Positions 1-64,000 of a stretch of 64,000 nt of DNA are shown one piece after another (positions within the stretch are counted from its first letter, which is position 1; each line of letters starts with the position of its first letter). The stretch is taken from the NCBI GenBank assembly GCA_018715045.1, contig DVMH01000022.1, positions 10,291-74,290 of the forward strand. Reading direction: 5' to 3'. Under the pieces are notes generated by a model, which saw only the letters and a program-made list of their open reading frames with translations, made no database searches and was not told the origin of the DNA. The position numbers and the translations under genes were made by a program. Origin of the DNA: Candidatus Avidehalobacter gallistercoris (lineage in GTDB: Bacteria; Bacillota; Dehalobacteriia; UBA4068; UBA4997).

Positions 1-75
1 AAAGCCGTCGTTCTGATGTTCGGCCAGATCCAGCAGCATACGCAGTGCATAGCGCCCCTTGGTGGATATTTTCAT
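1..75 (-). CDS. Rrf2-family transcriptional regulator (N-terminal 25 aa only; rest lies beyond window start)
   Basis: Reverse complement of 1-75 reads MKISTKGRYALRMLLDLAEHQNDGF, the typical Rrf2/IscR/CymR N-terminal wHTH signature. GAGGTGA SD lies 6 nt upstream of the ATG (complement of 81-87). Confidence 0.5.
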   Translation of the reverse strand, partial: MKISTKGRYALRMLLDLAEHQNDGF

Positions 76-197
76 ATTTCTCACCTCTTTGCCTAATAAT
101 AACATATATTTACTGGGTTTTCAAGCGGCGTTGGACAGCAAAATTTGCCGTATGCCAAGCGCACAGAAATAAATGTTAACCTTGATACAAAAAAATA

Positions 198-226
198 TTG
201 ACAATTGTTCCGGCAGCGGTTAAGAT
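198..226 (+). promoter_or_regulatory. Sigma-A-type promoter (-35 TTGACA, 17-nt spacer, -10 TAAGAT) upstream of the BioY-like/bioW/bioF genes
   Basis: TTGACA at 198-203 and TAAGAT at 221-226, read directly from the sequence. Confidence 0.4.
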
Positions 227-230
227 AGAT

Positions 231-263
231 TTGTAAATTTTATCAGAAAGGACTGGTTTGCAT
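231..263 (+). promoter_or_regulatory. Candidate BirA operator (bioO-like imperfect inverted repeat TTGTAAATT-N15-GGTTTGCAT) just downstream of the -10
   Basis: Half-sites resemble the Firmicute BirA box TTGTAAACC...GGTTTACAA (7/9 each). Position overlapping the promoter and preceding biotin genes fits BirA repression. Confidence 0.3.
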
Positions 264-282
264 ATTTAACGGGCAAAACAAG

Positions 283-786
283 GTGCGGGCGTTGACCATG
301 ATGGCGGGGCTGGCGGCGGGGCTGGCGGTGTTGGGCAGTTTTAAGCTGCCGGGGCTGCTGCCGGGAACTGAATTCCAGCTTTCTGCGCCCTTTGCGGTGG
401 CTCTGGCGGCTTGTTTGGGCTTTAAGCGTTATTTTGTGATCGGTGTTCTGGCCAGTCTGCTTAACTTTATGCTGGGTACGCATACTTTGTTGAATGTTGT
501 GGTGGCGCTGGTTTTCCGGGTGACGGCGGGCGGTTTGCTGGCTTTGGCGGGCGTAAGAGGCCTAACGGTTTTTCTGGCCGGGCCGCTGGGTACGGCGGCG
601 GCGCGGCTGGTGCTTTCGGCTCTGCTCGGCGTCAGTCCTTGGGTGTTGATCGGGGCGGCGGCGCCGGGTATGCTGCTGACGGCGGTGGCGGCATTGGCGC
701 TTTACCCACTGTTAAGGCGGCTGTTGGCAGGCCTGTATGGCGAGGGGGTATTATTGCCCCCGGTTAAAGGAGGAAGGCAAAAATGA
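283..786 (+). CDS. Small polytopic membrane protein, possibly a BioY-family biotin transporter S-component (tentative)
   Basis: 167-aa hydrophobic ORF with Gly/Ala-rich TM segments. Weak BioY-like pattern GSFKLPGLLPG...QLSAPFAVALAACLG. Overlaps the bioW start by 4 nt (ATGA), indicating an operon. Start (GTG 283 or ATG 298) is uncertain. Confidence 0.45.
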   Translation: MRALTMMAGLAAGLAVLGSFKLPGLLPGTEFQLSAPFAVALAACLGFKRYFVIGVLASLLNFMLGTHTLLNVVVALVFRVTAGGLLALAGVRGLTVFLAGPLGTAAARLVLSALLGVSPWVLIGAAAPGMLLTAVAALALYPLLRRLLAGLYGEGVLLPPVKGGRQK

Positions 787-1514
787 GGCGGTTTAGTATC
801 AAAATGCGCGCCTCAAAGGGTACGGAGCATATTTCCGGTGCGGAGAAAATCGTGCGCGAGGACGAGCTGGCGGCTTACTGTACCCGCCTGCTGAATCGCG
901 CCCTACAGCACGGCAAGGGCAGCCCTGATTTCATCAATTTGAAAATGGAGGCTGTGAATGAGGCGGATATTATGTATTTGCCGGCGCTGCCGGTGACCAC
1001 GCTTACGGCTGACACGCCGGAGGAGGGTATGCTTCTGGTGCGGGCGCAGTTGGAACGGCTGGGCATCCGGCGGGTGGACGAGATATTGCAGATCTGGCGG
1101 CAGAGTTATGCCATGCGCGGTGCAATCCTGTTGGACGTGGATACGTTGGAGCGGTTAGAGCCGGATCATCAGCGCGGCGTGCGCGCTACATATATGGATG
1201 CCGAGGGGGCTGATGAAGCTGCCTGCGGCGGCAAGAATCATTTTAATGAAGCGCTGGTGCTGGCCACTAAGGTGGTGAACCACCCGAATATCGTGGCGGA
1301 ACTTTGTATCTCAGACGATCCGGATTATGTGACCGGATATGTTGCCGCGCGGAAGATCGGTTATGTGCGTATCACCTGCTTAAAGCCGCTGGGCAGCCCG
1401 GACGGCGGGCGGGTGTTTCTGTTCCGGGGTAGGGCGGCAGAGCTGGCCGGCTGTCTGGATTATTTGCAGCGGCAAAAGGTGCTGGTGCGTTTTAACGGGG
1501 AGGCGAAGGTATGA
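783..1514 (+). CDS. bioW: 6-carboxyhexanoate--CoA ligase (pimeloyl-CoA synthetase)
   Basis: Translation aligns along its length with B. subtilis BioW (RMRAS...HISG.E..., VVAELC.SDDPDYVTGYVA..K.GY.RI). GGAGGAAGG SD precedes it. Confidence 0.9.
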   Translation: MRRFSIKMRASKGTEHISGAEKIVREDELAAYCTRLLNRALQHGKGSPDFINLKMEAVNEADIMYLPALPVTTLTADTPEEGMLLVRAQLERLGIRRVDEILQIWRQSYAMRGAILLDVDTLERLEPDHQRGVRATYMDAEGADEAACGGKNHFNEALVLATKVVNHPNIVAELCISDDPDYVTGYVAARKIGYVRITCLKPLGSPDGGRVFLFRGRAAELAGCLDYLQRQKVLVRFNGEAKV

Positions 1515-2665
1515 ACAAATGGCGGCGTTATGCCGATGAACTGGCGGAATTGCAGGCTAAGGGGCTTTATCGCACCATCAACGTGCTGGAGAGCGCGCAA
1601 AGCTCGCATGTGCGCTATCAGGGGCGCGATATGCTGATGTTGGCGTCCAACGCTTATCTGGATATGTGCAGAGACCCGGAGGTTAAGGCGGCGGCAGCGG
1701 CGGCGCTGGCGGAATTCGGGGTGGGGAGTGGCGGCAGCAGGCTGCTGACCGGCACTTCCACACCGCACGCCCGGCTGGAGCAGACTTTGGCGCGCTTTAA
1801 GGAACGGGAGGCGGCGCTGGTGTTCAACAGCGGTTTTGCCGCCAATTCCGGCATTATTCCCGCGCTGACCAAGGCGGGCGACCATATTTTCAGCGACGAG
1901 CTGAACCACGCCAGCATTATTGACGGCTGCCGCCAGAGCAAAGCGCAGACGGTTATTTACCGCCACAACGACATGGCCGATCTGGCGGCGAAGCTGGCGG
2001 CAAGCGGCGCCAAAAGCGGCCTGATCGTCAGCGACGCGGTGTTCAGCATGGACGGCGATATCGCTGACTTGCCGGAACTGCACCGGCTGGCGGAGCAAAG
2101 CGGCCTGCTGCTGATGCTGGACGAGGCTCATGCCACCGGCGTTATTGGGGCGCGGGGGCGCGGCATTGAGGAGCATTTCAACATGTCCGGCAGCGTGGAC
2201 ATTCTGATGGGCACGCTGAGCAAGGCTTTCGGCGCGGAGGGCGGCTATGTCTGCGGCAGCGCCGTGCTGATTGATTATCTGCGCAACAATACCCGCAGCT
2301 TTATTTTTTCCACCTCGCTTTCGCCGCTGGTGATGGCGGCGGCTGGACGGGCGGTGGAACTGTTGGAGCAGCAGCCGGAGCGGGTGGCGCGGCTGCAGCA
2401 GAACGTGCGGGTGTTTACGGCGGCGCTGCATGCCAAAGGTGTGGCGGCGGATTCGCAGACGGCGATCATTCCGATTTTTGTTGGTGATGAGGAACGGGCT
2501 CTGGCAGTCTCAAAGCGGCTGTTTGACGAGGGCTATTACATATCGGCCATCAGATATCCAACCGTTAAGCGCGGCGAAGCCATTTTGCGGGCGGCGCTGA
2601 TGTCGTCGCACACCGAGGCGGAACTGGAGCGGGCGGCGGCGGCGATCGCGGCGGCGCTTGCCTGA
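1511..2665 (+). CDS. bioF: 8-amino-7-oxononanoate synthase (KAPA synthase), PLP-dependent
   Basis: Class-II aminotransferase / KAPA synthase motifs: LASNAYL, SGFAANSGIIPAL, SMDGD, GTLSKAFGAEGGY (PLP-lysine). Start overlaps the bioW stop. Confidence 0.9.
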   Translation: MNKWRRYADELAELQAKGLYRTINVLESAQSSHVRYQGRDMLMLASNAYLDMCRDPEVKAAAAAALAEFGVGSGGSRLLTGTSTPHARLEQTLARFKEREAALVFNSGFAANSGIIPALTKAGDHIFSDELNHASIIDGCRQSKAQTVIYRHNDMADLAAKLAASGAKSGLIVSDAVFSMDGDIADLPELHRLAEQSGLLLMLDEAHATGVIGARGRGIEEHFNMSGSVDILMGTLSKAFGAEGGYVCGSAVLIDYLRNNTRSFIFSTSLSPLVMAAAGRAVELLEQQPERVARLQQNVRVFTAALHAKGVAADSQTAIIPIFVGDEERALAVSKRLFDEGYYISAIRYPTVKRGEAILRAALMSSHTEAELERAAAAIAAALA

Positions 2666-2802
2666 GTACAGAAAACATATATAATAACTGCCGCCGGGTA
2701 TGCTGCCGCCGGCGGTTATTGTTTGCGCGGGCTTGTCTAAGCGCGGTAAATAGCATATAATAGTAAGTAATCTGGCAGTATATGATACGGAGGTTTTATT
2801 AT

Positions 2803-4179
2803 ATGGAAAATAAAAATGCATTTTTATCGTACAACAAGAAAGCCATGCAGGAGCTGGAACGGGTAGCGGCGGGTTACCGTGATTTCCTTTCCCGTGGCAA
2901 GACTGAACGGGAGTGTGTCAAGCTGATTGTTCAGCAGGCTGAGGCGGAGGGTTATCGTAATCTGGCTGATCTGACGGCGGCGGGCGCTGACTTAAAGGCG
3001 GGCGATAAGGTGTATGCTGTCTGTATGAAAAAGGCGGTGGCATTGTTCAAAATCGGTGCTGAAGGGCCTGAGAAGGGCATGAATATCCTGGGTGCGCACA
3101 TAGATTCGCCACGGCTGGACATCAAACAGAATCCGCTGTTTGAGGACGGCGAGCTGGCTTATTTGGACACGCACTATTACGGCGGTATCAAAAAATACCA
3201 GTGGGTGACGCTGCCGCTGGCGCTGCATGGCACTGTGGTAAAAAAGGATGGCACGGCAGTTGATATCGTGATTGGCGAGGATGCGTCCGACCCGGTGTTC
3301 TGCGTGACGGACTTGTTGATCCATCTGGCACAGGAGCAGCTGGAGAAAAAGGGCGCGCGCGTGGTGGAGGGCGAGGATCTGAATATACTCGTCGGCAATA
3401 TGCCGCTGCCAGGCGAGAAGAAAAAGGCCGTGGCTGCCAATGTATTGCATCTGCTGAAAGAGAAGTACGACATCGAAGAGGCTGATTTTATCTCCGCCGA
3501 GCTGGAGGCCGTTCCTGCCGGGGCGGCGCGCGAGGCCGGTTTTGACGGCAGCATGATACTTTCATATGGCCAGGACGACCGTTCCTGCGCCTATACATCG
3601 CTGCTGGCCATGCTGGAGACGGCTGACATTCGCCGCACGGCCTGCTGCTTGCTTGTGGACAAGGAGGAAATCGGCAGCGTGGGTGCGACGGGTATGCAGT
3701 CGCATTTCTTTGAAAATGCGGTAGCTGAGGTGCTGGAGCTTTGCGGTGAATATTCCGAGTTGAAGCTGCGTCGGGCTCTCAGAGACAGCAAAATGCTTTC
3801 CTCCGACGTTAGCTCAGCTTATGATCATGCCTATGCCGCGGCGTTTGAGAAACAGAACGCAGCTTATCTCTCGCACGGGGTGGTGTTTAACAAATTCACC
3901 GGGGCACGAGGCAAATCCGGCAGCAACGACGCCAACGCCGAGTATCTGGCTTATATCCGCCGCGTGATGGACAACGCGGATGTGCATTACCAGACGGCGG
4001 AACTGGGGCGTGTCGATCTGGGCGGCGGTGGTACCATCGCGTATATTCTGGCTCTTTACGGTATGGAGGTCATCGACAGCGGTGTGCCGGTGCTGAGTAT
4101 GCACGCGCCGTGGGAAGTGACTAGCAAAGCGGATATTTATGAGGCGTACAAGGCGTATAAAGCGTTTTTAGAGGCTTGA
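2803..4179 (+). CDS. M18-family aminopeptidase
   Basis: About 458 aa. The N-terminus (NKNAFLSYNKKAMQELERVAAGYRDFLSRGKTERE) and length match Firmicute M18 aminopeptidase 1. SD ACGGAGGT precedes ATG 2803; the track ORF starts 21 nt earlier. Confidence 0.8.
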   Translation: MENKNAFLSYNKKAMQELERVAAGYRDFLSRGKTERECVKLIVQQAEAEGYRNLADLTAAGADLKAGDKVYAVCMKKAVALFKIGAEGPEKGMNILGAHIDSPRLDIKQNPLFEDGELAYLDTHYYGGIKKYQWVTLPLALHGTVVKKDGTAVDIVIGEDASDPVFCVTDLLIHLAQEQLEKKGARVVEGEDLNILVGNMPLPGEKKKAVAANVLHLLKEKYDIEEADFISAELEAVPAGAAREAGFDGSMILSYGQDDRSCAYTSLLAMLETADIRRTACCLLVDKEEIGSVGATGMQSHFFENAVAEVLELCGEYSELKLRRALRDSKMLSSDVSSAYDHAYAAAFEKQNAAYLSHGVVFNKFTGARGKSGSNDANAEYLAYIRRVMDNADVHYQTAELGRVDLGGGGTIAYILALYGMEVIDSGVPVLSMHAPWEVTSKADIYEAYKAYKAFLEA

Positions 4180-4521
4180 TTTTCTGAAAGCTATTGCCAC
4201 AGGCAGTGCGGCATTAATTGCTCAGAACATACCGCTGAACGAGCTTTAGAAGCATTTGGGAAATAGGTTGCAAGCGTCTGATATGCGTGATGTGTAAGGC
4301 GGGCTTCAGAAGCTATATTGCCTGCCCTATACTCAGGCAGCACGGGGTGTATTGCTATAATTTCGTGTGCGGCTACCGCTATTATGCAGTCGTGTGTGAC
4401 GGAAGTTTCAGCGCATTTTGCCGGACTGCCAGCGGCCAAAACTGAAAGCCTTGGCCGCTGGCATAAAAGAGCCTTCCCAGCATAGACTTTAACAAAGTTT
4501 AGGCTTGGGGAGGCTATTTTC

Positions 4522-4785
4522 ATGCAGGAATATATCGCGAAGCGTGTGTTGGAAATCAGCAATTACATAATTGAAAGCAAATCTACCGTACGGCAGACGG
4601 CGGGCGTTTTTGGCGTCAGCAAAAGCACCGTACATAAGGACGTGACCGAACGTCTGCCGCTGTTGAATGAGGTGGTGGCCGGGCAGGTGCGGGAGATTTT
4701 GGCCAACAACAAAGCGGAACGGCATCTTCGGGGCGGTATGGCGACCAAGCGGAAATATGAGCATTTGGCTGAGGGCGCTGAATAG
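4522..4785 (+). CDS. spoIIID: Stage III sporulation transcriptional regulator SpoIIID
   Basis: The 87-aa product matches B. subtilis SpoIIID almost residue-for-residue in the HTH (GVSKSTVHKD.TERLP...IRHLRGG.ATK.KY). Confidence 0.9.
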   Translation: MQEYIAKRVLEISNYIIESKSTVRQTAGVFGVSKSTVHKDVTERLPLLNEVVAGQVREILANNKAERHLRGGMATKRKYEHLAEGAE

Positions 4786-4815
4786 CGGAAATTTGTGGAA
4801 ATTTGCGGAAAAAAC

Positions 4816-4857
4816 GGCCGCAGGGCTTTCCTTGCGGGCGTTTTTTTGCTATAATAT
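4816..4857 (+). terminator. Rho-independent terminator after spoIIID
   Basis: GC-rich imperfect hairpin GGCCGCAGGGCTTTCCTTGCGGGC followed by TTTTTTT. Confidence 0.5.
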
Positions 4858-4904
4858 AAAACCTAAGGCAGTAAATGGGTGATAGGTATAAGGAGGATTT
4901 AACC

Positions 4905-7463
4905 ATGCGTTGGAACGCAAAGATTGGGGTCGTGTTGGCGGCGCTGTTGTTGACGCTGCTGGCGGCTAGTCCGGCTTTGGCTTATACGGCGGCGTATTTT
5001 TATCCGCAGCAGTATGCCCTTGGGCCAGGGGTGACATATTACGATGTTGCAGCGGAAAACGAGCTGGGCGCGCAGCGGCTGCATTACATTGAATATCAGC
5101 CGAGTGAGAGCGTGCAGCCTATTGTGGCGTATGGCCGGGGTTTTTACGGCCGTTCGTCGATCGGTTATGTGGCGGATTATCTGAAAGATGATTTGGGTTA
5201 CGACGTGCTGGCCGGGTTCAACGCCGATTTCTTTAACACTAACAGCGGCGTTCCCATTGGTATCGTGATTCAGGACGGTAAGCTTATTACTTCCGCCGGC
5301 GGGGCGTATGCCGTGGGGTTTCGCGATGACGGCAGCTATATATTCGGCAAGCCAGTGCTGAATATGTACGTGAATGGCCCTCGTGGCGGCGTAACAGTGG
5401 AGAACCTGAACAAGACGCGCTCCTCTTACACCGTAAACCTTTACGATCACAACTGGGGTGATAAGACCCGGTTGGACAAGCCCGGCACTAATGTGGTGCT
5501 GGAGAAAATTGACGACGTCGACCCGTATATTGGCTGCTCGATACGTTGCCGTGTCGTTTCGGTGCGGGAGGAAACCGGCTCTACTGCGATTCTTCCCAAC
5601 CAGATGGTGCTGACTATTGCGGCCACAGGGGATGCGACGAAGCTCGGCATTTTTGCAGCGGGCGACGAGGTAACGCTGACCATTTCTGCGTCTGACCCGG
5701 CCTGGAAAGAGGCCGTTTATGCCGTGGGCGGCAAAAGCCTGCTGCTGAACGGCCAGATTGCGGCGGGAGATAGCCCCACTGGTAATGCGGCGCGGACGGC
5801 GATCGGTTTTCGGGCGGACGGCTCAATGTTCTTTCTGGAGAATGACGGACGTCAGACCGATTACAGCGTTGGTTTATCCCCTGCTGTGCTGGCGCGTGAG
5901 ATGAGCAGCCTTGGCGCGGTAAACGCACTTAATCTGGACGGCGGCGGCTCTTCGGTGATGGCGGTGCGTCGGCTGGGACGGGAGATTGGCGTGGTCAATT
6001 CTCCTTCGGACGGGCAGCCGCGTCTTTGCGCCAATTATATCTTTCTGATTAATAAGCAGGACAAGGAAAGCTCTGCCAGCGTCCTGCAAATCGAGGCCGG
6101 ACGGCGTTATCTGCTGGCTGGTTCGGAATTGGCGCTTCGGGCGGTGGGTTTGAACGCGGCATTGGACGCAGCCAGCTTGCCTGATTATGTGGACTGGGAA
6201 GTGACTGAGGGCGACGCCGCAATTGAGGAGACCGGCGACGGCGCGTCTCGGCTTACAGCTGGCGATACGGCAGGCAAGGTGACTTTTCGTGCCGTTTGCG
6301 GCGATTTGACCGCGGAGCAGAATGTTTATGTGCTGAAATCCGTCGGTCAACTGCAAATTATGCAAGGCGGCACAGCGGTTTCTACTCTGAATGTGTTGCC
6401 TGGCGATGAGGTAACGCTCTCCGCTGCGGGCGTTTATAAGGGCGAGGCGGTAGCGCTGGATAATCGCGGGCTAACGTGGTCGGTATCCGGCGATATTGGA
6501 ATGATCGACGAGAATGGAGTTTATCACGCGGGCGGTAAAGATACATCTGGCCAGATTATCGTGCAGGCGGGCAGTACCACGGCGCGTCTGGTGGTACTGC
6601 AACAGGCGGCAGGCAACGGTATCACCATTGTGGGCGTCAATCTGCCCACTAATGTGGCCAGCGGCGCCAGCGCCTCGTTCAGCTTCCGTGTGGCGGTAGG
6701 CTATGGCAGTGAGTTGCCGGATAAAGATGGATTGACACTGACGCTTGATGGCCAGCCGGTTGATTTCAACTATGCCTGGGGTACGGGGATTGTAACGTGT
6801 GAAATATCCGGCCTGGCTGACGGTCAGCACCGCCTGACGCTTCTGGCCTGTGACGAGACGGGCGATTTGACTCGCAAGTCGTTGACGTTTACTGTGGGCG
6901 ATAAGAGCGCTGAGCTAAAGTATACCGATGTGCCTGCCGGGCATTGGGCGGCGGAAAATATTGCCTACCTTTCGGCGCGCGGCTTGATGCAGGGAGAGAC
7001 GGACGCGGCGGGTAATCTTACGTTTAATCCCAGCCGCAACCTGACTCGTGCCGAGTTTGCCGTTATCGCGGCGCGCTATTTGAAACTGGATACCTCGCAG
7101 GAGGTGAGCCTGCCTTACGCCGACCGGGCGGATATTCCCGGCTGGGCGCTGGGCGCTATCCGCGCCGTTTATGCCGAGGGTATTATGACTGGCGAGGACG
7201 TGAAAGGAACGATTTATTTCTATCCGCGCAACAACATCAGCCGTCAGGAGGCAATGGCCGTGATCAGCCGTATTTTGGGCGAGGGCTATGCTGCGGGCGA
7301 GCAGACTTTTGCTGACGGCGACACTATCAGCGACTGGGCCAAAGAGCACGTTTCACGCCTGGTAACGCTGGGCTTCGTGGGCGGCTATGAGGACGGCACG
7401 ATCAAACCCCTTGCTAATATTACCCGTGCGGAAATCGCCAAGATTCTGTTCAATTTGTATTAA
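4905..7463 (+). CDS. Secreted S-layer-homology (SLH) protein with phosphodiester glycosidase (DUF2233-like) and Ig-like domains
   Basis: Signal peptide MRWNAKIGVVLAALLLTLLAASPALA. Phosphodiester-glycosidase-like motifs (GFRADGSMFFLENDG...ALNLDGGGSS). C-terminal SLH repeats (YTDVPAGHWAAENIAYLSARGLM..., LTRAEFAVIAARYL). AAGGAGGA SD precedes ATG 4905. Confidence 0.75.
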   Translation: MRWNAKIGVVLAALLLTLLAASPALAYTAAYFYPQQYALGPGVTYYDVAAENELGAQRLHYIEYQPSESVQPIVAYGRGFYGRSSIGYVADYLKDDLGYDVLAGFNADFFNTNSGVPIGIVIQDGKLITSAGGAYAVGFRDDGSYIFGKPVLNMYVNGPRGGVTVENLNKTRSSYTVNLYDHNWGDKTRLDKPGTNVVLEKIDDVDPYIGCSIRCRVVSVREETGSTAILPNQMVLTIAATGDATKLGIFAAGDEVTLTISASDPAWKEAVYAVGGKSLLLNGQIAAGDSPTGNAARTAIGFRADGSMFFLENDGRQTDYSVGLSPAVLAREMSSLGAVNALNLDGGGSSVMAVRRLGREIGVVNSPSDGQPRLCANYIFLINKQDKESSASVLQIEAGRRYLLAGSELALRAVGLNAALDAASLPDYVDWEVTEGDAAIEETGDGASRLTAGDTAGKVTFRAVCGDLTAEQNVYVLKSVGQLQIMQGGTAVSTLNVLPGDEVTLSAAGVYKGEAVALDNRGLTWSVSGDIGMIDENGVYHAGGKDTSGQIIVQAGSTTARLVVLQQAAGNGITIVGVNLPTNVASGASASFSFRVAVGYGSELPDKDGLTLTLDGQPVDFNYAWGTGIVTCEISGLADGQHRLTLLACDETGDLTRKSLTFTVGDKSAELKYTDVPAGHWAAENIAYLSARGLMQGETDAAGNLTFNPSRNLTRAEFAVIAARYLKLDTSQEVSLPYADRADIPGWALGAIRAVYAEGIMTGEDVKGTIYFYPRNNISRQEAMAVISRILGEGYAAGEQTFADGDTISDWAKEHVSRLVTLGFVGGYEDGTIKPLANITRAEIAKILFNLY

Positions 7464-7480
7464 AGCATAACTCTTAAGCA

Positions 7481-7526
7481 CGTCCTCCTGACGATGGGTG
7501 TTGCCCACGGCGGGAGGGCGTTTTTT
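7481..7526 (+). terminator. Probable intrinsic terminator downstream of the SLH gene
   Basis: 8-bp stem CGTCCTCC...GGAGGGCG (one G·U pair) with a long loop, followed by TTTTTT. Confidence 0.35.
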
Positions 7527-7682
7527 GCTGGACGGCGCTTTGGGAAAAGTGTCGCATTTGGCATAGACAGCCGCCGAAATATCTGCTATAATCTAATAGG
7601 TTAGGATAAAAATGCCTGTGGCTGGGAACGCCTGCGGGCTTTTTTGGCGTTAAAATGATTAATCCGGCACGAGGTGACGCGC

Positions 7683-8186
7683 ATGACGGAAGCATTGCGC
7701 CCGGCGTTTAGGAACGCGGATTGGGCGACGAAAATTGAGTATATCAATGAAAACGAGAATTTCTACTATTCTGACGGTATCGAGCTGGTGGATTTTGGAC
7801 CTGGCTTTGCCACGATGATCATGCCGCTTTTGCCCCGGCATTTGAATTTGCAAGGCAATGTGCACGGCGGCTGGCTGGCCACGATGGTGGGGCAGGCAGC
7901 GGGCAAGGCGGCCATGTCCTACGGCTATTTTGTGACGCCGGAGCAGCTTTCGCTGAATTATCATACCACTTGCAGCGGCGGCACGCTGCATGCCAAGGCC
8001 AAGGAGAAAAACCGCGGCAAACATCTGGGCATTTACACTGTGGACGTGACGGACGACAATGACAAGCTGATTGTTTCCGGCACGGTGACTCTGTTTATTC
8101 AGGATAATGAGATTGACTTCCCGCGCGAGAAACGTAACGTGGCCGGACTGAATTTTGCGTCCGGCAGACAGGAGGATATGCTATGA
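7683..8186 (+). CDS. PaaI-family hotdog-fold thioesterase
   Basis: Core motif NLQGNVHGGWLATMVGQAAG (the HGG motif of PaaI/YbgC thioesterases). About 167 aa. Overlaps the argS start (ATGA). GAGGTGA SD precedes ATG 7683. Confidence 0.75.
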   Translation: MTEALRPAFRNADWATKIEYINENENFYYSDGIELVDFGPGFATMIMPLLPRHLNLQGNVHGGWLATMVGQAAGKAAMSYGYFVTPEQLSLNYHTTCSGGTLHAKAKEKNRGKHLGIYTVDVTDDNDKLIVSGTVTLFIQDNEIDFPREKRNVAGLNFASGRQEDML

Positions 8187-9871
8187 ATTGGTTGGAGGAA
8201 ACGCGGCAGGAGCTGCGCAAGGATTTGACGCAGGCGGCGGAAGCGGCGAGAGCAGCGGGGGAGATATCCTTTGAGACAGTGCCGGATTTTGTGATCGAAC
8301 GCCCGCGTGAAAAGGCGCACGGCGATTTCGCAGCTAACATGGCAATGCTTATGTCACGGCAGGCGAAAATGCCGCCTCGAAAAATTGCTGAAGCCATTTT
8401 GGCACACTTATATAAGGAAGAAACGCCCCTGTGGGTTGAGAACGTTGAGATTGCAGGAGCCGGATTCATTAACTTTCGCATGCAGGCGCACTGGCTGACT
8501 GACGGCCTGGCGGATGCGGTCGGGCAGGGTAAAAGCTTTGGCGAAAGCAATGCCGGCGGCGGCCAAAAGGTGAATGTTGAGTTTGTTTCGGCTAACCCTA
8601 CTGGTGAACTGCACCTGGGCAACGCGCGCGGCGCGGCTATTGGCGACAGCCTGGCGAATATCATGCAGGCGGCTGGCTATGACGTAACGCGGGAGTATTA
8701 TATCAACGACGCGGGCAAGCAAATTGAAAACTTCGGTCTCTCTTTGGAGGCGCGATATTTGCAGCAGTTTGAACAGAACGTACCTTTCCCGGAGGATGGC
8801 TATCACGGCGAGGATATTATCACCACTGTCAAGGAATATATTGCGGCGGAAGGTGATAAACTGCTGGAGACTCAGCCGGCGGAACGACAGGCGGAGCTGA
8901 TCCGCTATGCGCTGGCCAGAAAGATCGGCGCGATCAGAGAGGCATTGGCGCATTACGGCGTGGAATATGATGTGTGGTTCAGCGAGCAGACTTTGCATGA
9001 CGGCGGCGAGGTGCTGGGCGCGGTACAGAAGCTCAAAGAAGAGGGTGCGGTCATCGAGCAGGACGGCGCGCTTTGGTTTGCGGCGGACAAATTCGGCTGC
9101 GAAAAGCCGGAGGTGCTGGTGCGCGCCAATGGTATACCCACTTATTACGCGGCGGATATTGCATATCATAAAAACAAATATGAGCGAGGGTTTACCCGTC
9201 TGATTAACATCTGGGGGGCGGATCACCATGGTCATGTAGCGCGGCTTAAGGCGGCGCTTTCGGCGCTGGGCTATCCGGCGGATGAGCTGGAAATTATTTT
9301 AATGCAGCTGGTGCGTCTGTTCTCCGGCGGGGAGATTATGCGTATGTCGAAGCGGGCGGGTACTTATGTGACGCTGGAGGAGCTGCTTGCCGAGGTGGGC
9401 AAAGACGCGGCGCGTTTCTTCTTCGTCATGCGTTCGGCGGACAGCCAGATGGATTTTGACCTTGATTTGGCCAAGAGCCAGTCGATGGACAACCCGGTTT
9501 ATTATGTGCAGTATGCCCATGCTCGTATCAACAGTATTATCAATCAGGCGGCGGAACAGGGTATTCAGCTGGCCGCCTTGGAGAACGTTAACTTCGGCCT
9601 GTTGACGGATGAAACAGAGCGTGATCTGCTGCGGCGGCTACTGGAGCTGCCGGATGAAATTGCTCAGGCAGCGGTACAGGAAGCTCCTCACCGTATTGCG
9701 GCATATGTGATGGAGCTTTCCGCTCTGTTTCACAGTTTTTACGGCGCCTGCCGTGTGCTGGGTGTGGAGCAGGATTTGCAGGCGGCGCGCCTATGGCTCT
9801 GCCGGGTGACGGCAGACGCGGTGGCAAAATGTCTGGGTCTGCTGGGCGTTTCCGCTCCACAGAAAATGTGA
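8183..9871 (+). CDS. argS: Arginine--tRNA ligase
   Basis: Class-I HIGH motif context (PTGELHLGNARGAAIGDSLANI), 562 aa, C-terminal anticodon-binding domain. Confidence 0.95.
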   Translation: MNWLEETRQELRKDLTQAAEAARAAGEISFETVPDFVIERPREKAHGDFAANMAMLMSRQAKMPPRKIAEAILAHLYKEETPLWVENVEIAGAGFINFRMQAHWLTDGLADAVGQGKSFGESNAGGGQKVNVEFVSANPTGELHLGNARGAAIGDSLANIMQAAGYDVTREYYINDAGKQIENFGLSLEARYLQQFEQNVPFPEDGYHGEDIITTVKEYIAAEGDKLLETQPAERQAELIRYALARKIGAIREALAHYGVEYDVWFSEQTLHDGGEVLGAVQKLKEEGAVIEQDGALWFAADKFGCEKPEVLVRANGIPTYYAADIAYHKNKYERGFTRLINIWGADHHGHVARLKAALSALGYPADELEIILMQLVRLFSGGEIMRMSKRAGTYVTLEELLAEVGKDAARFFFVMRSADSQMDFDLDLAKSQSMDNPVYYVQYAHARINSIINQAAEQGIQLAALENVNFGLLTDETERDLLRRLLELPDEIAQAAVQEAPHRIAAYVMELSALFHSFYGACRVLGVEQDLQAARLWLCRVTADAVAKCLGLLGVSAPQKM

Positions 9872-9917
9872 AGCTTAAAACGGGAATTACAGTAAGGTAG
9901 ATTTTGAGGACAAAGCG

Positions 9918-11486
9918 ATGACAAAATATATCTTTTTTACCGGCGGGGTGGTTTCCTCGCTGGGTAAGGGGCTGACTGCGGCGTCGCTCGGCAAATTGCT
10001 AAAAGGGCGTGGCCTTAAGGTGGGCGTGCTGCGGCTGGACACTTATTTTAACACCGACAACGGACTGATGAACCCGTATCAGCACGGTGAAGTTTTCGTT
10101 ACCAACGACGGCATGGAGACGGATTTGGCGCTGGGACATTACGAGCGCTTTATGAATGTAAGCCTTTCAGGGCGCGCCTGCTCAACACTGGGACGCATTT
10201 ACCGTCATATTCTTGACCGTGAACGGGCGGGCGATTTTGGTGGCAACACTGTGCAGGTCATCCCCCATGTTACCAATGAGATTAAACGCACCATAACCAA
10301 CGATTTGGCCGATTGGGCTTTTGATGTGATTATTGTGGAGATCGGCGGCGTGGTGGGCGATATTGAATCTCTGGCTTTTCTGGAGACGATTCGTCAGATG
10401 CGGCGCGATCTGGGGCGTGAAAATACTCTGTTCGTTCATGTGGCGCTGGTGCCGTATCTGCATGTGGCGGGCGAAGCAAAAACCAAACCGGTGCAGCACA
10501 GCGTGAAGACGCTCAGAAGCCTCGGCATCCAGCCGGATGTTATCGTCTGCCGCACCGAGGTGGAGTTGGAACAGAGCGCTGTTGATAAAATTTCGCTTTT
10601 CTGCGATATTGATAAACAGGCGGTTATCCAGCAGCTTTATACGGACAATGTGTATGAATTGCCGTTAAGCCTGCATCGGCAGGGTTTGGACAAAATTGTG
10701 GCTGAAAAGTTGGGTTTTGCTCCGGCTGACGCCGATATTCGCGGCTGGGAGGAATTTTATCAGCGCTCTTTGGCTAATAATAAGGTGGTGAAGCTGGCGT
10801 TGGTTGGTAAATACACAGCGCTGCCCGACGCCTATATCAGTTTGGTGGAGGCTTTGCACCACTGCGCCATAAATTTGGGGCTTTCGGCTGAGATAGAAAT
10901 GCTGGCTGCGCAGGATATTACAGCGGATAACGCGCAGGAAAAACTTTCCGGCTATGCGGGGATTGTAATACCGGATGGTTTTGGCACCCGCGGGGCGGAC
11001 GGTATGATCGCAGCCGCAGGCTATGCCCGGACTCATGATGTGCCGCTGCTGGCCCTCGGCATGGGGATGCACGCTGCCGTGGTGGAGTTTGCCCGGAATG
11101 TGGCTCATATTCCCGCCGCCATGCCGGAAAGCGGCCAGGCCGATGTGCTGTTTGACGCGCGGGGCAAGGCCAGACAAGGCGGCACGCTGGAAAGCGGTCT
11201 TGCCGGGGTGGCCTTAACCGCAGGCAGCCGGGCGGCGCAAATTTACGGCCAGCCGGAAATTTTAGAGCGTCACCGTCACCGCTACGTATTAAAAGAAGAT
11301 GTGGAAGCGGAACTGGCGGCAGCCGGGCTGAACCTTTCCGGACGTTCGGCGGAGGGAGGCTTTGTGGAAATTGTGGAGCTAACCAATCACAAGTGGTTTA
11401 TGGCCTGCCAGTATCACCCGGAATTTTTGTCACACCCGGAACGTCCGCACCCGCTGGTGACGGATTTCTTGCGGACACTGGCATAA
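9918..11486 (+). CDS. pyrG: CTP synthase homolog with atypical active-site residues (see finding)
   Basis: N-terminal P-loop GGVVSSLGKG, IGGVVGDIES and GEAKTKPVQHS match PyrG. The C-terminal class-I GATase domain is present, but the GxCxGxQ motif reads ALGMGMH and HRHRYE reads HRHRYV. Confidence 0.8.
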   Translation: MTKYIFFTGGVVSSLGKGLTAASLGKLLKGRGLKVGVLRLDTYFNTDNGLMNPYQHGEVFVTNDGMETDLALGHYERFMNVSLSGRACSTLGRIYRHILDRERAGDFGGNTVQVIPHVTNEIKRTITNDLADWAFDVIIVEIGGVVGDIESLAFLETIRQMRRDLGRENTLFVHVALVPYLHVAGEAKTKPVQHSVKTLRSLGIQPDVIVCRTEVELEQSAVDKISLFCDIDKQAVIQQLYTDNVYELPLSLHRQGLDKIVAEKLGFAPADADIRGWEEFYQRSLANNKVVKLALVGKYTALPDAYISLVEALHHCAINLGLSAEIEMLAAQDITADNAQEKLSGYAGIVIPDGFGTRGADGMIAAAGYARTHDVPLLALGMGMHAAVVEFARNVAHIPAAMPESGQADVLFDARGKARQGGTLESGLAGVALTAGSRAAQIYGQPEILERHRHRYVLKEDVEAELAAAGLNLSGRSAEGGFVEIVELTNHKWFMACQYHPEFLSHPERPHPLVTDFLRTLA

Positions 11487-11692
11487 GTTCAACCGTACGT
11501 TAGCTGCGTTGTTATAAGGTTTATAACGCGGAGAATAATATCTTCGCCTTTCAATGCCTGCTCCGGTGAGGTTTGGATAACGCTTTTCCCTATAATTTGG
11601 CAGTTCCCGGAGTCACAGAGTTTTATTGAAGTCCTGTCAGAAATACTGATTTTAGTTTAATTCTCAATTATTTTTTATAAGGAGAAATCGTT

Positions 11693-12805
11693 TTGAATAT
11701 CAACGGTGAGTATAGTTATAGATTGCTGGAAGATACTCCGGAAAATGTGCGCCTGTTTAACGATTTTGTGGCGGCTCACCCCAAGGGGCACGTGCTGCAA
11801 AGCTGGCAGTGGGGCGCGGTGAAGCAGCCGGCCTGGCAGCCGCTGCATCTGGTGCTGGAAAAGGACGGCAATGTTGTAGCGGCGGCGTTGATTTTGCAGC
11901 GTAAACTACCTGCAGGCCTCGGCAACATTTTCTATTCGCCGCGCGGCCCGGTGTTGGATATCGACGATACAGCGCTGTGGCGGGCCACAGTGGCCGCCGT
12001 GCGGGCTCTGGCCAGGGAACACGGGGCGATCTATTGGAAGATTGATCCCGATATTGATATTGATTTCCCGGCGGCAGCCACATGGCGGGAGCGCCTAAAA
12101 GAGAGTGGCTTCGTAACGGCGGGGCAAGGCGAGGGCTTCGAGGGAGTACAGCCGCGCTTTGTCTTCCGGCTGGATATCAAGCCGGAGGTTGACGAACTGC
12201 TGGCGGCCTGCCACCAGAAAACGCGTTATAATATCCGTCTGGCGGGGAAAAAGGGCGTTGAGATTGTGACGGCGGCGGGGCGTGAAGCGTTGCCAGAGTT
12301 TTACCGTATTTTGACGACGACGGCCAGCCGCGACCATTTCCTTATCAGGCCATACAGTTATTTTGAGCGTTTCTATGACAATCTGCACCCCGCCGGGCTT
12401 TGCGAGCTTTTCATGGCCTATTACGAGGGGGAGGCGATCGCGGGTACGCTGGCTTTTCGCATGGGCGACAAATCGTGGTACATCTACGGTGCAAGCGCCA
12501 ATTCGCACCGCAATCTGATGCCTAACTATGCAATTCAATGGACGATGATCGAGTGGGCAAAGGCGCAGGGTTGTACGATGTATGATTTTCGCGGAGTGCC
12601 AGGCCATGTGCCGGAGGATCACCCGCTTTATGGTCTGGTCAAATTTAAAAAGGGCTTTGGCGGCAAATACACCGAGTTTATTGGTGAATATGATCTGCCG
12701 TTTAAGCCTGGTAAATACTGGTTATACAACCTTTTGGAGCCGGTCTATCAGAAAAATGTGCGGCGCTTGATTAACCTGAAAAAGCGGCTTAAGGGCGGCA
12801 AATAG
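11693..12805 (+). CDS. FemAB-family peptidoglycan interpeptide-bridge aminoacyltransferase (FemX-like)
   Basis: 370 aa. N-terminal region resembles FemABX (HVLQSWQWGAVKQ...WQPLHLVLEKDG...) and the C-terminal part resembles a GNAT-like fold (FERFYDNLHPAGLCELFMAYYEGEAIAG). TTG start with AAGGAGA SD. Confidence 0.7.
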   Translation: MNINGEYSYRLLEDTPENVRLFNDFVAAHPKGHVLQSWQWGAVKQPAWQPLHLVLEKDGNVVAAALILQRKLPAGLGNIFYSPRGPVLDIDDTALWRATVAAVRALAREHGAIYWKIDPDIDIDFPAAATWRERLKESGFVTAGQGEGFEGVQPRFVFRLDIKPEVDELLAACHQKTRYNIRLAGKKGVEIVTAAGREALPEFYRILTTTASRDHFLIRPYSYFERFYDNLHPAGLCELFMAYYEGEAIAGTLAFRMGDKSWYIYGASANSHRNLMPNYAIQWTMIEWAKAQGCTMYDFRGVPGHVPEDHPLYGLVKFKKGFGGKYTEFIGEYDLPFKPGKYWLYNLLEPVYQKNVRRLINLKKRLKGGK

Positions 12806-12820
12806 CGGGGCGGTGAGGAT

Positions 12821-13984
12821 ATGAGTGTGGTGCCGGAGGGGCTCTCCCACTGGATCGAGGTTGATTTGGATAAGCTGGCAGCCAATTTTTCCGCTGTGCA
12901 GGATCTGGTGCAGACGCCGGTTATCGCGGTGGTGAAGAACGACGCCTACGGCTTTGGTGCGGTGGAATGTGCCAAAACGTTTGTTGCAGCTGGTGCGGCT
13001 ATGCTGGCGGTGACGACGCTTTCCGAGGCTTTGGAGCTGCGTGAGGCTGGCATTACCGCTCCGGTGTTGGTGTTTCTGCCGCCGCAGGCAGACGAGGCGG
13101 CCTATTTTGCGGAATATGGCTTGACGGCTACGCTGGACGGCATTGATACGTTACAAAGGCTGGCGGCAACTCCCGGACTGGCGTGTCATCTGAAGTTGAA
13201 CACCGGCATGAACCGCTTTGGTGCGAATATGTCTGAATTGCCGGAGCTGTTGCGGGCGTTGGCTGACTGTTCGAATGTACGCCTGACGGGTGTGTATTCG
13301 CATCTGGCAACGGCGCTGGAGCATGACGAGGCGTTTGCCAGACAGCAACTGGCGGAGTTTAGCAGGCAACGGGAGCTGATCATGCAGGCGGGTTTTAAAG
13401 GCGTGTGTTTTCATCTGGCCAACTCGGCTGGGGCGCTGAAGTTTCCGGCAGCGCGGTTTGATGCGGTGCGTTTGGGCTCGGTGTTATACGCCCAGTTGAA
13501 TCTGGCGCGGCAGTTTGGTGTTACTTTGGCCGAGCCGTTTTGTGCTAAGGCTAAGGTGGCGGCGGTGCGGGAGCTTGCTCCTGGCGATACCGTGGGCTAT
13601 GGACGCGAATTTGCCGCCAAACGTTCCATGCAGGTGGCGGTGGTGCCGTTTGGCTATGGCGACGGCTTTGGTGTGCAGGCGGGGGCTCGCCCCATTACCG
13701 TGAAAGACAGTGTGCAGACGCTTTCCCGCAATCTGGGCAAGCTGGCTCTTGGGCGGTATCACCGCTTTGTGTATTATCAGGATAAGACCTTGGAAGTGCT
13801 GGGGCGGGTGGCGATGCAGACGCTGCTTTGCGACTGCACAGGGCTTGATATCAAGGTGGGCGACGTGGTGAAGGTACCGCTTAGAAGAACGGCGGCGTCA
13901 GCGCGTATCCCGCGTGTCTATCTGCGCAGTGGGGCGGTTTGCGCGGTGCGTTCTCCGTTGGCAGCAGTTTTTCGCCGTGGTTAG
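12821..13984 (+). CDS. alr: Alanine racemase
   Basis: PLP-lysine motif AVVKNDAYGFG near the N-terminus, about 387 aa. Confidence 0.9.
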   Translation: MSVVPEGLSHWIEVDLDKLAANFSAVQDLVQTPVIAVVKNDAYGFGAVECAKTFVAAGAAMLAVTTLSEALELREAGITAPVLVFLPPQADEAAYFAEYGLTATLDGIDTLQRLAATPGLACHLKLNTGMNRFGANMSELPELLRALADCSNVRLTGVYSHLATALEHDEAFARQQLAEFSRQRELIMQAGFKGVCFHLANSAGALKFPAARFDAVRLGSVLYAQLNLARQFGVTLAEPFCAKAKVAAVRELAPGDTVGYGREFAAKRSMQVAVVPFGYGDGFGVQAGARPITVKDSVQTLSRNLGKLALGRYHRFVYYQDKTLEVLGRVAMQTLLCDCTGLDIKVGDVVKVPLRRTAASARIPRVYLRSGAVCAVRSPLAAVFRRG

Positions 13985-14058
13985 GCGTCTAAACTTGAAA
14001 TTTCGCCAAAAACCCAGTAAAAAAGCACTTGTTTCAGGGGGAAAAAAGCAAAAAAGGC

Positions 14059-14087
14059 TTGAAACTTCGTTTGCCTGGTGTTAGAAT
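14059..14087 (+). promoter_or_regulatory. Strong sigma-A promoter for hbs (-35 TTGAAA, 17-nt spacer, extended -10 TGtTAGAAT)
   Basis: Read directly from the sequence; sits about 75 nt upstream of the HU start. Confidence 0.45.
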
Positions 14088-14161
14088 ATATATGATTTTA
14101 CGTTTGTATGCTCGTAGCGCCAGAAGAAGCTGCGCAGAGCAATAATATTTAGGAGGATTTA

Positions 14162-14440
14162 ATGATGAACAAAACCGAATTGATTAATGCTATCGCGGCG
14201 GAAGCGGAAATCAGCAAAAAGGACGCCGGCAAGGCTCTGGAGGCCTTTGTAGACGTGGTAACTAATAGCTTGAAGAAAGATGACAAGGTTCAGCTGATCG
14301 GCTTTGGCACTTTTGAAGTGCGTGAGCGCGCTGCTCGCGAGGGTCATAATCCGCAGACCGGCAAGAAGATCACCATTGCAGCTGCCAAGGTGCCTGCGTT
14401 TAAGGCTGGCAAGGCTTTGAAAGACGCCGTGGCGAAATAA
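14162..14440 (+). CDS. hbs: DNA-binding protein HU
   Basis: 92 aa with the canonical HU sequence ([11 protein letters not shown]...[44 protein letters not shown]). Confidence 0.95.
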
Positions 14441-14518
14441 GCAGGCAAAACTATTTCGGCTTTGGTAGAGGAGAGGCGGCAGCTTCTCCTCTTTTCTTCA
14501 TCTGTCAGGAGGAACGTT

Positions 14519-14794
14519 ATGCGATTGGATAAATTTTTAAAAGTTTCACGCCTGATTAAGCGCCGCACAGTGGCCAAGGATGTGAGCGGCGCAGGCAAAA
14601 TTCTGATCAATGGACGACCCGCCAAGGCGGCTAGTGATGTGAAAGCGGGGGATAAGCTGACACTGCTTTTCGGTCGTCGTGAAGTGGAACTGGAGGTTTT
14701 GGAGGTTGCCGAAACCAAGCGCGCTGACCAGGCGCAGGAGATGTATAAAATTCTGCGCGAGGAGAATATCGCCTCTGAGGATCAGAGCTTCTGA
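14519..14794 (+). CDS. yabO: S4-domain RNA-binding protein (YabO/Hsp15-like)
   Basis: MRLDKFLKVSRLIKRRTVAKD is an S4 domain. AGGAGGA SD lies 6 nt upstream of ATG 14519; the track ORF begins earlier at TTG. Confidence 0.8.
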   Translation: MRLDKFLKVSRLIKRRTVAKDVSGAGKILINGRPAKAASDVKAGDKLTLLFGRREVELEVLEVAETKRADQAQEMYKILREENIASEDQSF

Positions 14795-14874
14795 TCAGGG
14801 ATTGTGACAAGCATACGCCAAGCTGTCGCCGCATATAATGCAGCAAGCGCAATCTGAGAGGGGCGTATGCTAAT

Positions 14875-15159
14875 ATGAAGGCGGAAACAAATGGTAACGC
14901 CGGTGAGAACACCATACTGATCACCGACCGCAAGATGCTGGAGCTGCACGGTGTGCTGCGGGTGGAGGATTTTGATAACGAACAGGTCAATCTTGAGACA
15001 ACACAGGGCCGGCTGGTGGTGCGCGGGCGGAATCTGCATGTGGCGCAACTGCTGCTGGAAAGCGAAGAGCTTTCGCTTGAAGGCGAGATCGATAGCCTGA
15101 GTTTTGAAGAAACTCCTGGCAAAAAACGCAGCCGCCTGCTGGCTCGGCTGACCAAATAG
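14875..15159 (+). CDS. yabP: Sporulation protein YabP
   Basis: KMLELHGVLRVEDFDNEQVNLETTQGRLVVRGRNLHVAQLLLE matches the YabP family. Conserved position after yabO. Confidence 0.8.
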   Translation: MKAETNGNAGENTILITDRKMLELHGVLRVEDFDNEQVNLETTQGRLVVRGRNLHVAQLLLESEELSLEGEIDSLSFEETPGKKRSRLLARLTK

Positions 15160-15744
15160 ATGGACAGGGCGGAATTTCAGGCCGTGCAGCTGGTGTTGGC
15201 CTTTGTGCTGGGAGTGGGTCTCGGCATATTTTACGACGTTTACCGGGTGTGGTTCCGCAGAACGCAGGCTCGTGCGGTCAAGGGGCTGGGTGATATCATT
15301 TGGTGGCTGGCGGCGCTCGGGCTGGCTGCTTGGGCATTTTACCGCATAAACTCGCTATCGCTCAGGGCAGCGCCGCTGGCGCTGGCGCTTTTGGGGGTGG
15401 CGGTGCAACAGTGGTTGGTGAGCCCTTGGGCGTTTCCGTTGTTGCAACGTTTCTGTCATGCGGCGGAGCGATTTTTGGGCTGGGTGATGCAGCTTTTGCA
15501 GCGTGCGGTGGCGTTTATGCTACTGCCGCTGGTTTGGCCGGTGGAATTGGTCTTTCGCCTGCTGCTGGTGTTGATGCATCTGGTTCGCCGCCTGATGAAC
15601 TTGCTGGAACGGATTTTGCGGTGGCTGTTTGCGCCGCCTGTGCGCTTTTTGCGGCGGGTGGGCGGCGCAGTTAAGCGGCGGCTAAAGCGGCTTTTGGTTT
15701 CCACACCCGATGAACAGTCGGATGAGCTGGTGGAAGATACATAA
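15160..15744 (+). CDS. yabQ: Spore cortex biosynthesis membrane protein YabQ
   Basis: N-terminal TM helices and a variable basic C-terminal tail; position between yabP and divIC. Confidence 0.65.
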   Translation: MDRAEFQAVQLVLAFVLGVGLGIFYDVYRVWFRRTQARAVKGLGDIIWWLAALGLAAWAFYRINSLSLRAAPLALALLGVAVQQWLVSPWAFPLLQRFCHAAERFLGWVMQLLQRAVAFMLLPLVWPVELVFRLLLVLMHLVRRLMNLLERILRWLFAPPVRFLRRVGGAVKRRLKRLLVSTPDEQSDELVEDT

Positions 15745-15840
15745 AAATTTGCGATTACCTGTTGATTTTACCCCGGCGCTTGTTATATAATTAAAGATAA
15801 TTGAGCGTGTTAGTGTAATTTTTGGTGCAAGGGGACAGAT

Positions 15841-16176
15841 ATGAGCAAGAATAAACCGCGCCGCAGACTCAGGATCAGCACATTGGTGTTGCTTTGCTGT
15901 TTTGTGGTGGCTGCGTTTGCTTATGCCAACCAGTTTGTGAAGTTGCAGCAGCTACAGGAGAAGAAGGCGTATTATGCCGCTGTGTATGAGGACTTGCAGG
16001 AGCAGAACGCAGAGTTGCTGGAGACCCGGGCGCTTATCAACGACGAAACTTATATGGAGCGTTTGGCACGCCAACGCTTTAAATTGATCAAACCGAATGA
16101 ATATCTGGTGCTGCCGGCGGAGACTAATGAGGACGTTGAGGCATATGCCGGAGTGGACGATAACAACATACATTAA
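15841..16176 (+). CDS. divIC: Septum formation initiator (DivIC/FtsB family)
   Basis: Single N-terminal TM segment followed by a coiled coil (QQLQEKKAYYAAVYEDLQEQNAELLET). Confidence 0.75.
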   Translation: MSKNKPRRRLRISTLVLLCCFVVAAFAYANQFVKLQQLQEKKAYYAAVYEDLQEQNAELLETRALINDETYMERLARQRFKLIKPNEYLVLPAETNEDVEAYAGVDDNNIH

Positions 16177-16202
16177 GAGCGCTTGAGGAGGATTTGTAAC
16201 GC

Positions 16203-16556
16203 ATGACTATTGCTGAAGGCGATATCTGCACCGGCGTGGTGACGGGTATAACCAAGTTCGGCGCGTTCGTGAAGCTAGACGAGCAGACCACTGGTCTGGT
16301 ACATATTTCCGAGGTGGCGGATACTTACGTGAAAGAGGTCGCCGATTTTATCAGTGTGGGCGACGAGGTTAAGGTCAAAGTGTTATCGTTGAACGCTGAC
16401 GGTAAAATCGGCTTATCCATTAAAAAGGCCGTAACGCCGCCGCGTGACAATGCAGCTAAAAACGAGCGCTTTGAGAATAAACTGGCCGAGTTTATGAGGA
16501 ACAGCAACGAAAAATTGAGTCAGTTAAAAAAACATCAAGAAGGCCGCCGCCGTTAG
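16203..16556 (+). CDS. yabR: S1-domain RNA-binding protein YabR
   Basis: S1 domain (GDICTGVVTGITKFGAFVKL...GLVHISEVADTYV...DEVKVKVL). Confidence 0.85.
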   Translation: MTIAEGDICTGVVTGITKFGAFVKLDEQTTGLVHISEVADTYVKEVADFISVGDEVKVKVLSLNADGKIGLSIKKAVTPPRDNAAKNERFENKLAEFMRNSNEKLSQLKKHQEGRRR

Positions 16557-16627
16557 CTGTGGCTTACTGAAATCGAGGAAAGGCATCCGCCAGGTGCCTT
16601 TCCTTTTTGAATGAGAGGGGAGTTTTG

Positions 16628-17494
16628 ATGCGGGCAGCAATTGATATCGGCAGCAACACCGTGCGTCTATTGATCGGCGAGGTGCATGGTGGCAGGGTGC
16701 AGGTGAAGCATCAGCAGCTTTTCACTACACGGCTGGGTGAAACAGCGGTGGGGGGGAGGTTATCCCTCCGCGGGCGCTCCAAGACTATAGCGGCTCTAAA
16801 GGAATTTGCCGCTGTTATGCAGTCAGAGGGTGTGCGTGAGGCGCCGATCGTGGCGGCTACCAGTGCGGTGCGTGAGGCCGCCGACGGCGCGGATTTTCAG
16901 GCCGAGGTACAGCGTGAGCTGGGGTGGGATCTTCGCATTTTAAGCGGCGAGGAGGAAGCAGCCTGCTCTTATGCCGGAGCAGCCTCGGTTGGGCAGGGCG
17001 ACGCGGCGATTATCGATGTGGGAGGCGGCAGTACCGAGCTTATCTGCCGCCAGCCTGACGGCACGATCCGTGGCCGAAGTGTTAAGGTGGGTGCGGTGCG
17101 GCTATATCTGGGTGAGGTGCAGGAGGCCGATTTGCCGGTGATTCTCTCCGGTTTGCTGCCGGTTTTGCCAAGAAACGGCAAAGCAAGGCAGTTTATCAGC
17201 GTGGGCGGCACCATCACTCTGCTGGCGGCGCTTCTGGCCGGAATCACCGTATATAGCCGGGAGGCAGTTTCCGGGCGGGTGGTAACGCTGGCGGAACTGC
17301 AAAATTTGCAGGCGGAGCTGCTGCCGCTTTTGCCCGCTGAACGTTTGCAAAAATATCCAATGCTTTCCGGGCGGGAGGACGTTATCTGCGCCGGGATTAC
17401 GATATATTTGCAGCTGGCAGCATTGCTGCAAACCACTGAATTTGTAGCCAGCGACGCTGGACTGCTGGACGGCCTGTTATTGCAAAATCAGTAA
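16628..17494 (+). CDS. Ppx/GppA-family phosphatase (exopolyphosphatase-like, N-terminal domains)
   Basis: AAIDIGSNTVRLLIGEV is the Ppx/GppA actin-like fold start. GAGGGGAG SD precedes ATG 16628. Confidence 0.65.
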   Translation: MRAAIDIGSNTVRLLIGEVHGGRVQVKHQQLFTTRLGETAVGGRLSLRGRSKTIAALKEFAAVMQSEGVREAPIVAATSAVREAADGADFQAEVQRELGWDLRILSGEEEAACSYAGAASVGQGDAAIIDVGGGSTELICRQPDGTIRGRSVKVGAVRLYLGEVQEADLPVILSGLLPVLPRNGKARQFISVGGTITLLAALLAGITVYSREAVSGRVVTLAELQNLQAELLPLLPAERLQKYPMLSGREDVICAGITIYLQLAALLQTTEFVASDAGLLDGLLLQNQ

Positions 17495-17550
17495 AATTTC
17501 TACATGAAATTGCGCGAAAATTGTGTTAAAATAAAAGGAGAGCGAAAAAA

Positions 17551-18495
17551 ATGACGGATTCTGAAGCCAAAATTTATGATGCTGCAACAGTGAAAAAGCT
17601 GGCGTTGCATGTTTCCGTCGTGAGCTTGGCGGTCAATATTGTGCTGTCGCTTGGGAAACTGGCGGCAGGCATTATCGCTTCCTCAGGCGCGATGATTTCT
17701 GATGCGGTACATTCGGCTTCCGATGTGTTCAGCACGCTGATGGTGATGTTTGGAGTTAGTATGTCAGCCAAGGAGGAGGACGCCGACCATCCTTACGGTC
17801 ATGAGCGCATGGAGTGCGTAACAGCGTTGCTGCTGGCGCTGCTGTTGTTTGCCACCGGTCTGGGCATTGGTATCAGCGGCGTCAAAAATATCTCTCTGGC
17901 GCTGGCGGGCGAGCTGGCCGCGCCGGGTGTGCTGGCGTTGGCGGCGGCAGTGATTTCTATCGCCGTCAAGGAATGGATGTTTCACTATACCAAACGAACG
18001 GCAAAGCGTACTAATTCCGGTGCGCTGATGGCTGACGCCTGGCATCATCGCTCCGATGCGCTTTCGTCTATTGGCAGCTTTGCAGGCGTACTGGGGGCGC
18101 GTTTGGGCTGGCCGGTGCTTGATCCGGTGGCGGCGCTCGTGATATGTCTGTTCATTCTGAAAGTGGCGTATGACATTGCCATGGATGCTTTTGACAAGAT
18201 GGTTGACCATGCCTGCTCGCCTGAGATGGTGGATCAGATCCGAGAGTTGATTTTTGCTACTGATGGCGTGGAAACGCTGGACGATTTGAAAACGCGGCGT
18301 TTTGGCAATAAAAGCTACGTGGATATTGAAATCGGCGTCGACCCAACACTTTCAGTGGTGGCGGCGCACGATATTGCCGAAGCTCTGCATCAACGCATAG
18401 AGCAGGAGCTGCCGGAGGTGAAGCACTGCATGGTGCATATCAATCCGAATCTGGCTGGGCATAGTGAGGGGTGCGACGCTAAACAAGAGGTGTGA
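17551..18495 (+). CDS. Cation diffusion facilitator (CDF) family metal efflux transporter
   Basis: Six TM helices; signature SDAVHSASDV...HPYGHERME; C-terminal cytoplasmic domain. Confidence 0.85.
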   Translation: MTDSEAKIYDAATVKKLALHVSVVSLAVNIVLSLGKLAAGIIASSGAMISDAVHSASDVFSTLMVMFGVSMSAKEEDADHPYGHERMECVTALLLALLLFATGLGIGISGVKNISLALAGELAAPGVLALAAAVISIAVKEWMFHYTKRTAKRTNSGALMADAWHHRSDALSSIGSFAGVLGARLGWPVLDPVAALVICLFILKVAYDIAMDAFDKMVDHACSPEMVDQIRELIFATDGVETLDDLKTRRFGNKSYVDIEIGVDPTLSVVAAHDIAEALHQRIEQELPEVKHCMVHINPNLAGHSEGCDAKQEV

Positions 18496-18498
18496 TAA

Positions 18499-19410
18499 AT
18501 GAAAACTTTGATTACGCGCAGTTTAAAACTGACCCCGCAGGAGCAGACCTATCTGACCGGTCTGGGGCTGGAGATAACCTTTCATGCGGACGAAGCCGCC
18601 CAGGTTTCTGAACCGGAGCAGTATGAGGCCGTGATAGCCTACGATTTGTTCCGCGCCAATCCGCTGGAAAAGTTTGTCAATCTGAAATATTTGCAGATAA
18701 CCTCGGCGGGGCTGGATCATTTGCCTTTGGCGGAGATAAATCGCCGCGGTATCGTGCTGAAGAATGCACGCGGCGTATATAGCGTGCCAATTGCTGAGTT
18801 TGCCTTGTGCAGCGTTTTGCAGCTTTACAAAAAATCTCGTCAGTTTGCAGCGGCGCAGGCTGCTCATCGTTGGCATCGGCTGCGCGGTATACAGGAGATT
18901 GCAGGAAAAACTGTCTGTGTGGTAGGCGTGGGCAGTATTGGCAACGAGATTGCCAAACGTTTTGCCGCTTTTGACGCCGAGGTTACCGGCGTGGACATTG
19001 CGCGGGTGAAATCGCCGTATTTTGCTGAAGTGATGCTGGCGGACAGGCTGGAGGAGGCGTTGAGCCAGGCGGATATTGTAGTGCTGACGCTGCCGTTGAT
19101 GCCGAGCACCCGGCATATGTTTGATGCGGAGCGCCTCTCTGCTATTAAGCCGGGCGCGGTGTTTGTTAATGTGGCGCGTGGTTCGCTGGTGGATGAGGCG
19201 GCGCTGGTGGACGCGCTGCAAAGTGGGCGGCTTGCGGGGGCGGTGCTGGATGTTTTTGAGCAGGAGCCGCTGCCGGAGGATAATCCGCTCTGGGATATGC
19301 CAAACGTTATTGTTACGCCGCACAATTCATTCCTTGCCGAGAGCAACAGCCAAGCCATGTTTCGCGTGGTTTCAGCGAATCTCAGAGCATATATGGCCGG
19401 ACAAAATTGA
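18499..19410 (+). CDS. D-isomer-specific 2-hydroxyacid dehydrogenase family protein (NAD-binding)
   Basis: Rossmann GxGxxG motif (VCVVGVGSIGNEIAKRF), a catalytic R-x-E/D-x-H-like arrangement and VARGSLVDE. Confidence 0.8.
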   Translation: MKTLITRSLKLTPQEQTYLTGLGLEITFHADEAAQVSEPEQYEAVIAYDLFRANPLEKFVNLKYLQITSAGLDHLPLAEINRRGIVLKNARGVYSVPIAEFALCSVLQLYKKSRQFAAAQAAHRWHRLRGIQEIAGKTVCVVGVGSIGNEIAKRFAAFDAEVTGVDIARVKSPYFAEVMLADRLEEALSQADIVVLTLPLMPSTRHMFDAERLSAIKPGAVFVNVARGSLVDEAALVDALQSGRLAGAVLDVFEQEPLPEDNPLWDMPNVIVTPHNSFLAESNSQAMFRVVSANLRAYMAGQN

Positions 19411-19462
19411 AAAAATGCTGAAAAAATAGCGCCGCAGGAGTAGCTCCTGCGGCGTGTTGCTT

Positions 19463-20488
19463 TTATAAATATTGGCGTAATGCCGCTATATCTTCCGGTG
19501 TGGTTGACCAACAGGTTGCCAGCCGTACTGCCGAGTGATTATCATCTACTTTTTCCCAGAACGAGACAGCAACGTGCTGCTGTAATTCGGCCAGCTTAGC
19601 ATTTTCCAATATGATAAACTGCTGGTTGGTGGGGGAGTTCAGCAGGAAGCGGCAGCCCGCTTCGCACAGGGCTTGCTTCAGTTGCTCAGCCATCGCAATA
19701 GCGTGGCGTCCGATTTCCAAATATAGCCCGTCAGTGAATAGCGCATCGAATTGCACGCCCAGCAGCCGTCCCTTGGCCAACATAGCTCCATGCTGTTTAG
19801 TCATGGTGATGAACCCCGGCGGCGTAAACTCTGGCTTGAAGACAACCGCTTCGCCGCAAAGTGCCCCTGCTTTGGTACCGCCGATGTAAAAGGCATCACA
19901 GAGTGTGGCAATATCTGTGAGTGTCACGTCGGCATCGTAGCTGGCAAGCGCGTAGGCCAGACGCGCCCCGTCCATAAACAGCGGTATTTTATAGCGGCGG
20001 CAGATTTCGGCAAGAGCTGTTAACTCCGCCTTGCTGTACAGTGTGCCATATTCCGTGGGGTGGGATATGTAGACCAGACCTGGATAGACCATATGATCAT
20101 GATTGGCGTCGGCGTAGAAATCTTCCAGATAGGCGTATAGCTCAGCTGGGGCGATTTTGCCCTGATGGTGCGGCAGCGGCAGCACTTTGTGGCCGGTATA
20201 TTCCACCGCTCCTGCTTCATGAGCGTTGATGTGCCCGGTGATCGCGGCCACTGCGCCCTGATAAGGCGCCAGCATGGTGGCGATAATGACGGCGTTGGCC
20301 TGCGTGCCGCCGGACAGGAAGAAAACGTCTAACCGGTTATTGCCGCAGGCGGCGCGAATCTTATCTGCCGCCGCGGCGCAGTATTTATCCGTACCATAGC
20401 CGGGCAGCACTTCAGTATTGCTCTCCAGCAGGCGTTGCAAAACCTTGGGATGTGCGCCTGTTATATAATCGCTGGCAAAAGAAATCAT
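19463..20488 (-). CDS. Threonine aldolase family protein (low-specificity L-threonine aldolase, PLP-dependent)
   Basis: MISFASDY...GAHP..., SGGTQANAVIIA and GGTKAGAL match LtaE/beta-eliminating lyase. Confidence 0.8.
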   Translation of the reverse strand: MISFASDYITGAHPKVLQRLLESNTEVLPGYGTDKYCAAAADKIRAACGNNRLDVFFLSGGTQANAVIIATMLAPYQGAVAAITGHINAHEAGAVEYTGHKVLPLPHHQGKIAPAELYAYLEDFYADANHDHMVYPGLVYISHPTEYGTLYSKAELTALAEICRRYKIPLFMDGARLAYALASYDADVTLTDIATLCDAFYIGGTKAGALCGEAVVFKPEFTPPGFITMTKQHGAMLAKGRLLGVQFDALFTDGLYLEIGRHAIAMAEQLKQALCEAGCRFLLNSPTNQQFIILENAKLAELQQHVAVSFWEKVDDNHSAVRLATCWSTTPEDIAALRQYL

Positions 20489-20726
20489 ATTTTTTCCTCC
20501 TTTATAGATAAAGCTGGCTTAGAAATGCAATAGCACACCATTTGCATTTTTATAATACTTTTGTAATCGCGGCATAGATTTTAAACAGCTTGCTCGCTAA
20601 AAGCCTTCTTCCTGGAATTTGGCGCGCTTTGCGCTCTCTGACTGAGGGTGTAATATCGCAGCTTTGGCTTGTAACACAAGAGCTGGCAAAAAATCGCAAA
20701 TTTTGATTCTCGATTATTTTTGATAT

Positions 20727-20759
20727 AAAAAAAGAGCTTCCATTTGGAAGCTCTTTTTG
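20727..20759. terminator. Bidirectional intrinsic terminator (perfect 9-bp palindrome AGAGCTTCC/GGAAGCTCT flanked by A- and T-runs) directly 3' of tRNA-Leu
   Basis: AAAAAAGAGCTTCCATTTGGAAGCTCTTTTT, read from the sequence. Confidence 0.55.
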
Positions 20760-20847
20760 TGGTGCGGATGAAGGGACTTGAACCCCCACGAAGTCAACCC
20801 TCACTAGAACCTGAATCTAGCGCGTCTGCCAATTCCGCCACATCCGC
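20760..20847 (-). tRNA. tRNA-Leu (anticodon CAG), type II with long variable arm, encoded CCA
   Basis: Reverse complement GCGGATGTGGCGGAATTGGCAGACGCGCTAGATTCAGGTTCTAGTGAGGGTTGACTTCGTGGGGGTTCAAGTCCCTTCATCCGCACCA. 7-bp acceptor stem, anticodon loop TTCAGGT, TΨC arm GGTTCAAGTCC. Confidence 0.9.
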
Positions 20848-20993
20848 AGGTACTTATATATAATAGCACGAAATCAGTCGCTCGTCAAGCATTTCAGCTG
20901 ATAATTTTTGTGTGAATTTACGAAAAAAATTATAGGTGGGCGCAAAAAAACGGGCGCAGATTTTTTGCTGCTCTGCGCCCGCCTGTCATGCAA

Positions 20994-22103
20994 TTAATAA
21001 ACCGTCACAATATAAAGCGCATCCTGCGTGTCGTTTCCGGCCACGTAAAGCAGCGTCTTATTGTCAGTGCTCCAGCAGACATCCTTGACGTTTTGATCGG
21101 ATATCTGATATATACGCTGCTCCAGCGGATAGCCTAAAAACAAATTGCCCTCATTGTTGGTGAACAGCAGTTTAGAGGAATCCGGCGACCAAGCAAGGAT
21201 ATTGCCACCGCTCTCGGAGGTCAGCTGGAAAACATCGCCGTCCAACAGGGATATCCACACGCCGTCAGTGCTGTTCTGCGCCAACATTGTGCTATCAGGT
21301 GACGTTACCAGCGTGGTGCTGTCCACCGGGGCGGTTGTCGAGGTCAGAAGCTGCGTCACGCCGGGCAGATCGCTTTTTGCGGCCTGCACCGAAGCCTGCG
21401 GCTCGCCGGCGTTTGCCAAATCAACTCGCCAGGAATAGGCATTCACGTTGTCCGCTGTGTAGAAAACGGCGTTTTTATCGGCAAAGCCGGGCTGATAAAT
21501 ATGGCTGTTTTCTACTTCCGCCACCAGGCGGGTAGCCAAAGAATCTTTCATTTCTATGCCGTAAGCTGTGCGAGGCAGGATCAGCTCGCCGTCCTGCACC
21601 TCTGCCGGCGGTTCCTGGTCAGATACAGGCGTTGGTTCTGTCTGTTCCGGCGTGGTCATGATGTCCGCAGCAGGTGTCTGCATTACTGGCGCATCAGATG
21701 TGTTCGTTGTATCAGGTTCTCTCGATGCGGTAGTTTCCGGCGTTTGAACCGACTGTTCAGCCTTGTCTGGCTCCGGTGCGGTGAATAATGGCTGCTCTGC
21801 AATTTGCAGCGGCTTGGCAGCAGGAACCGCCGGCTGGTCGGCTGAGGGAGCTGCCACAGCTACGAACAGCAGCAGGGCGGCTGCACATGAGGCTGCGCCC
21901 AGCGCGAAGCGGCGGAACGGGAAGCGTATCACCTTGGGAGAAGCTTGTGCTGGCTGTTCTGTGGCGATTGCATTCATCACACGGCTGGAAAAATCGCAAG
22001 GAGGTTCAACGGGCTTTAAGCTGGCCTTAAGCAATTCTTCAAAAGCGTCGTCGGATAGCGCCTGGTTTAATCGGTCGTCAAGCTTTTTGGCCATGCCCTT
22101 CAT
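20994..22103 (-). CDS. Anti-sigma factor: N-terminal cytoplasmic domain, one TM segment, extracytoplasmic Pro/Thr-rich linker and C-terminal beta-propeller-like domain
   Basis: Lies directly downstream of, and co-oriented with, the ECF sigma gene. TM segment FALGAASCAAALLLFVAVAA. C-terminal TolB/WD40-like repeats (NILAWSPDSSKLLFTNNEGNLFLGY). Confidence 0.6.
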   Translation of the reverse strand: MKGMAKKLDDRLNQALSDDAFEELLKASLKPVEPPCDFSSRVMNAIATEQPAQASPKVIRFPFRRFALGAASCAAALLLFVAVAAPSADQPAVPAAKPLQIAEQPLFTAPEPDKAEQSVQTPETTASREPDTTNTSDAPVMQTPAADIMTTPEQTEPTPVSDQEPPAEVQDGELILPRTAYGIEMKDSLATRLVAEVENSHIYQPGFADKNAVFYTADNVNAYSWRVDLANAGEPQASVQAAKSDLPGVTQLLTSTTAPVDSTTLVTSPDSTMLAQNSTDGVWISLLDGDVFQLTSESGGNILAWSPDSSKLLFTNNEGNLFLGYPLEQRIYQISDQNVKDVCWSTDNKTLLYVAGNDTQDALYIVTVY

Positions 22104-22162
22104 CTCCTTTCATTTTTGTGTTCATATTGACAATGTTAAGTGGAAAGTCAGGAAAGCTTTGG

Positions 22163-22723
22163 TCAGCGCAGCAAGTCTTTCAGGCGTTGCTGTAATTGCT
22201 TCTTGCCGCGAAACAGTCGCGTTTCCACTGTGGAAATAGGCAAGTTCAGCACGTCGGCAATCTGCTGGTAAGACATATCCTCGATATAGCGCAGATAAAT
22301 TACGTCACGGTAATTATCTGGCAAACCGGCGATGGCCTGATCGATACTCTGACGGATCTCTCTGTTCAGGTAATCCTGCTCTGGCTCGCTTGCCCCGGTT
22401 TTGACCTCGTCGCCGAAATATTCCTCCGCCCTTTCCACCGGAATGACGTTGGCGGGCTTCTTGGCGAGCGCGTTCAGGCAGGTGTTCTGCGCCACGCGAT
22501 ACATCCAGGAGAAAAATTTTTTGCCCGGGTCATATCGTCTCAGCTGACTGTAAATCCTTAAAAAGGCCTCCTGCGCCAGATCAGCGGCCTCGTCATAATC
22601 GCCGATCAGGCGGTAAGCCATGCTGAAGATCTGCTTTTCATAACGCTTCACCAATTCGGCAAAAGCATCTTTATTACCCTGCTGAGCCAGCCGGGCCAAA
22701 TCTTCATCAAGGAGGTTATTCAT
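22163..22723 (-). CDS. ECF-type RNA polymerase sigma-70 family factor
   Basis: Region 2 (DEAADLAQEAFLRIYSQLRRYDP...FFSWMYRVAQN) and region 4 (YRDVIYLRYIEDMSYQQIADVLNLPISTVETRLFRGKKQL). Confidence 0.9.
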   Translation of the reverse strand: MNNLLDEDLARLAQQGNKDAFAELVKRYEKQIFSMAYRLIGDYDEAADLAQEAFLRIYSQLRRYDPGKKFFSWMYRVAQNTCLNALAKKPANVIPVERAEEYFGDEVKTGASEPEQDYLNREIRQSIDQAIAGLPDNYRDVIYLRYIEDMSYQQIADVLNLPISTVETRLFRGKKQLQQRLKDLLR

Positions 22724-23031
22724 CTATTCTTCCTCCTACGCTATAATTACAGGCAGACCAGCCAAAAACTTGCAGGACGGTGGCAAAAAATTCTACCTGC
22801 ACAACTATTCTATCTCTTGTTAATTTATTATTGTACCATATTCATGTGTAATATGTCACTAGGTTGGAGCAAAAAATAATTAAGCAATGCGCGAAATACC
22901 GTTTCTTCCGTTTGTTAAAGATATGTAAAAAGCGTTGTGAGTGGGCGTCGTTTATGCTATACTATACATTAGAAAAATTATAAGCAGTTATACCCTGCTG
23001 GGGCAGATTTCTGACACGGGGGTGAGACACT

Positions 23032-24951
23032 GTGCAGGCATACCGATTGTTGGACGAGAAGGCCGCTTATCTTTATAACAGGGGCGAATACTTTCACGCC
23101 TATCATTCTTTGGGTGCGCATCCGCAAGAGATTGATGGGGTTCGGGGTACTGGTTTTGTCGTGTTTGCACCAAAGGCTTCTGCGGTAAATGTGGTTGGCG
23201 ATTTTAACGTATGGTGCGGCGAGGGTTTTGCCATGCAGCCGCTGGAGGGCGGCTTTTGGCAGCTTTTTGTGCCGGGCGTTGCTCCGGGCGCGTTATATAA
23301 ATACTGTATAACTACGCAGGACGGGAGAGTGCTTTATAAGGCCGACCCTTTTGCTTTTGCTTCTGAGAAAAGGCCTGGTACTGCCAGCCGGGTGGCGGAT
23401 ATTTCCGAATTCCGCTGGCATGATGCGAAGTGGCTTGCGGCACGGCGTAAGCATTCGCATTTTGAGCGACCGATGAATATTTATGAAATGCATCTGGGCA
23501 GCTGGCGGCGGCATGATGCAACGACGGATAACCCGGAGGGTTTTTGGGATTATACCGAATTGGCCGAACAGCTGCCGCCATATCTTAAGAAAATGGGCTA
23601 TACCTATGTGGAATTTATGCCGCTGATGGAGCATCCGCTGGACGATTCCTGGGGCTATCAGATTACCGGCTATTTTGCGCCTACCAGTCGCTTTGGTGAG
23701 CCGCAGGGTTTAATGCACCTGATCGACGCGCTGCACCAGGCTGGTATCGGCGTAATATTGGACTGGGTTCCGGGACATTTCTGCCGCGACGAGCAGGGGC
23801 TGGCGGAATTTGACGGCACGCCGCTTTATGAGGCGGAGGATCATGCTGTTTGGGGAACGTATAAATTCAATTTTACCAAATCTGAAGTGCAGAGTTTTCT
23901 GATCAGCAACGCATTTTTCTGGCTCGAGCAATATCATGCCGACGGTATTCGGGTGGACGGCGTGACCAGTATGTTATATCTGAACTTTGGCGTGGATAAT
24001 CCGGCTAAGAAGCGTTATAATCCTGACGGCAGCGAGGAATGTTACCCTGCTTCGGCGTTTATTCGCAAATTGAACCAAACGGTGAGTTCCTATTTCCCTG
24101 ATGTATTTATGGTGGCGGAGGAAAGCACCGCCTGGCCGTTGGTTACCTATCCTCCCTCGGCGGGAGGGCTGGGCTTCCATTATAAATGGGATATGGGCTG
24201 GATGAACGATACCCTGCGCTATATGAGTATCGATTTCCCCGGGCGGCCATACAACCACCGGCTGCTGACGTTCTCAATGATGTACGCGTTCAATGAGAAT
24301 TTTATCCTGCCGCTTTCGCATGACGAGGTGGTGCATGGCAAATGTTCGCTGATCGGGCGAATGCCAGGCGATTATTGGCGGCAGTTTGCGGGTCTGCGTT
24401 TGCTTTATATGTATCAGCTGACGCACAGCGGGGCAAAACTTAATTTTATGGGCAGTGAGATAGGCCAGTTTATCGAATGGCGTTTTGCCGAGCAGTTGGA
24501 ATGGTTTCTGCTGGATTATCCGGCGCATTTGGCGCACCAGCGGTTTGTGGCGGCGGCCAATCAGATTTATTTGAAAGAAAGGGCATTATGGCAGCAAAAC
24601 TATGCCTGGGAGGGTTTTGTATGGGAAGAGGCGGACAACGAGCAGCAGGGCGTGCTGATCTTTCGGCGGCAGGGCAGGAGAGCGCGCGATTTTCTGCTGG
24701 TAATATTGAATTTTCAGCCGCAAACATATTACGATTACTCTGTGGGTGTGCCGCACGGCGGCAGGTATAGCGAGATATTAAACAGCGACGCGGCGGATTT
24801 TGGCGGCAGCGGCAAAATCAACCCGCAGGAGATTCGCGCGGTCAAACTGCCTAAATTATGCGGCGAAGCGCAGCTTATGCATGGGCAGCCCTACGCGATA
24901 AAACTGACGGTTCCTCCACTGGGCGGGGTTATAATTAAGCCTCATTCCTAG
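23032..24951 (+). CDS. glgB: 1,4-alpha-glucan branching enzyme
   Basis: 639 aa; GH13 branching-enzyme motifs (GYTYVEFMPLMEHP...SWGYQ, DWVPGHF, HYKWDMGWM). GTG start. Confidence 0.9.
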   Translation: MQAYRLLDEKAAYLYNRGEYFHAYHSLGAHPQEIDGVRGTGFVVFAPKASAVNVVGDFNVWCGEGFAMQPLEGGFWQLFVPGVAPGALYKYCITTQDGRVLYKADPFAFASEKRPGTASRVADISEFRWHDAKWLAARRKHSHFERPMNIYEMHLGSWRRHDATTDNPEGFWDYTELAEQLPPYLKKMGYTYVEFMPLMEHPLDDSWGYQITGYFAPTSRFGEPQGLMHLIDALHQAGIGVILDWVPGHFCRDEQGLAEFDGTPLYEAEDHAVWGTYKFNFTKSEVQSFLISNAFFWLEQYHADGIRVDGVTSMLYLNFGVDNPAKKRYNPDGSEECYPASAFIRKLNQTVSSYFPDVFMVAEESTAWPLVTYPPSAGGLGFHYKWDMGWMNDTLRYMSIDFPGRPYNHRLLTFSMMYAFNENFILPLSHDEVVHGKCSLIGRMPGDYWRQFAGLRLLYMYQLTHSGAKLNFMGSEIGQFIEWRFAEQLEWFLLDYPAHLAHQRFVAAANQIYLKERALWQQNYAWEGFVWEEADNEQQGVLIFRRQGRRARDFLLVILNFQPQTYYDYSVGVPHGGRYSEILNSDAADFGGSGKINPQEIRAVKLPKLCGEAQLMHGQPYAIKLTVPPLGGVIIKPHS

Positions 24952-24989
24952 TATACATAAACAATGCTTTTAAGGAGGCTGTAAAATAG

Positions 24990-27431
24990 ATGACAGAAAC
25001 GATGGGTACGAGGATATTCCAGGACAAAGCCGAGTTCGTGCGGGAATATAAAAACGAATTTCTGCGCTCAGTGGCCGAACCTTTTGAAACCTGCGACAAG
25101 CAGGGAAAATATGCGGCGCTGGTGCGGCTGATTGCAGGCAAAGCGGCAATCCTTTCGTCAGAGACGCAGCAGCGGCATCAGGACAATTCTGCCAAGCAGG
25201 TCTATTATTTTTCAATGGAGTTTCTGATTGGGCGGCTGCTTCAAAATTACCTTTTGAATCTGGGCGTTACAGACATTGTGCGGGAGGGGCTGGCGGAGCT
25301 TGGCGAGGATTTGGACGAGCTTTGCGCCTGTGAGCGTGATCCCGGTCTCGGCAACGGTGGCCTGGGGCGTTTGGCAGCCTGTTTTTTGGACTCTTTGGCC
25401 TGTTTAGGCCTGGCGGGATATGGCATGGGTATCCGCTATCGTTACGGCCTGTTTCGCCAGCGTATTGTGGACGGCGCCCAGCATGAGGAGCCGGACGACT
25501 GGCTGGCCTATGGCTTCCCGTGGGAGCTTTGCAAGCAGGAGGATGCGGTGGAGGTGCGCTTCGGCGGCGAGGTGCAGCGGCAGTATCATGACGGGCGGCT
25601 GTTCTTTCGCCATCATGGCTATAAGGCGGTGCGCGCCGTGCCGTATGACGTGCCGATAGTCGGCTTCGGCAATAGTACGGTGAATAAACTCCGCTTATGG
25701 TCGGCGCAGCCAGTGCAGGAAAAACTTGATCTGGCGGCTTTTAATCGGGGTGATTACAGTGCCGCTATGCGCGACCGCAATGACGTAAAGGCCATCACCT
25801 GCATTTTATACCCTGATGACAGTACCGATGCCGGCAAAGTTCTGCGGCTGAAGCAGGAATACTTTTTCACTTCGGCGGGCTTGCAGTCGATTTTGAATCA
25901 GTATAAGGAACGGTTCGGTAGTGCGGCGTGGGATGAATTCCCGCAGCGGGTGGCGGTGCATATTAATGACACGCACCCTGCTCTGGCCGTGCCAGAGCTG
26001 ATGCGTCTGCTGGTTGATGAAGAGAACGTTGGCTGGGACGAGGCATGGCGCATAACTACCAGCACTATCTCCTACACCAATCACACGGTGCTTCCTGAGG
26101 CGCTGGAGAAATGGGCGATTGATCTGGTGCGGACGCTGCTGCCCCGTGTGTATATGATAATTGAAGAAATTGACCGCCGCTACCGTGAGAGCTTCGCGGG
26201 AGCGGATGCGGGCTGGCAGGAGCGTCTGAAAGCCACCGCTGTGCTTTGGGATGGTCAGGTTCGTATGGCGAATTTATCCGTTATTGGCAGTCATGCCGTT
26301 AACGGTGTTGCCGAATTGCACACCGAGATATTAAAGCATGACGTTTTGCGAGATTTTTATCAATTGACGCCGGAAAAGTTCCAGAATAAGACTAACGGAG
26401 TCAGTCATCGCCGCTTTTTATTGGCGGCTAATCCTGGTCTTTCCCGCCTGATTGACGAGGCTATCGGCGATGACTGGCAGAAAGACGCGGATGAGCTGGA
26501 AAAACTGCTGCCCTATGCGGCTGACGCCAAATTTCAGGCGGATTTTGCCGCTGTAAAGCGGCAGAACAAGCAGCGTCTGGCCGAATATGTGCGAAGAAGC
26601 AGCGGCGTGCTGCTTGATCCGGATGCAGTTTTTGATGTGCAGGTAAAGCGTATCCATGCCTATAAGCGGCAGCTGTTGAATGTGTTTAAGATTATGCATC
26701 TGTATAACCTGTTGAAGTCTGGCGAGGCGGCCGATTTGCCGCCAACCTGTTTCATTTTTGCCGGCAAGGCGGCGCAGGGTTATGCGTTTGCCAAAGAGGT
26801 TATCAGGCTGATTTGCAGCGTGGCCAGCCTGGTGAACAGCGACCCCATCTGCCGCGGACATTTGCAGGTGGCGTTTATTGAGAATTTTAACGTCAGCACG
26901 GGCGAGATTATCTATCCGGCTGCCGACATCAGCGAACAGATATCCACTGCCGGCAAGGAGGCCAGCGGCACTGGCAACATGAAGTTTATGTTTAACGGCG
27001 CGGTGACGCTGGGAACTTTGGACGGCGCTAATATTGAGATTCTGGAGCGTGTGGGTCGCGATAACATCTGCATTTTTGGCCTGACAGCAGAGCAGGTCAT
27101 GGATTATTATCTCTCCGGCGGTTATCTGGCTTTTGACGAATGTAAGAACGACGCACGACTGAAAAGACTGACTGAGCAGCTGGTTGACGGTACGTTTGCT
27201 GCGGCTGGCGGCGATTTCTGGGGGATTTATGACCCGTTGCTGCGGAATAATGACGAATACTTTGTGCTTAAGGATTTCGGCGCGTATCTGGCGGCCTGGC
27301 AGCAGGTGGCTGGCTGGTATCAGCAGCCGGATCTTTGGCGGCAGATGGCCGTGACTAACGTTGCAAAAGCGGGTTATTTCAGTAGTGATCGCACTATCCG
27401 GGAATACGCGCAGGATATCTGGCATCTGTAA
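24990..27431 (+). CDS. glgP: Glycogen/alpha-glucan phosphorylase
   Basis: 813 aa; YFSMEFLIGR, the PLP-lysine region EISTAGKEASGTGNMKFMFNGA and TSISYTNHTVLPEALE. Confidence 0.92.
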   Translation: MTETMGTRIFQDKAEFVREYKNEFLRSVAEPFETCDKQGKYAALVRLIAGKAAILSSETQQRHQDNSAKQVYYFSMEFLIGRLLQNYLLNLGVTDIVREGLAELGEDLDELCACERDPGLGNGGLGRLAACFLDSLACLGLAGYGMGIRYRYGLFRQRIVDGAQHEEPDDWLAYGFPWELCKQEDAVEVRFGGEVQRQYHDGRLFFRHHGYKAVRAVPYDVPIVGFGNSTVNKLRLWSAQPVQEKLDLAAFNRGDYSAAMRDRNDVKAITCILYPDDSTDAGKVLRLKQEYFFTSAGLQSILNQYKERFGSAAWDEFPQRVAVHINDTHPALAVPELMRLLVDEENVGWDEAWRITTSTISYTNHTVLPEALEKWAIDLVRTLLPRVYMIIEEIDRRYRESFAGADAGWQERLKATAVLWDGQVRMANLSVIGSHAVNGVAELHTEILKHDVLRDFYQLTPEKFQNKTNGVSHRRFLLAANPGLSRLIDEAIGDDWQKDADELEKLLPYAADAKFQADFAAVKRQNKQRLAEYVRRSSGVLLDPDAVFDVQVKRIHAYKRQLLNVFKIMHLYNLLKSGEAADLPPTCFIFAGKAAQGYAFAKEVIRLICSVASLVNSDPICRGHLQVAFIENFNVSTGEIIYPAADISEQISTAGKEASGTGNMKFMFNGAVTLGTLDGANIEILERVGRDNICIFGLTAEQVMDYYLSGGYLAFDECKNDARLKRLTEQLVDGTFAAAGGDFWGIYDPLLRNNDEYFVLKDFGAYLAAWQQVAGWYQQPDLWRQMAVTNVAKAGYFSSDRTIREYAQDIWHL

Positions 27432-27475
27432 ACGTAAGTATTGTTGAGAGTTTTGAGTGAGGGAGGTTTTCTTTG

Positions 27476-28636
27476 ATGAGCAAAAAAGAATGTCTGGCTA
27501 TGCTGCTGGCGGGCGGCCAAGGCAGCCGTCTGGGGGCGTTGACCAGAAAAATCGCCAAGCCGGCTGTTTCGTTCGGCGGCAAATACCGTATCATTGATTT
27601 CAGCCTAAGCAACTGTGTTAATTCCGGTATTGATACCGTGGGTGTGCTGACGCAGTATCGGCCGCTGATGCTGAATTCCTACATCGGTACTGGCGCGCCC
27701 TGGGATTTGGATGAGGCCGCAGGCGGTGTTTTCGTGCTGCCGCCGTATGCTACGCAGGACGGCGCGGAATGGTATAACGGTACTGCGGATGCGGTGTATA
27801 AAAATTTGGATTTTATTGAAAGCTATGACCCGGAATATGTGCTGATCATCTCCGGAGACCACCTTTATAAGATGGACTACAATCTGATGCTGGATTTCCA
27901 CAAGCAAAGCGGTGCGGAACTTACCGTTTCTGTCATTGAGGTGCCGCTGGAGGAAGCTGGACGTTTCGGTATCATCACGGCGGCGGCAGACGGCAAAATC
28001 GAGAAGTTTACTGAAAAGCCTGCCAATCCGGACAGCAATCTTGCCTCGATGGGGATCTACATATTCAACTGGCCAACGTTAAAGCAGGCGCTGTTGGCTG
28101 ACGCTAAACTCAGCGAGTCTGATCATGATTTCGGCAAGAACGTGATCCCCATGCTTTTAGCCGAGGGGAAACGCCTTTATGCCTATGCCTTTTCCGGCTA
28201 CTGGAAAGACGTTGGCACGATTGAAAGCTATTATCAGACCAGCATGGACCTGCTGCGTGAGGACAGCGAGTTTGACATCTTCTCTGGCGGGCAGCGCATT
28301 TTCAGCAATTCCAACATCTATCCGCCGCATTATGTGGGCGAGAATGCTGTCATTGAAAATGCCGTGGTTTGCAATGGCTGCACTGTGCTGGGTGAGGTGA
28401 AAAACTCTATTGTCAGCTCTGAGGCGTATGTGGGCGCAGGGGCTAAGGTGGAAAACGCCATACTTCTTCCCGGCGCACGGGTGGAAAACGGCGCCCGCGT
28501 CATGCGCGCTATCGTGGGCGAGGGCGCGGTGATTGAGATGAACGCTTATTTCGGCAGCATGGAAGAGACCGAGCCTGTGCAGGTCTGCGGCGACGGCGAG
28601 CATATCAAGGACGATTTGTGGAGCAGGGGGTATTAA
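27476..28636 (+). CDS. glgC: Glucose-1-phosphate adenylyltransferase
   Basis: [13 protein letters not shown]...[25 protein letters not shown] matches GlgC. GGGAGG SD precedes ATG 27476. Confidence 0.92.
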
Positions 28637-28637
28637 A

Positions 28638-29741
28638 ATGAGCGGCAGAATTCTAGGACTGATTTCCTGCAACTATAATAACGACGCGTTTGGCAGCCTG
28701 ACTGCTGAACGAGGTATGGCGGCGCTGCCTTTCGGCGGACGCTACCGCGTGCTGGATTTTCCTCTTTCCAACATGGTGAACTCAGGCATACGCACGATCG
28801 GGCTGATTACGCCCTATCATTACCGCGCCATTATGGATCACGTCGGCGTGGGCAAGGAATGGTCGCTGAACCGCAAAAGCGGCGGTATGTTCATTCTGCC
28901 GGGCTCGATTTACGGACTGAAGAATATGCGCTCTACATTTCTTCTGCGCGACATAATTCAGAATCGTGCTTTTTTGGAGCGCGGCGATGAGGAATATGTC
29001 CTCGTTTCCGGCAGCCATAAGGTGTATAATATGGATATGCGGCCGCTTTTTGCGGCTCACCGTGCTTCTGGCTGTGATGTGACGCTGCTTTATAAACAAA
29101 CGGATGACGCTGAAAACCACAAAGAAAGCTATCTGATACTGGACGGTGACCGGGTCAAGGGCTTTGCAGCCGAGGCGCAGGGCAGCGCGGCTTGCTTTAT
29201 GGACTGCTTCATCATTAACCGCGAGCTGCTGCTTAAGTTTATCGAATGGTATAAGGCGCTGGGTTATCTGGATGTGATGGATATTATGGCGGAGAACCTG
29301 CCGAACCTGAACGTGGGTGCTTATCCGTTTGAGGGTTACCTGGGTCAGATGAACAATATCCGCGATTATATGGCCTGTTCGCAAGACCTGCTGCGTGAGG
29401 AGGTACGGCGAGAGGTGTTCTCTGCCGAGCATAAGGTTTGCACCAAAGCTCAGGATAACCCGCCCGCCAAATACGGCGTAAATCCCCTGGTACATAATGC
29501 GCTTGTGCCCACTGGCTGCATTATTGACGGCACGGTGGAAAACAGTATTCTGTTTCGCGGTGTTAAAGTGGGAGAGGGGGCGGTTGTCCGAAACTGTGTC
29601 ATCATGCAGAAAACCGTGGTGGAAGCGGGTGCAGTGCTGGAAAATGTCATCTGCGATAAATATGTGACCGTTAGCCGTGGCAACAAGCTGTTCGGTACGT
29701 CTGCCAAGCCGTTGGTGATACCCAAGGGAAGCGAAATTTAA
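28638..29741 (+). CDS. glgD: Glucose-1-phosphate adenylyltransferase regulatory subunit GlgD
   Basis: Paralog of GlgC lacking the GGxGxRL activator-site glycine run (ALPFGGRYRVLDFPLSNMVNSGI); sits immediately after glgC, as in Firmicutes. Confidence 0.85.
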   Translation: MSGRILGLISCNYNNDAFGSLTAERGMAALPFGGRYRVLDFPLSNMVNSGIRTIGLITPYHYRAIMDHVGVGKEWSLNRKSGGMFILPGSIYGLKNMRSTFLLRDIIQNRAFLERGDEEYVLVSGSHKVYNMDMRPLFAAHRASGCDVTLLYKQTDDAENHKESYLILDGDRVKGFAAEAQGSAACFMDCFIINRELLLKFIEWYKALGYLDVMDIMAENLPNLNVGAYPFEGYLGQMNNIRDYMACSQDLLREEVRREVFSAEHKVCTKAQDNPPAKYGVNPLVHNALVPTGCIIDGTVENSILFRGVKVGEGAVVRNCVIMQKTVVEAGAVLENVICDKYVTVSRGNKLFGTSAKPLVIPKGSEI

Positions 29742-29777
29742 TTTAAGTGAATTACATTGAAACGGGTGAAATAAAAT

Positions 29778-31235
29778 ATGGTAAAAAGCAAAAATGCGCC
29801 GCGGGTTTTGTTTGCCAGCTTTGAGGCCGAGCCTTTCGGTAAAACCGGCGGCCTGGGCGAGGTGGCGGGGAGCCTGCCACAGGCGCTGAAACGGGCTGGT
29901 GCGGAGGTGCGCGTAATACTCCCGAAACTGCCGACTATGCCGGAAAGGCTTGCAGCGCGGCTTCAGCACGTGGCGGATTTTAAGCTGCCGCTGGGCTGGC
30001 GCTGGCAGTATTGCGGCGTTGAGCGGCTGGACTATAAGTATCAGACCTATTATTTCATCGATAATGAGTATTATTTTAAGCGCGGCGCTTTCTATGGCTA
30101 TGACGATGACGCCGAGCGCATCGCCTTTTTTGCCAAGGCGGTGCTGGAGGCTTTACAGTATATCCCGGATTTTCAACCGCAGCTTATCCACTGCAACGAC
30201 TGGCATACCGCGCTGGTGCCGGTGCTGCTTAGGGAGCAGTATATGCAGGCCGCGGGCTATAGTGGGATCAGAACGCTGTTTTCAGTGCATAATCTGAGAT
30301 TTCAGGGTAAATATGACCCCAATTTTTTGGGCGACGTATTGGGCTTGGCGGATAAAAAGCCCGCGCGTGATCAGCTTATCCGCGATGGGGCGCTGAATTA
30401 TATGTTGGGAGGGATCTGCTATGCCGACCGTCTGCTTACAGTGAGTCCCACCTATGCGGAGGAGATTTGTACGCCCGCTTTTGGCGAAGGGCTGGACGAT
30501 GTGTTCCGCCGTCGTGGGAATGTGCTGGCCGGCGTGTTAAACGGTATTGACGTTAAAACATATGACCCGGAGCGTGACAAATTTATTCCGGCCTGTTTCA
30601 GCGCTGCCAAAATGACCGGCAAGGCCGCCTGCAAAGCTGCCGCACAGCGCGAGTTCAACCTGCCGGAGCGGTCTGATTTGCCTATGTTGGTGCTTATAAG
30701 CCGTCTGACTGAGCAGAAAGGGCTTGACCTGCTGCTGCATATTCTGGGCGAACTGCTGGAGCAACCGGTGCAGGTGGCGGTACTGGGCGTTGGTGACCAA
30801 AAATATGAAAATGCTTTTCGCTGGTTTAACGATAAATATGAGAATTTTGCCTGCCGTCTGCAATTTGACGACCGGCTGGCGCATTTGCTTTATGCTGGGG
30901 GCGACGCTCTGTTGATGCCATCAAAATTCGAGCCATGCGGGCTGGCGCAGATGATTGCCATGCGCTATGGCACGTTGCCCATTGTGCGGGAAACAGGAGG
31001 GCTTAAAGATAGCGTCACACCTTATAACCAATATACTGGTGGAGGCACGGGCTTCAGCTTCGCCAATTATAACGCGCATGAGCTGCTGTTTACGGCAAAA
31101 ATGGCATTGAGTGTTTATTATGACAGCCCCAAGGTGTGGCGCCGTCTGCAAAAGCAGGCAATGGCGCAGGATTTCAGCTGGAACCGTTCGGCGGAAAAGT
31201 ATGTTGAAATTTATAAACAATTATTAAGCGAATAA
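29778..31235 (+). CDS. glgA: Glycogen synthase (ADP-glucose type)
   Basis: FASFEAEPFGKTGGLGEV...LP; GT5 family C-terminal motifs (PSKFEPCGLAQMIAMRYGTLPIVRETGGL). Confidence 0.92.
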   Translation: MVKSKNAPRVLFASFEAEPFGKTGGLGEVAGSLPQALKRAGAEVRVILPKLPTMPERLAARLQHVADFKLPLGWRWQYCGVERLDYKYQTYYFIDNEYYFKRGAFYGYDDDAERIAFFAKAVLEALQYIPDFQPQLIHCNDWHTALVPVLLREQYMQAAGYSGIRTLFSVHNLRFQGKYDPNFLGDVLGLADKKPARDQLIRDGALNYMLGGICYADRLLTVSPTYAEEICTPAFGEGLDDVFRRRGNVLAGVLNGIDVKTYDPERDKFIPACFSAAKMTGKAACKAAAQREFNLPERSDLPMLVLISRLTEQKGLDLLLHILGELLEQPVQVAVLGVGDQKYENAFRWFNDKYENFACRLQFDDRLAHLLYAGGDALLMPSKFEPCGLAQMIAMRYGTLPIVRETGGLKDSVTPYNQYTGGGTGFSFANYNAHELLFTAKMALSVYYDSPKVWRRLQKQAMAQDFSWNRSAEKYVEIYKQLLSE

Positions 31236-31250
31236 CGGAGATAATGCTTG

Positions 31251-34200
31251 ATGAGGCTTTTGCATGATTCCCACCGGGCGGAGTATCGCTCGCCTTTCGG
31301 TGCGCTGCCGCTGGGCAAGAGTTTAACTCTCTCTCTGGATGTTTGGGACGAGGATACCGAGGATGGTGGCTGGCTAACGGACGCCAAGCTGCGTGTTTGG
31401 CGTGAAGGACGGGGTGAAGAACTGCTGACGCTTACCCCTCAGATTTTAAGTGAAAATTACCGCCGTTTCAGCGTAACCATGCCGCCGGAGGAGGAACCGG
31501 GGCTGTTTTGGTATTATTTTATGTTGCAAGAAGCTTCGGGCAGTCTGCTTTTTTATGGCAACAATGCGGCGCACATGGGCGGCGTGGGAGAGATGAACCT
31601 CTCCGAACCCTGTTCTTATCAGGTGACGGTTTATCGACCAGAAGTTACTCCCGCCTGGTATCGGCGGGCGGTGTGCTATCAGATTTTTCCCGACCGTTTC
31701 TGCCGGGGCGATGATTGGCAGGACTGTCAGCGGCGGGCGGCAGCGGCTGATTGGCTTGGTTCCTGCCGCGTAGTGCAGCAAAGCTGGCATGACAAGCCGT
31801 TTTACGGCTATGACGACAAGGGGCGTGTGGTGCGCTGGCCATTTTTTGGCGGCAATCTTGCGGGTATTCGAGATAAGCTGCTGTATCTGAAAAGTCTCGG
31901 GGTGACGGCGGTTTACCTGAATCCTATCTTCCGTGCTACCTCCAATCACAAGTACGATACAGCGGATTATCGCCAGATCGATCCCAGTTTCGGTACGGAA
32001 GAAGACTTTGAGCTTCTTTGCGCGGCGGCGGCCAGGCTTGGTATCCGTATTATTCTGGACGGTGTGTTCAGTCACACCGGCGAGGACAGCCGTTATTTCA
32101 ACAAATTTGGCAATTATCCTGACCTGGGCGCGTATCAAAGCGAAGAATCGCTCTATTATTCGTGGTATAAATTTAAGAATTACCCGGAGGAATACGCCAG
32201 TTGGTGGGGTGTTTCTGCTTTGCCTGAGGTGAATGAGCAGGATGAAAGTTACCGCCGTTTTATGCTTGGTGAGGACGGTGTGGTGCGGTATTGGCTGCGG
32301 CATGGCGCTTCGGGCTGGCGGCTGGATGTGGCTGACGAACTGCCAGACGCGTTTATTCGGGATTTGCGGCAGGCTGCCAAGGCGGAAAAGCCGGACTCCC
32401 TGATTCTGGGCGAGGTGTGGGAGGACGCAAGCAACAAACGGAGCTATGGCGATCTGCGCTCCTATTTGCTGGGCGGCGAGCTGGACGCGACAATGAACTA
32501 TCCGTTCCGGGATCGTGCGCTGGCTTATCTTATGGGCGAGCAGAGGGCAGATGATTTGGCAGCGGCGCTTATGAGTCTGAAAGAGAATTATCCGCCGGAG
32601 CATTTCGCCGCGGCGCTGAATCTGCTGGGTTCACATGATACGCCGCGGGTGCTGACGGTGTTGTCAGGCGCTGTGGAGCCTGCCGACAAAATTGCGGCGG
32701 AGTATTTTACGCTTACGCCGGAACAGCGGGCATTGGCTAAAAGCCGTCTAAAACTACTTGCGCTCATGCAATTTGCTATGAGGGGTGTGCCGCACATTTA
32801 TTACGGCGACGAGGCGGGACTGGCTGGCTTTGCCGACCCATTTAACCGTGCGCCTTATCCATGGGGCGATGAGGATGATGAGCTGCTGGACTGGTACCGT
32901 CGCTTGAGCCGCCTGCGTGGAGAATACGATTTGCTGGTGGACGGAGATTTTCAACCGCAGGCGCTCTCACCGGACGTTTATGCCTGCCGCCGTTATTGGA
33001 CGGATAGCGATGAGAATCATGATGAGAATAATATAGAAGAAATCTGGTTGGTATGCAACCGATTGGGCGAGCCTCAAGAGGCCAAAGTGCCGCTTTCTGC
33101 TGCTTTCGGCTGGGGTATTGAGCTGCTTTCCGGCGAAGAAACGGATGTAAAAGGAGGTTTGAGTCGAATGCTGCCGCCTTATGGGGCGGAAATTTGGTTA
33201 TTCCGCTCTGCGGCGCCGCAGCCAATCAAACTTCCCCGTATGGCAGGCGTGCTGTGCCCAGTGTTGGCGCTGCCGACTTCCGAGGGGGGCTGGGTCTCTT
33301 CTTGCCGTCGTTTCGTGGATTTTCTGACTTTGGCTGGACAGAAATTGTGGCAGGTACTGCCGCTTAACCCGGTGGCGGAAAGCTTATCCCCCTACACGCC
33401 GCTTTCAGTGTTTGCAGGGCAGGAGCAGCTGGCGGCAGAGCTTTTGCGGTGTGTGGACTGGAGCGCCGAGCCGTCGGAGGAGTATTTTGAGTTTTGTCGT
33501 AATAACGCTGACTGGCTGGACGATTACGCTCTGTTTGCCGCTATCTGCGAGGCACGGGCGGGGCTGCCCTGGCAGCGCTGGCCACAGGCAGAGCGTGAAC
33601 GCGAGGATGTACCGCGTCTGATGGCCGCTTATGCTGAGGGGATGGAGAATTGCCGCCGCCGGCAGTATCTGTTCCGACGCGAATGGCATACTGTGAAAGA
33701 CTATGCTAACAAGCATGGCATACGTATTATCGGCGATCTGCCCATCTATCCTGCAGCGGCTGGAGCAGACGTTTGGGCGCACCGCGATTTGTTCCTGCTG
33801 GACGAGGCTGGTTATCCGCTTCTTTCCGCCGGTGTGCCGCCTGATTATTTTGCCGCCAGGGGACAGAACTGGGGTAACCCGCTTTATAACTGGGAAGCCA
33901 TGCGCCAGGATAACTACCGTTGGTGGCGTCGGCGTTTTGAGCTGGCGCTGGAGGATTTCGATTACCTGAGGCTTGATCATTTTCGCAGCTTTGCCGCTTT
34001 CTATGCGATACCGCAGGGCGAGGACGCAACGCAGGGATGCTGGCTGAAGGGGCCGGGGCATGGTTTTTTCCGCAGTATCGAGCGTGAACTGGGGCGTTTG
34101 CCTTTGCTGGCTGAGGATCTGGGCTTCCTGGACCGCGAGGTGTATAACCTGCTGCGGCTGGCAGCATACCCAGGTATGGCCGTTTATCAGTTTGAGCCGG

Positions 34201-34523
34201 AAAGAATTGCGGACGCGGCGTATCTCTCCGGGCGTGTTCTATATAGCGGTACGCATGATAACCAGACTTTGGCGGGCTGGCTTTCTGCCAGGGGTGGCGT
34301 GCCGGCGGTGGAGCGCGAACGGCAGGTGATAAATGAGCTTTATCAGAGTCAGGCGCCGTGGGTGATAATACCTTTGCAGGATATGTTCTCGTTGGGCGAT
34401 GAGGCGCGTCTGAACGTGCCGGGACAGGCCGAGGGCAACTGGCGCTGGCAGGCGGACTGGCAGCAATTCAAGCTGACGCTGGCGGCGGAGTATCAGAAAA
34501 TGGCCAAAAGTGCCGGACGTTAA
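31251..34523 (+). CDS. Two-domain protein: N-terminal GH13 alpha-amylase-family catalytic domain fused to C-terminal GH77 4-alpha-glucanotransferase (amylomaltase, MalQ-like)
   Basis: GH13 conserved regions I-IV (DGVFSHT; GWRLDVADE; LGEVWED; LLGSHDTPR). From about residue 660, RMAGVLCPVLALPTSEGG...FVDFL..AGQKLWQVLPLNP...SPY matches the MalQ N-terminus, and the rest matches GH77 (GDLPIYPAAAGADVW...NWGNPLYNWEAM). A single uninterrupted 1091-aa frame. Confidence 0.8.
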   Translation: MRLLHDSHRAEYRSPFGALPLGKSLTLSLDVWDEDTEDGGWLTDAKLRVWREGRGEELLTLTPQILSENYRRFSVTMPPEEEPGLFWYYFMLQEASGSLLFYGNNAAHMGGVGEMNLSEPCSYQVTVYRPEVTPAWYRRAVCYQIFPDRFCRGDDWQDCQRRAAAADWLGSCRVVQQSWHDKPFYGYDDKGRVVRWPFFGGNLAGIRDKLLYLKSLGVTAVYLNPIFRATSNHKYDTADYRQIDPSFGTEEDFELLCAAAARLGIRIILDGVFSHTGEDSRYFNKFGNYPDLGAYQSEESLYYSWYKFKNYPEEYASWWGVSALPEVNEQDESYRRFMLGEDGVVRYWLRHGASGWRLDVADELPDAFIRDLRQAAKAEKPDSLILGEVWEDASNKRSYGDLRSYLLGGELDATMNYPFRDRALAYLMGEQRADDLAAALMSLKENYPPEHFAAALNLLGSHDTPRVLTVLSGAVEPADKIAAEYFTLTPEQRALAKSRLKLLALMQFAMRGVPHIYYGDEAGLAGFADPFNRAPYPWGDEDDELLDWYRRLSRLRGEYDLLVDGDFQPQALSPDVYACRRYWTDSDENHDENNIEEIWLVCNRLGEPQEAKVPLSAAFGWGIELLSGEETDVKGGLSRMLPPYGAEIWLFRSAAPQPIKLPRMAGVLCPVLALPTSEGGWVSSCRRFVDFLTLAGQKLWQVLPLNPVAESLSPYTPLSVFAGQEQLAAELLRCVDWSAEPSEEYFEFCRNNADWLDDYALFAAICEARAGLPWQRWPQAEREREDVPRLMAAYAEGMENCRRRQYLFRREWHTVKDYANKHGIRIIGDLPIYPAAAGADVWAHRDLFLLDEAGYPLLSAGVPPDYFAARGQNWGNPLYNWEAMRQDNYRWWRRRFELALEDFDYLRLDHFRSFAAFYAIPQGEDATQGCWLKGPGHGFFRSIERELGRLPLLAEDLGFLDREVYNLLRLAAYPGMAVYQFEPERIADAAYLSGRVLYSGTHDNQTLAGWLSARGGVPAVERERQVINELYQSQAPWVIIPLQDMFSLGDEARLNVPGQAEGNWRWQADWQQFKLTLAAEYQKMAKSAGR

Positions 34524-34544
34524 AGTTTTAAGGGGGCAAAAGAG

Positions 34545-36104
34545 ATGAAGATAACCGATAAACCGAACTGGCAGCTTTATCTGGATGAGGCAAGCGGTCT
34601 TGCGCTGGATTTTGGCGGGCTGCGGCAGCCGCTTGATTTGGCGGCATATGCAGAAAAGTGCGAACATGCGCTGGCCGCCATGCAGTCGCTGGAGGCGGGC
34701 GCTATTGCCAACCCGGACGAGGGACGCATGGTAGGGCATTATTGGCTGCGCCGGCCGGAAATTGCTCCCACGCTGCAAATCGCTGCTGAGATCACTGAAA
34801 CGCAGCAAAAAATCAGTGATTTTGTGCAAAAAATACACACAGGCGCTATCGTGGGCTGCACAGGACATCCGTTCACACAGGTTTTGGTCATCGGTATCGG
34901 CGGCAGCAGTCTGGGACCTGTGTTTGTTTCGCAGGCGCTTAAGTCGCAGCAGGATAAGATGAGGTTATATTTTATCGACAACACTGATCCAGACGGCATG
35001 GACAGCGTTTTTGCCGCGATTGGCGGGCATGATGCGCTGGCACAGACGCTGGTCATAGTTATCAGCAAAAGTGGCGGCACAATCGAGACGCAGAACGCCC
35101 TGGTTGAAACACAGGCGATGTTTGCCTCCGAGGGTTTGGATTTTTATGCCAACGCCGTGCGTATAACCCAGCGGGGCAGCGGTTTTGATACCGCTCCCGA
35201 CGCGGAGAAATGGCTGGCCGCTTTCCCGATGTGGAACTGGGTTGGCGGACGCACCTCGGTGCTTTCCGCTGTGGGGTTGCTGCCGCTGGCATTACAGGGT
35301 GTTGATACCGGGGCGTTGTTAGCCGGGGCGGCAGTTTGTGACGAGCTTGGCCGTGCGGAACCTGCTGCTAATCCTTCGCTGCTGCTGGCGCTGTTCTGGC
35401 TCAGTGAGACGCGGGGCGAGGGTGGCAGTTTGCTGGCAGTGCTGCCTTATAAAGACCGTCTAATGCTTTTGGCTAAATACTTGCAGCAGCTGGTGATGGA
35501 ATCGCTCGGCAAGGAGTTTGATCTGGCTGGGCGTGAGGTAAGGCAGGGTTTGGCGGTGCTTGGTAATAAGGGTTCCTCCGATCAGCATTCCTATGTGCAG
35601 CAGCTGGTGGCGGGGCCCCGGAATGCTTTTGTGGTGTTCATAGAGGCTCTTTCTGACCGGGAGGGCGCTTCTCCTGTCGTGCGGGAGGCGAGCACCAGCG
35701 GTGATTATTTGCAGGCGTTTCTGCTGGGAACCAACCAGGCTCTTTATGACCACGGCCAAAGCAGCGTTATCATCACTGTGCCGGAGGTTTCGGCTTATTA
35801 TGTCGGTATGCTGATTGCGCTATTCGAGCGCGCTGTGGGCTTCTATGCAGATTTTGTCGGCGTCAATGCTTATCATCAGCCGGCCGTGGAGTTCGGTAAA
35901 AAGGCGGCGGGAGATATCATCAGCCTGAAGAACCAGGCGTATCAATACCTTGCGGCGCGCCCGGGCGAGGCATATGACGCGGCGGCACTGGCCGGATTGC
36001 TGGGCGCAAGTGAACGGCAGCTTTGGCATATACTCAGGCATTTGGCGGCCAACCATGCTGAGATCAGTGAGCAGCACGGCGGATTTCTGTATGTGTCGGA
36101 ATAA
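34545..36104 (+). CDS. pgi: Glucose-6-phosphate isomerase
   Basis: 519 aa; SIS-domain motifs (VLVIGIGGSSLGP, ISKSGGTIET) and a C-terminal catalytic region (GNKGSSDQHSYVQQL). Confidence 0.85.
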   Translation: MKITDKPNWQLYLDEASGLALDFGGLRQPLDLAAYAEKCEHALAAMQSLEAGAIANPDEGRMVGHYWLRRPEIAPTLQIAAEITETQQKISDFVQKIHTGAIVGCTGHPFTQVLVIGIGGSSLGPVFVSQALKSQQDKMRLYFIDNTDPDGMDSVFAAIGGHDALAQTLVIVISKSGGTIETQNALVETQAMFASEGLDFYANAVRITQRGSGFDTAPDAEKWLAAFPMWNWVGGRTSVLSAVGLLPLALQGVDTGALLAGAAVCDELGRAEPAANPSLLLALFWLSETRGEGGSLLAVLPYKDRLMLLAKYLQQLVMESLGKEFDLAGREVRQGLAVLGNKGSSDQHSYVQQLVAGPRNAFVVFIEALSDREGASPVVREASTSGDYLQAFLLGTNQALYDHGQSSVIITVPEVSAYYVGMLIALFERAVGFYADFVGVNAYHQPAVEFGKKAAGDIISLKNQAYQYLAARPGEAYDAAALAGLLGASERQLWHILRHLAANHAEISEQHGGFLYVSE

Positions 36105-36121
36105 TAGGGGGTACAAGCAGT

Positions 36122-37123
36122 ATGAGCACGTTTCAGCAGGCGGATTGGCCGGAAAAGATCCGCTATATGAACGAATACGATAACTTTGCCCGGCTTTATG
36201 GTATCAGGCTGGTGGATTATAATGTGGGCTTTGCGCATATGCAGATGGAGGTGCAGGCGCAGAGTATGTATTTGAATTCGCAGGGGCGGATACATGGCGG
36301 CTGGCTTTCGGCCATGCTGGTTATCGCTGGGGGAAAGGCCGCGCGTTCTTATGGGCAGGAGGTGCGGATAATCGAGCTGACGATGAATTATTACCGCGGC
36401 GTGTCAGGCGGTTTGGTGAACATATTTGCTACTGAGAAGCATCGCAACTGCCACATCGCCGTCTATGATGTGGAAATGCGCACGGCGGATGGGAAATTGG
36501 TGGTGGCGGGGGTGACGACGTTTGTGCTGTTGGACGAGCCGGTTTCCTATCATCTTTTGCCCAAACCAACGGCCACGCATTCTTTTGCACGTGAATTTCC
36601 TATCTGGCCGGAGGAGCGGGCTGACCTGCATGCTGAGATTCCTGGGCTGCGTGCCTGTTTTCGCGATTCCGATTGGCCGGCCAAACGCGTTTACATGAAT
36701 GAGAACGAGAACCTGTTTTATTCCGAGAACATCACGGTGACGGAATACGGCAAGGGGCTGTGCCGTGCTAAGCTTGACCCGCTGCTGCCGCGGCATTTTG
36801 ACGCGCGGGGCAAGTTGGAGCCGGCCTGGCTGGCGGTGGTAATGGATCCGACCATAGGCAAACCTTCGCTTTCCATGGGTGAGTTCAGTCTTACTGCACA
36901 GATGAGCATCAGCTTTTTCAGTGTGGATACGGTGGGTGGCCTGTTTGCTGAGGGGCATGAGCGCAGCCGGGGTGAGCATTTCAGCGTCTGCGAGGGAGAA
37001 ATACTGGACTCTCGCGGCCAGCTTTTGGCCAGCGGCGCTTGCACTATGTATCTGCGCCATACCGAGATAGATTTCCGGCGCGAGCACCCGCTGAATTATC
37101 CTGAAGGGCCGGAGGGCGCGTAA
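36122..37123 (+). CDS. Tandem (double) PaaI-like hotdog-fold thioesterase
   Basis: Two repeats, each resembling the 7683-8186 protein: ADWPEKIRYMNEYDNF...GRIHGGWLSAMLVIAGGKAA, then SDWPAKRVYMNENENLFYSENITVTEY.... Confidence 0.7.
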   Translation: MSTFQQADWPEKIRYMNEYDNFARLYGIRLVDYNVGFAHMQMEVQAQSMYLNSQGRIHGGWLSAMLVIAGGKAARSYGQEVRIIELTMNYYRGVSGGLVNIFATEKHRNCHIAVYDVEMRTADGKLVVAGVTTFVLLDEPVSYHLLPKPTATHSFAREFPIWPEERADLHAEIPGLRACFRDSDWPAKRVYMNENENLFYSENITVTEYGKGLCRAKLDPLLPRHFDARGKLEPAWLAVVMDPTIGKPSLSMGEFSLTAQMSISFFSVDTVGGLFAEGHERSRGEHFSVCEGEILDSRGQLLASGACTMYLRHTEIDFRREHPLNYPEGPEGA

Positions 37124-37270
37124 GCCTGGCAAAATCATGATTGAGTTTTTTTCTAAAATTACCGCCATAGACGCTATTTCAGCGCTGATGAATTAGTGGC
37201 TATCGGCGGTGATTAGGAGTTAAAGAGCAGATTATCGTTATTTTTCTGGATGGTAAAGAGATATAAGTAT

Positions 37271-37306
37271 AAAAATCCCCGGACTGAAATCAGTACGGGG
37301 ATTTTT
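37271..37306. terminator. Bidirectional intrinsic terminator (AAAAATCCCCG-loop-CGGGGATTTTT) between the hotdog gene (+) and tRNA-Pro (-)
   Basis: Perfect 7-bp GC-rich stem flanked by A5 on one side and T5 on the other. Confidence 0.6.
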
Positions 37307-37391
37307 ATGTCCATCTTTTTAGAGTTGGTTATACAGTAGGTTATTGATAAACGCCTGCATACTGCAAACCGTGCTAAATTAAGGGCTTTTT

Positions 37392-37468
37392 TGGTCGGGA
37401 TGACAGGATTCGAACCTGCGGCCCTCTGGTCCCAAACCAGATGCGCTACCAAACTGCGCTACATCCCG
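37392..37468 (-). tRNA. tRNA-Pro (anticodon TGG), encoded CCA
   Basis: Reverse complement CGGGATGTAGCGCAGTTTGGTAGCGCATCTGGTTTGGGACCAGAGGGCCGCAGGTTCGAATCCTGTCATCCCGACCA. Cloverleaf with anticodon loop TTTGGGA. Confidence 0.9.
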
Positions 37469-37607
37469 GAGTATAATTAATATTATATGTCAAACAGCGC
37501 GGCTTGTCAATCTTGTTGTAGCAGTCTTGATAAATTCTGCTAAAAGATTTATAATAGAACAAGGCTTTATTTCAGCGGTCTTAATGCTGTGGTGGGAGGT
37601 TTATTTT

Positions 37608-38777
37608 ATGGATATGAAAAAGTATCTGAATCGTCAGGTGGCGGCTATTCAGCCATCAGCGATTCGTAAGTTTTTTGATTTGGCGGCGACGATTCCCGAT
37701 GTGGTATCGCTTGGTATTGGTGAACCGGATTTTGCTACGCCCAAACAGTTTTGCGACGCGGGCTACCGCAGTATGCTGGAAGGTAAGACGGGATATTCGC
37801 CGAACCCTGGTATTTTGGAGCTGCGGCAGGCAATTTCCAATTATCTGGCCGGTTTGATCGGCGTTGAATATGACCCGTATAATCAAATTGTGGTCACGGT
37901 TGGCGGTTCAGAGGCGATTGATGCGACTTTCCGCGCTATCATAGAGCCAGGAGACGAGGTTATTATTCCCGAGCCGGCGTTCGTTTCCTACGCGCCCTGC
38001 GTGGAACTGGCCGGCGGCAAGGTGATACATCTACCGCTTACGATGCAGGAGGGTTTCAAGCTTTCACCAGAGCGTCTGGAGGCCGCCATTACGCCGAAAA
38101 CTAAGGCTGTGGTGTTGAATTTCCCCTGCAACCCGACCGGCGTGGTGATGACACAGGAGGAGCTTAACGCGCTGGCTGCGCCGCTGATCAAACATGAGGT
38201 GCTGGCTATTTCTGATGAGATTTATGCCGAGCTGCTCTATGACGGGCGCAAGCACGCCTCGATTGCCGCCGCGCCCGGTATGCAGGATTTGACAGTACTG
38301 ATCTCTGGTTTTTCCAAGTCGCTGGCGATGACCGGCTGGCGTATCGGTTATGTTTGCGCTAACCCGGAGCTTTTGAATGGTATCTACAAGATCCACCAGT
38401 TTTCGATTTCCTGCGCCAGCACCACGGGGCAATATGTGGCGCTGGAGGGCATAGCCCGCGGGCATGCAGAGGTGGAGCGCATGGTTGAGGAATATGACAA
38501 ACGGCGTCAGTTTATTATCCGGCGGTTTGCTGAGATCGGTCTTCCGATGTGCGAGCCGGACGGCGCTTTTTATGCTTTTCCGCAGATTTCAGGCACTGGT
38601 TTATCTTCTGGCGATTTCTGCGAGCAGCTGCTGAAGCAGGAAAAGGTTGCGTGTATTCACGGTTCAGCTTTTGGTGACAGCGGCGAGGGCTTTATCCGAT
38701 GCTCGTATGCTACATCCATGGAAAATATTGCCAGAGCCTGCGACGGCATTGATCGCTTTGTGAACGGACTGAAGTGA
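37608..38777 (+). CDS. Pyridoxal-phosphate-dependent aminotransferase, class I/II (aspartate/aromatic aminotransferase-like)
   Basis: N-terminus (IQPSAIRKFFDLAATIPDVVSLGIGEPDFATP) and the PLP-lysine region SGFSKSLAMTGWRIGY. GGGAGG SD precedes ATG 37608; the track ORF extends 27 codons upstream. Confidence 0.85.
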   Translation: MDMKKYLNRQVAAIQPSAIRKFFDLAATIPDVVSLGIGEPDFATPKQFCDAGYRSMLEGKTGYSPNPGILELRQAISNYLAGLIGVEYDPYNQIVVTVGGSEAIDATFRAIIEPGDEVIIPEPAFVSYAPCVELAGGKVIHLPLTMQEGFKLSPERLEAAITPKTKAVVLNFPCNPTGVVMTQEELNALAAPLIKHEVLAISDEIYAELLYDGRKHASIAAAPGMQDLTVLISGFSKSLAMTGWRIGYVCANPELLNGIYKIHQFSISCASTTGQYVALEGIARGHAEVERMVEEYDKRRQFIIRRFAEIGLPMCEPDGAFYAFPQISGTGLSSGDFCEQLLKQEKVACIHGSAFGDSGEGFIRCSYATSMENIARACDGIDRFVNGLK

Positions 38778-38787
38778 GGCGAGAGCG

Positions 38788-39540
38788 ATGATAATCGAGA
38801 CTGACGAAGATTTGGCGAAGCTGCAAAAAATCGGACGCATTTGTGCGCTGACGCTGCAAGAAATGCTGGCCGCAGTGCGGGCAGGTATGACTACTAAAGA
38901 GCTGGACGAAATGGGCGGCAAGATCCTTGCGCGTTATGGGGCGACATCCGCGCCGATGGCGGTTTATGATTTTCCTGGCTATACTTGTATCAGTATCAAC
39001 AACGAGATTGCACATGGTATTCCAGGCGACCGTGTAATCAAGCCGGGAGATATGGTGAATATTGACGTATCTGCCGAGTTGGACGGCTATTTTGGCGACA
39101 ACGGGGCGACGATGCTGGTGGGCAGCGGCGACCGCATGGGGCAGCGGCTGTTGAAAGCTTCTAAAGAGGCTCTGGCTAACGCGATAACGGCGGCGGTGGC
39201 GGATAGACCTTTGAACCATATTGGCCGTGCGATCGAGAACACGGCGCATCGTCACGGGCTGAAGTTGATCCGTAATCTGTGCGGCCACGGCGTGGGCCAT
39301 ACGCTGCATGACGAACCGGAAATGATTGACAATTATTACGATCCGCGTGACAAACGGCGTCTGGCAGAGGGGCTGGTTATTGCCATTGAGCCGTTCATCA
39401 GCGAGCAGGAGAACATGGTAATGCAGAGCAAGAGAGATGGCTGGACGCTTTACACGCCGCACGGTACGCGTGCCGCGCAGTTTGAACACACTATTGTGGT
39501 AACAAAAAAGCGCCCAATCATTTTGACGCAGGCCGACTAA
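38788..39540 (+). CDS. map: Type I methionine aminopeptidase
   Basis: 250 aa; metal ligand context (GDMVNIDVSAELDGYFGD, LCGHGVGHTLHDEP, IAIEPFISE). Confidence 0.92.
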   Translation: MIIETDEDLAKLQKIGRICALTLQEMLAAVRAGMTTKELDEMGGKILARYGATSAPMAVYDFPGYTCISINNEIAHGIPGDRVIKPGDMVNIDVSAELDGYFGDNGATMLVGSGDRMGQRLLKASKEALANAITAAVADRPLNHIGRAIENTAHRHGLKLIRNLCGHGVGHTLHDEPEMIDNYYDPRDKRRLAEGLVIAIEPFISEQENMVMQSKRDGWTLYTPHGTRAAQFEHTIVVTKKRPIILTQAD

Positions 39541-39587
39541 GACGCGGGCTTTCGGCATATTTTATAATGAAAAGGGAGGTAGATTTT

Positions 39588-40091
39588 ATGGTATTTCAAA
39601 AGGTGAAACTGACGGATTTGAGCCTGAACCCGTTTGGGGCGATTGGAGAGGACTGGATGCTGGTGACGGCGGGCGACGAGCAAAAGGCCAACACCATGAC
39701 GGCCAGTTGGGGTGGTCTGGGCGTGCTTTGGGGCGAGGACGTGGCATTTGTATTTATCCGTCCGCAGCGCTATACCAAGGAATTTATGGATGCAAAAGGC
39801 TGCTTCTCCCTGAGCTTTTTTGACGGTTATAAGCAGGAAATGGGTCTGCTGGGCAGTGTTTCCGGCCGTGATCGGGATAAAATTACCGAGTCGGGGCTGC
39901 ATTTGACCATGCTGGATAATGTTCCGGCGTTTGAGGAAGCGCGGCTGGTGCTGGTGCTGGACACGGTTTATACCGATGAGATCAAACCGGAGAAACTGCC
40001 GCCGGAAATGGTTGCAAAGTGGTATCAGAACAAGGACTTTCATACTGTTTATGTGGCCAGGATCCGTGCCGCTTACTGCTGTGAGGACTAA
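39588..40091 (+). CDS. Flavin reductase-like domain protein (FMN-binding split-barrel)
   Basis: Pattern NPFGAIGEDWMLVTAGDEQKANTMTASWGGLGVLWGEDVAFVFIRPQRYT matches the flavin reductase-like domain. AAAGGGAGGT SD precedes ATG 39588. Confidence 0.65.
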   Translation: MVFQKVKLTDLSLNPFGAIGEDWMLVTAGDEQKANTMTASWGGLGVLWGEDVAFVFIRPQRYTKEFMDAKGCFSLSFFDGYKQEMGLLGSVSGRDRDKITESGLHLTMLDNVPAFEEARLVLVLDTVYTDEIKPEKLPPEMVAKWYQNKDFHTVYVARIRAAYCCED

Positions 40092-40159
40092 GCGCGTTTT
40101 AATTCAATCAGACAAAAACCGGGCATTTCCGCAGGGGAGCGCCCGGTAATTTTTATGTT

Positions 40160-40858
40160 TTAATAATGCGCTTTGCGGCGCAGGCGGCGTTCGCGCTCTT
40201 TTTGCCTCTGGCTTTTGATGGCACGATTGATCAGGTAAGGTATCAGAGAAAGCACAAAACCCAACAGAGCGGAGCCAGCTGTCAGAATGATTTTAAGCAG
40301 AAGCATGGTGAATTTGAACTCTGAAAGCTCAAATAGATGCAGTGAGACAGCGATGCTGGTGGCCAGATATGCGCCGGCGATGACATAAACTGGCATAAGG
40401 CTTTGACGCTTGACCACCGCGCCCGCCCAAAAGCTGCCGCAGAAAACGGCCAGGCAGTACATAGCAGTGCTGGCGTAGACATTAACGTCGCCGGGGAGCC
40501 CGCGCGAGAAGCAATATGTACCATACAACCCCGTGGCGGCCAGAAGAACAACGGCAGAGACAAACAGTCCTGAAATAATGGCGACGATGACTGGCGGACG
40601 TTTTGGTTTGCCACGATTTGTGGCGGTGCGCCGCGTTTTCGGTGGATCTTCCTGCGGCGGTTCCGGCCGGGGAACAGGCTTGGGCGGCGGTGGAGCATAC
40701 TTTGGTGTTTCTGCCTTGCGCTCGGCTTCCCGCGCCAAATTGCGGCGGGCACGCTCCAGAGATGATACGTGCAGCAAAAAATCGCCCGCATCGCTTGCCA
40801 GAGCAGGGGCATGTTTGCTATAATCAATACTATAATTATTCAGGCTGATATTTTTCAT
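40160..40858 (-). CDS. Hypothetical membrane protein: cytoplasmic N-terminus, Pro-rich basic linker, four predicted TM helices
   Basis: 232-aa ORF in coding-like GC; PPPPKPVPRPEPPQEDPPKTRR linker followed by hydrophobic segments. No recognisable family. Confidence 0.55.
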   Translation of the reverse strand: MKNISLNNYSIDYSKHAPALASDAGDFLLHVSSLERARRNLAREAERKAETPKYAPPPPKPVPRPEPPQEDPPKTRRTATNRGKPKRPPVIVAIISGLFVSAVVLLAATGLYGTYCFSRGLPGDVNVYASTAMYCLAVFCGSFWAGAVVKRQSLMPVYVIAGAYLATSIAVSLHLFELSEFKFTMLLLKIILTAGSALLGFVLSLIPYLINRAIKSQRQKERERRLRRKAHY

Positions 40859-40962
40859 GCTTGCACCATATTACAAAAAACTCTATAAAATTATTAAATT
40901 CGCGATGGGCGACGGTTTTTCCTGCTCGTATGATAAGATTTGCCGCGCTGCCGGGGAGGTAT

Positions 40963-42138
40963 ATGATGGAAGAACAAAAACTGCTGTTGTTTGCCGGTCT
41001 GCTGGAGGACGATTTTGTGCGCGCGCTGGCGAGGCATGATGATAACGCTGCTACGCGAGCGCTGTGTCAGCAACTTTGCAAGGGCGGGTTGGGCTGGCGC
41101 CCGGTGGAAAATTACGTGCTTTGGCTACTGTTGAAAGAGCCGAGTCTGCTTGCTTTGCGGGCGGCGGCGGGAGAGTATCTTGCCGCGTCATTAATGGCTC
41201 AGGCGGCGGTGGAGATAGCCGTGCTGCAAGGATGGCTGCAAGCTTGTCATAAGCCGGACTGGTTACAGAGTGCTGACGACCCGGATTGGCTGCCCGACAG
41301 TCTGACATCATGGGTGACGGATCAGGCTGATCATGTAGCTGAGAATCTGGCAGGTTTTTACCAGCGCTTTGGGTTTGGCGAGCTGGCGCTGCACCGTGTT
41401 TGGCGCTGGGATGGCAGGCTTACGCCTGTGCATGATTTTGACGCGATTACTCTTTCCGATTTGATTGGCTATCAAAGCCAGAAAGAAGAGGTGATGCAGA
41501 ACACCCGGCTTTTTGTGCGCACCGGGCGTGGCAATAATCTGCTGCTTTACGGAGCGCGCGGCACCGGCAAGTCTTCCCTGATCAAGGCGGTGGCGAATGA
41601 ACTGGCAGCAGAGGGGCTTTGTCTGGTGGAGCTGCCGCTTGACCGCATTGCCGATTTGCCGCATTTGCAGGCAGTGCTTAGCCGTCAGCCGCGTCATTAC
41701 ATTATTTATATCGACGATCTTTCGTTTGAGAAAGCTGATCAGGATTATAAACTGACCAAGGCGGTTCTGGAAGGAAGTGTGGCCGCTCTTGGCGGAAACG
41801 TGTTGATCTATGCCACTTCTAACCGGCGGCATTTGATCGTGGAGAACTGGCAGGATCGCGAGGGCGCGCGGCATGAAAACGGCGAGGTGCGCGCTGCCGA
41901 TAGCATGAGCGAGAAGCTTTCGCTGGCTGACCGCTTCGGCCAGACGGTGTTATTTACCACGCCGAATCAGGAGGAATATCTGCGCATTGTGGCTGCCTTG
42001 GCGGAGGCGGACGGTGTAACGCTGCCCCAGGCGGAGCTTAGGGAAAGGGCGCTGCAATGGGCTCTTTGGCAGAATGGTTGCAGCGGACGCACGGCGCGGC
42101 AGTTTGTGAACAGCCTTACGGCAGGGGGTGTGAAATAA
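40963..42138 (+). CDS. DUF815-family P-loop ATPase (AAA-like)
   Basis: Walker A (LLLYGARGTGKSSLIKAV) and Walker B (HYIIYIDDLSFE). GGGGAGGT SD precedes ATG 40963; the track ORF start (40861) would abut the divergent gene. Confidence 0.65.
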   Translation: MMEEQKLLLFAGLLEDDFVRALARHDDNAATRALCQQLCKGGLGWRPVENYVLWLLLKEPSLLALRAAAGEYLAASLMAQAAVEIAVLQGWLQACHKPDWLQSADDPDWLPDSLTSWVTDQADHVAENLAGFYQRFGFGELALHRVWRWDGRLTPVHDFDAITLSDLIGYQSQKEEVMQNTRLFVRTGRGNNLLLYGARGTGKSSLIKAVANELAAEGLCLVELPLDRIADLPHLQAVLSRQPRHYIIYIDDLSFEKADQDYKLTKAVLEGSVAALGGNVLIYATSNRRHLIVENWQDREGARHENGEVRAADSMSEKLSLADRFGQTVLFTTPNQEEYLRIVAALAEADGVTLPQAELRERALQWALWQNGCSGRTARQFVNSLTAGGVK

Positions 42139-42431
42139 TGGAGCTTAACTGGCAGGCGCTGGCACTGGGCGCAGTTAGTTTCCTGATCATTGGTTTGTTC
42201 CACCCACTGGTCATCAAAGGGGAATATTACTTTGGCAAGCGCATTTGGCCGCTTTTTGCGCTCTTTGGCGCGGGTTTTTTGGTGCTGGCGTTGCTGCTTT
42301 CTTCTGCCTTTTGGGGTACGGTGGCCGCGCTGGTGGCTTTCTCCTGTTTTTGGAGCATTAAGGAACTCTTTGAGCAGGAACAGCGGGTGCAGCGTGGCTG
42401 GTTTCCTGCTAATCCCAAGCGGACAAAATAG
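42139..42431 (+). CDS. Small integral membrane protein (about 97 aa, three TM segments), translationally coupled to the upstream ATPase
   Basis: Its ATG immediately follows the TAA stop of the ATPase gene; hydrophobic segments LALGAVSFLIIGLF, LFALFGAGFLVLALLL, VAALVAFSCFW. Confidence 0.5.
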
Positions 42432-42866
42432 AAAGCTTGTTATGCATATATATAGCAATAGAAATCAAAAATGCTATACAGTAAAACCTGGCAGCACAGG
42501 CAGAAAAGCGAGATGTCCTGGTCAATAGAGAGAACTGCCGGAATAAAAACAACAGCAGTTACGCTTACTTTTTCAAGTACGCTTTTGGCAACTATGCCAA
42601 ATGTTGTATTGTCAGCAATGTTTGGTTGCCTGTCAAGCTGTTTTGCACGCCTGCTTAAAAATGATATTCGCGATTGTTTAGTCAATTTTGTGCTGTACCT
42701 TTATTAGAAATAATACGATTTATTTTTCATACTTTCGGCAATATTAACTTACGCACTAAATTATAACTCATATGAGATATGCTGTCAAGTTCAAGTTAAT
42801 ACTACAATATATTTCAAATAAGTTATAAAATTAAGTTAGTAAACGCCGGAGGGGGTGTGCAGGCAT

Positions 42867-43175
42867 ATGGATATCATTGGCAAGCTGCGGCATCTCATGG
42901 AGCAGAAGGGCTGGACGGAGTATCGGCTGGCTAAGGAGGCCGGGCTGTCGCAGTCTACCATAGCCAATATTTTTCACCGCCAAACATTGCCTTCGATTCC
43001 GACTCTGCAAACGCTTTGCCAGGCATTTGGCATAACACTCAGTCAGTTTTTTGCCGAAAATGAACCGGTGGCTTTGTCTGCTGAGCAGACGAAAATGCTT
43101 GCCGCGTATTCCTGTCTGACGCCTAAGCGGCAAAAGCTGGTTGCTGCAATGATAGAGGAACTGCAGATAAAATAA
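42867..43175 (+). CDS. XRE-family helix-turn-helix transcriptional regulator
   Basis: HTH_XRE signature (LRHLMEQKGWTEYRLAKEAGLSQSTIANI). GGAGGGGG SD precedes ATG 42867. Confidence 0.75.
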   Translation: MDIIGKLRHLMEQKGWTEYRLAKEAGLSQSTIANIFHRQTLPSIPTLQTLCQAFGITLSQFFAENEPVALSAEQTKMLAAYSCLTPKRQKLVAAMIEELQIK

Positions 43176-43210
43176 AGCCCTGCCATTAGGCAGGGCTTTT
43201 TGTTTATACC

Positions 43211-43870
43211 TTAGTATGCTATTATCAATCCATCAATGCGCTGGAAATCGTTATCGGTGATGACATAATAGCCGTCGTCATCCTGTGCTATCTGTACCGA
43301 AATGGTCTCCGGGTCAAGATAGCTGATATTGTCAAGGCGGGCAGAAATCAGTGTCACAATTTCGTGCGACCAGGCTCGTTCAAACTCTTCGTCGGTATAA
43401 AGATCAAACTCACCGGTATCCAGACGGTTCTGCCAGCTGTCAAGGAACGCATCGCTGTCTTCATCGGTGAACTTCTGTATAATGTCCATCGGGTAAATCG
43501 TCAGCTCCACCAGATAAGTGTCGCTGTTGCGGGTAACTTCGCCTACCTCATATTTGCTGTGCTGGTATATCTGCTTATACATATCGAGAATCTCCTGCTG
43601 CGCGCTAATGTTCAGCGCGTTCCAGTCCACATCGAAATAATCGCAGAAGAAAGCCGCCTCGGTTTCTATACCTTCTTGATAGGTTGCCTCGGCCTCTTCC
43701 CGGGTCATTTCAACCGAAGCCAGATATTCCTCGTCGTATGTACCCAGATAGATAACGTCCAGATTGCCTTGCAGCAACGCCTTTGCGTCGAAACCACCGC
43801 AGGACGTAAGCGAGAGCAGCCCCAGCAGCAATATGCTCACCAAAGCTGTAAGGCGTGTTTTTTTCATCAT
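43211..43870 (-). CDS. Hypothetical lipoprotein
   Basis: Signal peptide with lipobox (MMKKTRLTALVSILLLGLLSLTSC); acidic mature domain; GC about 50%, lower than surroundings. Lies 15 nt downstream of the tyrS stop. Confidence 0.6.
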   Translation of the reverse strand: MMKKTRLTALVSILLLGLLSLTSCGGFDAKALLQGNLDVIYLGTYDEEYLASVEMTREEAEATYQEGIETEAAFFCDYFDVDWNALNISAQQEILDMYKQIYQHSKYEVGEVTRNSDTYLVELTIYPMDIIQKFTDEDSDAFLDSWQNRLDTGEFDLYTDEEFERAWSHEIVTLISARLDNISYLDPETISVQIAQDDDGYYVITDNDFQRIDGLIIAY

Positions 43871-43885
43871 TTTAATTCGCCTCTT

Positions 43886-45121
43886 CTAGTTTTTAATCGT
43901 TACTTGATGATAGACCTTTTTGCCCTTGCGCAACAGCAGTTTGCCATCGGAAAAATCCGCCGCCGTAATCAGTCGGGTGTGGTCAGACACACGCTCGCCG
44001 TTCAGATAAACGCCACCGTCGGCAATAAGACGCCGCCCTTCACCGTTGCTTTTGATCAGGCCGCATAGAGTCATAAGTCTCAGAATATCCATTTCCGCCA
44101 GCTCTGCCGTTGCAAATTCAGTGCCGGGCAAGTTGTCGCCTGCCGCTGCGCCGCCAAAAAGCTGACGGCTGGCTGTCTCGGCTTTGTCGGCCTCGTCTTT
44201 GCCATGTACCAGCCTGGTCACTTCATAGGCCAGCTTCTGCTTGGCTTCGTTAATGGCGGAGTCTTTAAGCGCACCCAAACGGCGCACCTCGTCCATCGGT
44301 AGAAATGTCAGAAGCGCCAGACAGTTGGCCACGTCGGCGTCGTCGATGTTGCGCCAGTATTGATAAAATTCGTAGGGTGAGGTTTTGTTAGCGTCCAGCC
44401 AGAGGGCGCCGCTTTCAGTTTTGCCCATTTTCTTGCCCTGGCTGTTGGTCAGCAGCTTAAACGTCAGTCCGTAGACCTGTTTGCCGTCCATACGGCGATT
44501 CAGTTCGACTCCGCCAATGATGTTGCTCCATTGATCATTGCCGCCCATTTGCATCTGGCAGTTATACTTGCGCTGCAACATCACAAAGTCATAGCTCTGC
44601 ATCAGCATATAGTTGAACTCGAAAAACGACAGACCGCGTTCCATGCGGTTTTTGAAACATTCCGCCGCCAGCATTCGATTGACAGAGAAATGCACTCCCA
44701 CCTCACGGATAAAATCGACGTAATTCAAGCTCAGCAGCCAGTCTCCGTTATTTACCATAATGGCGCGGTTGGGGATATCGCTGTCAAAGTCAATAAAACG
44801 ACTCATCTGCTTTTTGAATTTGGCGATATTGTCCAAAATGGTCTGCTGGGTCATCATTTTGCGCATATCGGTGCGGCCAGAGGGGTCGCCAATCATGCCG
44901 GTGCCGCCGCCAAACAGAGCGATAGGGCGATGCCCCGCCCGCTGCATATGCGCCATTACCATGATTTGAATAAAATGGCCGACATGCAGGCTATCCGCCG
45001 TGGGGTCGAAGCCGATGTAAAACGTCACGCTTTCGCGCCCCAGCAGGTCACGTACGCCGGGGTCGGTGTATTGCTCGATAAAGCCGCGTTCTTCCAGTAA
45101 ATCGTATACGTTGCTTGTCAT
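43886..45121 (-). CDS. tyrS: Tyrosine--tRNA ligase
   Basis: Class-I motifs HVGH (...[15 protein letters not shown]) and KMSKS (KMGKTESG), with a C-terminal S4 domain. Confidence 0.92.
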
Positions 45122-45144
45122 GAAACAAATTGCTCCTTCAGAAT

Positions 45145-46095
45145 TTAGTCAAACAGACGGCTGACTGACATATTCTCGTGAATACGCAGGATGGTTTCGC
45201 TTAACAGGGGGGCGATGGAAACCGTCTGGATTTTATTGCTTTCGCCGCAGATCTCAGGACGCAGCGGAATGGTATTGGTAGTCAGCACCTCCTTGAGCGC
45301 CGATGCGTTAATGCGCTCCAGTGCGGGCGGAGTGAAAATAGCGTGGGTGCAGCAGGCGTAAACCTCGTTGGCGCCCGCCTGGTCGCGCAGGAAGTTGGCG
45401 CCCTGTGAGATCGTTCCTGCCGTGTCGATCATATCGTCCACCATAATAACATTCTTGCCGGAAACATCGCCGATTACACCCATAACCTCTGATTTATTTG
45501 GCTCTGGGCGGCGTTTATCAATGATTGCCAGCGAGCAGTTCAGCCGCTCCGCCAGATTGCGGGCGCGGGTCACGCCGCCGATATCAGGCGAGGCCACCAC
45601 CAGATTGTCAATGTTTTTTCTTTTATAATATTCCGCCAGGATGGGCACGGCTGGCAGATGATCCACCGGAATATCAAAGAAGCCCTGAATTGCGTTGGTG
45701 TGCAGATCCACCGCCACCATACGGTCCGCGCCGGCGGCTGTCAACAGGTTGGCCACCAATTTGGCTGAGATCGGATCGCGCGCCTTTTGCTTGCGCTCCT
45801 GCCGGGCATAGCCATAATACGGAATAACCGCTGTTACCGAGCTGGCCGAAGCGCGCTTCATCGCGTCTACCATGATCAAAAGCTCCATCAGGCTTTCGTT
45901 GACCGGGGTGCAGGTGGATTGAATGATGAAAACGTCGTTGCCGCGCACGCTTTCGCCGATCTCCAGACGCACCTCGCCGTCCTTAAAGCGGGATACCTTG
46001 GCCGACCCCAACTTTATTTGCAGATAATTGGCGATTTCCGTGGCCAGCGCCGGGTTAGCGTTGCCCGTAAAAATCTTTAATGCGGAACCACTCAT
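45145..46095 (-). CDS. prs: Ribose-phosphate pyrophosphokinase
   Basis: [20 protein letters not shown]...[24 protein letters not shown], and the PRPP-binding loop [12 protein letters not shown]. Confidence 0.95.
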
Positions 46096-46228
46096 GTTTA
46101 CTAATACCTCCCCTATAAAATAACCAAAATGCGCTGTCCGGAGGACAGACTTTTATACATATATAACATTCCGCAAAATTCGTCTTTTTCCTCTAAAATG
46201 AAGTACAAATTTAGCGGAAATCCGCAAT

Positions 46229-47629
46229 TTATTTCGCTGCTTTTTTTGCGGCCAGCGCCTTGGGGCTTTTTTTCTCAGCCCAGCCTTTGACTTCCTTTTG
46301 ATGCGAGCGTTCTACCGCCAGCGCTCCGGGGGCGACTTCACGCGTGATGGTGCTGCCTGCGCCTATGAACGCCCCCGTGCCCACCGTTACCGGGGCAATG
46401 AGATTGGTATTGCTGCCGATGAAAACGTCGTCGCCGATGGTTGTGCGATGTTTGCTGACGCCGTCATAGTTGCAGGTTATCGTGCCGCAGCCGATATTGA
46501 CGCCGCCGCCCATATCGGTGTCGCCGATGTAAGATAGGTGAGGCACCTTGCTGCCGTCGCCGATAACAGAGTTTTTGATCTCGGCAAAGTCGCCGATTTT
46601 TACGTTATTGCCTAATTTTGTGCCGGGGCGTAGATAGGCGAAGGGGCCGATATTGGCGTTATCGCCTACCGCTGCCTGAGTCAGCACGCATTTGGTAAGA
46701 TGGCAGCCTGCGCCCAGTATGCTGTCGGTAATGATACAGTCGCTGTCGATAACACAATTTGCGCCGATATGCGTATCGCCTCTCAACTGACAACCGGGGT
46801 AGATTACGGTATCCTGTCCAACTGTCACTTGCTGGTCGATGTAGCATGCGGCCGGGTTGATAAGCGTCACGCCGGCAAGCATCAGCTCTCGTGCCTTGCG
46901 ACGGTATAGCTCAGCGGCGGCAAATGCCAACTGCGTCCGGTCATTTACACCGGTTGTCTCCACCGGATCGGGTGTGGTAAAGGAGTCAATGTTCCCACCG
47001 TCTGCAGCGATAATTTTGATAACATCGGTCAGGTAGTATTCGCCCTGAGCATTATTGTTGGTAAGCCGGGCAAGCGCATTCTTCAGCACCGGAAATTTGA
47101 AGATATACGCTCCGGTGTTGATTTCCGTTATTGCTTTTTGCGCAGGCGTGGCGTCTTTTTCTTCAACGATTTCAGAGACGCTGCCGTTGTTGCTGCGGAT
47201 AATGCGGCCATAGCCGGTGGGGTCGGGCATTTGGGCGGTGAGGATCAGGCCATCCACCCCGGTTTTGCAGAATTCTTCCTGCATATTTTGCAGTGTTTCT
47301 GCCGTCAATAGCGGCGTGTCGCCGCAGACGATCAGAGCAGCTTCGCAATCGGCGGGGATATGGGGCAACGCCTGCTGTACGCAGTGGCCGGTGCCGAGCT
47401 GCGGCATTTGCAAGGCAAAATGCAGATTTTCCGCTCGGGGTAGGCTTTGGCGCACCTCCTCCGCGCCGTGGCCGACAACTATGCAGCAATCATCAATGCC
47501 AGCTGAACGTACCTGGTGCAGTACTTGCGCCAGCATGGTGCGCCCGCCTGCTTTATGCAGCACTTTGGGCAGTTTAGATTTCATACGCGTACCTTTACCT
47601 GCTGCCAGAATAATTGCAATAGTTTTCAT
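46229..47629 (-). CDS. glmU: Bifunctional UDP-N-acetylglucosamine pyrophosphorylase / glucosamine-1-phosphate N-acetyltransferase
   Basis: N-terminal LAAGKGTRMKS nucleotidyltransferase motif; C-terminal left-handed beta-helix hexapeptide repeats. Confidence 0.92.
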   Translation of the reverse strand: MKTIAIILAAGKGTRMKSKLPKVLHKAGGRTMLAQVLHQVRSAGIDDCCIVVGHGAEEVRQSLPRAENLHFALQMPQLGTGHCVQQALPHIPADCEAALIVCGDTPLLTAETLQNMQEEFCKTGVDGLILTAQMPDPTGYGRIIRSNNGSVSEIVEEKDATPAQKAITEINTGAYIFKFPVLKNALARLTNNNAQGEYYLTDVIKIIAADGGNIDSFTTPDPVETTGVNDRTQLAFAAAELYRRKARELMLAGVTLINPAACYIDQQVTVGQDTVIYPGCQLRGDTHIGANCVIDSDCIITDSILGAGCHLTKCVLTQAAVGDNANIGPFAYLRPGTKLGNNVKIGDFAEIKNSVIGDGSKVPHLSYIGDTDMGGGVNIGCGTITCNYDGVSKHRTTIGDDVFIGSNTNLIAPVTVGTGAFIGAGSTITREVAPGALAVERSHQKEVKGWAEKKSPKALAAKKAAK

Positions 47630-47905
47630 ATGTAATAGGCTCCTTTTTCTGTGCTTGATAAACTAAGTATAGCATAGTTTGAAAAAAAAATCAGCGTCAA
47701 AGCCAATTTTTTGCCAAAAAGGGCTGGTAAAAGCCCAAAAATAGAGTTATTATAAAGTGTACGGGCTGAATTGCCCAGTAATTCTGACTGAAAGAGGTGA
47801 AAGCTGTGGAGGGCGACCCTGGAAGTATTTATCGAATAACCAAAAAACAGGGGGCGAGCCGCCGCTGCTTTTAAGGCTTTCCCCTGACATAAGGAGGAAT
47901 GCCGT

Positions 47906-48847
47906 ATGCTGACAATATATCGTACTCCGCTTATCGGTGAAAATCAGATAATGGGCGAGGTGCAGCAAATGCAGAAGGGCGACTGGATAAACCTCGTTAA
48001 CCCCACGCCGGAGGAGATCCGCCAGGTTAGCGAGCAGACGGGCATTGACGAGGATTTTATCCGCTATCCCCTGGATGATGAGGAGCTGGCCCGCGTGGAA
48101 AGCGACGACGGCCAGATACTTATTATTATCAATGTGCCAATAACTACCAACGCCGCTGTGATTTATGATACCGTGCCGCTTGGTATTGTGCTGAATGACG
48201 AGTATATTGTTACCGTAAGTCTGACGGATCTGGAGCTTTACCGCAACTTCGCGGGCGGGCGTATCAAATCTGCCGCCACATTCAAAAAAACGCGTCTGAT
48301 ATTACAGATATTACAGTTGCAGACCAATATCTATCTGCGCTCGCTGCGCGACATCAACCGCCGTTATGAGGCGTTGGAAGTAAGACTTCGCCAGACGATG
48401 AACAACGAAGATCTGAACGGGCTGCTGAATCTGCAAAAAAGCTTGGTATACTTCACCACGTCGTTGCGTGCGAATGACAAGGTGATGGAAAAGCTGTTTC
48501 GCACCCGTACTATCAGAATGTATGAGGAAGACCGCGATCTGCTGGACGACGTGATCATTGAGAACAAGCAGGCGGTGGAGATGGCCGACATTTACACCAC
48601 GATTTTGAAAAACTCGATGGACGCACTGGCTTCAATATCCAACAATAACCTGAGCAAGGTGATGAACTTTCTGACGGTTATAACTCTGATGGTGGCCGTG
48701 CCGACGTTTATTACCAGCTTTTTCGGCATGAACCTGCCGATGCCGTTAGCGGCAAGCCCGCTGATGACGCTGGCGGTGCTGATATTCTGCCTGTTGGCTG
48801 GGCTGCTTTGTTTCATGCTGCTGCGGCACATGAATGCTATGAAATAA
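47906..48847 (+). CDS. corA: Magnesium/cobalt transporter CorA
   Basis: C-terminal two TM helices with the GMN signature (FFGMNLPMP). GGAGG SD. Confidence 0.88.
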   Translation: MLTIYRTPLIGENQIMGEVQQMQKGDWINLVNPTPEEIRQVSEQTGIDEDFIRYPLDDEELARVESDDGQILIIINVPITTNAAVIYDTVPLGIVLNDEYIVTVSLTDLELYRNFAGGRIKSAATFKKTRLILQILQLQTNIYLRSLRDINRRYEALEVRLRQTMNNEDLNGLLNLQKSLVYFTTSLRANDKVMEKLFRTRTIRMYEEDRDLLDDVIIENKQAVEMADIYTTILKNSMDALASISNNNLSKVMNFLTVITLMVAVPTFITSFFGMNLPMPLAASPLMTLAVLIFCLLAGLLCFMLLRHMNAMK

Positions 48848-48906
48848 AAACAGGATGGTATGAAGGCGCGTTTCCCACAAGGACAACATTAGAATCGTTC
48901 AAAGCA

Positions 48907-48943
48907 GTAAAGGCTGCCACAGAATTTCTGTGGCAGCCTTTAC
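48907..48943. terminator. Bidirectional terminator hairpin (perfect 16-bp palindrome GTAAAGGCTGCCACAG-aattt-CTGTGGCAGCCTTTAC) between convergent corA and the MarR-GT8 gene
   Basis: Read directly from the sequence; flanked by A/T-rich runs. Confidence 0.55.
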
Positions 48944-49086
48944 TCAAAGTTCAATATACCGCTAAAGATCGTGTTGCAGGAGATTAAAGTAACGGCGATA
49001 GATAACATAGAGCGTACACCAAAACGGTATCTCTGCGTTACTGGCTCCAGCAAAAATATATTTCGCTGATGATGTTATAGCAAAGG

Positions 49087-50406
49087 TTATTTCTTGGTGT
49101 CGGATTTTAACGGCAGGCCATATTCGTGATAGAAAGTATCCAGGATTCCGATATAATGGGGCTCCCATGGCTTGTTCTTGCCAAAATAGTGAATGACCAC
49201 GCTGTTTTCACGCACCCACTTGAGATTCAGCGTGGGGTTGGCTGGGTTGGCGTTGTAGAAAGCCAGGATTCTGTCGTTTATGTTGTAGAGCAGGGTGTCA
49301 AGAATCTTTACTCTATCCCCGTAGAGCGCAGTCAGAATGTCCTGATCAGGGAGGACAAGCAAGCGTTGGTTCTCGAGTCCATACTTCCGTATCTGGTCCA
49401 GATCCAAATGCTGCCGGAGCTGCGGGAGATTCATCAGCATGACCCCGGTGTTGATATAGGGAACATCTTTTTCAATTTTCAGACGGAATTTATTAAACTT
49501 CTGCAAAAAATCACCGGTATGTGTGCAGGCTGCAAACCAGTTACCAGCAAAATCGGTATGGTAAAGCTGCGTCAGCGGGTTGATCACCACCGTATCCACG
49601 TCCAGATAAAGCACACGATCCAAATCGCCGGGGAGCAGCAGGGGCGCTGCCAGGCGGTAATAGATTTGTTTCGGATACCGTGCTGTTTCCGGAAAACCTG
49701 CGAATAGATTTTCCGGAACATGGATGAACTGGAATTGGAACGGAGTTCCGGCCGCTTGCTGAACCGATTCTTTCATTTCGTCCGTTAAGTCGGAATGCAG
49801 GACATAGACCTGATAACGTCCGCCTCCGCCCCGTATCTGGATGGAGTGGAGGCAGCTGAGCAATAGTGGTATATATTTGTGGTTGATGGCGAATAGGAGA
49901 TTCATAGGCTTTCCATCAGTACTTTTTGCTGGCAGCTCCAAGGATGTGTGAGAGCCGGAGTTTTCCCGGAACTCATCTTTCAGAAAGGTTATATACTGTC
50001 TGAGAATGCGCAGGAACGTGAGCCGGTCATCCGGGGGTATCTGCTGAAACGCCCGCTGTTCCGCTTCGGTCATTGGCAGGACGATACTCTTGCCATAGGC
50101 CTGTCCTGTTGCGGTCAGATGGATATTTTTGCGGTTTCTGGTACCGGGAACCACCTCCAGAAAAGCATATCCTTTCCGTACCATCTGCGCGACCAGTGTG
50201 TTGACTGTCTGCTTGGAGAGCGACCAGACCTTGCAGATTTCTTTCTGAGATTGTTCTCCCTCAAACATGATCAGAGAATACCAGATCCAAAACTCATTCT
50301 CTGAAACGCCACATCGATTAATTGCCTGACGGTAGATCTCAAAAAACTCATTGAATTGCTGATTCAGGCTTTCTAACTGCTTATTGGCCATGTTGTCCAT
50401 ATTCAC
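49087..50406 (-). CDS. Fusion protein: N-terminal MarR-type winged-helix domain plus C-terminal GT8-family glycosyltransferase domain
   Basis: Residues about 1-140 carry a MarR wHTH (EQSQKEICKVWSLSKQTVNTLVAQMVRKGYAFLEVVPGTRNRKNIHLTATG). Residues about 175-439 carry GT8 motifs: NLLFAINHKYIPLLLSCLHS, the DxD motif YLDVDTVV, and YINTGVMLMNL. Confidence 0.7.
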   Translation of the reverse strand: MNMDNMANKQLESLNQQFNEFFEIYRQAINRCGVSENEFWIWYSLIMFEGEQSQKEICKVWSLSKQTVNTLVAQMVRKGYAFLEVVPGTRNRKNIHLTATGQAYGKSIVLPMTEAEQRAFQQIPPDDRLTFLRILRQYITFLKDEFRENSGSHTSLELPAKSTDGKPMNLLFAINHKYIPLLLSCLHSIQIRGGGGRYQVYVLHSDLTDEMKESVQQAAGTPFQFQFIHVPENLFAGFPETARYPKQIYYRLAAPLLLPGDLDRVLYLDVDTVVINPLTQLYHTDFAGNWFAACTHTGDFLQKFNKFRLKIEKDVPYINTGVMLMNLPQLRQHLDLDQIRKYGLENQRLLVLPDQDILTALYGDRVKILDTLLYNINDRILAFYNANPANPTLNLKWVRENSVVIHYFGKNKPWEPHYIGILDTFYHEYGLPLKSDTKK

Positions 50407-50494
50407 TCCTCCTGCAAGTATTCCGTTCTGTATCTTTTATTTTAGTCCTGTTTCGTACTCTTGTCAATGAGATTACAGAAAAGAAAAGGCGGTT

Positions 50495-51439
50495 TCAGCC
50501 CAGCAGCATACGGTCGGCGTAGATTGCCGCGCCCAGGGATACTGCTGCCGGGTCGGTGATCAAATAGATGGGGATTTTGGCCAGCGCCGCCGCGAACGGA
50601 CCGGGGATAACAAAACTATCAATGATTGCTGCCTCGTCCAGCAGGGGGGCGAGCTTCTGGCAGACGCCGCCCGCCAGATACACGCCGCCGCTGCACAGCG
50701 TAACCAGCGCCAAATTGCCCAGCGCTGATCCCATACAGCCGCTGAATAGCCGAACAGTCTGCAAAGCCAGTGCGTCGCCCTCCGTTGCCAGGGCGTTAAT
50801 AGCGTCCGGGGGCAATGGTGGCGAGTCCGGGCTGAGCGCTGTATAGATGCGTGAAAGCCCAGCGCCGGAAAGCAGCGTTTCATTGGTGATATTGCTACCG
50901 ATACTGGCGCATAAAGCAGCTTGAGCGGCATTGGCCGGGGCAAAGCGGCAATGCCCTGCTTCGGTGGGTATGGCCTGCCCGCCGGGGAGAAGTGCCGCTG
51001 CCCCGAAGCCGGTGCCGCAGGCGGCGGCCAGCTTTACGGTGCGGGTTTGGCTGTGCTCCGCCTGTGGGTTTAGATTTTTCAGCGCTGTTCCCGGCAGCCA
51101 ATTTATTGCGTGCGCCAGCGCTGCCAGATCGTTCAGCACGGTGAGACGGCTGCCTGAGGGCAATGCCTGCCTCAGCCTGCTAACGTCCAGCGTGCAGGGG
51201 TTGTTGGTCAGGCGCAGCGTGCCGTCTGCTCTTTCTGCTCCGGCAAAGGCAACAGCAGTGGCCTCGAGGTCGCAGGTGTCAGTCAGAAATTGGTGCAGGC
51301 GGGTGATCAGCTTCTGTTCGCTGGCATAATCGGTGGGGAATGCGGCTGTTTTCTGTAATATCGGCGCGGCGCAGGTACACTGCCAAAGCGTGATTTGCGT
51401 CTTGCTGCCGCCGATATCCAGTGTTAAAATCTGGGTCAT
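50495..51439 (-). CDS. glk: Glucokinase (Glk family, E. coli-type)
   Basis: LTLDIGGSKT near the N-terminus; TEAGHCRFAPANAAQAAL...SNETLLSGAGLSRIY matches the Glk region TEGGHVDFAP...ERVLSGPGLVNLY. Confidence 0.75.
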   Translation of the reverse strand: MTQILTLDIGGSKTQITLWQCTCAAPILQKTAAFPTDYASEQKLITRLHQFLTDTCDLEATAVAFAGAERADGTLRLTNNPCTLDVSRLRQALPSGSRLTVLNDLAALAHAINWLPGTALKNLNPQAEHSQTRTVKLAAACGTGFGAAALLPGGQAIPTEAGHCRFAPANAAQAALCASIGSNITNETLLSGAGLSRIYTALSPDSPPLPPDAINALATEGDALALQTVRLFSGCMGSALGNLALVTLCSGGVYLAGGVCQKLAPLLDEAAIIDSFVIPGPFAAALAKIPIYLITDPAAVSLGAAIYADRMLLG

Positions 51440-51596
51440 TATAACCTCCTGGTTAAAAGAATGTAAAAAAACCGCGTTTGCGGTTGCTATTTTGCTGTGA
51501 TTTGTTTAGAATTATAATAGTAAGGTTTGAGTATGTTAGTTTGATAATAACAGTTTAGCATATATGCGGCGTTTTGTCTAATAAGGAGGGGATTTT

Positions 51597-53354
51597 ATGC
51601 TGAGCAGGGAGGCTGCCAAACGCTATCAGGAGTGGCTGGAAGCGCCGTTTCTTAAGGAGGCGGATCGGGCAGAACTGAAGAATTTGACCGATGAAAAAGA
51701 GATCACCGACCGTTTTTACTGTGATTTGGAATTCGGCACGGGAGGCATGCGGGGCGAGCTGGGTATCGGCACTAACCGCATGAATATTTATCTGATCCGG
51801 CGGCTGACTCAGGCGCTGGCGGATACCGTAATTGAGCATGGCGGAGCGGCGCGCGGCGTGGCAATATCCTATGATTCGCGGCGTTTTTCCCGTGAGTTTG
51901 CGTCTGCTGCGGCGGGTGTGCTGGCGGCCAATGGCGTAAAGGCGTATCTTTTCTCGGAGCTGGCTCCTACGCCGGTGCTTTCATTTGCGGTGCGGTATAC
52001 TCAGGCTATGGCTGGTATTATGGTGACAGCCAGCCACAATCCCAAGCAGTATAACGGTTATAAAGTCTACTGGGAGGACGGCGGCCAGCTGCCGCCGGAA
52101 CAGGCGGATAAGATAATAGCCAAAATGGCCGAGCGCAACTCCTGGGAAGTGGCGGAAATGCCGCTGGATGAGGCGAAAAAGCGCGATTTGCTGGAAATGT
52201 TGGGCGGAACGCTGCATGACGCATATACCGCCAAGGTGAAAGAGCAGCTTCTGAATGTGGAACTTTGCGCGGCTAAGGGCGGCGAACTCAACATAGTTTA
52301 TACGCCGCTTTCCGGTACGGGGCGCAGGCCGGTGGAGCGTATTTTGATGGAAATCGGCTTTAAAAATCTGTACACCGTGGCGGCACAGGCTGAACCGGAT
52401 GAGGAATTTGCCACTGTGACCGTGCCGAATCCGGAGGACGCGGGGGCATGGGCGCTTTCTGAACAGCTGGCGGCCGATATTGAGCAGAACACGGGGCAAC
52501 CTGTCGATTTGCTGTTGGCCACCGATCCGGACGCTGACCGCCTTGGCGTTTGCTGCCGGCAGCCGGAGGGCGGATATCTGCGGCTTTCCGGCAATCAGGT
52601 TGGCGTACTGCTGGCTTATTATATCATCAAGCGTGAGAGTGAACTGGGGATTTTGCCTGAAAATGCGCTGGTGTTGAAAAGCGTAGTTTCCACCGCGCTC
52701 GCTAACCGTGTGGTGCAGTCGCTGGGCGTTGCCATTAAGGATGTGCCTGTTGGCTTTAAGTATATAGGAGAACAGATCAAGCTGCTGGAAGATGACGGGC
52801 GCGAGCAGGATTTTCTGTTCGGCTTTGAGGAGAGTCTGGGTTATCTGAAAGGTACTTATGCCCGTGATAAAGATGCGGTGATAGCGGCGGCGCTGGTGGC
52901 CGAGGCGGCGCTTTATTACCGCGCTCAGGGGCAGACGCTGTTAGATGTGCTGCGCGGGCTGTATCAGGAGTTTGGCTATTATCTGGACGCGCAGGTGGCG
53001 CGCAGTTTCCCCGGTATTGACGGCCGGGAGCAAATGCGGGAAATCCTGCAACGGCTGACGGCGGACAGACGTGATACTCTGGGCGGGCTCAATGTGGCCT
53101 CCCGGGAATATTATGCGCGGGGTGAGCAGCTGATAAACGGCAAAGTGAAGCCGCTTGATTTTCCCCAGGTGGATATGTTAGGGCTGACTTTTGCGGCGGG
53201 AGGCGGTTTTATCAAGGTACGTTCCAGCGGCACTGAGCCGAAGCTCCGTTTCTATTTCTGTGTCAGCGGCGTGGACGAGGAGGCGGCATCCGCTAATTTG
53301 CAGGCTGTGCAGAAGGAATTTTTCCAGCCGGTCAGTGAGTTTATCAAACTTTAA
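51597..53354 (+). CDS. pgcA: Phosphoglucomutase / alpha-D-phosphohexomutase family
   Basis: Active-site serine loop (MVTASHNPKQYNGYKV), FGTGGMRG, and the sugar-binding region FGFEESLGY. 585 aa, as in B. subtilis PgcA. Confidence 0.9.
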   Translation: MLSREAAKRYQEWLEAPFLKEADRAELKNLTDEKEITDRFYCDLEFGTGGMRGELGIGTNRMNIYLIRRLTQALADTVIEHGGAARGVAISYDSRRFSREFASAAAGVLAANGVKAYLFSELAPTPVLSFAVRYTQAMAGIMVTASHNPKQYNGYKVYWEDGGQLPPEQADKIIAKMAERNSWEVAEMPLDEAKKRDLLEMLGGTLHDAYTAKVKEQLLNVELCAAKGGELNIVYTPLSGTGRRPVERILMEIGFKNLYTVAAQAEPDEEFATVTVPNPEDAGAWALSEQLAADIEQNTGQPVDLLLATDPDADRLGVCCRQPEGGYLRLSGNQVGVLLAYYIIKRESELGILPENALVLKSVVSTALANRVVQSLGVAIKDVPVGFKYIGEQIKLLEDDGREQDFLFGFEESLGYLKGTYARDKDAVIAAALVAEAALYYRAQGQTLLDVLRGLYQEFGYYLDAQVARSFPGIDGREQMREILQRLTADRRDTLGGLNVASREYYARGEQLINGKVKPLDFPQVDMLGLTFAAGGGFIKVRSSGTEPKLRFYFCVSGVDEEAASANLQAVQKEFFQPVSEFIKL

Positions 53355-53516
53355 TACAAACGCCCTGCCGCTTTTTGGCTGGGCGTTTTTTATGGGAGAA
53401 TGCGGTGGATTTTGGCGAGTATATTTTCCTCCTTTCATGGGGAGTATCATGGATAAGAGCGGGTCTGAATAGCCGTACATAAGGCCGGCCTGCCAAAATC
53501 TGTGGGAGTGAGCAAA

Positions 53517-53870
53517 ATGTCGCTGAAACGGGGAGATATATTTTTTGCTGAGCTGAATCCGGTGCAGGGCAGCGAACAGGGGGGCGTGCGCCCTGTTCTG
53601 GTGGTGCAGAACGACGTGGGCAACAATTTCAGCCCGACTACTATAATACTTCCTATAACTTCCAAACTGAGCAAGGCCAAGCTGCCCACACATGTGGAGA
53701 TTTCCCGCCGTGAATCAGGCCTGTCGCGTGATTCGGTAGTGCTGGCTGAGCAGATACGCACCATTGACAAGGTGCGCCTGCAGCAGAAAGTGGCTTGTTT
53801 GAACGAAATTACAATGTCACGCATTGATCATGCGATGGAGATAAGCATGGGTATTGTTCCCACAACTTAA
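53517..53870 (+). CDS. ndoA: MazF/EndoA-type endoribonuclease toxin
   Basis: Roughly 65% identical over its length to B. subtilis EndoA (KRGD.YFA.L.PV.GSEQGGVRPVLV.QND.GN.FSPT.I...IT....KAKLPTHVEI......RDSV.L.EQIRTIDK.RL). GGGAG SD precedes ATG 53517. Confidence 0.85.
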   Translation: MSLKRGDIFFAELNPVQGSEQGGVRPVLVVQNDVGNNFSPTTIILPITSKLSKAKLPTHVEISRRESGLSRDSVVLAEQIRTIDKVRLQQKVACLNEITMSRIDHAMEISMGIVPTT

Positions 53871-53924
53871 ATGGCGGAATATTGACTCCCAACGCGGCAT
53901 ATAATTGCCGGGGAGGGGTGGAAG

Positions 53925-54596
53925 ATGTGTTTTGTTGGCGTGACCTGCGGCCGGCAGTGTGAGGATTTTATGCTCTCTGCGGCATATTTGAAAGCATTAA
54001 ATGATGTGGGGCTGCACGGGGTGATTCTCCCGCCGCAAACGGGCGATTTTGTGCTGCCAGAGGGAATCTCCGGCATTGTACTTTCCGGCGGGGGCGATCC
54101 GCATCCGCTGCTTTGGAACGAGGAGCCGCATAGCGACCTTGGCGAGGTAGACGCGGTGCGTGATTTGTGGGAGATCGCTCTCTGCCGGGCGGCGCTGGCG
54201 GCAGATCTGCCGCTGCTGGGTATCTGCCGGGGTATGCAGGTGCTTAATGTGGCTCTTGCCGGTACGCTCTGGCAAAATTTGCAGGAGCGAGGCGGTAACG
54301 TCTCACACTGGCAGACGGCGGATATGGCCTGCGGTTGGCATAATGTTGTCTGCCGGGGTAAACTCTCGGAAATTTACGGTGAAGCGCCGGCTAAAATGCG
54401 TGTGAATAGCCATCATCATCAGGGTATCAGGCTGCTGGGCGAAGGGTTAAGAGCTTGCGCCTATGCTATGGACGGTCTTATCGAGGGGATAGAGCTGCCG
54501 GAGAGGCGTTTTGCTCTGGGTGTGCAATGGCACCCGGAGCGTCTGGCGGCAGGACGGAAGCTTTTGGCATCTTTTGCGGCGGCCTGCGCGCTATGA
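53925..54596 (+). CDS. Gamma-glutamyl-gamma-aminobutyrate hydrolase family protein (peptidase C26, class-I glutamine amidotransferase-like)
   Basis: Catalytic Cys in GICRGMQ, HHHQ, and His in VQWHPE. Confidence 0.8.
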   Translation: MCFVGVTCGRQCEDFMLSAAYLKALNDVGLHGVILPPQTGDFVLPEGISGIVLSGGGDPHPLLWNEEPHSDLGEVDAVRDLWEIALCRAALAADLPLLGICRGMQVLNVALAGTLWQNLQERGGNVSHWQTADMACGWHNVVCRGKLSEIYGEAPAKMRVNSHHHQGIRLLGEGLRACAYAMDGLIEGIELPERRFALGVQWHPERLAAGRKLLASFAAACAL

Positions 54597-54710
54597 TTTT
54601 GGGAAAATTGGCCAAAGGGGCTTGAGCTTTGCCCGTCAAAAGTAGTATACTTAATGCGTGTTCCGCAGCTTTGGGAACGCGCATTATTATTTGGAAATGG
54701 CAGTGTGAAT

Positions 54711-55196
54711 ATGCAGAAGATTTCGGCTTATACCCCGGAGGACACGTTTAATTTCGGCCGCCGTCTGGGCGAGCATGTTCCTGCGGGAGCGTTTATTGCT
54801 CTTTGGGGCGAGATGGGCGCAGGCAAAACTCTGTTCTCGCAGGGATTTGCGGCGGGGCTTGGCGTTTGCGAACCGGTAACCAGCCCCACCTTTACGATTG
54901 TTAATGAATATGGCGGCGGTCGGCTGCCGCTGGTACATATGGATTTGTTCCGCCTTGCCAGTCTTGATGAGGTGTGGGAACGTGGCGTTTGGGAATATTT
55001 TGATGGGCTCGCTGTGGTGCTGGTGGAATGGCCGGAGGTGCTGGCGGAGGAACTGCCGGAGGATAGGCTGGATATTCGCCTGATCCGACGCTTGGACGGA
55101 GCAGGAGAGGAATGGCGGGATATTGAAATTGCTGCGTATGGCGAGCAAATTTGGCTGGAGGAGGCGTTATCCGATGGCGAAAATTTTAGGAATTGA
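54711..55196 (+). CDS. tsaE: tRNA threonylcarbamoyladenosine biosynthesis ATPase TsaE
   Basis: Walker A (ALWGEMGAGKT) then SPTFTIVNEY. The track ORF begins 19 codons earlier; the MQKIS start gives the usual length of about 160 aa. Confidence 0.85.
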   Translation: MQKISAYTPEDTFNFGRRLGEHVPAGAFIALWGEMGAGKTLFSQGFAAGLGVCEPVTSPTFTIVNEYGGGRLPLVHMDLFRLASLDEVWERGVWEYFDGLAVVLVEWPEVLAEELPEDRLDIRLIRRLDGAGEEWRDIEIAAYGEQIWLEEALSDGENFRN

Positions 55197-55893
55197 CGCG
55201 GCCGGCAAGGGGCTTTCACTGGCGGTGGCCGAGGGGGATAAATTGCTGGCTTCGGCTTGTTTGAACGTGGGTTTGACCCATTCGCAGCGCCTGCTGCCGC
55301 AGCTTGCCGCCATGCTGGACGCAGCTGCTCTGACTATGCAGGATATTGATTTGATAGCGGTGACCAATGGCCCTGGCTCTTTTACCGGGCTGCGAATTGG
55401 TTTGGCAACGGCCAAAGGACTGGCTGAGGGGCGGGGTATCAAGCTGCTGCCTGTCTCCACGCTGGAGGCGGAGGCTTATGCCGTGCGCGGCATGGGCGCA
55501 TACATCTGCCCGGTGCTGGACGCGCGGCGTAATGAAGTCTATACTGCGCTTTATACGCCGGAGGGGGCGGAGATTTGGCTGCCTGCCGCGCTTTCGCCGC
55601 AGGCTCTGGCCGAAAAACTGCGAGAATTTTTGTCTGGCAATTCACCGCATCAGGTGATTTTTGTCGGTGATGCGGCGGACTTATATATTGCACAAATGCG
55701 GCAAGAACTGCCGGGGGCGGTTCTTATCGCACCGCCGGAACGGCGGCTGTTCGGAGCGCTGGGCTGTGCTTTTCTGGCTGGCAAAAGACAAGAGGATGCG
55801 CTGCCGCCGGAGCGGGCAGAAGCGTTTTATCTGCGGCTTTCCGAGGCGGAGCGCAACCGCAATGCAAAACTTGCGGCGGAGGCGGACAAATGA
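55174..55893 (+). CDS. tsaB: tRNA threonylcarbamoyladenosine biosynthesis protein TsaB
   Basis: ILGIDAA...LSLAV.....L and NGPGSFTGLRIGLATAKGLA match the YeaZ/TsaB family. GGAGGAGG SD precedes ATG 55174. Confidence 0.85.
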   Translation: MAKILGIDAAGKGLSLAVAEGDKLLASACLNVGLTHSQRLLPQLAAMLDAAALTMQDIDLIAVTNGPGSFTGLRIGLATAKGLAEGRGIKLLPVSTLEAEAYAVRGMGAYICPVLDARRNEVYTALYTPEGAEIWLPAALSPQALAEKLREFLSGNSPHQVIFVGDAADLYIAQMRQELPGAVLIAPPERRLFGALGCAFLAGKRQEDALPPERAEAFYLRLSEAERNRNAKLAAEADK

Positions 55894-56360
55894 GCCTTGA
55901 TGGTGAAATGCTGCTGGAATTGTGCGAGTCGAACGCGGCGCTTTATTTGCCCCAGCTGCTGGCGATTGAAAATGAGGCGTTTGCCGAACCATGGAGCGAG
56001 ACGGCTTACCGGGCAGAAATAGCGCGCCCCATCTCGCACGTTTTGCTGCTGGTGCGGGAGGAAACGCTGCTCGGTTACGCCGGGTTCTGGCAGGTGCTGG
56101 ATGCGGCGGAGATCAACAATGTAGCGGTGGCCAGGCCTTGGCGCGGCGAGGGCTTGGGCTATCAGCTGCTTTCCGGCCTTTTGGATATGGCGGCGATTTT
56201 GGGCTGCTGCCGGGTCAATCTGGAGGTGCGGGCGGGCAATGCCGCGGCACAGGCGCTTTACGCCAAATGTGGCTTTACGGTTAACGGACATCGCCCTGGC
56301 TATTATGAGGACAACCATGAGGATGCGTTGCTGATGGGTTGCGAACTTAAAAAATACTAA
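55890..56360 (+). CDS. rimI: Ribosomal-protein-alanine N-acetyltransferase (GNAT)
   Basis: GNAT acetyl-CoA motif (VAVARPWRGEGLGYQLL); conserved position between tsaB and tsaD. Confidence 0.85.
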   Translation: MSLDGEMLLELCESNAALYLPQLLAIENEAFAEPWSETAYRAEIARPISHVLLLVREETLLGYAGFWQVLDAAEINNVAVARPWRGEGLGYQLLSGLLDMAAILGCCRVNLEVRAGNAAAQALYAKCGFTVNGHRPGYYEDNHEDALLMGCELKKY

Positions 56361-56375
56361 CGGAGGGTGCGGCAT

Positions 56376-57380
56376 ATGGTGAAGATTCTGGCGATTGAAA
56401 GCAGTTGCGACGAAACGGCAGCTGCGGTGATAACGGACGGTTACCAGCTGCTTTCCAACGTGGAGGCGACGCAGATACCTGTCCATCAGCTTTATGGCGG
56501 CGTGGTGCCGGAAATTGCCAGCCGCGAACATCTTAATGCTGTGGTGCCGGTGGTGCGGCGTGCCCTGCTGGACGCGAATCTGGCGCTGGCCGACTTGGAC
56601 GCAGTGGCGGTGACGCAGGGCCCTGGGCTTATCGGCTCTTTGTTGGTTGGCGTCAGCTATGCCAAAGCTCTGGCGTTTGCCGCGGGGCTGCCGCTGATTG
56701 CGGTGCACCATCTGGAGGGGCATATAAACGCGCCTTTTCTGGAACACCCGGAGCTTGAATTTCCCTATCTGGCGCTGGTGGTCTCCGGCAGCCACAGCGG
56801 GGTTGCGCTGGCCGAAAAGCCGGGCTATTATAAGCTGCTGGGGCAGAGCCGCGATGACGCTGCAGGCGAGGCATTTGACAAAATCGCGCGGGCGCTGGGG
56901 CTTACGTATCCCGGTGGGCCTGCTATTCAGCAGGCGGCCTTGACGGGCGAGCCGGTTTATGATTTTCCCTCGGCGTGGCTGGAGGGAACGTATGATTTCA
57001 GTTTCAGCGGGCTAAAATCCGCCGTGCTGAATTTCCTGAACCAAAAGCAGATGAAAGGCGAAACATATCGCGTGGCGGACGTGGCGGCTTCAGCACAGGA
57101 GGCTATCGTGCGTGTACTGGCGGAAAAGGCCGTGCGGGCAGCTCGGGAATATGAACGTGATACGATAGTGCTGGCGGGCGGCGTGGCGGCCAACCAAGCG
57201 TTGCATGAACGTGTACAGAGCTTGGCGCCGGAAATGCGGGTAATTTATCCCTCGCCCAAATTCTGCACCGATAATGCGGCGATGATCGGGGCGGCGGCGC
57301 TGGGTAAATTTGCTCGGGGCGAGTTCGCTGATTTTTCGCTGAACGCGGAGGCTAATCTGCCGCTTTATTTTTATGCGTGA
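56376..57380 (+). CDS. tsaD: tRNA N6-adenosine threonylcarbamoyltransferase TsaD
   Basis: ILAIESSCDETAAAV...; metal-binding HH motif (AVHHLEGH); GGVAAN. Confidence 0.92.
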   Translation: MVKILAIESSCDETAAAVITDGYQLLSNVEATQIPVHQLYGGVVPEIASREHLNAVVPVVRRALLDANLALADLDAVAVTQGPGLIGSLLVGVSYAKALAFAAGLPLIAVHHLEGHINAPFLEHPELEFPYLALVVSGSHSGVALAEKPGYYKLLGQSRDDAAGEAFDKIARALGLTYPGGPAIQQAALTGEPVYDFPSAWLEGTYDFSFSGLKSAVLNFLNQKQMKGETYRVADVAASAQEAIVRVLAEKAVRAAREYERDTIVLAGGVAANQALHERVQSLAPEMRVIYPSPKFCTDNAAMIGAAALGKFARGEFADFSLNAEANLPLYFYA

Positions 57381-57387
57381 GGTGACT

Positions 57388-57933
57388 ATGGATAAAAAAG
57401 AAGTTCGGCGGCAAATGCTCTCAATGCGGCGGTTGGTTACGCCGGAGGAGCAGCAGAAGGCCAGCGCCATAATTTGTGCCCGGCTATGGCGGCGGTTGGA
57501 GCAATATCCCTCTGGAGTAGTTTTGAGTTATCTTGCCTATGGGCGGGAAGTTGATCTGACTTTGCTTCACGAACGGCTGTGGCAGAGCGGGCGGCAACTT
57601 GCCGTGCCGCGCACGTTTGGTCTTGTACCGGGTGAAATGCGGGCGTCGCTGTACCGCAAAGGCGACGAGCGGATCAAGGTGGCGCTTGGCGTTTATGAGC
57701 CGCTCGGTACGCCGGAGGTGAATCCGGCGGATATCGGCGTGGTGCTGGCGCCGGGGGTGGCGTTTGATGTGCGGCTTAACCGGCTGGGTCACGGCAAAGG
57801 GTATTACGACCGCTTTCTGCCGAAGCTTTCGGCGGGGGCGCGGGTGATAGGCATAGCATATAAATGGCAGGTGCTGCCGGAACTGCCCGTAGAGCAGTTT
57901 GACCGGCCAATGGACGAGCTGGTGACCGACTGA
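57388..57933 (+). CDS. 5-formyltetrahydrofolate cyclo-ligase
   Basis: KKEVRRQMLSMRRLVTPEEQQKAS...; GVAFDVRLNRLGHGKGYYDRFL matches the MTHFS family. Confidence 0.8.
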   Translation: MDKKEVRRQMLSMRRLVTPEEQQKASAIICARLWRRLEQYPSGVVLSYLAYGREVDLTLLHERLWQSGRQLAVPRTFGLVPGEMRASLYRKGDERIKVALGVYEPLGTPEVNPADIGVVLAPGVAFDVRLNRLGHGKGYYDRFLPKLSAGARVIGIAYKWQVLPELPVEQFDRPMDELVTD

Positions 57934-58072
57934 CATGCGGAAAAACGGGTAAGTTGCCGATTAACCTCGCAATTTACCTGATTTTTTTGACGTTTTGGGG
58001 CAGGTTTGGCGGCGATTTTGCGGAAAAATAAGGTTTAAGAAAAACCGGACGGGGAAAAGAGGAGCACGAAGC

Positions 58073-59305
58073 ATGAAACAAACCTTAGAGCAGAAAATCA
58101 GCGGTGAACTGGCTGATATGGACTTAAGACCGGAGGCGCTTTCCGGTGTATTAAGCGAGATCATCAAAACACAGACGCTGTTCAGCGCGATTTGGGCGGT
58201 ACTTCCGCTGGACTTGGCTATCGTGGATGGTGATGGCAGAGTGCTTGCGGCCACGCCGCGGCTTTGGCGCGAGACGCTGGGTATAAAGCAGGATCTGCCG
58301 GGCGGTTTTCTTTCAGCGGCACTCTCCAACGTCAGTTTGGATGTGCAGACGATGGCTAAACTGGATAATGCTCTTTCAGAGGGGCTTGGTTTTGCGGGAA
58401 CTCTGAAGCTTAGAAGCGGCAAGAACCGTCTGCTGGTGAGCGCACAGCCGCTCACCAAGGCTGAGCCGGGCGAGGGAACATTTCTGGTGCGTTTGATGGA
58501 TGAAAAGGCCGCCCAGGCCTCAGATAAAAACTATCAGCAGGAAATCTTGCGTGAATACGAGGCCAATCTGCCGTTCGCCCAGATGGGCAAGGTGGCCGCA
58601 GGCGTGGCGCATGAATTGAAAAACAGTCTGCAGCTTTTCAGCGGCTCGGTGCAGATAATGCAGGCCAGCTATCCCGACGATCCCTCCGTGCAGGCGCATC
58701 TGCGCGTTATCAACGACGAGGTGGTGCGTTCCAATGAACTGCTGTACGGCTTTATGGGCATGGGCCGGCAGGAACATAACGTGACGGCCTATCAGTTGAA
58801 CGATTTGGTGTCGGAGGTGCTGCCGGTGCTGCAAGGTGAATGCCGCCTTAAGCGGGTGGAATTGAACGCTGATCTGGACGAGAGTCTGCCCAGGCTGAAG
58901 CTCGACCGCACCCGCATTAAGCAGGTTCTGATTAACTGCGTGATGAACAGCGAGCAGGCTATCATTGCCAGGCGGGAAAGCGAGCCAAGGTTTTGGGGTG
59001 AGATAACCATTATAACACGCTGGAACGCGGCGAACGCGGAGGTACGGCTAAGTATCAGTGATAATGGCGTGGGATTGACCGAAGAACAGCAGCGGCGTTT
59101 CTTTGAGCCTTTCTATACGTCTGCTAACGGCGGGCATGGTCTGGGCACTGCTATCAGCGAGGCGATCATTCAACTGCACGGCGGGCGTATGGAAGTCTCA
59201 GGTGCGCCCGGCAATGGCTGCTGCGTGACGCTGATTTTGCCGCAAAAGACCCGCTTTGCCGCTGACCCGGCTGATGTTTATACCGAGGTAGCCAAATTGA
59301 TGTAA
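58073..59305 (+). CDS. Soluble sensor histidine kinase (PAS-like N-terminus, HisKA + HATPase_c); no adjacent response regulator
   Basis: H-box AAGVAHELKNSLQ; G1/G2 boxes (ISDNGVGLTEEQQRRFFEPFYTS..GGHGLGTAI); no TM segments. GAGGAG SD precedes ATG 58073. Confidence 0.8.
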   Translation: MKQTLEQKISGELADMDLRPEALSGVLSEIIKTQTLFSAIWAVLPLDLAIVDGDGRVLAATPRLWRETLGIKQDLPGGFLSAALSNVSLDVQTMAKLDNALSEGLGFAGTLKLRSGKNRLLVSAQPLTKAEPGEGTFLVRLMDEKAAQASDKNYQQEILREYEANLPFAQMGKVAAGVAHELKNSLQLFSGSVQIMQASYPDDPSVQAHLRVINDEVVRSNELLYGFMGMGRQEHNVTAYQLNDLVSEVLPVLQGECRLKRVELNADLDESLPRLKLDRTRIKQVLINCVMNSEQAIIARRESEPRFWGEITIITRWNAANAEVRLSISDNGVGLTEEQQRRFFEPFYTSANGGHGLGTAISEAIIQLHGGRMEVSGAPGNGCCVTLILPQKTRFAADPADVYTEVAKLM

Positions 59306-59390
59306 TCCATGCCCCTTGACATAGATACCAAAACTTAGTATACTTATCGAAAAGGTAGGTAATAATTGTCGGTTAGGGGGCTGGATCATA

Positions 59391-61895
59391 TTGCGGAAAT
59401 TTAAGGTTATGGGCATGAGTTGTGCAGCCTGTAGCAGCCGGATAGAAAAGACTGTGTCAAATGTGCCGGGCGTATCCTCCTGCACGGTTAGCCTGCTCAC
59501 CAACTCTATGGGCGTAGAGGGTGAGGCGACGAGCGAAGCAATTATTGCGGCTGTGCGCGCGGCCGGCTATGATGCCGCAGTGGAGTGCGCTGCGGCGCAA
59601 ACGGCATCTGCGAATCAGGATTCCCTTAAGGATATTGAAACGCCGCGGCTGATGGCGCGCTTGCTGTGCTCGCTGGGCTTTTGGCTGGTGTTGATGTACG
59701 GCACGATGGGGAATATGCTGCTAAATCTGCCGCTGCCTGGGGTGCTGGCGGATAACCCGATCACCATGGCGTTGGCGGAACTGTTGTTGACTGTTATCGT
59801 TATGGTAATTAATCAAAAATTTTTTATTTCCGGCTTTAAGGGGCTGTTGCATTGCGCGCCAAATATGGATACGCTGGTGGCGCTGGGCGCGGCGGCGGCG
59901 TTTGTTTACAGCTTGTGCGTAATGTTTATGATGACGGTGGCTGAAGCTTCCGCCCAGGCAGCTTATCTGCATGAGTTATATTTTGAATCTGCCGCCACTA
60001 TTTTGACGTTGATAACACTGGGCAAAATGCTGGAGGCGCGTTCGAAAGGTAAGACGACGGACGCGCTGCAAAGCTTGCTGCGTCTTTCGCCTACCATGGC
60101 GGTGGTATTGAAAGACGGCGTGGAGCAGGACGTGCCGGTGCAGGATGTGCGGCAGGGCGACGTCTTTATCGTGCGGCCGGGCGAGCATATCCCGGTTGAC
60201 GGAGAGGTTTTGCAGGGCGCCAGCGCGGTGAATGAGGCGGCGTTGACCGGGGAGAGTATACCGGTGGAGAAAGCCCCCGGCGACGCGGTTTCTGCTGCCA
60301 CGGTCAACCAATCCGGGCATTTGACCTGCCGTGCCACCCGAGTGGGCGAGGATACGACGCTGGCACAGATCATTCGGCTGGTTAGCGACGCGGCGGCAAC
60401 TAAGGCCGAAATCGCCAAACTGGCGGACAGAGTTTCCGGCGTGTTTGTGCCGGCGGTTATTGCGATTGCTCTGGTGACGGCGGTCGTCTGGCTGGCTGTG
60501 GGTGAAAGCGTGGGCTTCGCGCTTGCGCGGGGCATATCGGTGCTGGTAATCAGCTGCCCCTGCGCTTTGGGGCTGGCTACGCCGGTAGCGATCATGGTAG
60601 CCAGCGGTATGGGCGCCAAGGCGGGCATTCTGTTTAAGACGGCCGCATCGCTGGAGGAAATGGGCAAAGCGGTTATCGTGGCGCTGGATAAGACAGGAAC
60701 GATTACCCGCGGTGAGCCGGCGGTGACGGATATTCTGCCGGAGCAGGGCGTCGCCGCGCAGGAGTTGCTGCGGCTGGCTGCGGCGCTGGAGGTTAAAAGC
60801 GAACACCCGCTGGCGAGTGCAGTGGTGCGCCGGGCGCAGGCGGAAGGTCTGATATCTGCACAGGCGGAGGATTTTACCGCTTTACCGGGGCTGGGTTTAA
60901 GCGGCACGTTAAACGGTAAGAAGCTGCTGGGCGGTAGCTTGGCGTATATCAGCGGAGAGACTGCATTGCCGCAGGCGGCGCGTCAGAAAGCGGAGGAACT
61001 GGCAGGCGCGGGCAAAACGCCGCTGCTTTTTGCGTATGACGGGCGGCTGCTGGGTATAATAGCCGTGGCAGACGTGATAAGAGAGGGAAGCCCCGCCGCT
61101 ATCCGTGAATTGCAGCAGCTGGGCTGTCGGGTGGTGATGCTGACGGGCGATAACGAGCGCACAGCGGCTGCTATCGGGCGCGAGGCCGGGGTGGACGAGG
61201 TGTTTGCTGAACTTATGCCTGCCGGCAAGGAGCAAATCGTGCGCCAGCTTGGTAAGCTCGGCAAAGTTGTCATGGTAGGTGACGGTATTAACGACGCTCC
61301 GGCGCTGGCTGCGGCGGACTTGGGCGTGGCTGTCGGCGCCGGAACTGATGTCGCCATCGACGCGGCGGACGTGGTGCTGATGAAGAACAGTCTGGCTGAT
61401 GTGGCGGCGGCGGTGCGCTTGAGCCGTGCAACGCTGCGGACGATCAAACAAAATCTGTTCTGGGCTTTTGCCTATAACGCGGCGGGCATACCGTTGGCGG
61501 CTGGCGTATTCATTCCTCTGTTCGGCTGGCAGCTGAACCCGATGTTCGCGGCGGCGGCCATGAGTCTTTCCAGCTTCTGCGTGGTGACCAATGCTCTTAG
61601 GTTAAACACGTTTAAGATGTATCCGCCGACTGATCGGGCAGAAATTGCACTGAAAAATACAACGCTAATTAAGGAGGAACCTAAAATGGAAAAGGTTTTA
61701 CACATTGATGGCATGATGTGCGGTAATTGTGAGAAGCACGTGAAGAAAGCGCTTGAGGCGTTACCGGGTGTGAGTAAGGTCGAGGCCAGTCATGTTGACG
61801 GCACGGCTGTGGTGACGATCTCCGGTGAGGTCAGCGACGAACAGCTTAAAAGCGCCGTGGCGGCCGAGGATTATACCGTCACTTCTATTGATTGA
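59391..61895 (+). CDS. copA: Copper-translocating P1B-type ATPase with N-terminal HMA domain and an additional in-frame C-terminal CopZ-like HMA domain
   Basis: [13 protein letters not shown] (HMA), [30 protein letters not shown]; C-terminal [19 protein letters not shown]... (second HMA) preceded in-frame by an AAGGAGGA SD and ATG. TTG start at 59391 with an AGGGGG SD. Confidence 0.85.
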
Positions 61896-61904
61896 AAAGC
61901 AAAT

Positions 61905-61940
61905 AAAAAAGTGCTTCTGGAGTAAGAAGCACTTTTTTAT
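61905..61940 (+). terminator. Rho-independent terminator after copA
   Basis: AAGTGCTTCT-ggagta-AGAAGCACTT followed by TTTTTATTTT. Confidence 0.65.
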
Positions 61941-62090
61941 TTTATGTGCCAAATCGATTTGGTGTTCCCGGCCTAAATCCTTGAATATCGAAATGAATAC
62001 AAAGAATAGATGCCAAGAAGTGAACGGATATGGGCATTTCTTATGGTTATACGCCAAAGATGATTTTCCACAGGTAGTTTAACCATCAAA

Positions 62091-62130
62091 ATAGAGCTAT
62101 CATCTGAATAGAGGCGGTAGCTCTATTTTT
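62091..62130 (+). terminator. Hairpin with T-tract (ATAGAGCTA-18 nt loop-TAGCTCTAT TTTT) in AT-rich spacer
   Basis: Seen directly; no convincing upstream gene, so function is uncertain. Confidence 0.3.
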
Positions 62131-62254
62131 GTACACGATAATCCGTGCAATATGGTATCATGGCTATAAAAATTTTTGCGAGATTTTTGTAAGATTTGAG
62201 TTCAAAAGTGGTGTATATAGGTGAAAGGGTAAAAATGAAAGTGAGGTGGGTTCA

Positions 62255-62662
62255 ATGGATGATGCGCAGATAGTCCAACTATACTGGGATAGAAGTGAGC
62301 AGGCAATCCCTGCTACAGCAGACAAGTACGGCAACTACTGTACTTCGATTGCCAAGAACATACTGGTAAACAAACAAGATGCAGAAGAATGTGTCAATGA
62401 TACATACTTGAACGCATGGAACTCCATTCCGCCGAACAGGCCGGGAAATCTCTCTACCTTTCTTGGGAAGATTACAAGGAACTTATCAATCAAACGCTAC
62501 AATCGCAATGCTGCGGACAAACGAGGCGGTGGTCAATTGCCGGTAGTTTTGGATGAAATGTTGGAACTGGTATCAGATACAGATAGTGTAGAGCAGGAGA
62601 TAGACCGCAGAGAACTTATATTCGTTTCCGCTTGCCGATTCCGTACCGGAAGAATTATTTGA
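62255..62662 (+). CDS. Sigma-70 region-2 (ECF-like) domain protein, possibly frameshifted/disrupted
   Basis: DAEECVNDTYLNAWNSIPP resembles ECF sigma region 2.2. Low GC. A second open frame with no start codon (62604-62861) continues downstream in another frame. GTGAGGTGGG SD precedes ATG 62255. Confidence 0.4.
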   Translation: MDDAQIVQLYWDRSEQAIPATADKYGNYCTSIAKNILVNKQDAEECVNDTYLNAWNSIPPNRPGNLSTFLGKITRNLSIKRYNRNAADKRGGGQLPVVLDEMLELVSDTDSVEQEIDRRELIFVSACRFRTGRII

Positions 62663-63048
62663 TGTCGTAGACCATCCTATTTTTGATATTGACGAACTGA
62701 CATTGGAAGCTGTCAGCCGCAGATCCTACTTTATCAACGAGAACATCGACACAGACGAAATCAGAATGACTTTCGGTGTCCGTTATGGGGATATTGTTGT
62801 AGATGTTACGACTAAGGGCGTATCGCCGGAATGGATTTATGAGCAGCTAATAAATATTTGAAAGCAAAGGTTGTATTCATTTTAGCTATAGTGGCTGAGT
62901 AAATGCCCTGAAAACTGAATACTGACACCAAAAGACAGCCGGGAAAATTTTCTATGCCGGCAAGCAGAAAGGAGCGCCCAACCATGATAAAAACTGGCGA
63001 GAAATCCCATGAGAAACTGCCCCATTAGTTGATAGCGGTAGCCTGACA

Positions 63049-63086
63049 GGAAAGAGGCTATTCCAATTTTGGAATAGCCTCTTTCC
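63049..63086. repeat. Perfect 16-bp inverted repeat (GGAAAGAGGCTATTCC-aatttt-GGAATAGCCTCTTTCC) 3' of the GltD-like gene
   Basis: Seen directly; no flanking U-tract, so it may be a terminator/processing hairpin or a protein-binding palindrome. Confidence 0.35.
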
Positions 63087-63177
63087 TATGTTACCTGATG
63101 AATAAATTTACATTTGGTCAAGCTAACCATATTCCGTGAACACAAAATGGAATTAGGAGTATTTTATTTGCGTGGGG

Positions 63178-64000
63178 TTACTGCCGTTCTTGCAGCAGCC
63201 TGTGCATATTGGCAGCTACGCGTTTGCCTGCTGTAACGGCGCTGACCACAGTCTTTGGTCCTGTCACCACGTCGCCTGCGGCGAAAACCATATTTTTGGT
63301 GGTCTGGCCAAACTCGTCTACCACCAAAAAGCCGTCTTCGTCCACCTCTAGACCGGTTGTGGAATCTACCAGGCGGCGACGCGGTCCCTGGCTGACGGCG
63401 ATAATCACCGAATCGGCCTCAACCTGCTGGCGCTCTTTGGATAAGCCGGTACGCTGACCGTTCTCGTCAAACAGCACCTGACTGAAAACGGGGCCCAGAT
63501 CGTTGATTTCCACCACTTGCAGGCCGAATTCCATCTCCGCCCCGTCCAACTGGGCGTACATTAAATCGCGCTTGCTGGCTTTGGCAACGAGAGATTTGGA
63601 GTATAAAACCACCTTTTGGGCGCCGTGGCGAAAGGCAGTGCGCGCTACGTCTATCGCGGTGTTGCCCATACCGATAACAGCGACGTTTTTGCCGAGCTGG
63701 TGCTGCTCAGGATTGGAGAGATAATCCAGTCCAAAGCGCACGTTGCCCCGGCTTTCGCCCTTTACGCCGAGTGTTCTCGGCCGCCAGACACCGCTGCCGA
63801 TAAACACGGCCTGATAATCATCACGGAACAGATCGTCGATACGGAGAGCGTTGCCGATGGTGGTGTTCAGGCGGATACCGACGCCAAGCTGTTCCAGCTT
63901 TTGTTTGAAGCGTGCCAGTATTGTCTTGGGCAGACGGAATTCCGGGATGCCATATTGCATAACGCCGCCGATCTTGTTCTTGGAATCGAATACCGTCACG
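63178..64000 (-). CDS. FAD/NAD(P)-dependent pyridine nucleotide-disulfide oxidoreductase, glutamate synthase small-subunit (GltD)-like; C-terminal part, N-terminus beyond window end
   Basis: VAVIGMGNTAIDVARTA (second Rossmann motif) and VFAAGDVVTGPKTVVSAVTAGKRVA, typical of GltD/PreT/sulfide dehydrogenase beta-subunit proteins. The ORF runs to the window edge. Confidence 0.7.
   Translation of the reverse strand, partial: VTVFDSKNKIGGVMQYGIPEFRLPKTILARFKQKLEQLGVGIRLNTTIGNALRIDDLFRDDYQAVFIGSGVWRPRTLGVKGESRGNVRFGLDYLSNPEQHQLGKNVAVIGMGNTAIDVARTAFRHGAQKVVLYSKSLVAKASKRDLMYAQLDGAEMEFGLQVVEINDLGPVFSQVLFDENGQRTGLSKERQQVEADSVIIAVSQGPRRRLVDSTTGLEVDEDGFLVVDEFGQTTKNMVFAAGDVVTGPKTVVSAVTAGKRVAANMHRLLQERQ

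Follow-up and report, generated by a model that had tools for sequence, protein, structure and literature searches.

The window analyzed here, the whole 64-kb stretch of DNA from Candidatus Avidehalobacter gallistercoris, contains a pyrG ortholog (9918..11486, stop codon included), an uninterrupted open reading frame of 522 amino acids whose product is identical to HIU10468.1 of this species and belongs to a group of Cys-less CTP synthases denoted class B below. This gene and all features of the locus are on the plus strand. A Shine-Dalgarno sequence, GAGGA (9906..9910), read directly from the sequence, is located 7 nt upstream of the ATG. The argS gene for arginyl-tRNA synthetase (8183..9871) ends 46 nt 5' of pyrG, and because no terminator separates the two genes in this 46-nt gap, they are probably co-transcribed. 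On the other side, a femAB-family gene (11693-12805) and alr (12821-13984) are the conserved downstream neighbors that define the slot. The same argS-pyrG-femAB-alr slot holds a canonical pyrG in Dehalobacterium formicoaceticum and in a second Dehalobacteriales-like genome, intermediate forms (class A below), and class B genes in three other species. The gene in the window is the ortholog of the pyrG of its lineage, in the normal position, in disagreement with the original prediction of a PyrG paralog, and tblastn with E. coli and Dehalobacterium PyrG queries detects no second pyrG in the 64 kb. An Rfam search over the window yields two tRNAs only, and no leader or attenuator.

The protein is full-length and consists of two domains. 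Pfam identifies CTP_synth_N (PF06418, 377 bits, residues 3-266) in the amidoligase (synthetase) domain (residues 1-266; 9918..10715) and GATase (PF00117, 95 bits, residues 302-518) in the class-I GATase domain (residues ~290-522; 10785..11483), and the cutoffs of both NCBIfam PyrG equivalogs are exceeded (NF003792, 674 bits against 308; TIGR00337, 639 bits against 463). It thus shares with canonical PyrG (EC 6.3.4.2; TIGR00337/NF003792; E. coli 1S1M, 2AD5 and 8I9O) the domain architecture and the slot of the Dehalobacterium ortholog, and matches E. coli PyrG at 45% identity across the full length. The AF2 model (pLDDT 90.2) aligns to EcCTPS 8i9o with a TM score of 0.96, indicating that the complete CTPS fold is kept. 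Residue numbers below are those of E. coli PyrG, with equivalences taken from a MAFFT alignment; the protein also aligns to the solved CTPS structures of E. coli, Pseudomonas and others. The clade in which the substitutions described below are fixed is small, with only 22 protein clusters (class B; 57-94% identity). Among 175 canonical PyrGs, the altered positions show 97-100% invariance, and 20-22 of the 22 clade members carry the same replacement residues there. Nevertheless, class B retains 121 of the 142 canonical-invariant positions, with 82/92 kept in the synthetase domain and 39/49 in the GATase domain.

The prevailing view of CTP synthase is of an enzyme that always depends on glutamine, is activated by GTP and has an invariant Cys-His-Glu triad. 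In E. coli CTPS, the glutaminase triad is Cys379/His515/Glu517 (PMC9138612), of which His515 and Glu517 are present and Cys379 is gone in the window protein. The nucleophile motif G-x-C-x-G-x-Q (11052..11072) reads A-L-G-M-G-M-H (LGICLGMQ of E. coli against LALGMGMH), with the replacements G377A, C379G (codon GGC, 11058-11060), L380M and Q383H. All 26 proteins of the two classes, 22/22 in class B and 4/4 in class A, have Gly at position 379, and the equivalent substitution in yeast Ura7, C404G, is a standard inactivating mutation (PMC4116302). Selenocysteine or other recoding at this position is ruled out because the codon is GGC. The remainder of the triad, His515-Pro-Glu517 (HPEF; H500-P-E502 of the query; 11415..11423), is retained, with His in 21/22 and Glu in 22/22 class B proteins. 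The original prediction had correctly read the nucleophilic Cys as Gly but took the Glu-to-Val change in HRHRYE (HRHRYV; E472V, 11286..11288) for the loss of the triad Glu. Glu472 is invariant in canonical PyrG and is not a triad residue, so that the residue equivalences proposed there stand for the absence of Cys at 379 and fail for the rest of the triad, where His515 and Glu517 occupy the canonical positions.

The surroundings of the missing nucleophile are changed as well. In the glutamine pocket, G351D (PGGFG to PDGFG, in the oxyanion-hole region; 10974..10976), L380M and Q383H are altered, and G352, F353, E403 and R470 are unaltered. The GTP-activation motif GGTMRLG (11184..11195) reads GGTLESG, with R440E and L441S. 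A role in GTP activation has been assigned to Thr438 and Arg440 (PMC9138612). Among the residues of this function in class B, R105 is replaced by Ala or Ser, L109 by Gly, and R440 by Glu or Asp in 21/22 proteins and by Val in the remaining one; the L13 loop is shorter, and the L11-lid residues G352, R356 and G357 are kept, as are R468 and R470. The loss of Cys379 together with the changes at G351, Q383, E472, R105, L109 and R440 points to a glutamine-independent protein, as had been proposed, and the GATase domain is predicted to be glutaminase-dead yet is under purifying selection (see below). A stand-alone GATase encoded elsewhere in the window (53925-54596) has an intact Cys/His/Glu triad but was rejected as a trans-acting glutaminase partner: it is of the PuuD/Peptidase_C26 type, 24% identical, 42 kb away and has no link to pyrG.

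In the synthetase half, one of the replacements is D72A (codon GCG, 10128..10130), which the original prediction had also noted and the alignment bears out. The stretch around it reads ETDLDLGHYERF in E. coli and ETDLALGHYERF in the window pyrG, and position 72 is Ala in 22/22 class B proteins against Asp in 175/175 canonical PyrGs. The change removes a ligand of Mg-ATP and of the transferred phosphate: the D72 carboxylate and E140 chelate the Mg2+ on ADP, with a water-mediated contact to the transferred phosphate (PMC4116302, PMC8325340), and the yeast D70A mutant was made for the express purpose of disabling ATP binding (PMC4116302). Just upstream, K40R (10032-10034) is followed by a remodeled loop, DTYFNTDNGLMN(P), equivalent to E. 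coli 42-53 (10032..10076 together with K40R), in which P43T, I45F, V47T, P49N, T51L and S53N account for the heavily altered DPYxNVDPGTMSP motif noticed earlier (KLDPYINVDPGTMSP in E. coli, RLDTYFNTDNGLMNP in the window pyrG). Of the 22 class B proteins, 21 have K40R and 20 have P43T, and this loop is the segment of lowest pLDDT in the AF2 model. T144V is located in the EIGGTVGDIES loop (10350..10352) and T191V changes KTKPTQHS to KTKPVQHS (10491..10493); accordingly, of the synthetase motifs that were initially described as intact, the P-loop and GDIES are, and KTKPTQHS is not. P152A and T175A are also present. Six changes, G351D, R440E, L441S, T144V, P152A and T175A, are additions to those originally listed.

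Apart from these replacements, the synthetase domain retains the P-loop, E140, G142/G143, GDIES and K187/T188/K189/Q192/K223. Within the Mg-ATP/phosphoryl-transfer set, K18, E140, G142 and G143 are kept, and K40R, D72A and T144V are present in 21-22 of the 22 class B proteins, whereas the UTP/CTP site (S14, S15, D147, E149, E155, K187, T188, K189, Q192 and K223) is identical at 10/10 positions in 22/22 class B proteins. The region of the NH3-tunnel gate, P54-Y-Q-H57-G-E-V60 (PYQHGEV in the query; 10077..10096), is retained too, with P54 in 22/22, H57 in 21/22 and V60 in 20/22 class B proteins (Ile in the other 2); the gate residues are as defined previously (PMC9138612).

Class B is nested within class A, and the two together make up a single clade. 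In class A, Cys379 is lost and the synthetase site is wholly canonical, and the aligned sequences indicate that the order of change is Cys loss, then D72A, then K40R; given the canonical synthetase site of class A, the lineage would therefore have been an NH3-dependent enzyme first. The top canonical match of the class A/B profile is the PyrG of D. formicoaceticum. The window protein is only 52% identical to it, yet that protein is 72-85% identical to PyrGs of distant Firmicutes; ArgS is 58% identical between the same two genomes. Substitution rates indicate that pyrG is under strongly purifying selection, with dN/dS of 0.05, and of 0.017-0.035 for the synthetase part and 0.086-0.123 for the GATase part. 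In the comparison of the window with L009 (dS ~0.72), omega is 0.017 for the synthetase and 0.086 for the GATase domain, next to 0.073 for ArgS and 0.049 for FemAB; in canonical pyrG pairs with dS<1, the corresponding values are 0.016-0.083 and 0.046-0.156.

Several observations bear on the copy number of pyrG. In a published KO table, ten Dehalobacteriia genomes, two of them from family UBA5755, have exactly one pyrG (K01937) each (PMC10327494 Table S3), and Avidehalobacter belongs to this family (o__UBA4068, f__UBA5755; PMC8035907). These genomes are tied to classes A and B by taxonomy only (family UBA5755), and the assemblies with P0012, P0018, P0022 and P0142, and with the near-canonical P0106 and P0256, have accessions different from theirs. 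All ten also encode pyrB, pyrE, pyrF, cmk, udk, glnA and glmS (PMC10327494 Table S3). No other Avidehalobacter protein named CTP synthase is found among the best 120 matches of each of three lists, and in a database search with Dehalobacterium PyrG the matches listed are all at least 71% identical, with no Avidehalobacter protein among them. The gene in the window is probably the only pyrG of its host. According to the original prediction, evidence for a sole pyrG would favor an active enzyme with unconventional residues over a pseudoenzyme; D72A keeps the latter reading alive.

The interpretation that we prefer, and consider on balance probable, is that this protein is an obligately NH3-dependent CTP synthase in which the GATase domain would be vestigial but structurally needed, by analogy with CPS I. 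Under this scenario, pyrG turned obligately ammonia-dependent in a host-associated lineage of Dehalobacteriia (Ca. Avidehalobacter and relatives), and free NH3/NH4+, plentiful in gut and digester habitats, would enter via the former glutamine pocket or the GATase vestibule, cross the retained tunnel gate and attack 4-phospho-UTP from the amidoligase domain. In E. coli CTPS, exogenous NH3 is used directly, with an entry point in the GAT domain (PMC9138612), and NH4+ use persists in the DON-blocked enzyme (PMC11211670). The GATase domain would then be retained as an ammonia entry and tunnel scaffold, and the loss of GTP-site residues might have disposed of a regulator that no longer serves a purpose and is inhibitory to NH3-dependent CTPS activity in E. 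coli (PMC9138612). The class B changes near the gamma-phosphate site (D72A first, then K40R, P43T and T144V) could be a co-adapted remodeling of Mg-ATP binding and phosphoryl transfer with function kept, which is the weakest part of the proposal. The pattern of retention (UTP site, tunnel gate, K18/E140/G142/G143, and E403/R470/F353/H515/E517) versus loss (Cys379, G351, R105, L109 and R440) appears selective and argues for an NH3-only enzyme.

The closest parallel is CPS1, the ammonia-specific CPS of ureotelic vertebrates, which likewise lacks the class-I glutaminase Cys (replaced by Ser), conserves the inactive glutaminase domain, and uses NH3 only, as free environmental ammonia that passes through internal tunnels (PMC4655335). 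CPS1 differs from the window protein in its unrelated synthetase chemistry and fold, in the replacement of Cys by Ser, and in the gain of an allosteric activator, NAG; in addition, the synthetase catalytic residues of CPS1 are canonical, whereas the window pyrG also has a replaced Mg-ATP ligand. NH3-dependent NadE, and AsnA as opposed to AsnB, are ammonia-dependent counterparts of glutamine-dependent amidoligases. Ecologically they make the same sense, NH3 being used directly in places that are rich in it, but they have no glutaminase domain or are unrelated proteins, whereas the window pyrG keeps the dead domain in cis. Literature searches yielded no precedent for a CTPS that naturally lacks the Cys or is a pseudoenzyme.

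The main objection to the NH3-only reading is D72A, by which an invariant ligand is lost, with no compensating acidic residue identified. K40R, which alters a second catalytic residue, also weighs against it, as does the retention of H515, E517, E403 and R470 in a pocket devoid of the nucleophile, which a pure NH3-conduit model would not need. Furthermore, cytidine salvage could supply CTP, given that udk, cmk and cdd are found in related genomes. It is possible, although rather unlikely, that the sole pyrG homolog makes no CTP, being either a nucleotide-binding pseudoenzyme or an amidoligase of a new reaction with rebuilt sites (A72/R40/V144, and D351/H383/E440 with H515/E517), and that the hosts are obligate cytidine auxotrophs.

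The pseudoenzyme variant of this alternative, which we regard as unlikely, holds that both sites are dead (C379G in one, D72A/K40R in the other), that the protein serves as an ATP/UTP/CTP-binding sensor, regulator or filament scaffold, and that CTP is made through Udk, Cmk and Ndk salvage. The window C379G and D72A are exactly equivalent to loss-of-function alleles of yeast Ura7, C404G (inactive) and D70A (ATP site) (PMC4116302), and both yeast mutants still formed filaments. D72 and K40 are invariant among canonical enzymes, the nucleotide-binding residues are conserved, every related genome carries udk and cmk, and the type genome is small (1.4 Mbp). However, the laboratory mutants are single engineered lesions in a canonical background, whereas in the window gene the changes are natural, have been fixed throughout the clade together with about ten more, and are strongly maintained by purifying selection, with dN/dS in the synthetase part as low as in active canonical enzymes. 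The kept residues include catalytic ones beyond those for binding (K18, E140, G142, G143 and the gate P54/H57/V60), the synthetase site of the sister class A is canonical throughout, related genomes combine the de novo UMP genes pyrB/pyrE/pyrF with one pyrG, and the locus contains no evident filament or regulatory partner.

The clustering of fixed, clade-specific changes in both active sites, rather than scattered over the protein, could also be expected of a neofunctionalized amidoligase that uses another nitrogen donor or nucleophile, transfers phosphoryl groups from another donor or to another acceptor, or has a hydrolase site based on water or a metal. The acidic and His gains in the old glutamine pocket (D351, H383 and E/D440) next to retained H515/E517/E403/R470, and the burst of change on the stem of the clade suggested by the PyrG and ArgS identities given above, fit this idea. 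It is nonetheless improbable: neither the tunnel gate nor any of the ten UTP/CTP-site residues is altered, the slot beside argS is kept with no new accessory genes, the genomic context suggests no alternative substrate and, with one pyrG per related genome, CTP synthesis would be left uncovered.

Equally doubtful is the idea of an extra paralog, regulatory or a pseudoenzyme, in a host that has a canonical pyrG at another site of its genome. The MAGs are incomplete, a second pyrG acquired elsewhere could go unseen, and the search with D. formicoaceticum PyrG, given the identity range of the matches listed, could miss a second copy. Against this, the gene occupies the ancestral pyrG slot, and the single-copy K01937 counts in the ten genomes (two of the same family), the tblastn search of the window and the three lists of the best 120 matches agree. 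Finally, decay to a pseudogene, already rejected in the original prediction, and an artefact of assembly or sequencing can both be practically dismissed. The loss of catalytic residues is the sole argument for them, and against them the reading frame is intact with a Shine-Dalgarno sequence, the identical protein is found on contigs of many independent assemblies, and the same substitutions extend over the 22 divergent clusters, and dN/dS is 0.05.

The database label "CTP synthase (glutamine hydrolyzing)" for these proteins is almost certainly wrong because the nucleophile, pocket, GTP-activation and synthetase-site residues are replaced, and it would mislead metabolic models of gut Dehalobacteriia. 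CTP synthase serves as a model of ammonia channeling and of enzyme filaments and is a drug target as well. If the NH3-only reading is true, a lineage whose probable sole pyrG has lost both the nucleophile and a large part of the GTP switch would offer a CTPS equivalent of CPS I, and with it a natural experiment on the exogenous NH3 route to the amidoligase site, on the roles of the GATase domain besides glutamine hydrolysis, and on the indispensability of D72 as a Mg-ATP ligand. If, instead, the protein is inactive, cytidine auxotrophy would be revealed, which would be helpful for the cultivation of this uncultured group.

A contig scan with query-specific peptide patterns recovered class B in three species only and class A in none, and is unfit for gauging the spread of the clade. 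In addition, C379G alone is observed in one otherwise canonical PyrG (P0076), a single sequence that might reflect an independent recent loss or an error.

The pyrG homolog (9918-11486, + strand) is an intact open reading frame of 522 codons, and a Shine-Dalgarno motif (GAGGA) can be read directly in the sequence 7 nt upstream of its start. The ORF encodes a full-length CTP synthase that contains the Pfam CTP_synth_N (377 bits) and GATase domains, exceeds the cutoffs of two NCBIfam PyrG equivalogs (674 and 639 bits) and aligns with solved bacterial CTPS structures over residues 2-520 (E ~1e-147). Its AlphaFold model (pLDDT 90.2, pTM 0.89) superimposes on E. coli CTPS 8i9o with a TM of 0.96 and an rmsd of 1.9 A, and model confidence is low only in the rewritten loop at 41-60 and in L13, which is shortened. 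Architecture, score, fold and synteny all place the product in the PyrG homologous family. Candidatus Avidehalobacter gallistercoris has the identical protein (HIU10468.1; UniRef A0A9D1KYN4), whose annotation is that of an ordinary "CTP synthase (glutamine hydrolyzing)", and contigs of many independent assemblies encode it as well.

The protein lacks features that define a glutamine-hydrolysing enzyme, namely the triad Cys, oxyanion-region G351, the GTP-activation residues and D72/K40. In the MAFFT alignment to E. coli PyrG (from NC_000913), which provides the residue numbering, LGICLGMQ reads LALGMGMH, with C379G (codon GGC) accompanied by G377A, L380M and Q383H; D72 is replaced by Ala, and the synthetase loop is heavily altered (K40R, P43T, I45F, V47T, P49N, T51L, S53N), all in agreement with the original prediction. 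That prediction also took the Glu of HRHRYE for a triad residue changed to Val; the substitution is present (E472V), but the triad is Cys379/His515/Glu517 (PMC9138612), and both His515 and Glu517 (HPEF) are kept. The KTKPTQHS motif, described as intact, in fact reads KTKPVQHS (T191V). Changes that had escaped notice are G351D, T144V, P152A and T175A, together with R440E and L441S, which turn the GTP-activation motif GGTMRLG into GGTLESG.

The same changes delineate a clade. Class B comprises 22 clusters, including the window protein, that combine C379G with D72A, and exactly 22 clusters (927-987 bits) are retrieved from 5.8 billion proteins by a profile built from the divergent sequences; below a gap in the scores, the best canonical match is the PyrG of Dehalobacterium formicoaceticum (851 bits). 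Among the matches listed in a homology search, about 18 clusters show 57-94% identity, followed by a drop to about 52% in the canonical PyrGs of Firmicutes. Against 175 canonical PyrGs from many phyla, class B retains 121 of the 142 canonical-invariant positions. The shared replacements include, in the synthetase domain, D72A (22/22), K40R (21/22), P43T (20/22) and T144V (18/22); in the GATase domain, C379G (22/22), R440E/D (21/22), G351D, G377A and E472V (20/22 each); and also P152A and T175A (22/22 each). All ten UTP/CTP-site residues are kept, as are K18, E140, G142, G143, the tunnel gate P54/H57/V60, the L11-lid G352/R356/G357/G360, and E68, R468, R470, E403, F353, H515 and E517. The losses are the nucleophile C379, G351, Q383, E472 and the GTP-activation residues R105, L109, R440 and T51; D72, K40 and T144 are lost in class B only. 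The sister sequences (class A, n=4) carry C379G and a damaged glutaminase/GTP site, but their synthetase site is canonical throughout. In a neighbour-joining tree, the two classes form one clade with B nested in A; because this is a simple distance tree with a long A+B branch, the position of the clade relative to Dehalobacterium is taken from synteny. Intermediates give the order of events, from the state of protein P0020 (C379G, Q383H, G351S) through that of P0018, which adds D72A, T191V, R440E and E472A with K40 and P43 still there, to crown class B, which adds K40R, P43T, V47T and P49N. The class A protein P0027 (locus L008) also has His515 replaced by Gln, showing further triad decay in that branch; in another metagenome (locus L092), a near-identical copy of its gene is broken into two ORFs, pointing to a frameshift or a long-read error. 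A single sequence on an ENA contig (P0076) departs from canonical PyrG by C379G alone, with PGGFG, GGAMRLG, HRHRYE and HPEF all intact, and represents either an independent recent nucleophile loss or a sequencing error.

Glutamine-dependent activity is almost certainly gone, a loss that the sequence itself shows and that has direct mutational precedent: Ura7 C404G, equivalent to C379G, is the standard inactive allele (PMC4116302), which bears out the initial description of the protein as glutamine-independent. Exogenous NH3 is used directly by CTPS, with an entry point in the GAT domain, and this activity is inhibited by GTP, whose activating effect is mediated by Thr438/Arg440 (PMC9138612); E. 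coli CTPS blocked by DON still takes NH4+ via a side channel near F353 (PMC11211670). The obvious reading of class A is synthesis of CTP from NH3. For class B, we lean slightly towards NH3-dependent CTP synthesis with a remodelled phosphoryl-transfer centre, because the gene is a positional ortholog, probably the only pyrG, and because de novo UMP synthesis is present in related genomes. The retained GATase domain would provide the NH3 entry vestibule and tunnel, and loss of the GTP-site residues would drop a regulator that is now counter-productive. The carriers inhabit the chicken, rabbit and mouse gut, which is ammonia-rich.

The main objection is that D72A together with K40R might abolish phosphoryl transfer, leaving a pseudoenzyme, with CTP then supplied by salvage via udk and cmk. 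Mg2+ on ADP is chelated by D72 and E140, and D70A was built to cripple ATP binding (PMC4116302); in Drosophila CTPS, the transferred phosphate is contacted through water by Asp70/Glu145 and directly by K16/K38 (PMC8325340). We nevertheless consider a pseudoenzyme unlikely and favor NH3-dependent synthesis because retention goes beyond binding residues to those of catalysis and the tunnel, and because the synthetase domain is constrained like those of active enzymes. D351, H383 and E440, newly acquired next to H515/E517 in the former Gln pocket, hint at a neofunctionalised enzyme, but this appears improbable given that the UTP site is unaltered and a second pyrG is lacking. The window protein would work most like CPS I, which likewise has its catalytic Cys replaced, keeps an "ancestral but inactive" glutaminase domain and draws ammonia from the medium (PMC4655335). 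Open-access papers and preprints yielded no description of a natural Cys-less CTPS or of a pseudo-CTPS.

Canonical pyrG lies within argS-pyrG-femAB-alr in the complete D. formicoaceticum genome and in a second Dehalobacteriales-like genome, and the same slot holds class A genes as well as the class B genes of the window and loci L009, L010 and L011. This order (window 8183-13984; also loci L004, L005, L008, L009-L011, L090 and L093 of other assemblies), which includes a FemAB-family peptidyltransferase adjoining alanine racemase, is conserved across the class Dehalobacteriia. Avidehalobacter is placed in family UBA5755 of the GTDB order UBA4068, and its type genome spans 1.4 Mbp (PMC8035907). 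K01937 (pyrG) is present once in 10 of 10 Dehalobacteriia genomes from all three orders, two of them from family UBA5755, which ties the ten to the class A/B carriers by taxonomy only; all ten encode pyrB, pyrE, pyrF, cmk, udk, glnA and glmS, most have purF and Gln-dependent nadE, and order UBA4068 lacks upp (PMC10327494 Table S3). A second pyrG was sought across the 64-kb window and none was found. The gene is a positional ortholog of pyrG, and the paralog that had been proposed is not supported; it is likely the sole pyrG, and an extra paralog alongside a canonical pyrG elsewhere in the genome is quite doubtful. The argS gene ends 46 nt before the pyrG homolog, with no terminator-like site in this gap, and its start (8183) is overlapped by 4 nt by an ORF for a 4HBT-family thioesterase (7674-8186, +); the three genes appear to form a single transcription unit behind the best promoter-like site (7564-7592, 11/12 matches). 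No T-box or riboswitch upstream of argS or pyrG was detected with Rfam at the gathering threshold in the whole 64-kb window, where the sole matches are two tRNA genes (20763-20847 and 37395-37468, both on the - strand).

Among the matches listed, the PyrGs of distant Firmicute classes share 72-85% identity with that of D. formicoaceticum, whereas the window protein shares only 52% with it and the neighbouring ArgS 58% with its counterpart; a burst of change therefore occurred in this lineage. Nei-Gojobori dN/dS values are most reliable for the window and L009 (dS ~0.72; dS near or above 1 is partly saturated): 0.052 for the whole gene, 0.017 for the synthetase and 0.086 for the GATase domain, compared with 0.073 for ArgS, 0.049 for FemAB and 0.109 for Alr. 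Between L010 and L011, the values are 0.030-0.035 (synthetase) and 0.117-0.123 (GATase). In a baseline of 69 canonical pyrG pairs, those with dS<1 give 0.016-0.083 (synthetase) and 0.046-0.156 (GATase), so the synthetase constraint equals that of working enzymes. The GATase/synthetase dN ratio is 4.3-4.7 in class B, with a canonical median of ~2.2 and only one canonical pair at 4.3; the dead GATase domain shows some relaxation, yet is far from neutral. A pseudogene or artefact is vanishingly improbable.

A stand-alone class-I GATase (53925-54596, +; 223 aa, Peptidase_C26/PuuD-like) has intact LLGICRGMQ and WHPE motifs and scores under all NCBIfam equivalog cutoffs; the nucleophile has thus been preserved in other class-I GATases of this genome. 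It was considered as a PyrG partner, and no evidence of partnership was found. A glycogen metabolism cluster (23032-36104, +) encodes branching enzyme, glycogen phosphorylase, GlgC, GlgD, GlgA, PGI and a 1091-aa alpha-amylase + 4-alpha-glucanotransferase fusion, with glucokinase and phosphoglucomutase beyond it (50495-53354). Finally, spoIIID (4522-4785, +; 87 aa) is intact and identical to that of L002, whereas in L001 (GCA_947856635.1, same species; 3107-4868) homology breaks inside this gene, at window position 4624. The far side of the break carries a large serine recombinase of 537 aa (Resolvase + Recombinase + Zn_ribbon_recom) as well as a SpoIIID remnant of 69 aa; in some strains, a skin-like intervening element or prophage seems to have entered the sporulation regulator gene.

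Follow-up and report, generated by a model that had tools for sequence, protein, structure and literature searches.

A conserved GH13-GH77 fusion protein encoded in the glycogen operon of a gut Clostridia-type bacterium

Eukaryotic glycogen debranching enzyme (GDE; AGL/Gdb1) and Sulfolobus TreX each carry both the 4-alpha-glucanotransferase and the hydrolase activity of glycogen catabolism on one polypeptide (PMC4236520; PMC11046441). In bacteria, a GH13 'amylase' gene of the Lactobacillus acidophilus glgBCDAP-amy-pgm operon comes after the core glg genes and shares their transcript (PMC4282360; PMC4243779). In the passages of PMC4282360 that concern this gene, its product (LBA0686) is treated as a debranching enzyme and an amy deletion mutant still makes glycogen; these passages contain no debranching assay. 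The architecture described here, a GH13 enzyme followed by a GH77 4-alpha-glucanotransferase, is already recognised in NCBIfam/RefSeq and is widespread. The NCBIfam family NF011083 (PRK14510.1-2) is named 'bifunctional glycogen debranching protein GlgX/4-alpha-glucanotransferase' and its profile spans both halves. A literature search found no paper on a GH13-GH77 fusion and no characterised member.

The window, the whole 64-kb stretch of DNA that was analysed, carries the glycogen operon of a gut Clostridia-type bacterium (Table 1). The fusion gene was listed as one plus-strand ORF running from a TTG at 31248 to 34523, with no internal stop in its translation. Since a GGAG lies 10 nt before the ATG at 31251 and the N-termini of homologs agree with this start in the alignment (MxxxHNS..YRxPFGA), the start given in the original prediction is right. 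The uninterrupted GH13 plus GH77 polypeptide that it proposed was also found, as one 1090-residue ORF containing both Alpha-amylase (PF00128, residues 144-527, 7.1e-58, 197.3 bits, cutoff 22) and Glyco_hydro_77 (PF02446, 5.6e-115, 385.3 bits, cutoff 25). A GH13 unit (residues 1-652) is connected by a linker to a GH77 amylomaltase (residues 664-1090), and no hydrophobic leader or signal peptide was seen in the sequence. The analysis shows the architecture, the intact active sites, the conservation, the operon context and the family affinities directly, and the gene is a real in-frame fusion of two catalytic units, each intact.

Table 1. Positions of the glycogen operon genes and of the parts of the fusion gene in the window (aa, residues of the fusion protein).
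Feature	Position	Strand	Remarks
glgB (branching enzyme), first operon gene	23032..24951	+	NF008967, 839.6 bits vs cutoff 577
glgP (glycogen/alpha-glucan phosphorylase)	24990..27431	+	TIGR02093, 1090.1 bits
glgC (ADP-glucose pyrophosphorylase catalytic subunit)	27473..28636	+	NF003670, 563.1 bits
glgD (regulatory subunit)	28638..29741	+	TIGR02092, 340.4 bits
glgA (glycogen synthase)	29778..31235	+	NF001898, 640.9 bits; stop 15 nt upstream of fusion ATG
Whole fusion gene	31251..34523	+	1090 aa + stop; ATG 31251; GGAG 31237-31240 upstream
N-terminal all-beta domain (aa 1-130)	31251..31640	+	the usual N-domain of neopullulanase/MalZ-type GH13
GH13 catalytic (beta/alpha)8 + domain B (aa 133-565)	31647..32945	+	
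DGVFSH (aa 270-275)	32058-32075	+	
LPEVN (region V)	32220-32234	+	
GWRLDVADE (aa 355-363; nucleophile D359)	32313-32339	+	
GEVWED (aa 387-392; acid/base E388)	32409-32426	+	
GSHD (aa 460-463; H462, D463)	32628-32639	+	
IYYGDE	32796-32813	+	
GH13 C-terminal beta-sandwich (aa 566-652)	32946..33206	+	AF2 strands E566-E652; aligns with C domain of ThMA, MalZ
Inter-enzyme linker (aa 653-663, RSAAPQPIKLPR, incl. conserved Arg663)	33207..33239	+	pLDDT ~89-96
GH77 amylomaltase (aa 664-1090), Thermus/DPE1 type	33240..34520	+	subdomain B2 shortened by ~40-48 aa
LDHFR (aa 908-912; D909)	33972-33986	+	
AEDLG (aa 954-958; E955)	34110-34124	+	
THDN (aa 1001-1004; D1003)	34251-34262	+	
pgi (glucose-6-phosphate isomerase)	34545..36104	+	21 nt past fusion stop; own AAGGGGG ribosome-binding site

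As predicted, the GH13 half has all four conserved regions with the Asp nucleophile, the Glu acid/base and HD, and these are invariant in an alignment of 35 sequences. Regions I-IV, the catalytic triad, with D463 as transition-state stabiliser, and PF00128 place it in GH13. By its sequence affinities, this half is a three-domain MalZ/neopullulanase-type hydrolase. A BLASTP comparison with E. coli MalZ gave 2e-67, with 32% identity across 552 aligned columns, whereas E. coli GlgX gave 32 bits and 7e-5 over 83 residues only. In a PDB sequence search, the GH13 half hit 1sma (7.3e-76), 1j0h (4.4e-71), 1bvz (3.2e-70) and MalZ (5bn7, 2.4e-58), and the best solved relatives by this search and by Foldseek were maltogenic amylase, neopullulanase, TVAII, TVAI and MalZ. 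For the neopullulanase/MalZ group (ThMA 1sma, neopullulanase 1j0h, TVAII 1bvz, TVAI 1ji1), E-values range from 2e-67 to 7e-76 and target-normalised Foldseek TM-scores from 0.72 to 0.76, but identity is only ~25-32%. The N/A/B/C domains and regions I-IV are shared with this group and with the maltodextrin glucosidase MalZ of E. coli (GH13_21), and the Foldseek alignments extend over ~670-690 columns. In the AF2 model, residues 1-130 form beta strands (E2-E128, pLDDT ~90) that are covered by the alignments to TVAII, TVAI and MalZ. The GH13 half also has the segment GED(S/G)(I/V)VR(H/Y)WL and an insertion of MalZ type between strands beta1 and beta2. All these solved relatives are single-enzyme chains, whereas the GH13 studied here carries a whole GH77 at its C-terminal side.

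The original prediction implied a debranching-type GH13, and here the similarity searches point elsewhere. No CBM48 (PF02922) appears in the Pfam results for the fusion, no GlgX model is among its 25 best NCBIfam matches, and a GlgX/isoamylase-type (GH13_11) identity was rejected, the BLASTP match to GlgX being far from full length. The sequence would fit a GH13_20-like or GH13_21-like subfamily; its region V reads LPEVN, compared with MPKLN in neopullulanases. The fusion also scores below the cutoffs of the NCBIfam models for MalZ (316.5 vs 568) and cyclomaltodextrinase (293 vs 540), so homology is no guide to bond specificity. A debranching role is weakened by the MalZ/neopullulanase likeness and could still apply, since neopullulanase-clade GH13 enzymes cut some alpha-1,6 bonds. 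For annotation, MalZ/neopullulanase-like is a better label for the GH13 half than GlgX-like.

The GH77 half was predicted to be a complete MalQ-like amylomaltase. Its catalytic residues are intact, with D909, E955 and D1003 aligned to D293, E340 and D395 of the Thermus enzyme, and the fold and the Asp-Glu-Asp set place it in GH77. Its subdomain B2 is incomplete, being ~40-48 residues shorter than in Thermus amylomaltase and most standalone MalQs, and the malQ equivalog TIGR00217 gave 199.9 bits, just under its cutoff of 205.65. Identity to the Thermus aquaticus/thermophilus amylomaltases (1cwy, 2owc) and plant DPE1 is 35-37%; the Thermus match has an E-value of 6.8e-82 and target-normalised Foldseek TM-scores of ~0.80 for 1cwy and 2owc. 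In contrast to these enzymes, every fused homolog examined lacks the B2 residues, and the GH77 is preceded by a fused GH13 enzyme.

The GH77 half begins, as proposed, at PRMAGVL (residues 662-668), where it aligns with the N-termini of Thermus amylomaltase and standalone MalQs. The internal Met in this motif was taken for a former start codon, which the homologs contradict: Met664 (ATG 33240) occurs in one of 35 sequences only, 25 have Ala or Ser, and there is no Shine-Dalgarno sequence upstream. Being unique to the window sequence, Met664 is no relic of a start. The linker is 12 residues long in 30 of the 35 homologs and is ordered in the AF2 model of the fusion (pLDDT 90.1, pTM 0.88), which predicts that both halves form one rigid assembly.

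Full-length homologs, 45-98% identical, come from NCBI, ENA, JGI and Logan assemblies and form at least 120 clusters, all with PF00128 and PF02446; clustering at 50% left ~39 fused representatives. In the alignment used for motif, Met664 and linker counts (n=35, homologs 47-78% identical), both catalytic triads, including D909, E955 and D1003, are invariant. RefSeq WP_325390942.1, which is 47% identical to the window protein, bears the NF011083 name and has the same architecture and the same operon, glgB-glgP-glgC-glgD-glgA-fusion-pgi. The window protein scored 1103.7 bits against NF011083 and eight other homologs 1026-1160, all below the cutoff of 1322, and the NCBI label on fusion homologs is '4-alpha-glucanotransferase' only. 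The GH13 half alone gave 695.9 bits. The GH13 portion of NF011083 is thus the MalZ-like clade itself, and the 'GlgX' in its name, for which we find no support at the sequence level, appears to be inherited rather than based on evidence.

The order glgB-glgP-glgC-glgD-glgA-fusion is kept in four other loci (L031-L034; L031 is from Sporobacter termitidis), where the next gene is pgi, glucokinase or phosphoglucomutase (pgi directly in L033 and L034), and the operon position holds in homologs down to 47% identity. No separate glgX or pullulanase was found in the operon, in agreement with the original prediction, and neither a search of the 64-kb window nor the Pfam scans of its other large ORFs revealed a further GH13 or GH77 paralog. 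The fusion gene does not close the operon as had been proposed, with pgi beginning so shortly after its stop. A 4HBT-domain gene starts 17 nt downstream of pgi, no convincing terminator was seen, and pgi is probably co-transcribed with the fusion gene. Standalone genes of the GH13 clade (~640 aa) occur as the last gene of glg operons or as their neighbours, for example next to the glg cluster in a Collinsella locus. In another locus (glgB-C-D-A-P-GH13), the standalone gene occupies the exact slot of L. acidophilus amy; this likeness is one of operon position, and amy, unlike the window protein, has no fused GH77. The clade is not exclusive to glycogen, as an Atopobiaceae fusion lies outside any glg operon and one standalone homolog adjoins a PTS transporter gene (EIICBA).

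Taken as a whole, the protein is rather likely to be a cytoplasmic hydrolase-transferase of glycogen/maltodextrin catabolism that works after GlgP and is maintained as a single chain by selection. The fusion gene would be transcribed together with glgB-glgP-glgC-glgD-glgA and pgi and take part in glycogen breakdown. GlgP would shorten the outer chains to a limit dextrin, and the GH13 site would hydrolyse short, branch-proximal maltooligosaccharide segments at alpha-1,4 and possibly alpha-1,6 bonds. The GH77 site would disproportionate short chains into glucose and chains of a length usable by GlgP, and the carbon would pass through phosphoglucomutase, glucokinase and pgi to glycolysis. We infer these substrates and bond specificities, and the two sites might perhaps cooperate or channel intermediates, with the high pTM of the model as the one hint of it.

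A more specific reading, which we consider unlikely, is that GH77 moves the maltotriosyl group of a four-glucose limit stub and GH13 hydrolyses the leftover alpha-1,6 glucose, the fusion replacing GlgX in a manner convergent with GDE. The original prediction had likewise seen the domain logic of GDE here. The functional logic is analogous, but the families differ: GDE joins a GH13-like transferase to a GH133 (alpha/alpha)6 glucosidase and TreX uses a single GH13 site for both reactions, whereas the fusion has two separate (beta/alpha)8 enzymes, a GH77 transferase and a GH13 hydrolase. With only PF00128 and PF02446 present and a C-terminal half that is GH77 by sequence and fold, the fusion is no eukaryotic-type GDE/AGL; the architectures are not homologous and any functional equivalence is by analogy only. 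Points in favour of such indirect debranching are the lack of glgX, pullulanase and any other GH13 in the operon or window, the constant glg-operon slot across distant Clostridia, the fixed linker length with its predicted rigid coupling, and an NCBI curated name that already presumes debranching plus transferase. Alpha-1,6 cleavage in the neopullulanase clade may hint the same way, as Val after the nucleophile (LDVADE in the fusion) is typical of dual-specificity members. Against it, the GH13 half is MalZ-like and not GlgX-, pullulanase- or GH133-like, and the MalZ-like clade is not known to act on single-glucose stubs as an amylo-1,6-glucosidase. Standalone GH13 genes also occur in glg operons with no adjacent GH77, so the hydrolase evidently works unfused, and a GlgX or pullulanase may lie elsewhere in the genome, beyond the 64-kb window. 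Bacillus subtilis encodes its pullulanase outside glgBCDAP.

It is less likely still that GH13 cuts whole alpha-1,6-linked maltotriosyl/maltotetraosyl branches like GlgX, with GH77 recycling the products. In its favour are the name of NF011083, an operon slot analogous to the one that glgX occupies in E. coli glgBXCAP, and the presence among solved relatives of Nostoc NPDE (2wc7, 1.5e-53), a neopullulanase-group enzyme described as debranching. The short, weak BLASTP match to GlgX, the lack of CBM48 and of GlgX models among the best NCBIfam matches, and the MalZ-like GH13 portion of NF011083 itself argue against it.

E. coli MalZ and MalQ are members of the maltose/maltodextrin system, and the fusion could by analogy be a MalZ-MalQ module for imported maltooligosaccharides, with its glg linkage incidental. 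The PTS neighbour of one standalone homolog and the Atopobiaceae locus fit this idea; we judge it very improbable, as the neighbouring genes in the window include neither a maltodextrin transporter nor a mal regulator, and the glg position is so widely kept. An assembly or sequencing artefact that merged two genes by a missed stop or frameshift, for which the original prediction had advised a check, is effectively refuted by the continuous fusion in independently assembled homologs (at least 120 clusters), the fixed-length linker with conserved Arg663, the unbroken composition across the GH13-GH77 junction and the confidently modelled linker.

Many Bacillota glycogen operons have no glgX, and how their branch points are resolved is poorly documented. 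The fusion and its standalone GH13 relatives fill the expected debrancher slot in varied gut and environmental Clostridia. It is a speculative and rather unlikely proposal that many GlgX-less Clostridia and some Coriobacteriia debranch glycogen with one polypeptide, GH77 shifting the outer maltooligosyl segment of a phosphorylase-limit branch and the MalZ-like GH13 beside it taking off the alpha-1,6 stub that is left. If true, these bacteria would have their own counterpart of the indirect debranching of eukaryotes, convergently assembled from other families. An enzyme that does debranch would add a third bacterial route to GlgX and pullulanase and justify the RefSeq name. If the protein does not debranch, it would be a MalZ-MalQ maltodextrin recycling module and thousands of database entries would carry a misleading 'GlgX' label.

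The fusion gene lies in a single frame, from TTG (31248) or ATG (31251) to 34523, and its translation contains zero internal stops. The ATG is preceded at 10 nt by GGAG and agrees with the N-termini of the homologs, so the protein was taken to have 1090 residues. As originally predicted, intact GH13 and GH77 enzymes are encoded in one in-frame chain: the ORF is continuous, and both Pfam domains and the catalytic motifs are present, as shown in the table. D359, E388, H462, D463, D909, E955 and D1003 did not vary among the 35 aligned homologs (47-78% identity). GC content and skew ran smoothly over the GH13/GH77 junction. No signal peptide was found in the protein, which would therefore be cytoplasmic.

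Coordinates of the fusion gene, its parts and other features (window positions unless residues or another locus are named)
Feature	Position	Strand	Remark
NAGPA-SLH protein gene	4875-7463	+
369-aa ORF	20994-22103	-	divergent from glgB
ECF-type sigma factor gene	22163-22723	-	divergent from glgB
glgB	23032-24951		gene order 1
glgP	24990-27431		gene order 2
glgC	27473-28636		gene order 3
glgD	28638-29741		gene order 4
glgA	29778-31235		gene order 5
Fusion	31251-34523	+	between glgA and pgi
PF00128 Alpha-amylase	aa 144-527 of fusion		Pfam 7.1e-58
PF02446 Glyco_hydro_77	C-terminal half of fusion		Pfam 5.6e-115
GH13 motif DGVFSH	aa 270-275
GH13 motif GWRLDVADE	aa 355-363
GH13 motif GEVWED	aa 387-392
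GH13 motif GSHD	aa 460-463
GH77 motif LDHFR	aa 908-912
GH77 motif AEDLG	aa 954-958
GH77 motif THDN	aa 1001-1004
Hairpin within ORF	33174-33189	+	just before linker
B2 deletion	33330-33500		aa ~722-745 of fusion
pgi	34545-36104		next after fusion
4HBT-domain gene	36122-37123	+	next after pgi
HTH-GT8 ORF	49087-50406	-
Phosphoglucomutase gene	51597-53354		Pfam scan of window
glgP position, L001	4078-6183
pgi position, L001	13204-14862
4HBT counterpart, L033	15206-16270
Locus of standalone GH13 homolog, L005	6767-13729		649 aa, 39% identity

An artefact at the junction, such as a frameshift or an overlooked stop codon, is ruled out by conservation across assemblies and by the fixed length of the linker. 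At least 120 fused homologs (1045-1157 aa, 45-98% identical, 96-100% query coverage), all with PF00128 and PF02446, were present in a 90%-clustered protein collection drawn from NCBI, ENA, JGI and Logan assemblies. With HMMER against 1.84 billion 50%-cluster representatives, 39 fused representatives were among the best 150 matches. Counted from the final strand of the GH13 C-domain to the conserved R-x-A-G-V-L-C that opens GH77, the linker had the same length, 12 residues, in 30 of 35 aligned sequences. The Met of PRMAGVL had been read as a former start codon at the beginning of the GH77 part. The boundary was placed correctly; a role of this Met as a former or an alternative start is ruled out, because homologs carry Ala (15), Ser (10) or Gly (4) here, Met is unique to the window protein (1 of 35), and no ribosome-binding site or Shine-Dalgarno sequence precedes it.

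The closest loci were from uncultured Peptococcaceae MAGs of rabbit gut, with 86% and 78% identity. In the 86%-identical MAG (L001) no ORF longer than 701 aa was seen where glgP is expected, against 813 aa in the window, and the longest one at the pgi position opened with a TTG that overlaps the fusion's 3' end; start-codon or assembly differences may be the cause. Further carriers were Bacillota MAGs, Sporobacter termitidis and Anaerovorax odorimutans, and the fused form also occurred in Atopobiaceae (Coriobacteriia), where the gene lies outside a glg operon. As a test of a single origin, the GH13 halves were placed in a crude NJ tree, in which some 'standalone' entries may be contig-end fragments. 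Fused and standalone proteins were not separated there, and the nearest neighbour was fused for only 22 of 39 fused sequences. A Rosetta-stone test, which looked for GH13 and malQ as neighbouring but separate genes, found no such pair at three loci with standalone GH13 homologs (L005, L036 and L037).

The order glgB-glgP-glgC-glgD-glgA-fusion is repeated at four other loci, with fusions of 49% (L031, Sporobacter), 50% (L032), 60% (L033) and 47% (L034) identity. The fusion is followed by glucokinase and phosphoglucomutase genes at L032, by pgi and a 4HBT gene at L033, and by pgi and glucokinase genes at L034. In the window it is separated by 15 nt from the glgA stop and by 21 nt from pgi. No terminator stood out around it, terminator-like sites being no commoner than in shuffles (19 against 20.8 expected). 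The fusion had been thought to close the glycogen operon; with pgi so near and no clear terminator, it is not the last gene.

A GC-rich hairpin within the fusion ORF (CCGCC-TTAT-GGGGCGG, then AAATTTGGTT) is probably due to chance, given the same shuffle comparison. The 4HBT gene starts 17 nt past pgi and encodes 333 aa, with one 4HBT/hotdog thioesterase domain in the first ~130 residues and no family match in the remaining ~200. It may be part of an extended operon, since the pair also trails the 60%-identical fusion. Upstream of glgB are the ECF-type sigma factor gene and a 369-aa ORF without Pfam match, possibly an anti-sigma factor.

Using GlgB and both fusion halves as queries, phmmer gave self-matches only in the 64-kb window, in a scan so insensitive that GlgB missed the fusion's own GH13. 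For this reason Pfam was also run on 20 further window ORFs, among them those plausible ones still left that have 380 aa or more. The two scans detected no second GH13 or GH77, in agreement with the prediction that the operon has no separate glgX or pullulanase, and none of the other large ORFs that Pfam covered encodes a glucosidase. A 439-aa ORF some 1.2 kb away from the phosphoglucomutase gene pairs a MarR-type HTH (PF12802, aa 45-89) with a Glyco_transf_8 domain (PF01501, aa 169-415), an unusual regulator-glycosyltransferase architecture; glycogenin and LPS glucosyltransferases belong to GT8. Elsewhere, a gene encodes an 862-aa protein that has a phosphodiester glycosidase domain (NAGPA, PF09992) and, at its C-terminus, three SLH repeats; attachment to the cell wall is presumed.

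By BLASTP, E. coli MalZ matched aa 1-652 of the fusion over 552 columns (219 bits, 2e-67, 32% identity), including the MalZ-type beta1-beta2 insertion and the GED(S/G)(I/V)VR(H/Y)WL segment. E. coli GlgX matched the same region over 83 residues only (32 bits, 7e-5), which together with the lack of a CBM48 by Pfam in the fusion rules out a GlgX identity of the GH13 half. The best solved relatives by sequence were Thermus maltogenic amylase (7.3e-76), neopullulanase (4.4e-71), TVAII (3.2e-70), MalZ (2.4e-58) and Nostoc NPDE 2wc7 (1.5e-53). By fold, rmsd to the fusion was 5.6-5.9 Å for the GH13_21-type structures TVAI, MalZ and Apg, and higher, 7.3-8.0 Å, for the domain-swapped GH13_20 dimers TVAII, ThMA and neopullulanase. 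The NCBIfam MalZ and cyclomaltodextrinase models scored 316.5 and 293 bits, each under its own cutoff. The safest label for the GH13 half is MalZ/neopullulanase-group GH13, at the level of the group rather than of a subfamily.

Standalone members of the GH13 clade have about 600-680 aa and 41-53% identity. One is the last gene of a glgB-glgC-glgD-glgA-glgP-GH13 operon (L037) and one lies 1.5 kb from the glg cluster of a Collinsella (L036), both with no malQ nearby. In a complete Peptostreptococcaceae genome (L005) the neighbours are genes for a PTS EIICBA, a 2-hydroxyacid dehydrogenase and a sigma-54 activator, with no glg operon and no malQ, so the clade is not tied solely to glycogen genes. 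According to two papers, Lactobacillus acidophilus has an operon glgBCDAP-amy-pgm whose 'Amy' (LBA0686) is regarded as the debranching enzyme (PMC4282360; PMC4243779). The standalone genes of L037 and L036 resemble this amy in placement.

The GH77 half is of the Thermus/Aquifex/plant DPE1 type (2owc, 6.8e-82, TM-score ~0.80 normalised to target), in contrast to the long E. coli MalQ type, which it matched weakly (4s3p, 1.2e-14). Of the complete MalQ-like amylomaltase originally described, the catalytic motifs are intact, and subdomain B2 is shorter by about 40-48 residues than in Thermus amylomaltase and in two of the three standalone MalQs compared. The deletion recurs in each of the fused homologs examined and is probably why the protein falls just short of the TIGR00217 equivalog cutoff (199.9 bits against 205.65). 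The shortened region might form an interface with the GH13 unit. An AlphaFold2 model built on the 35-sequence alignment had a mean pLDDT of 90.1, a pTM of 0.88 and no segment below 50; blocks spanning residues 641-670 had pLDDT of 96, 89 and 95. Such a pTM for units of 650 and 430 aa suggests that the two enzymes are held in a confidently placed rigid arrangement. No PDB chain spanning both halves was found in the fold search (TM-score normalised to query <= 0.45).

The fusion is encoded in a glycogen operon that includes glgP, with pgi next, and both of its active sites are intact and invariant. It probably acts downstream of GlgP by GH13 hydrolysis and GH77 disproportionation of short chains. 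The GH13 site would hydrolyse short or branch-proximal maltooligosaccharide segments, and the GH77 site would convert short chains to glucose and GlgP-competent chains. E. coli splits these two jobs between MalZ and MalQ, a division of labour that the fusion, as proposed, would hold in a single chain. The GH13 site may also cleave alpha-1,6 bonds: some neopullulanase-group enzymes hydrolyse such bonds, and no other debrancher was seen within the 64-kb window. Putative indirect debranching like that of the eukaryotic glycogen debranching enzyme appears unlikely, and direct, GlgX-like debranching less likely still.

Rather than a new architecture, the window gene is a further member of a fusion family already recognised in databases. 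The NCBIfam model NF011083 (1186 positions), 'bifunctional glycogen debranching protein GlgX/4-alpha-glucanotransferase', aligned to both halves. The window protein scored 1103.7 bits and eight homologs 1026-1160 bits against a cutoff of 1322, hence the NCBI name of merely '4-alpha-glucanotransferase' for homologs. The bifunctional name is borne by WP_325390942.1, 47% identical and from an operon of the same layout. Since the GH13 half alone scored 695.9 bits on NF011083, the GH13 part of the model itself belongs to this MalZ-like clade, and 'GlgX' in its name looks inherited, not demonstrated. In full-text literature searches, no study that describes or assays a GH13-GH77 fusion came up, and such a fusion goes unmentioned in a 2024 review of prokaryotic alpha-glucan enzymes. 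The most useful results are that the 'GlgX' attribution of the fusion family is corrected, and that the fused GH13 is linked with the 'Amy'-type GH13 that ends operons in other Bacillota.

Follow-up and report, generated by a model that had tools for sequence, protein, structure and literature searches.

A gene on the minus strand of the 64-kb stretch of DNA analyzed here (the window) probably encodes an autorepressed envelope glycosyltransferase that arose from the in-frame fusion of an autoregulatory MarR repressor and a downstream GT8. The single open-reading frame joining both domains that the initial annotation had reported is present at 49087..50406 (−), with 439 aa when counted from GTG and a TAA stop codon at 49087..49089 (−). 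The Shine-Dalgarno sequence AGGAGGA, read from the sequence at 50407..50413 (−), directly abuts this GTG and lies 6 nt 5′ of an ATG at 50400. Because of that spacing, and because database homologues start MDNMANK..., have 437 aa, and match this ATG, position 50400 is most likely the true start of a 437-aa protein. The gene had also been described as AT-richer than its neighbors, which is right in direction but modest in size (48–49% GC compared to 50% for corA, 61% for glk, and 53.8% for the window). Rfam and tRNA scans gave no matches at the locus.

The N-terminal module is a complete MarR protomer

Residues 1–145 (49966..50400, −) constitute a MarR-family module, as judged by Pfam, the AF2 fold, and free-standing homologues. 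Pfam PF12802 (MarR_2) matched residues 45–89 with 30.6 bits (cut-off 27), a phmmer search of PDB sequences matched the MarR protein 3g3z over residues 7–117 (E = 4e-8), and identity to free-standing MarR proteins of 145–155 aa was about 53–60%. The AF2 monomer model (pLDDT 92.6, pTM 0.82) has the canonical order of elements including the dimerisation helices, with α1 (3–30), α2 (34–45, NEFWIWYSL), α3 (52–59), the recognition helix α4 (63–75, SKQTVNT), the wing (79–95, PGTRNRKNIHLT), α5 (97–119), and α6 (123–145). All 50 PDB matches listed by Foldseek were MarR proteins, several of them DNA-bound, the best fold match among those listed being 3g3z (TM 0.79, rmsd 2.4 Å, 27% identity). This protein, NMB1585 of Neisseria meningitidis, is the closest of the known MarR repressors (PF12802/PF01047) and has the same six-helix and wing fold and 145-aa size, whereas the module described here is covalently bound to an enzyme and has its own signature, operator, and envelope/membrane-lipid neighborhood. 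Invariant MarR residues cluster in the recognition helix (K63, Q64, T65, N67) and the wing (R88, N89, K91), and the fusion protein keeps all of these family-invariant positions. Both termini of the module lie in the dimerisation domain of the AF2 model, away from the DNA face. With a Pfam score above cut-off and this predicted fold, the claim of a complete MarR protomer is confirmed, at 145 aa where about 140 had been given, and the same sequence and fold evidence rules out that the N-terminus is a non-DNA-binding helical extension of the GT8 type.

The module belongs to a MarR subfamily with the signature NEFWIWYSL, SKQTVNT, and PGTRNRK, a Clostridia group with 37 representatives at E ≤ 1e-30 whose members are normally free-standing. 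The subfamily is small, undescribed, and unnamed, and is defined here in silico. Literature searches found nothing published on it, nothing relevant on MarR and GT8 fusions or on MarR proteins with glycolipid/CDP-alcohol transferases or ugtP in Clostridia, and nothing useful on precedents for MarR-acetyltransferase fusions.

The C-terminal domain is a GT8 glycosyltransferase

Residues 166–437 (49090..49905, −), which start at the ancestral methionine of MNLLFAI, form a retaining GT8 glycosyltransferase domain of about 270 aa, similar in size to its free-standing relatives. Pfam PF01501 (Glyco_transf_8) matched residues 169–415 with 110 bits against a cut-off of 24.3, and the PDB sequence search returned the GT8 protein 3tzt (1e-49) and LgtC (1e-18). 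The motifs DxD (D267-V-D269, 49594–49602), DQD (352–354), and HYFGKNKPW (404–412, with H404 and K410) align with the catalytic and Mn/UDP-binding residues of LgtC, and across 54 homologues D267, D352, Q353, D354, H404, and K410 do not vary, the motif set as a whole being invariant or nearly so. In the AF2 model of residues 166–430 (pLDDT 85–97), alternating β/α elements form a GT-A fold. The complete GT8 catalytic domain with its DxD motif, as first noted, is therefore borne out by the Pfam score and the intact DxD, DQD, and H..K motifs, and from its sequence the domain appears to be catalytically intact.

The same GT-A fold and motifs are found in 3TZT of Anaerococcus prevotii and in LgtC, the Neisseria alpha-1,4-galactosyltransferase (1g9r), whereas the fusion carries an N-terminal DNA-binding module and its gene is not part of a cluster for LPS/LOS or polysaccharide. 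Against the NCBIfam model for LPS galactosyltransferases, the protein scored 49 bits, far under the cut-off of 461. For 3TZT, the closest solved structure, the specificity is unknown (PMC10709319). Free-standing GT8s with 63–70% identity to the domain exist without a DNA-binding domain, and the closest of these (P0014, P0069) are singletons with uninformative neighbors.

A lost stop codon joins regulator and enzyme

The two domains are connected by a linker of residues 146–165 (ENSGSHTSLELPAKSTDGKP; 49906..49965, −), which is predicted by AF2 to be disordered, with a pLDDT of about 30 and no secondary structure. Contig L042 matches the window at all but one of 1,337 aligned positions, and the single difference changes codon 146 (49963..49965, −) from GAA (Glu) to TAA, a former or alternative stop of the regulator. 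The split gene would give a 145-aa MarR protein, a 57-nt spacer, and a GT8 starting from Met166 (MNLLFAI, the canonical start of free GT8s), and since this TAA divides the gene into a normal MarR and a normal GT8, we read the linker as a translated in-frame intergenic spacer. Contig L043 was rejected as independent backing for the split allele, as it merely ends at the polymorphic base. The two genes are also found apart in L001, in the order MarR, CDP-OH transferase, and GT8 (70% identity), and they overlap stop-to-start in L020. These sequence comparisons show that the fusion was born by loss of the stop codon between a regulator gene and the adjoining downstream GT8 gene, and the gene may be able to pass from the fused to the split state and back.

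The open junction is present in L044 (98.7% nucleotide identity) and, with a different in-frame linker, in three assemblies of a homologue with 76% aa identity (L003, L004, and L005), and thus in three lineages and five assemblies when the window is included. This answers the earlier worry about a frameshift or merged genes, and DNA-binding and catalytic domains are found here in one genuine polypeptide. The TAA in L042 and the end of L043 at exactly this base hint at strain heterogeneity in the sample and would be the signs of a sequencing or assembly artefact merging two genes, but the difference is a substitution and not a homopolymer indel, and fusions of the reversed order are numerous (189 members in the P0005 cluster; an NCBI genome record for P0007), so that, with the junction open in all five assemblies, the chance of an artefact is extremely small. 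Across both domains, the window and L044 differ by 13 synonymous and 3 non-synonymous changes, of which 4 synonymous and 1 non-synonymous fall in the MarR module. The module is also 72% identical to that of P0002, while the linkers of the two proteins are unrecognisable as related, that of P0002 being an unrelated stretch of 18 residues. Judged from these substitutions, both halves are under purifying selection.

In another clade, an independent fusion event has joined the same two module families the other way round, as GT8-MarR. One uncharacterised example is H9X85_08140 of Anaerotignum lactatifermentans, annotated as "hypothetical protein" or "HTH marR-type domain-containing protein". Identity to the window protein is 52–56% for the GT8 part of the reversed fusions and 63–70% for unfused GT8s, and 44–57% for their MarR part compared to 54–59% for unfused regulators. 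The reversed fusions in L002 and L007 have the same operator upstream, and in L007 the fusion is followed by a CDP-alcohol phosphatidyltransferase gene. Fusions are rare, with 1 among the best 150 representatives of the family. The MarR module has been fused to GT8 twice independently and to no other partner, an observation that could mean closer coupling than co-expression. An apparent MarR-CrtO acyltransferase fusion in L030 was rejected, because a stop closes the MarR gene and the CrtO gene is read in another frame. Modules were taken from separate alignments; a joint MAFFT alignment of fusions, MarR-only, and GT8-only sequences was discarded because MarR-only sequences had been laid over the GT8 region.

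A conserved palindrome occupies the promoter of the fusion gene

Upstream of the gene lies a sigma-70-type promoter (50439..50467, −) with 11 of 12 consensus matches, in which a −35 element, TTGACA (50467–50462), and a −10 element, TAAAAT (50444–50439), are separated by 17 nt. The layout TTGACA-17-TAnAAT is also found 5′ of homologous regulator genes in other loci. The spacer is filled by a palindrome, AAGAGTACGAAACAGGACTAAA (operator site 1, 50441..50462), found with a weight matrix. The operator consensus of the subfamily is AAGAGTCC-N6-GGACTCTT, or AAGAGTCCGAATTCGGACTCTT in full. With the window left out of training, site 1 was its only strong match, scoring 16.3 bits (15.7 with a uniform background) compared to 8.3 bits for the runner-up in 64 kb. 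Of 25 upstream regions, 19 have the GTCC-N6-GGAC palindrome exactly 3 nt past TTGACA, among them those of the window gene and of fusions in either order, and 2 more have it at 4 nt. Over 406 kb of loci, the same as were used for training the matrix, matches of at least 13 bits were confined, with one exception, to the 5′ regions of genes carrying the module, and the 14 loci with a GT8 but no MarR module had none. An operator-like match at L039:1199, with a TetR gene on one side and an MMPL transporter gene on the other, was set aside as unrelated.

A second palindrome is usual in relatives, about 27–32 nt 3′ of site 1, and most free-standing relatives have two sites of 20–32 bits. At this second position, the window holds a decayed remnant, AAAGATACAGAACGGAATACTT (50417..50438), which falls below the scan threshold, so that with site 2 decayed and site 1 at 16 bits its operator is weaker than those of the free-standing relatives (18–33 bits). 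Among 300 shuffles, 12 contained a match as high as site 1 at some point of the 64 kb; significance from the score by itself was therefore dropped, and the operator claim rests on exact register and location. A palindrome over a gene's own −35 and −10 elements is the textbook layout of MarR autoregulation, and such a palindromic operator overlapping its own promoter is found here in silico. The conserved palindrome argues for DNA binding and autoregulation by the fusion protein, as far as sequence can indicate. The gene had been proposed to encode a one-component regulator that senses its own sugar-nucleotide substrate; the operator would support the DNA binding and autoregulation in that proposal, and substrate sensing is not part of this support. 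Free-standing members of the subfamily share the operator without any GT8, and the MarR module therefore works alone.

Downstream, a perfect inverted repeat with 19-nt arms and a 1-nt gap (48906..48944) lies where corA and the fusion gene converge, between their 3′ ends. It is probably a bidirectional terminator serving both genes, and the fusion gene would therefore be monocistronic. A strict terminator scan did not call this hairpin, because its T-tracts are short. The gene had been placed between strong palindromic terminators, which fits the downstream hairpin but not the upstream side, where no terminator was found and the near-consensus promoter with its palindromic operator stands instead.

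The regulator is associated with membrane-lipid and envelope genes

The free-standing regulator sits directly 5′ of membrane-lipid and envelope genes, which encode enzymes (PgsA/ClsA-like, PlsY-like, UgtP/MGDG-synthase-like, and CrtO-like proteins and GT8s), membrane proteins (AI-2E, MatE/MurJ-like, DedA, and CmpB), and exporters. FabT is a streptococcal MarR-type regulator of membrane-lipid synthesis, and the subfamily likewise ties a MarR-family repressor to membrane-lipid genes. Its neighbors, however, are PgsA/ClsA, PlsY, and UgtP paralogues, GT8s, and exporters, with no fab genes among them, so that the location in and control of a fab cluster that mark FabT are not seen, and FabT structures were absent among the sequence and fold matches listed. 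A GT8 is absent from the vicinity of most subfamily regulators, as is a regulator from that of most close GT8s. In the window, the fusion gene lies among the sugar-activation genes glk, pgm, and glmU, and no phage or restriction-modification context was found there. The glk/pgm/corA synteny was rejected as a functional clue, as it is absent in L003.

Proposed mechanism and alternative explanations

In the mechanism that we favor, the N-terminal module would dimerise as MarR proteins do, and the dimer would bind the palindrome in its own −35/−10 spacer and block RNA polymerase. The signal or ligand that releases the free-standing members of the subfamily would also lift repression of the fusion gene. 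The flexibly tethered GT8 domain would act as a retaining enzyme and transfer a sugar from a UDP-sugar of the Glc or Gal type, probably to a membrane or envelope lipid or glycolipid; such an acceptor is suggested by guilt by association through the regulator. Repressor and enzyme would be made 1:1, and the amount of enzyme would therefore limit its own synthesis. That the protein binds DNA, represses its gene, responds to such an inducer, is catalytically active, and uses an envelope-lipid acceptor is inferred, as is the absence of any coupling beyond stoichiometry.

Bifunctional repressor-enzymes are known from the biotin ligase/repressor BirA, the proline dehydrogenase/repressor PutA, and NadR, and in BirA and PutA the catalytic state controls DNA binding. 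By analogy, the fusion would likewise combine in one polypeptide a DNA-binding domain for its own promoter and a catalytic domain of the regulated pathway. The DNA-binding fold is a MarR wHTH dimer in the fusion, a wHTH in BirA, and a ribbon-helix-helix in PutA. In contrast to BirA and PutA, the fusion has a linker that is a recent spacer without conservation, and changing a single base is enough to part the functions again. A sensor-enzyme of the BirA/PutA type, in which GT8 occupancy by UDP-sugar or acceptor, or membrane recruitment, alters DNA binding by the MarR module and substrate supply therefore sets transcription, is possible but doubtful. Two independent fusions in opposite orders, together with adjacency of the modules in other genomes, amount to a Rosetta-stone signal for it, the modeled position of the MarR termini makes either order sterically compatible with regulation, and the sugar-activation genes around the window gene would suit it. 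However, free-standing regulators with the same operator control GT8-less operons, which indicates that the module has its own input, a disordered ex-spacer is unlike the usual allosteric connection, a near-identical strain carries the single-base split variant, and L003 does not share the glk/pgm synteny. Tight coupling is made slightly less likely by a linker that is disordered and unconserved and by the viability of the split allele. That the fusions of both orders reflect real coupling, with the GT8 domain informing the repressor tethered to it of the status of UDP-sugar or lipid acceptor through an occupancy-dependent conformational change, PutA-like membrane sequestration, or glycosylation of the regulator, we consider unlikely; if true, the protein would by itself form a self-contained feedback device that keeps the envelope glycolipids of gut Clostridia in homeostasis and would provide the first functional assignment for the orphan 3TZT-type GT8 subfamily.

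It is improbable that the wHTH is no longer regulatory and is kept only to help the enzyme dimerise or to act as its scaffold, or persists as a neutral, decaying passenger. The weakened operator, the loss of site 2, and the rarity of the fusion would fit such a role, but the family-invariant recognition-helix and wing residues are all kept, the module is conserved relative to L044 and P0002 despite the unrecognisable linker, and the in-register operator is still the only strong match in the window. Some GT8 members modify proteins, such as glycogenin, which glucosylates itself, and PDB 5gvv (GlyE), a protein glycosyltransferase of this family, is among the sequence matches. Together with the recurrent fusion and adjacency of exactly these two families, this would suit a post-translational switch in which the GT8 domain attaches sugar to the MarR module or to some other protein bound to DNA, a reading that is nevertheless very improbable given that regulators and GT8s of these families mostly occur without one another nearby. 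DNA-targeted glycosylation, in which the wHTH would bring the GT8 domain to DNA for base modification, had been raised at the outset and draws only on the co-occurrence of DNA-binding and glycosyltransferase domains. Its probability is practically negligible, as GT8s with 63–70% identity are free-standing, the predicted binding site has the form of a classical autoregulatory operator in a promoter spacer, the regulator is usually found with membrane-lipid and envelope genes, the window has no phage or restriction-modification context, and one lost stop explains the fusion.

Significance of the fusion

Repressor-enzyme fusions and MarR autoregulation are already well known, and the autorepressed glycosyltransferase proposed here overturns no concept. 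The gene offers a natural example of the birth of a regulator-enzyme fusion, in which one stop was lost and a spacer became a linker, with fused and split alleles one base apart and the same pair fused in reverse elsewhere. The analysis also defines in silico a MarR subfamily of gut Clostridia together with a precise predicted operator and a local regulon made up of accessory genes for membrane lipids, glycolipids, and exporters, and it gives a first contextual clue, pointing to envelope/membrane glycolipid chemistry, for the 3TZT GT8 subfamily.

Domain architecture of the fusion protein

The fusion ORF was present at 49087..50406 on the minus strand. Its first in-frame start, a GTG, directly adjoins the Shine-Dalgarno sequence AGGAGGA (50413-50407); an ATG two codons later, at 50400, lies 6 nt from the Shine-Dalgarno and is the start in database homologues (MDNMANK..., 437 aa), and on this spacing and these homologue starts 50400 was taken as the true start. 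A near-consensus minus-strand promoter (-35 TTGACA, 50467-50462; 17 nt; -10 TAAAAT, 50444-50439) precedes the gene, and a hairpin with perfect 19-nt arms (48906-48944), common to the convergent corA, follows it. The initial annotation had placed the gene between strong palindromic terminators, which holds downstream; no terminator was found upstream, where the promoter lies instead. The gene was also said to be AT-richer than its neighbours. The difference is modest: its GC content is 48-49%, while the window as a whole has 53.8%, glk 61% and corA 50%. With promoter, ORF and hairpin in this arrangement, the gene is predicted to be monocistronic in the window.

Pfam placed MarR_2 at residues 45-89 (30.6 bits, cut-off 27), and a search of PDB sequences matched residues 7-117 to the MarR protein 3g3z (4e-8). 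An AlphaFold2 model of the module, built from an alignment of 71 homologues, reached a pLDDT of 92.6 and a pTM of 0.82 with the canonical element order a1, a2, a3, a4, b-hairpin wing, a5, a6. All 50 PDB matches listed by Foldseek for this model were MarR family members, several bound to operator DNA, the best listed being NMB1585 (3g3z; TM 0.79, rmsd 2.4 Å over 141 columns). Residues invariant in the alignment cluster in the recognition helix (K63 Q64 T65 N67) and wing (P85 R88 N89 K91). The predicted fold, structural matches and invariant residues uphold the proposed MarR domain and exclude a helical N-terminal extension of the GT8 type. All tested defining features of the MarR family are present in this half, which is predicted to dimerise and bind DNA. 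Helix a2 (NEFWIWYSL, residues 34-45) carries an aromatic cluster (F37 W38 W40 Y41) that is near-invariant in the regulator subfamily. The a2 region of MarR proteins lines the ligand pocket and dimer interface, so by analogy the cluster may mark an effector site, with an effector that is possibly hydrophobic or lipidic.

The C-terminal part matched Glyco_transf_8 in Pfam (residues 169-415, 110 bits) and, among PDB sequences, the GT8 structure 3tzt (1e-49) and LgtC (1e-18). The catalytic residues of LgtC align with D267-V-D269 (the DxD motif), D352-Q-D354 and H404...K410, confirming the GT8 domain with DxD motif first described. All tested defining features of the GT8 family are present, and the domain, modelled at pLDDT 85-97 in the full-length protein, is predicted to be catalytically intact. 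Among solved GT8 structures 3TZT is the closest, and its specificity is described as unknown (PMC10709319).

A putative operator in the promoter spacer

Upstream regions of module-carrying genes, aligned by eye and then by pattern, share a layout of TTGACA, 3 nt, GTCC-N6-GGAC and a -10 box (symmetrised consensus AAGAGTCCGAATTCGGACTCTT). In 19 of 25 regions, the window included, the 14-bp core begins exactly 3 nt past the -35 hexamer, and in 2 more it begins 4 nt past it; a second copy usually follows 27-32 nt downstream. A weight matrix trained without the window gave one strong match in the 64 kb, at 50441-50462 (16.3 bits; next best 8.3), which is exactly the spacer of the fusion gene's promoter. 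Of 300 shuffles, 12 produced a score at least this high at some point in the 64 kb, so the weight of the site comes from its register and position. Across 406 kb of fetched loci, which were also the training loci, matches of at least 13 bits occurred only upstream of module-carrying genes, bar one at L039:1199, which is flanked by a TetR gene and an MMPL transporter gene and was judged unrelated. None was found in 14 loci with GT8 but without the module. The second site is decayed in the window, and operator strength is lower in the MarR-GT8 lineage than in free-standing relatives. If one protein serves as both repressor and enzyme and has to accumulate, a weakened operator is what one would expect.

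Origin of the fusion

The initial annotation raised the possibility that a sequencing error had merged two genes. The junction is also open in another contig (L044; 98.7% nucleotide identity, with the glk / gene / corA / glmU order conserved), which differs from the window by 13 synonymous and 3 non-synonymous changes across both domains, and in P0002, a 76% identical same-order fusion from three independent assemblies (L003-L005) with an in-frame linker of other sequence, two codons shorter. These observations argue against a merge. A further contig, L042 (ENA ERZ27280402 k141_190394), aligns with the window free of gaps and matches it at 1336 of 1337 positions; the one mismatch turns codon 146 from GAA (49963-49965) to TAA. 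This stop splits the gene into a 145-aa MarR protein of normal family size, 57 nt, and an ATG corresponding to Met166, from which GT8 reads MNLLFAI, as free-standing GT8s do at their N-terminus. The linker (residues 146-165; pLDDT ~30 in the full-length model, without secondary structure) is thus an intergenic spacer that is translated in frame. Fusion was probably the ancestral condition of the clade, given that P0002, a diverged lineage, shows it too; the stop in L042 would on that view be a later nonsense mutation or an assembly error. In both cases, by these alignments, the fused and split forms lie one base apart. The contig L043, from another sample, ends exactly at this polymorphic base, which suggests strain-level heterogeneity breaking assembly there. 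In the P0002 linker DNA (L003:988-2298), a strong relic Shine-Dalgarno, GGAGAGGGGGA, lies 5 nt before the internal GT8 Met, so that locus could also make free GT8 by internal initiation; the window counterpart, GGAAAG, is weak.

Reversed fusions also exist. P0003-P0009 and P0011 (~420 aa) carry GT8 first and a homologous MarR module last, and the P0005 cluster of this order has 189 member sequences. The window's GT8 module is 63-70% identical to unfused relatives versus 52-56% to the GT8 of reversed fusions, and its MarR module 54-59% versus 44-57%; as far as module identities tell, these values show the two orders to be independent events. In the model, and from family knowledge, the N- and C-termini of the MarR module are both part of the dimerisation domain, away from the DNA-binding face, so either end would tolerate a passenger. 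A MarR-module profile searched against 1.84 billion representatives gave 37 matches at E<=1e-30 and 1439 at E<=1e-10; the best 150 of these 1439 were all of free-standing size (<=215 aa) except P0007 of Anaerotignum lactatifermentans, whose sole annotation is 'hypothetical'. Among these 150, fusion of the module is rare.

Genomic context

The free-standing module (~145-155 aa, 43-60% identical to the window's) has envelope or membrane-lipid genes directly 3' of it. These encode PgsA/ClsA-like CDP-alcohol phosphatidyltransferases (L001, L021, L023, L027, L040; also behind the GT8-MarR fusion in L007), a PlsY-like acyltransferase with a UgtP/MGDG-synthase-like GT (L025), CrtO-like glycolipid acyltransferases with UgtP-like GTs (L030, L031, L033), UgtP-like GTs (L032, L035), and AI-2E, MatE/MurJ-like, DedA/VTT and CmpB membrane proteins (L024, L026, L036, L027, L038, L041, L037). 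The same MarR subfamily heads operons with a second GT8 subfamily, ~31% identical to the window's (L020:6001-7285, L035:10520-11392, L036:7684-8553); in L020 the MarR and GT8 ORFs overlap stop/start by 11 nt. In L001 the trio is MarR, CDP-OH transferase and GT8, the last being the closest free relative of the window's GT8 (70% identity). The lipid enzymes score under NCBIfam equivalog cut-offs and so look like accessory paralogues rather than housekeeping copies. Few of the partners are soluble; GT8 is one of them, and this may explain why it gets fused. In the window, the whole regulatory unit is collapsed into one gene.

A glycogen-metabolism cluster (23032-34523) comprises a GlgB-like branching enzyme (23032-24951), glycogen phosphorylase (24990-27431), further ORFs (27473-31235) and a 1091-aa fusion of a GH13 alpha-amylase domain and a GH77 4-alpha-glucanotransferase (31248-34523). 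Glycogenin also belongs to GT8. The P0002 locus lacks the glk/pgm/glycogen-gene synteny, so the closeness of these genes was treated as coincidental. The divergent glk/pgm intergenic region holds a short GC hairpin, AACCGCAAACGCGGTT (51470-51485, T-run on the minus strand), surrounded by several promoter-like matches, and a PemK/MazF-type toxin gene (53502-53870, plus strand, 118 bits) directly follows pgm, with no antitoxin ORF identified. An 862-aa protein (4875-7463, plus strand) joins a NAGPA phosphodiester-glycosidase domain to three C-terminal SLH repeats, which points to an envelope enzyme anchored in the S-layer and hence to SLH-binding polymers in the cell wall. A DUF815-family AAA ATPase lies at 40861-42138 (plus strand, 294 bits). 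At gathering score, the only Rfam families in the window were tRNA-Leu(CAG) (20760-20847) and tRNA-Pro(TGG) (37392-37468), both on the minus strand.

Proposed function

We consider it rather likely that the fusion gene encodes an autorepressed glycosyltransferase. In this model, a MarR-type dimer would occupy the spacer of its own promoter and be released by the signal of its subfamily, and the tethered GT8 domain, predicted to be catalytically intact, would then transfer sugar from a UDP-sugar to an acceptor of the envelope or membrane-lipid kind. A BirA/PutA-like coupling, with GT8 occupancy or membrane binding tied to DNA binding, comes next and is unlikely: the double fusion of the modules, in both orders, supports it, but the autonomy of the MarR module elsewhere, the junk linker and the viable split allele speak against it. 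Retention of the wHTH for dimerisation only, or its decay, is improbable, and the regulator serving as a substrate of GT8 is more so. An assembly artefact is very improbable given the open junctions in other assemblies, and DNA glycosylation, proposed initially, ranks last as scarcely credible.

The autorepressed glycosyltransferase would belong conceptually with known repressor-enzyme fusions and is not a new category. Public databases already contain this architecture but leave it unannotated ('hypothetical', 'HTH marR-type domain-containing'), and literature searches on the fusion, the MarR subfamily and its operator found no paper. The interest of the locus is threefold: it is a clean evolutionary snapshot of a fusion, it yields predictions of an operator and a regulon, and its context gives a first clue to an orphan GT8 subfamily.
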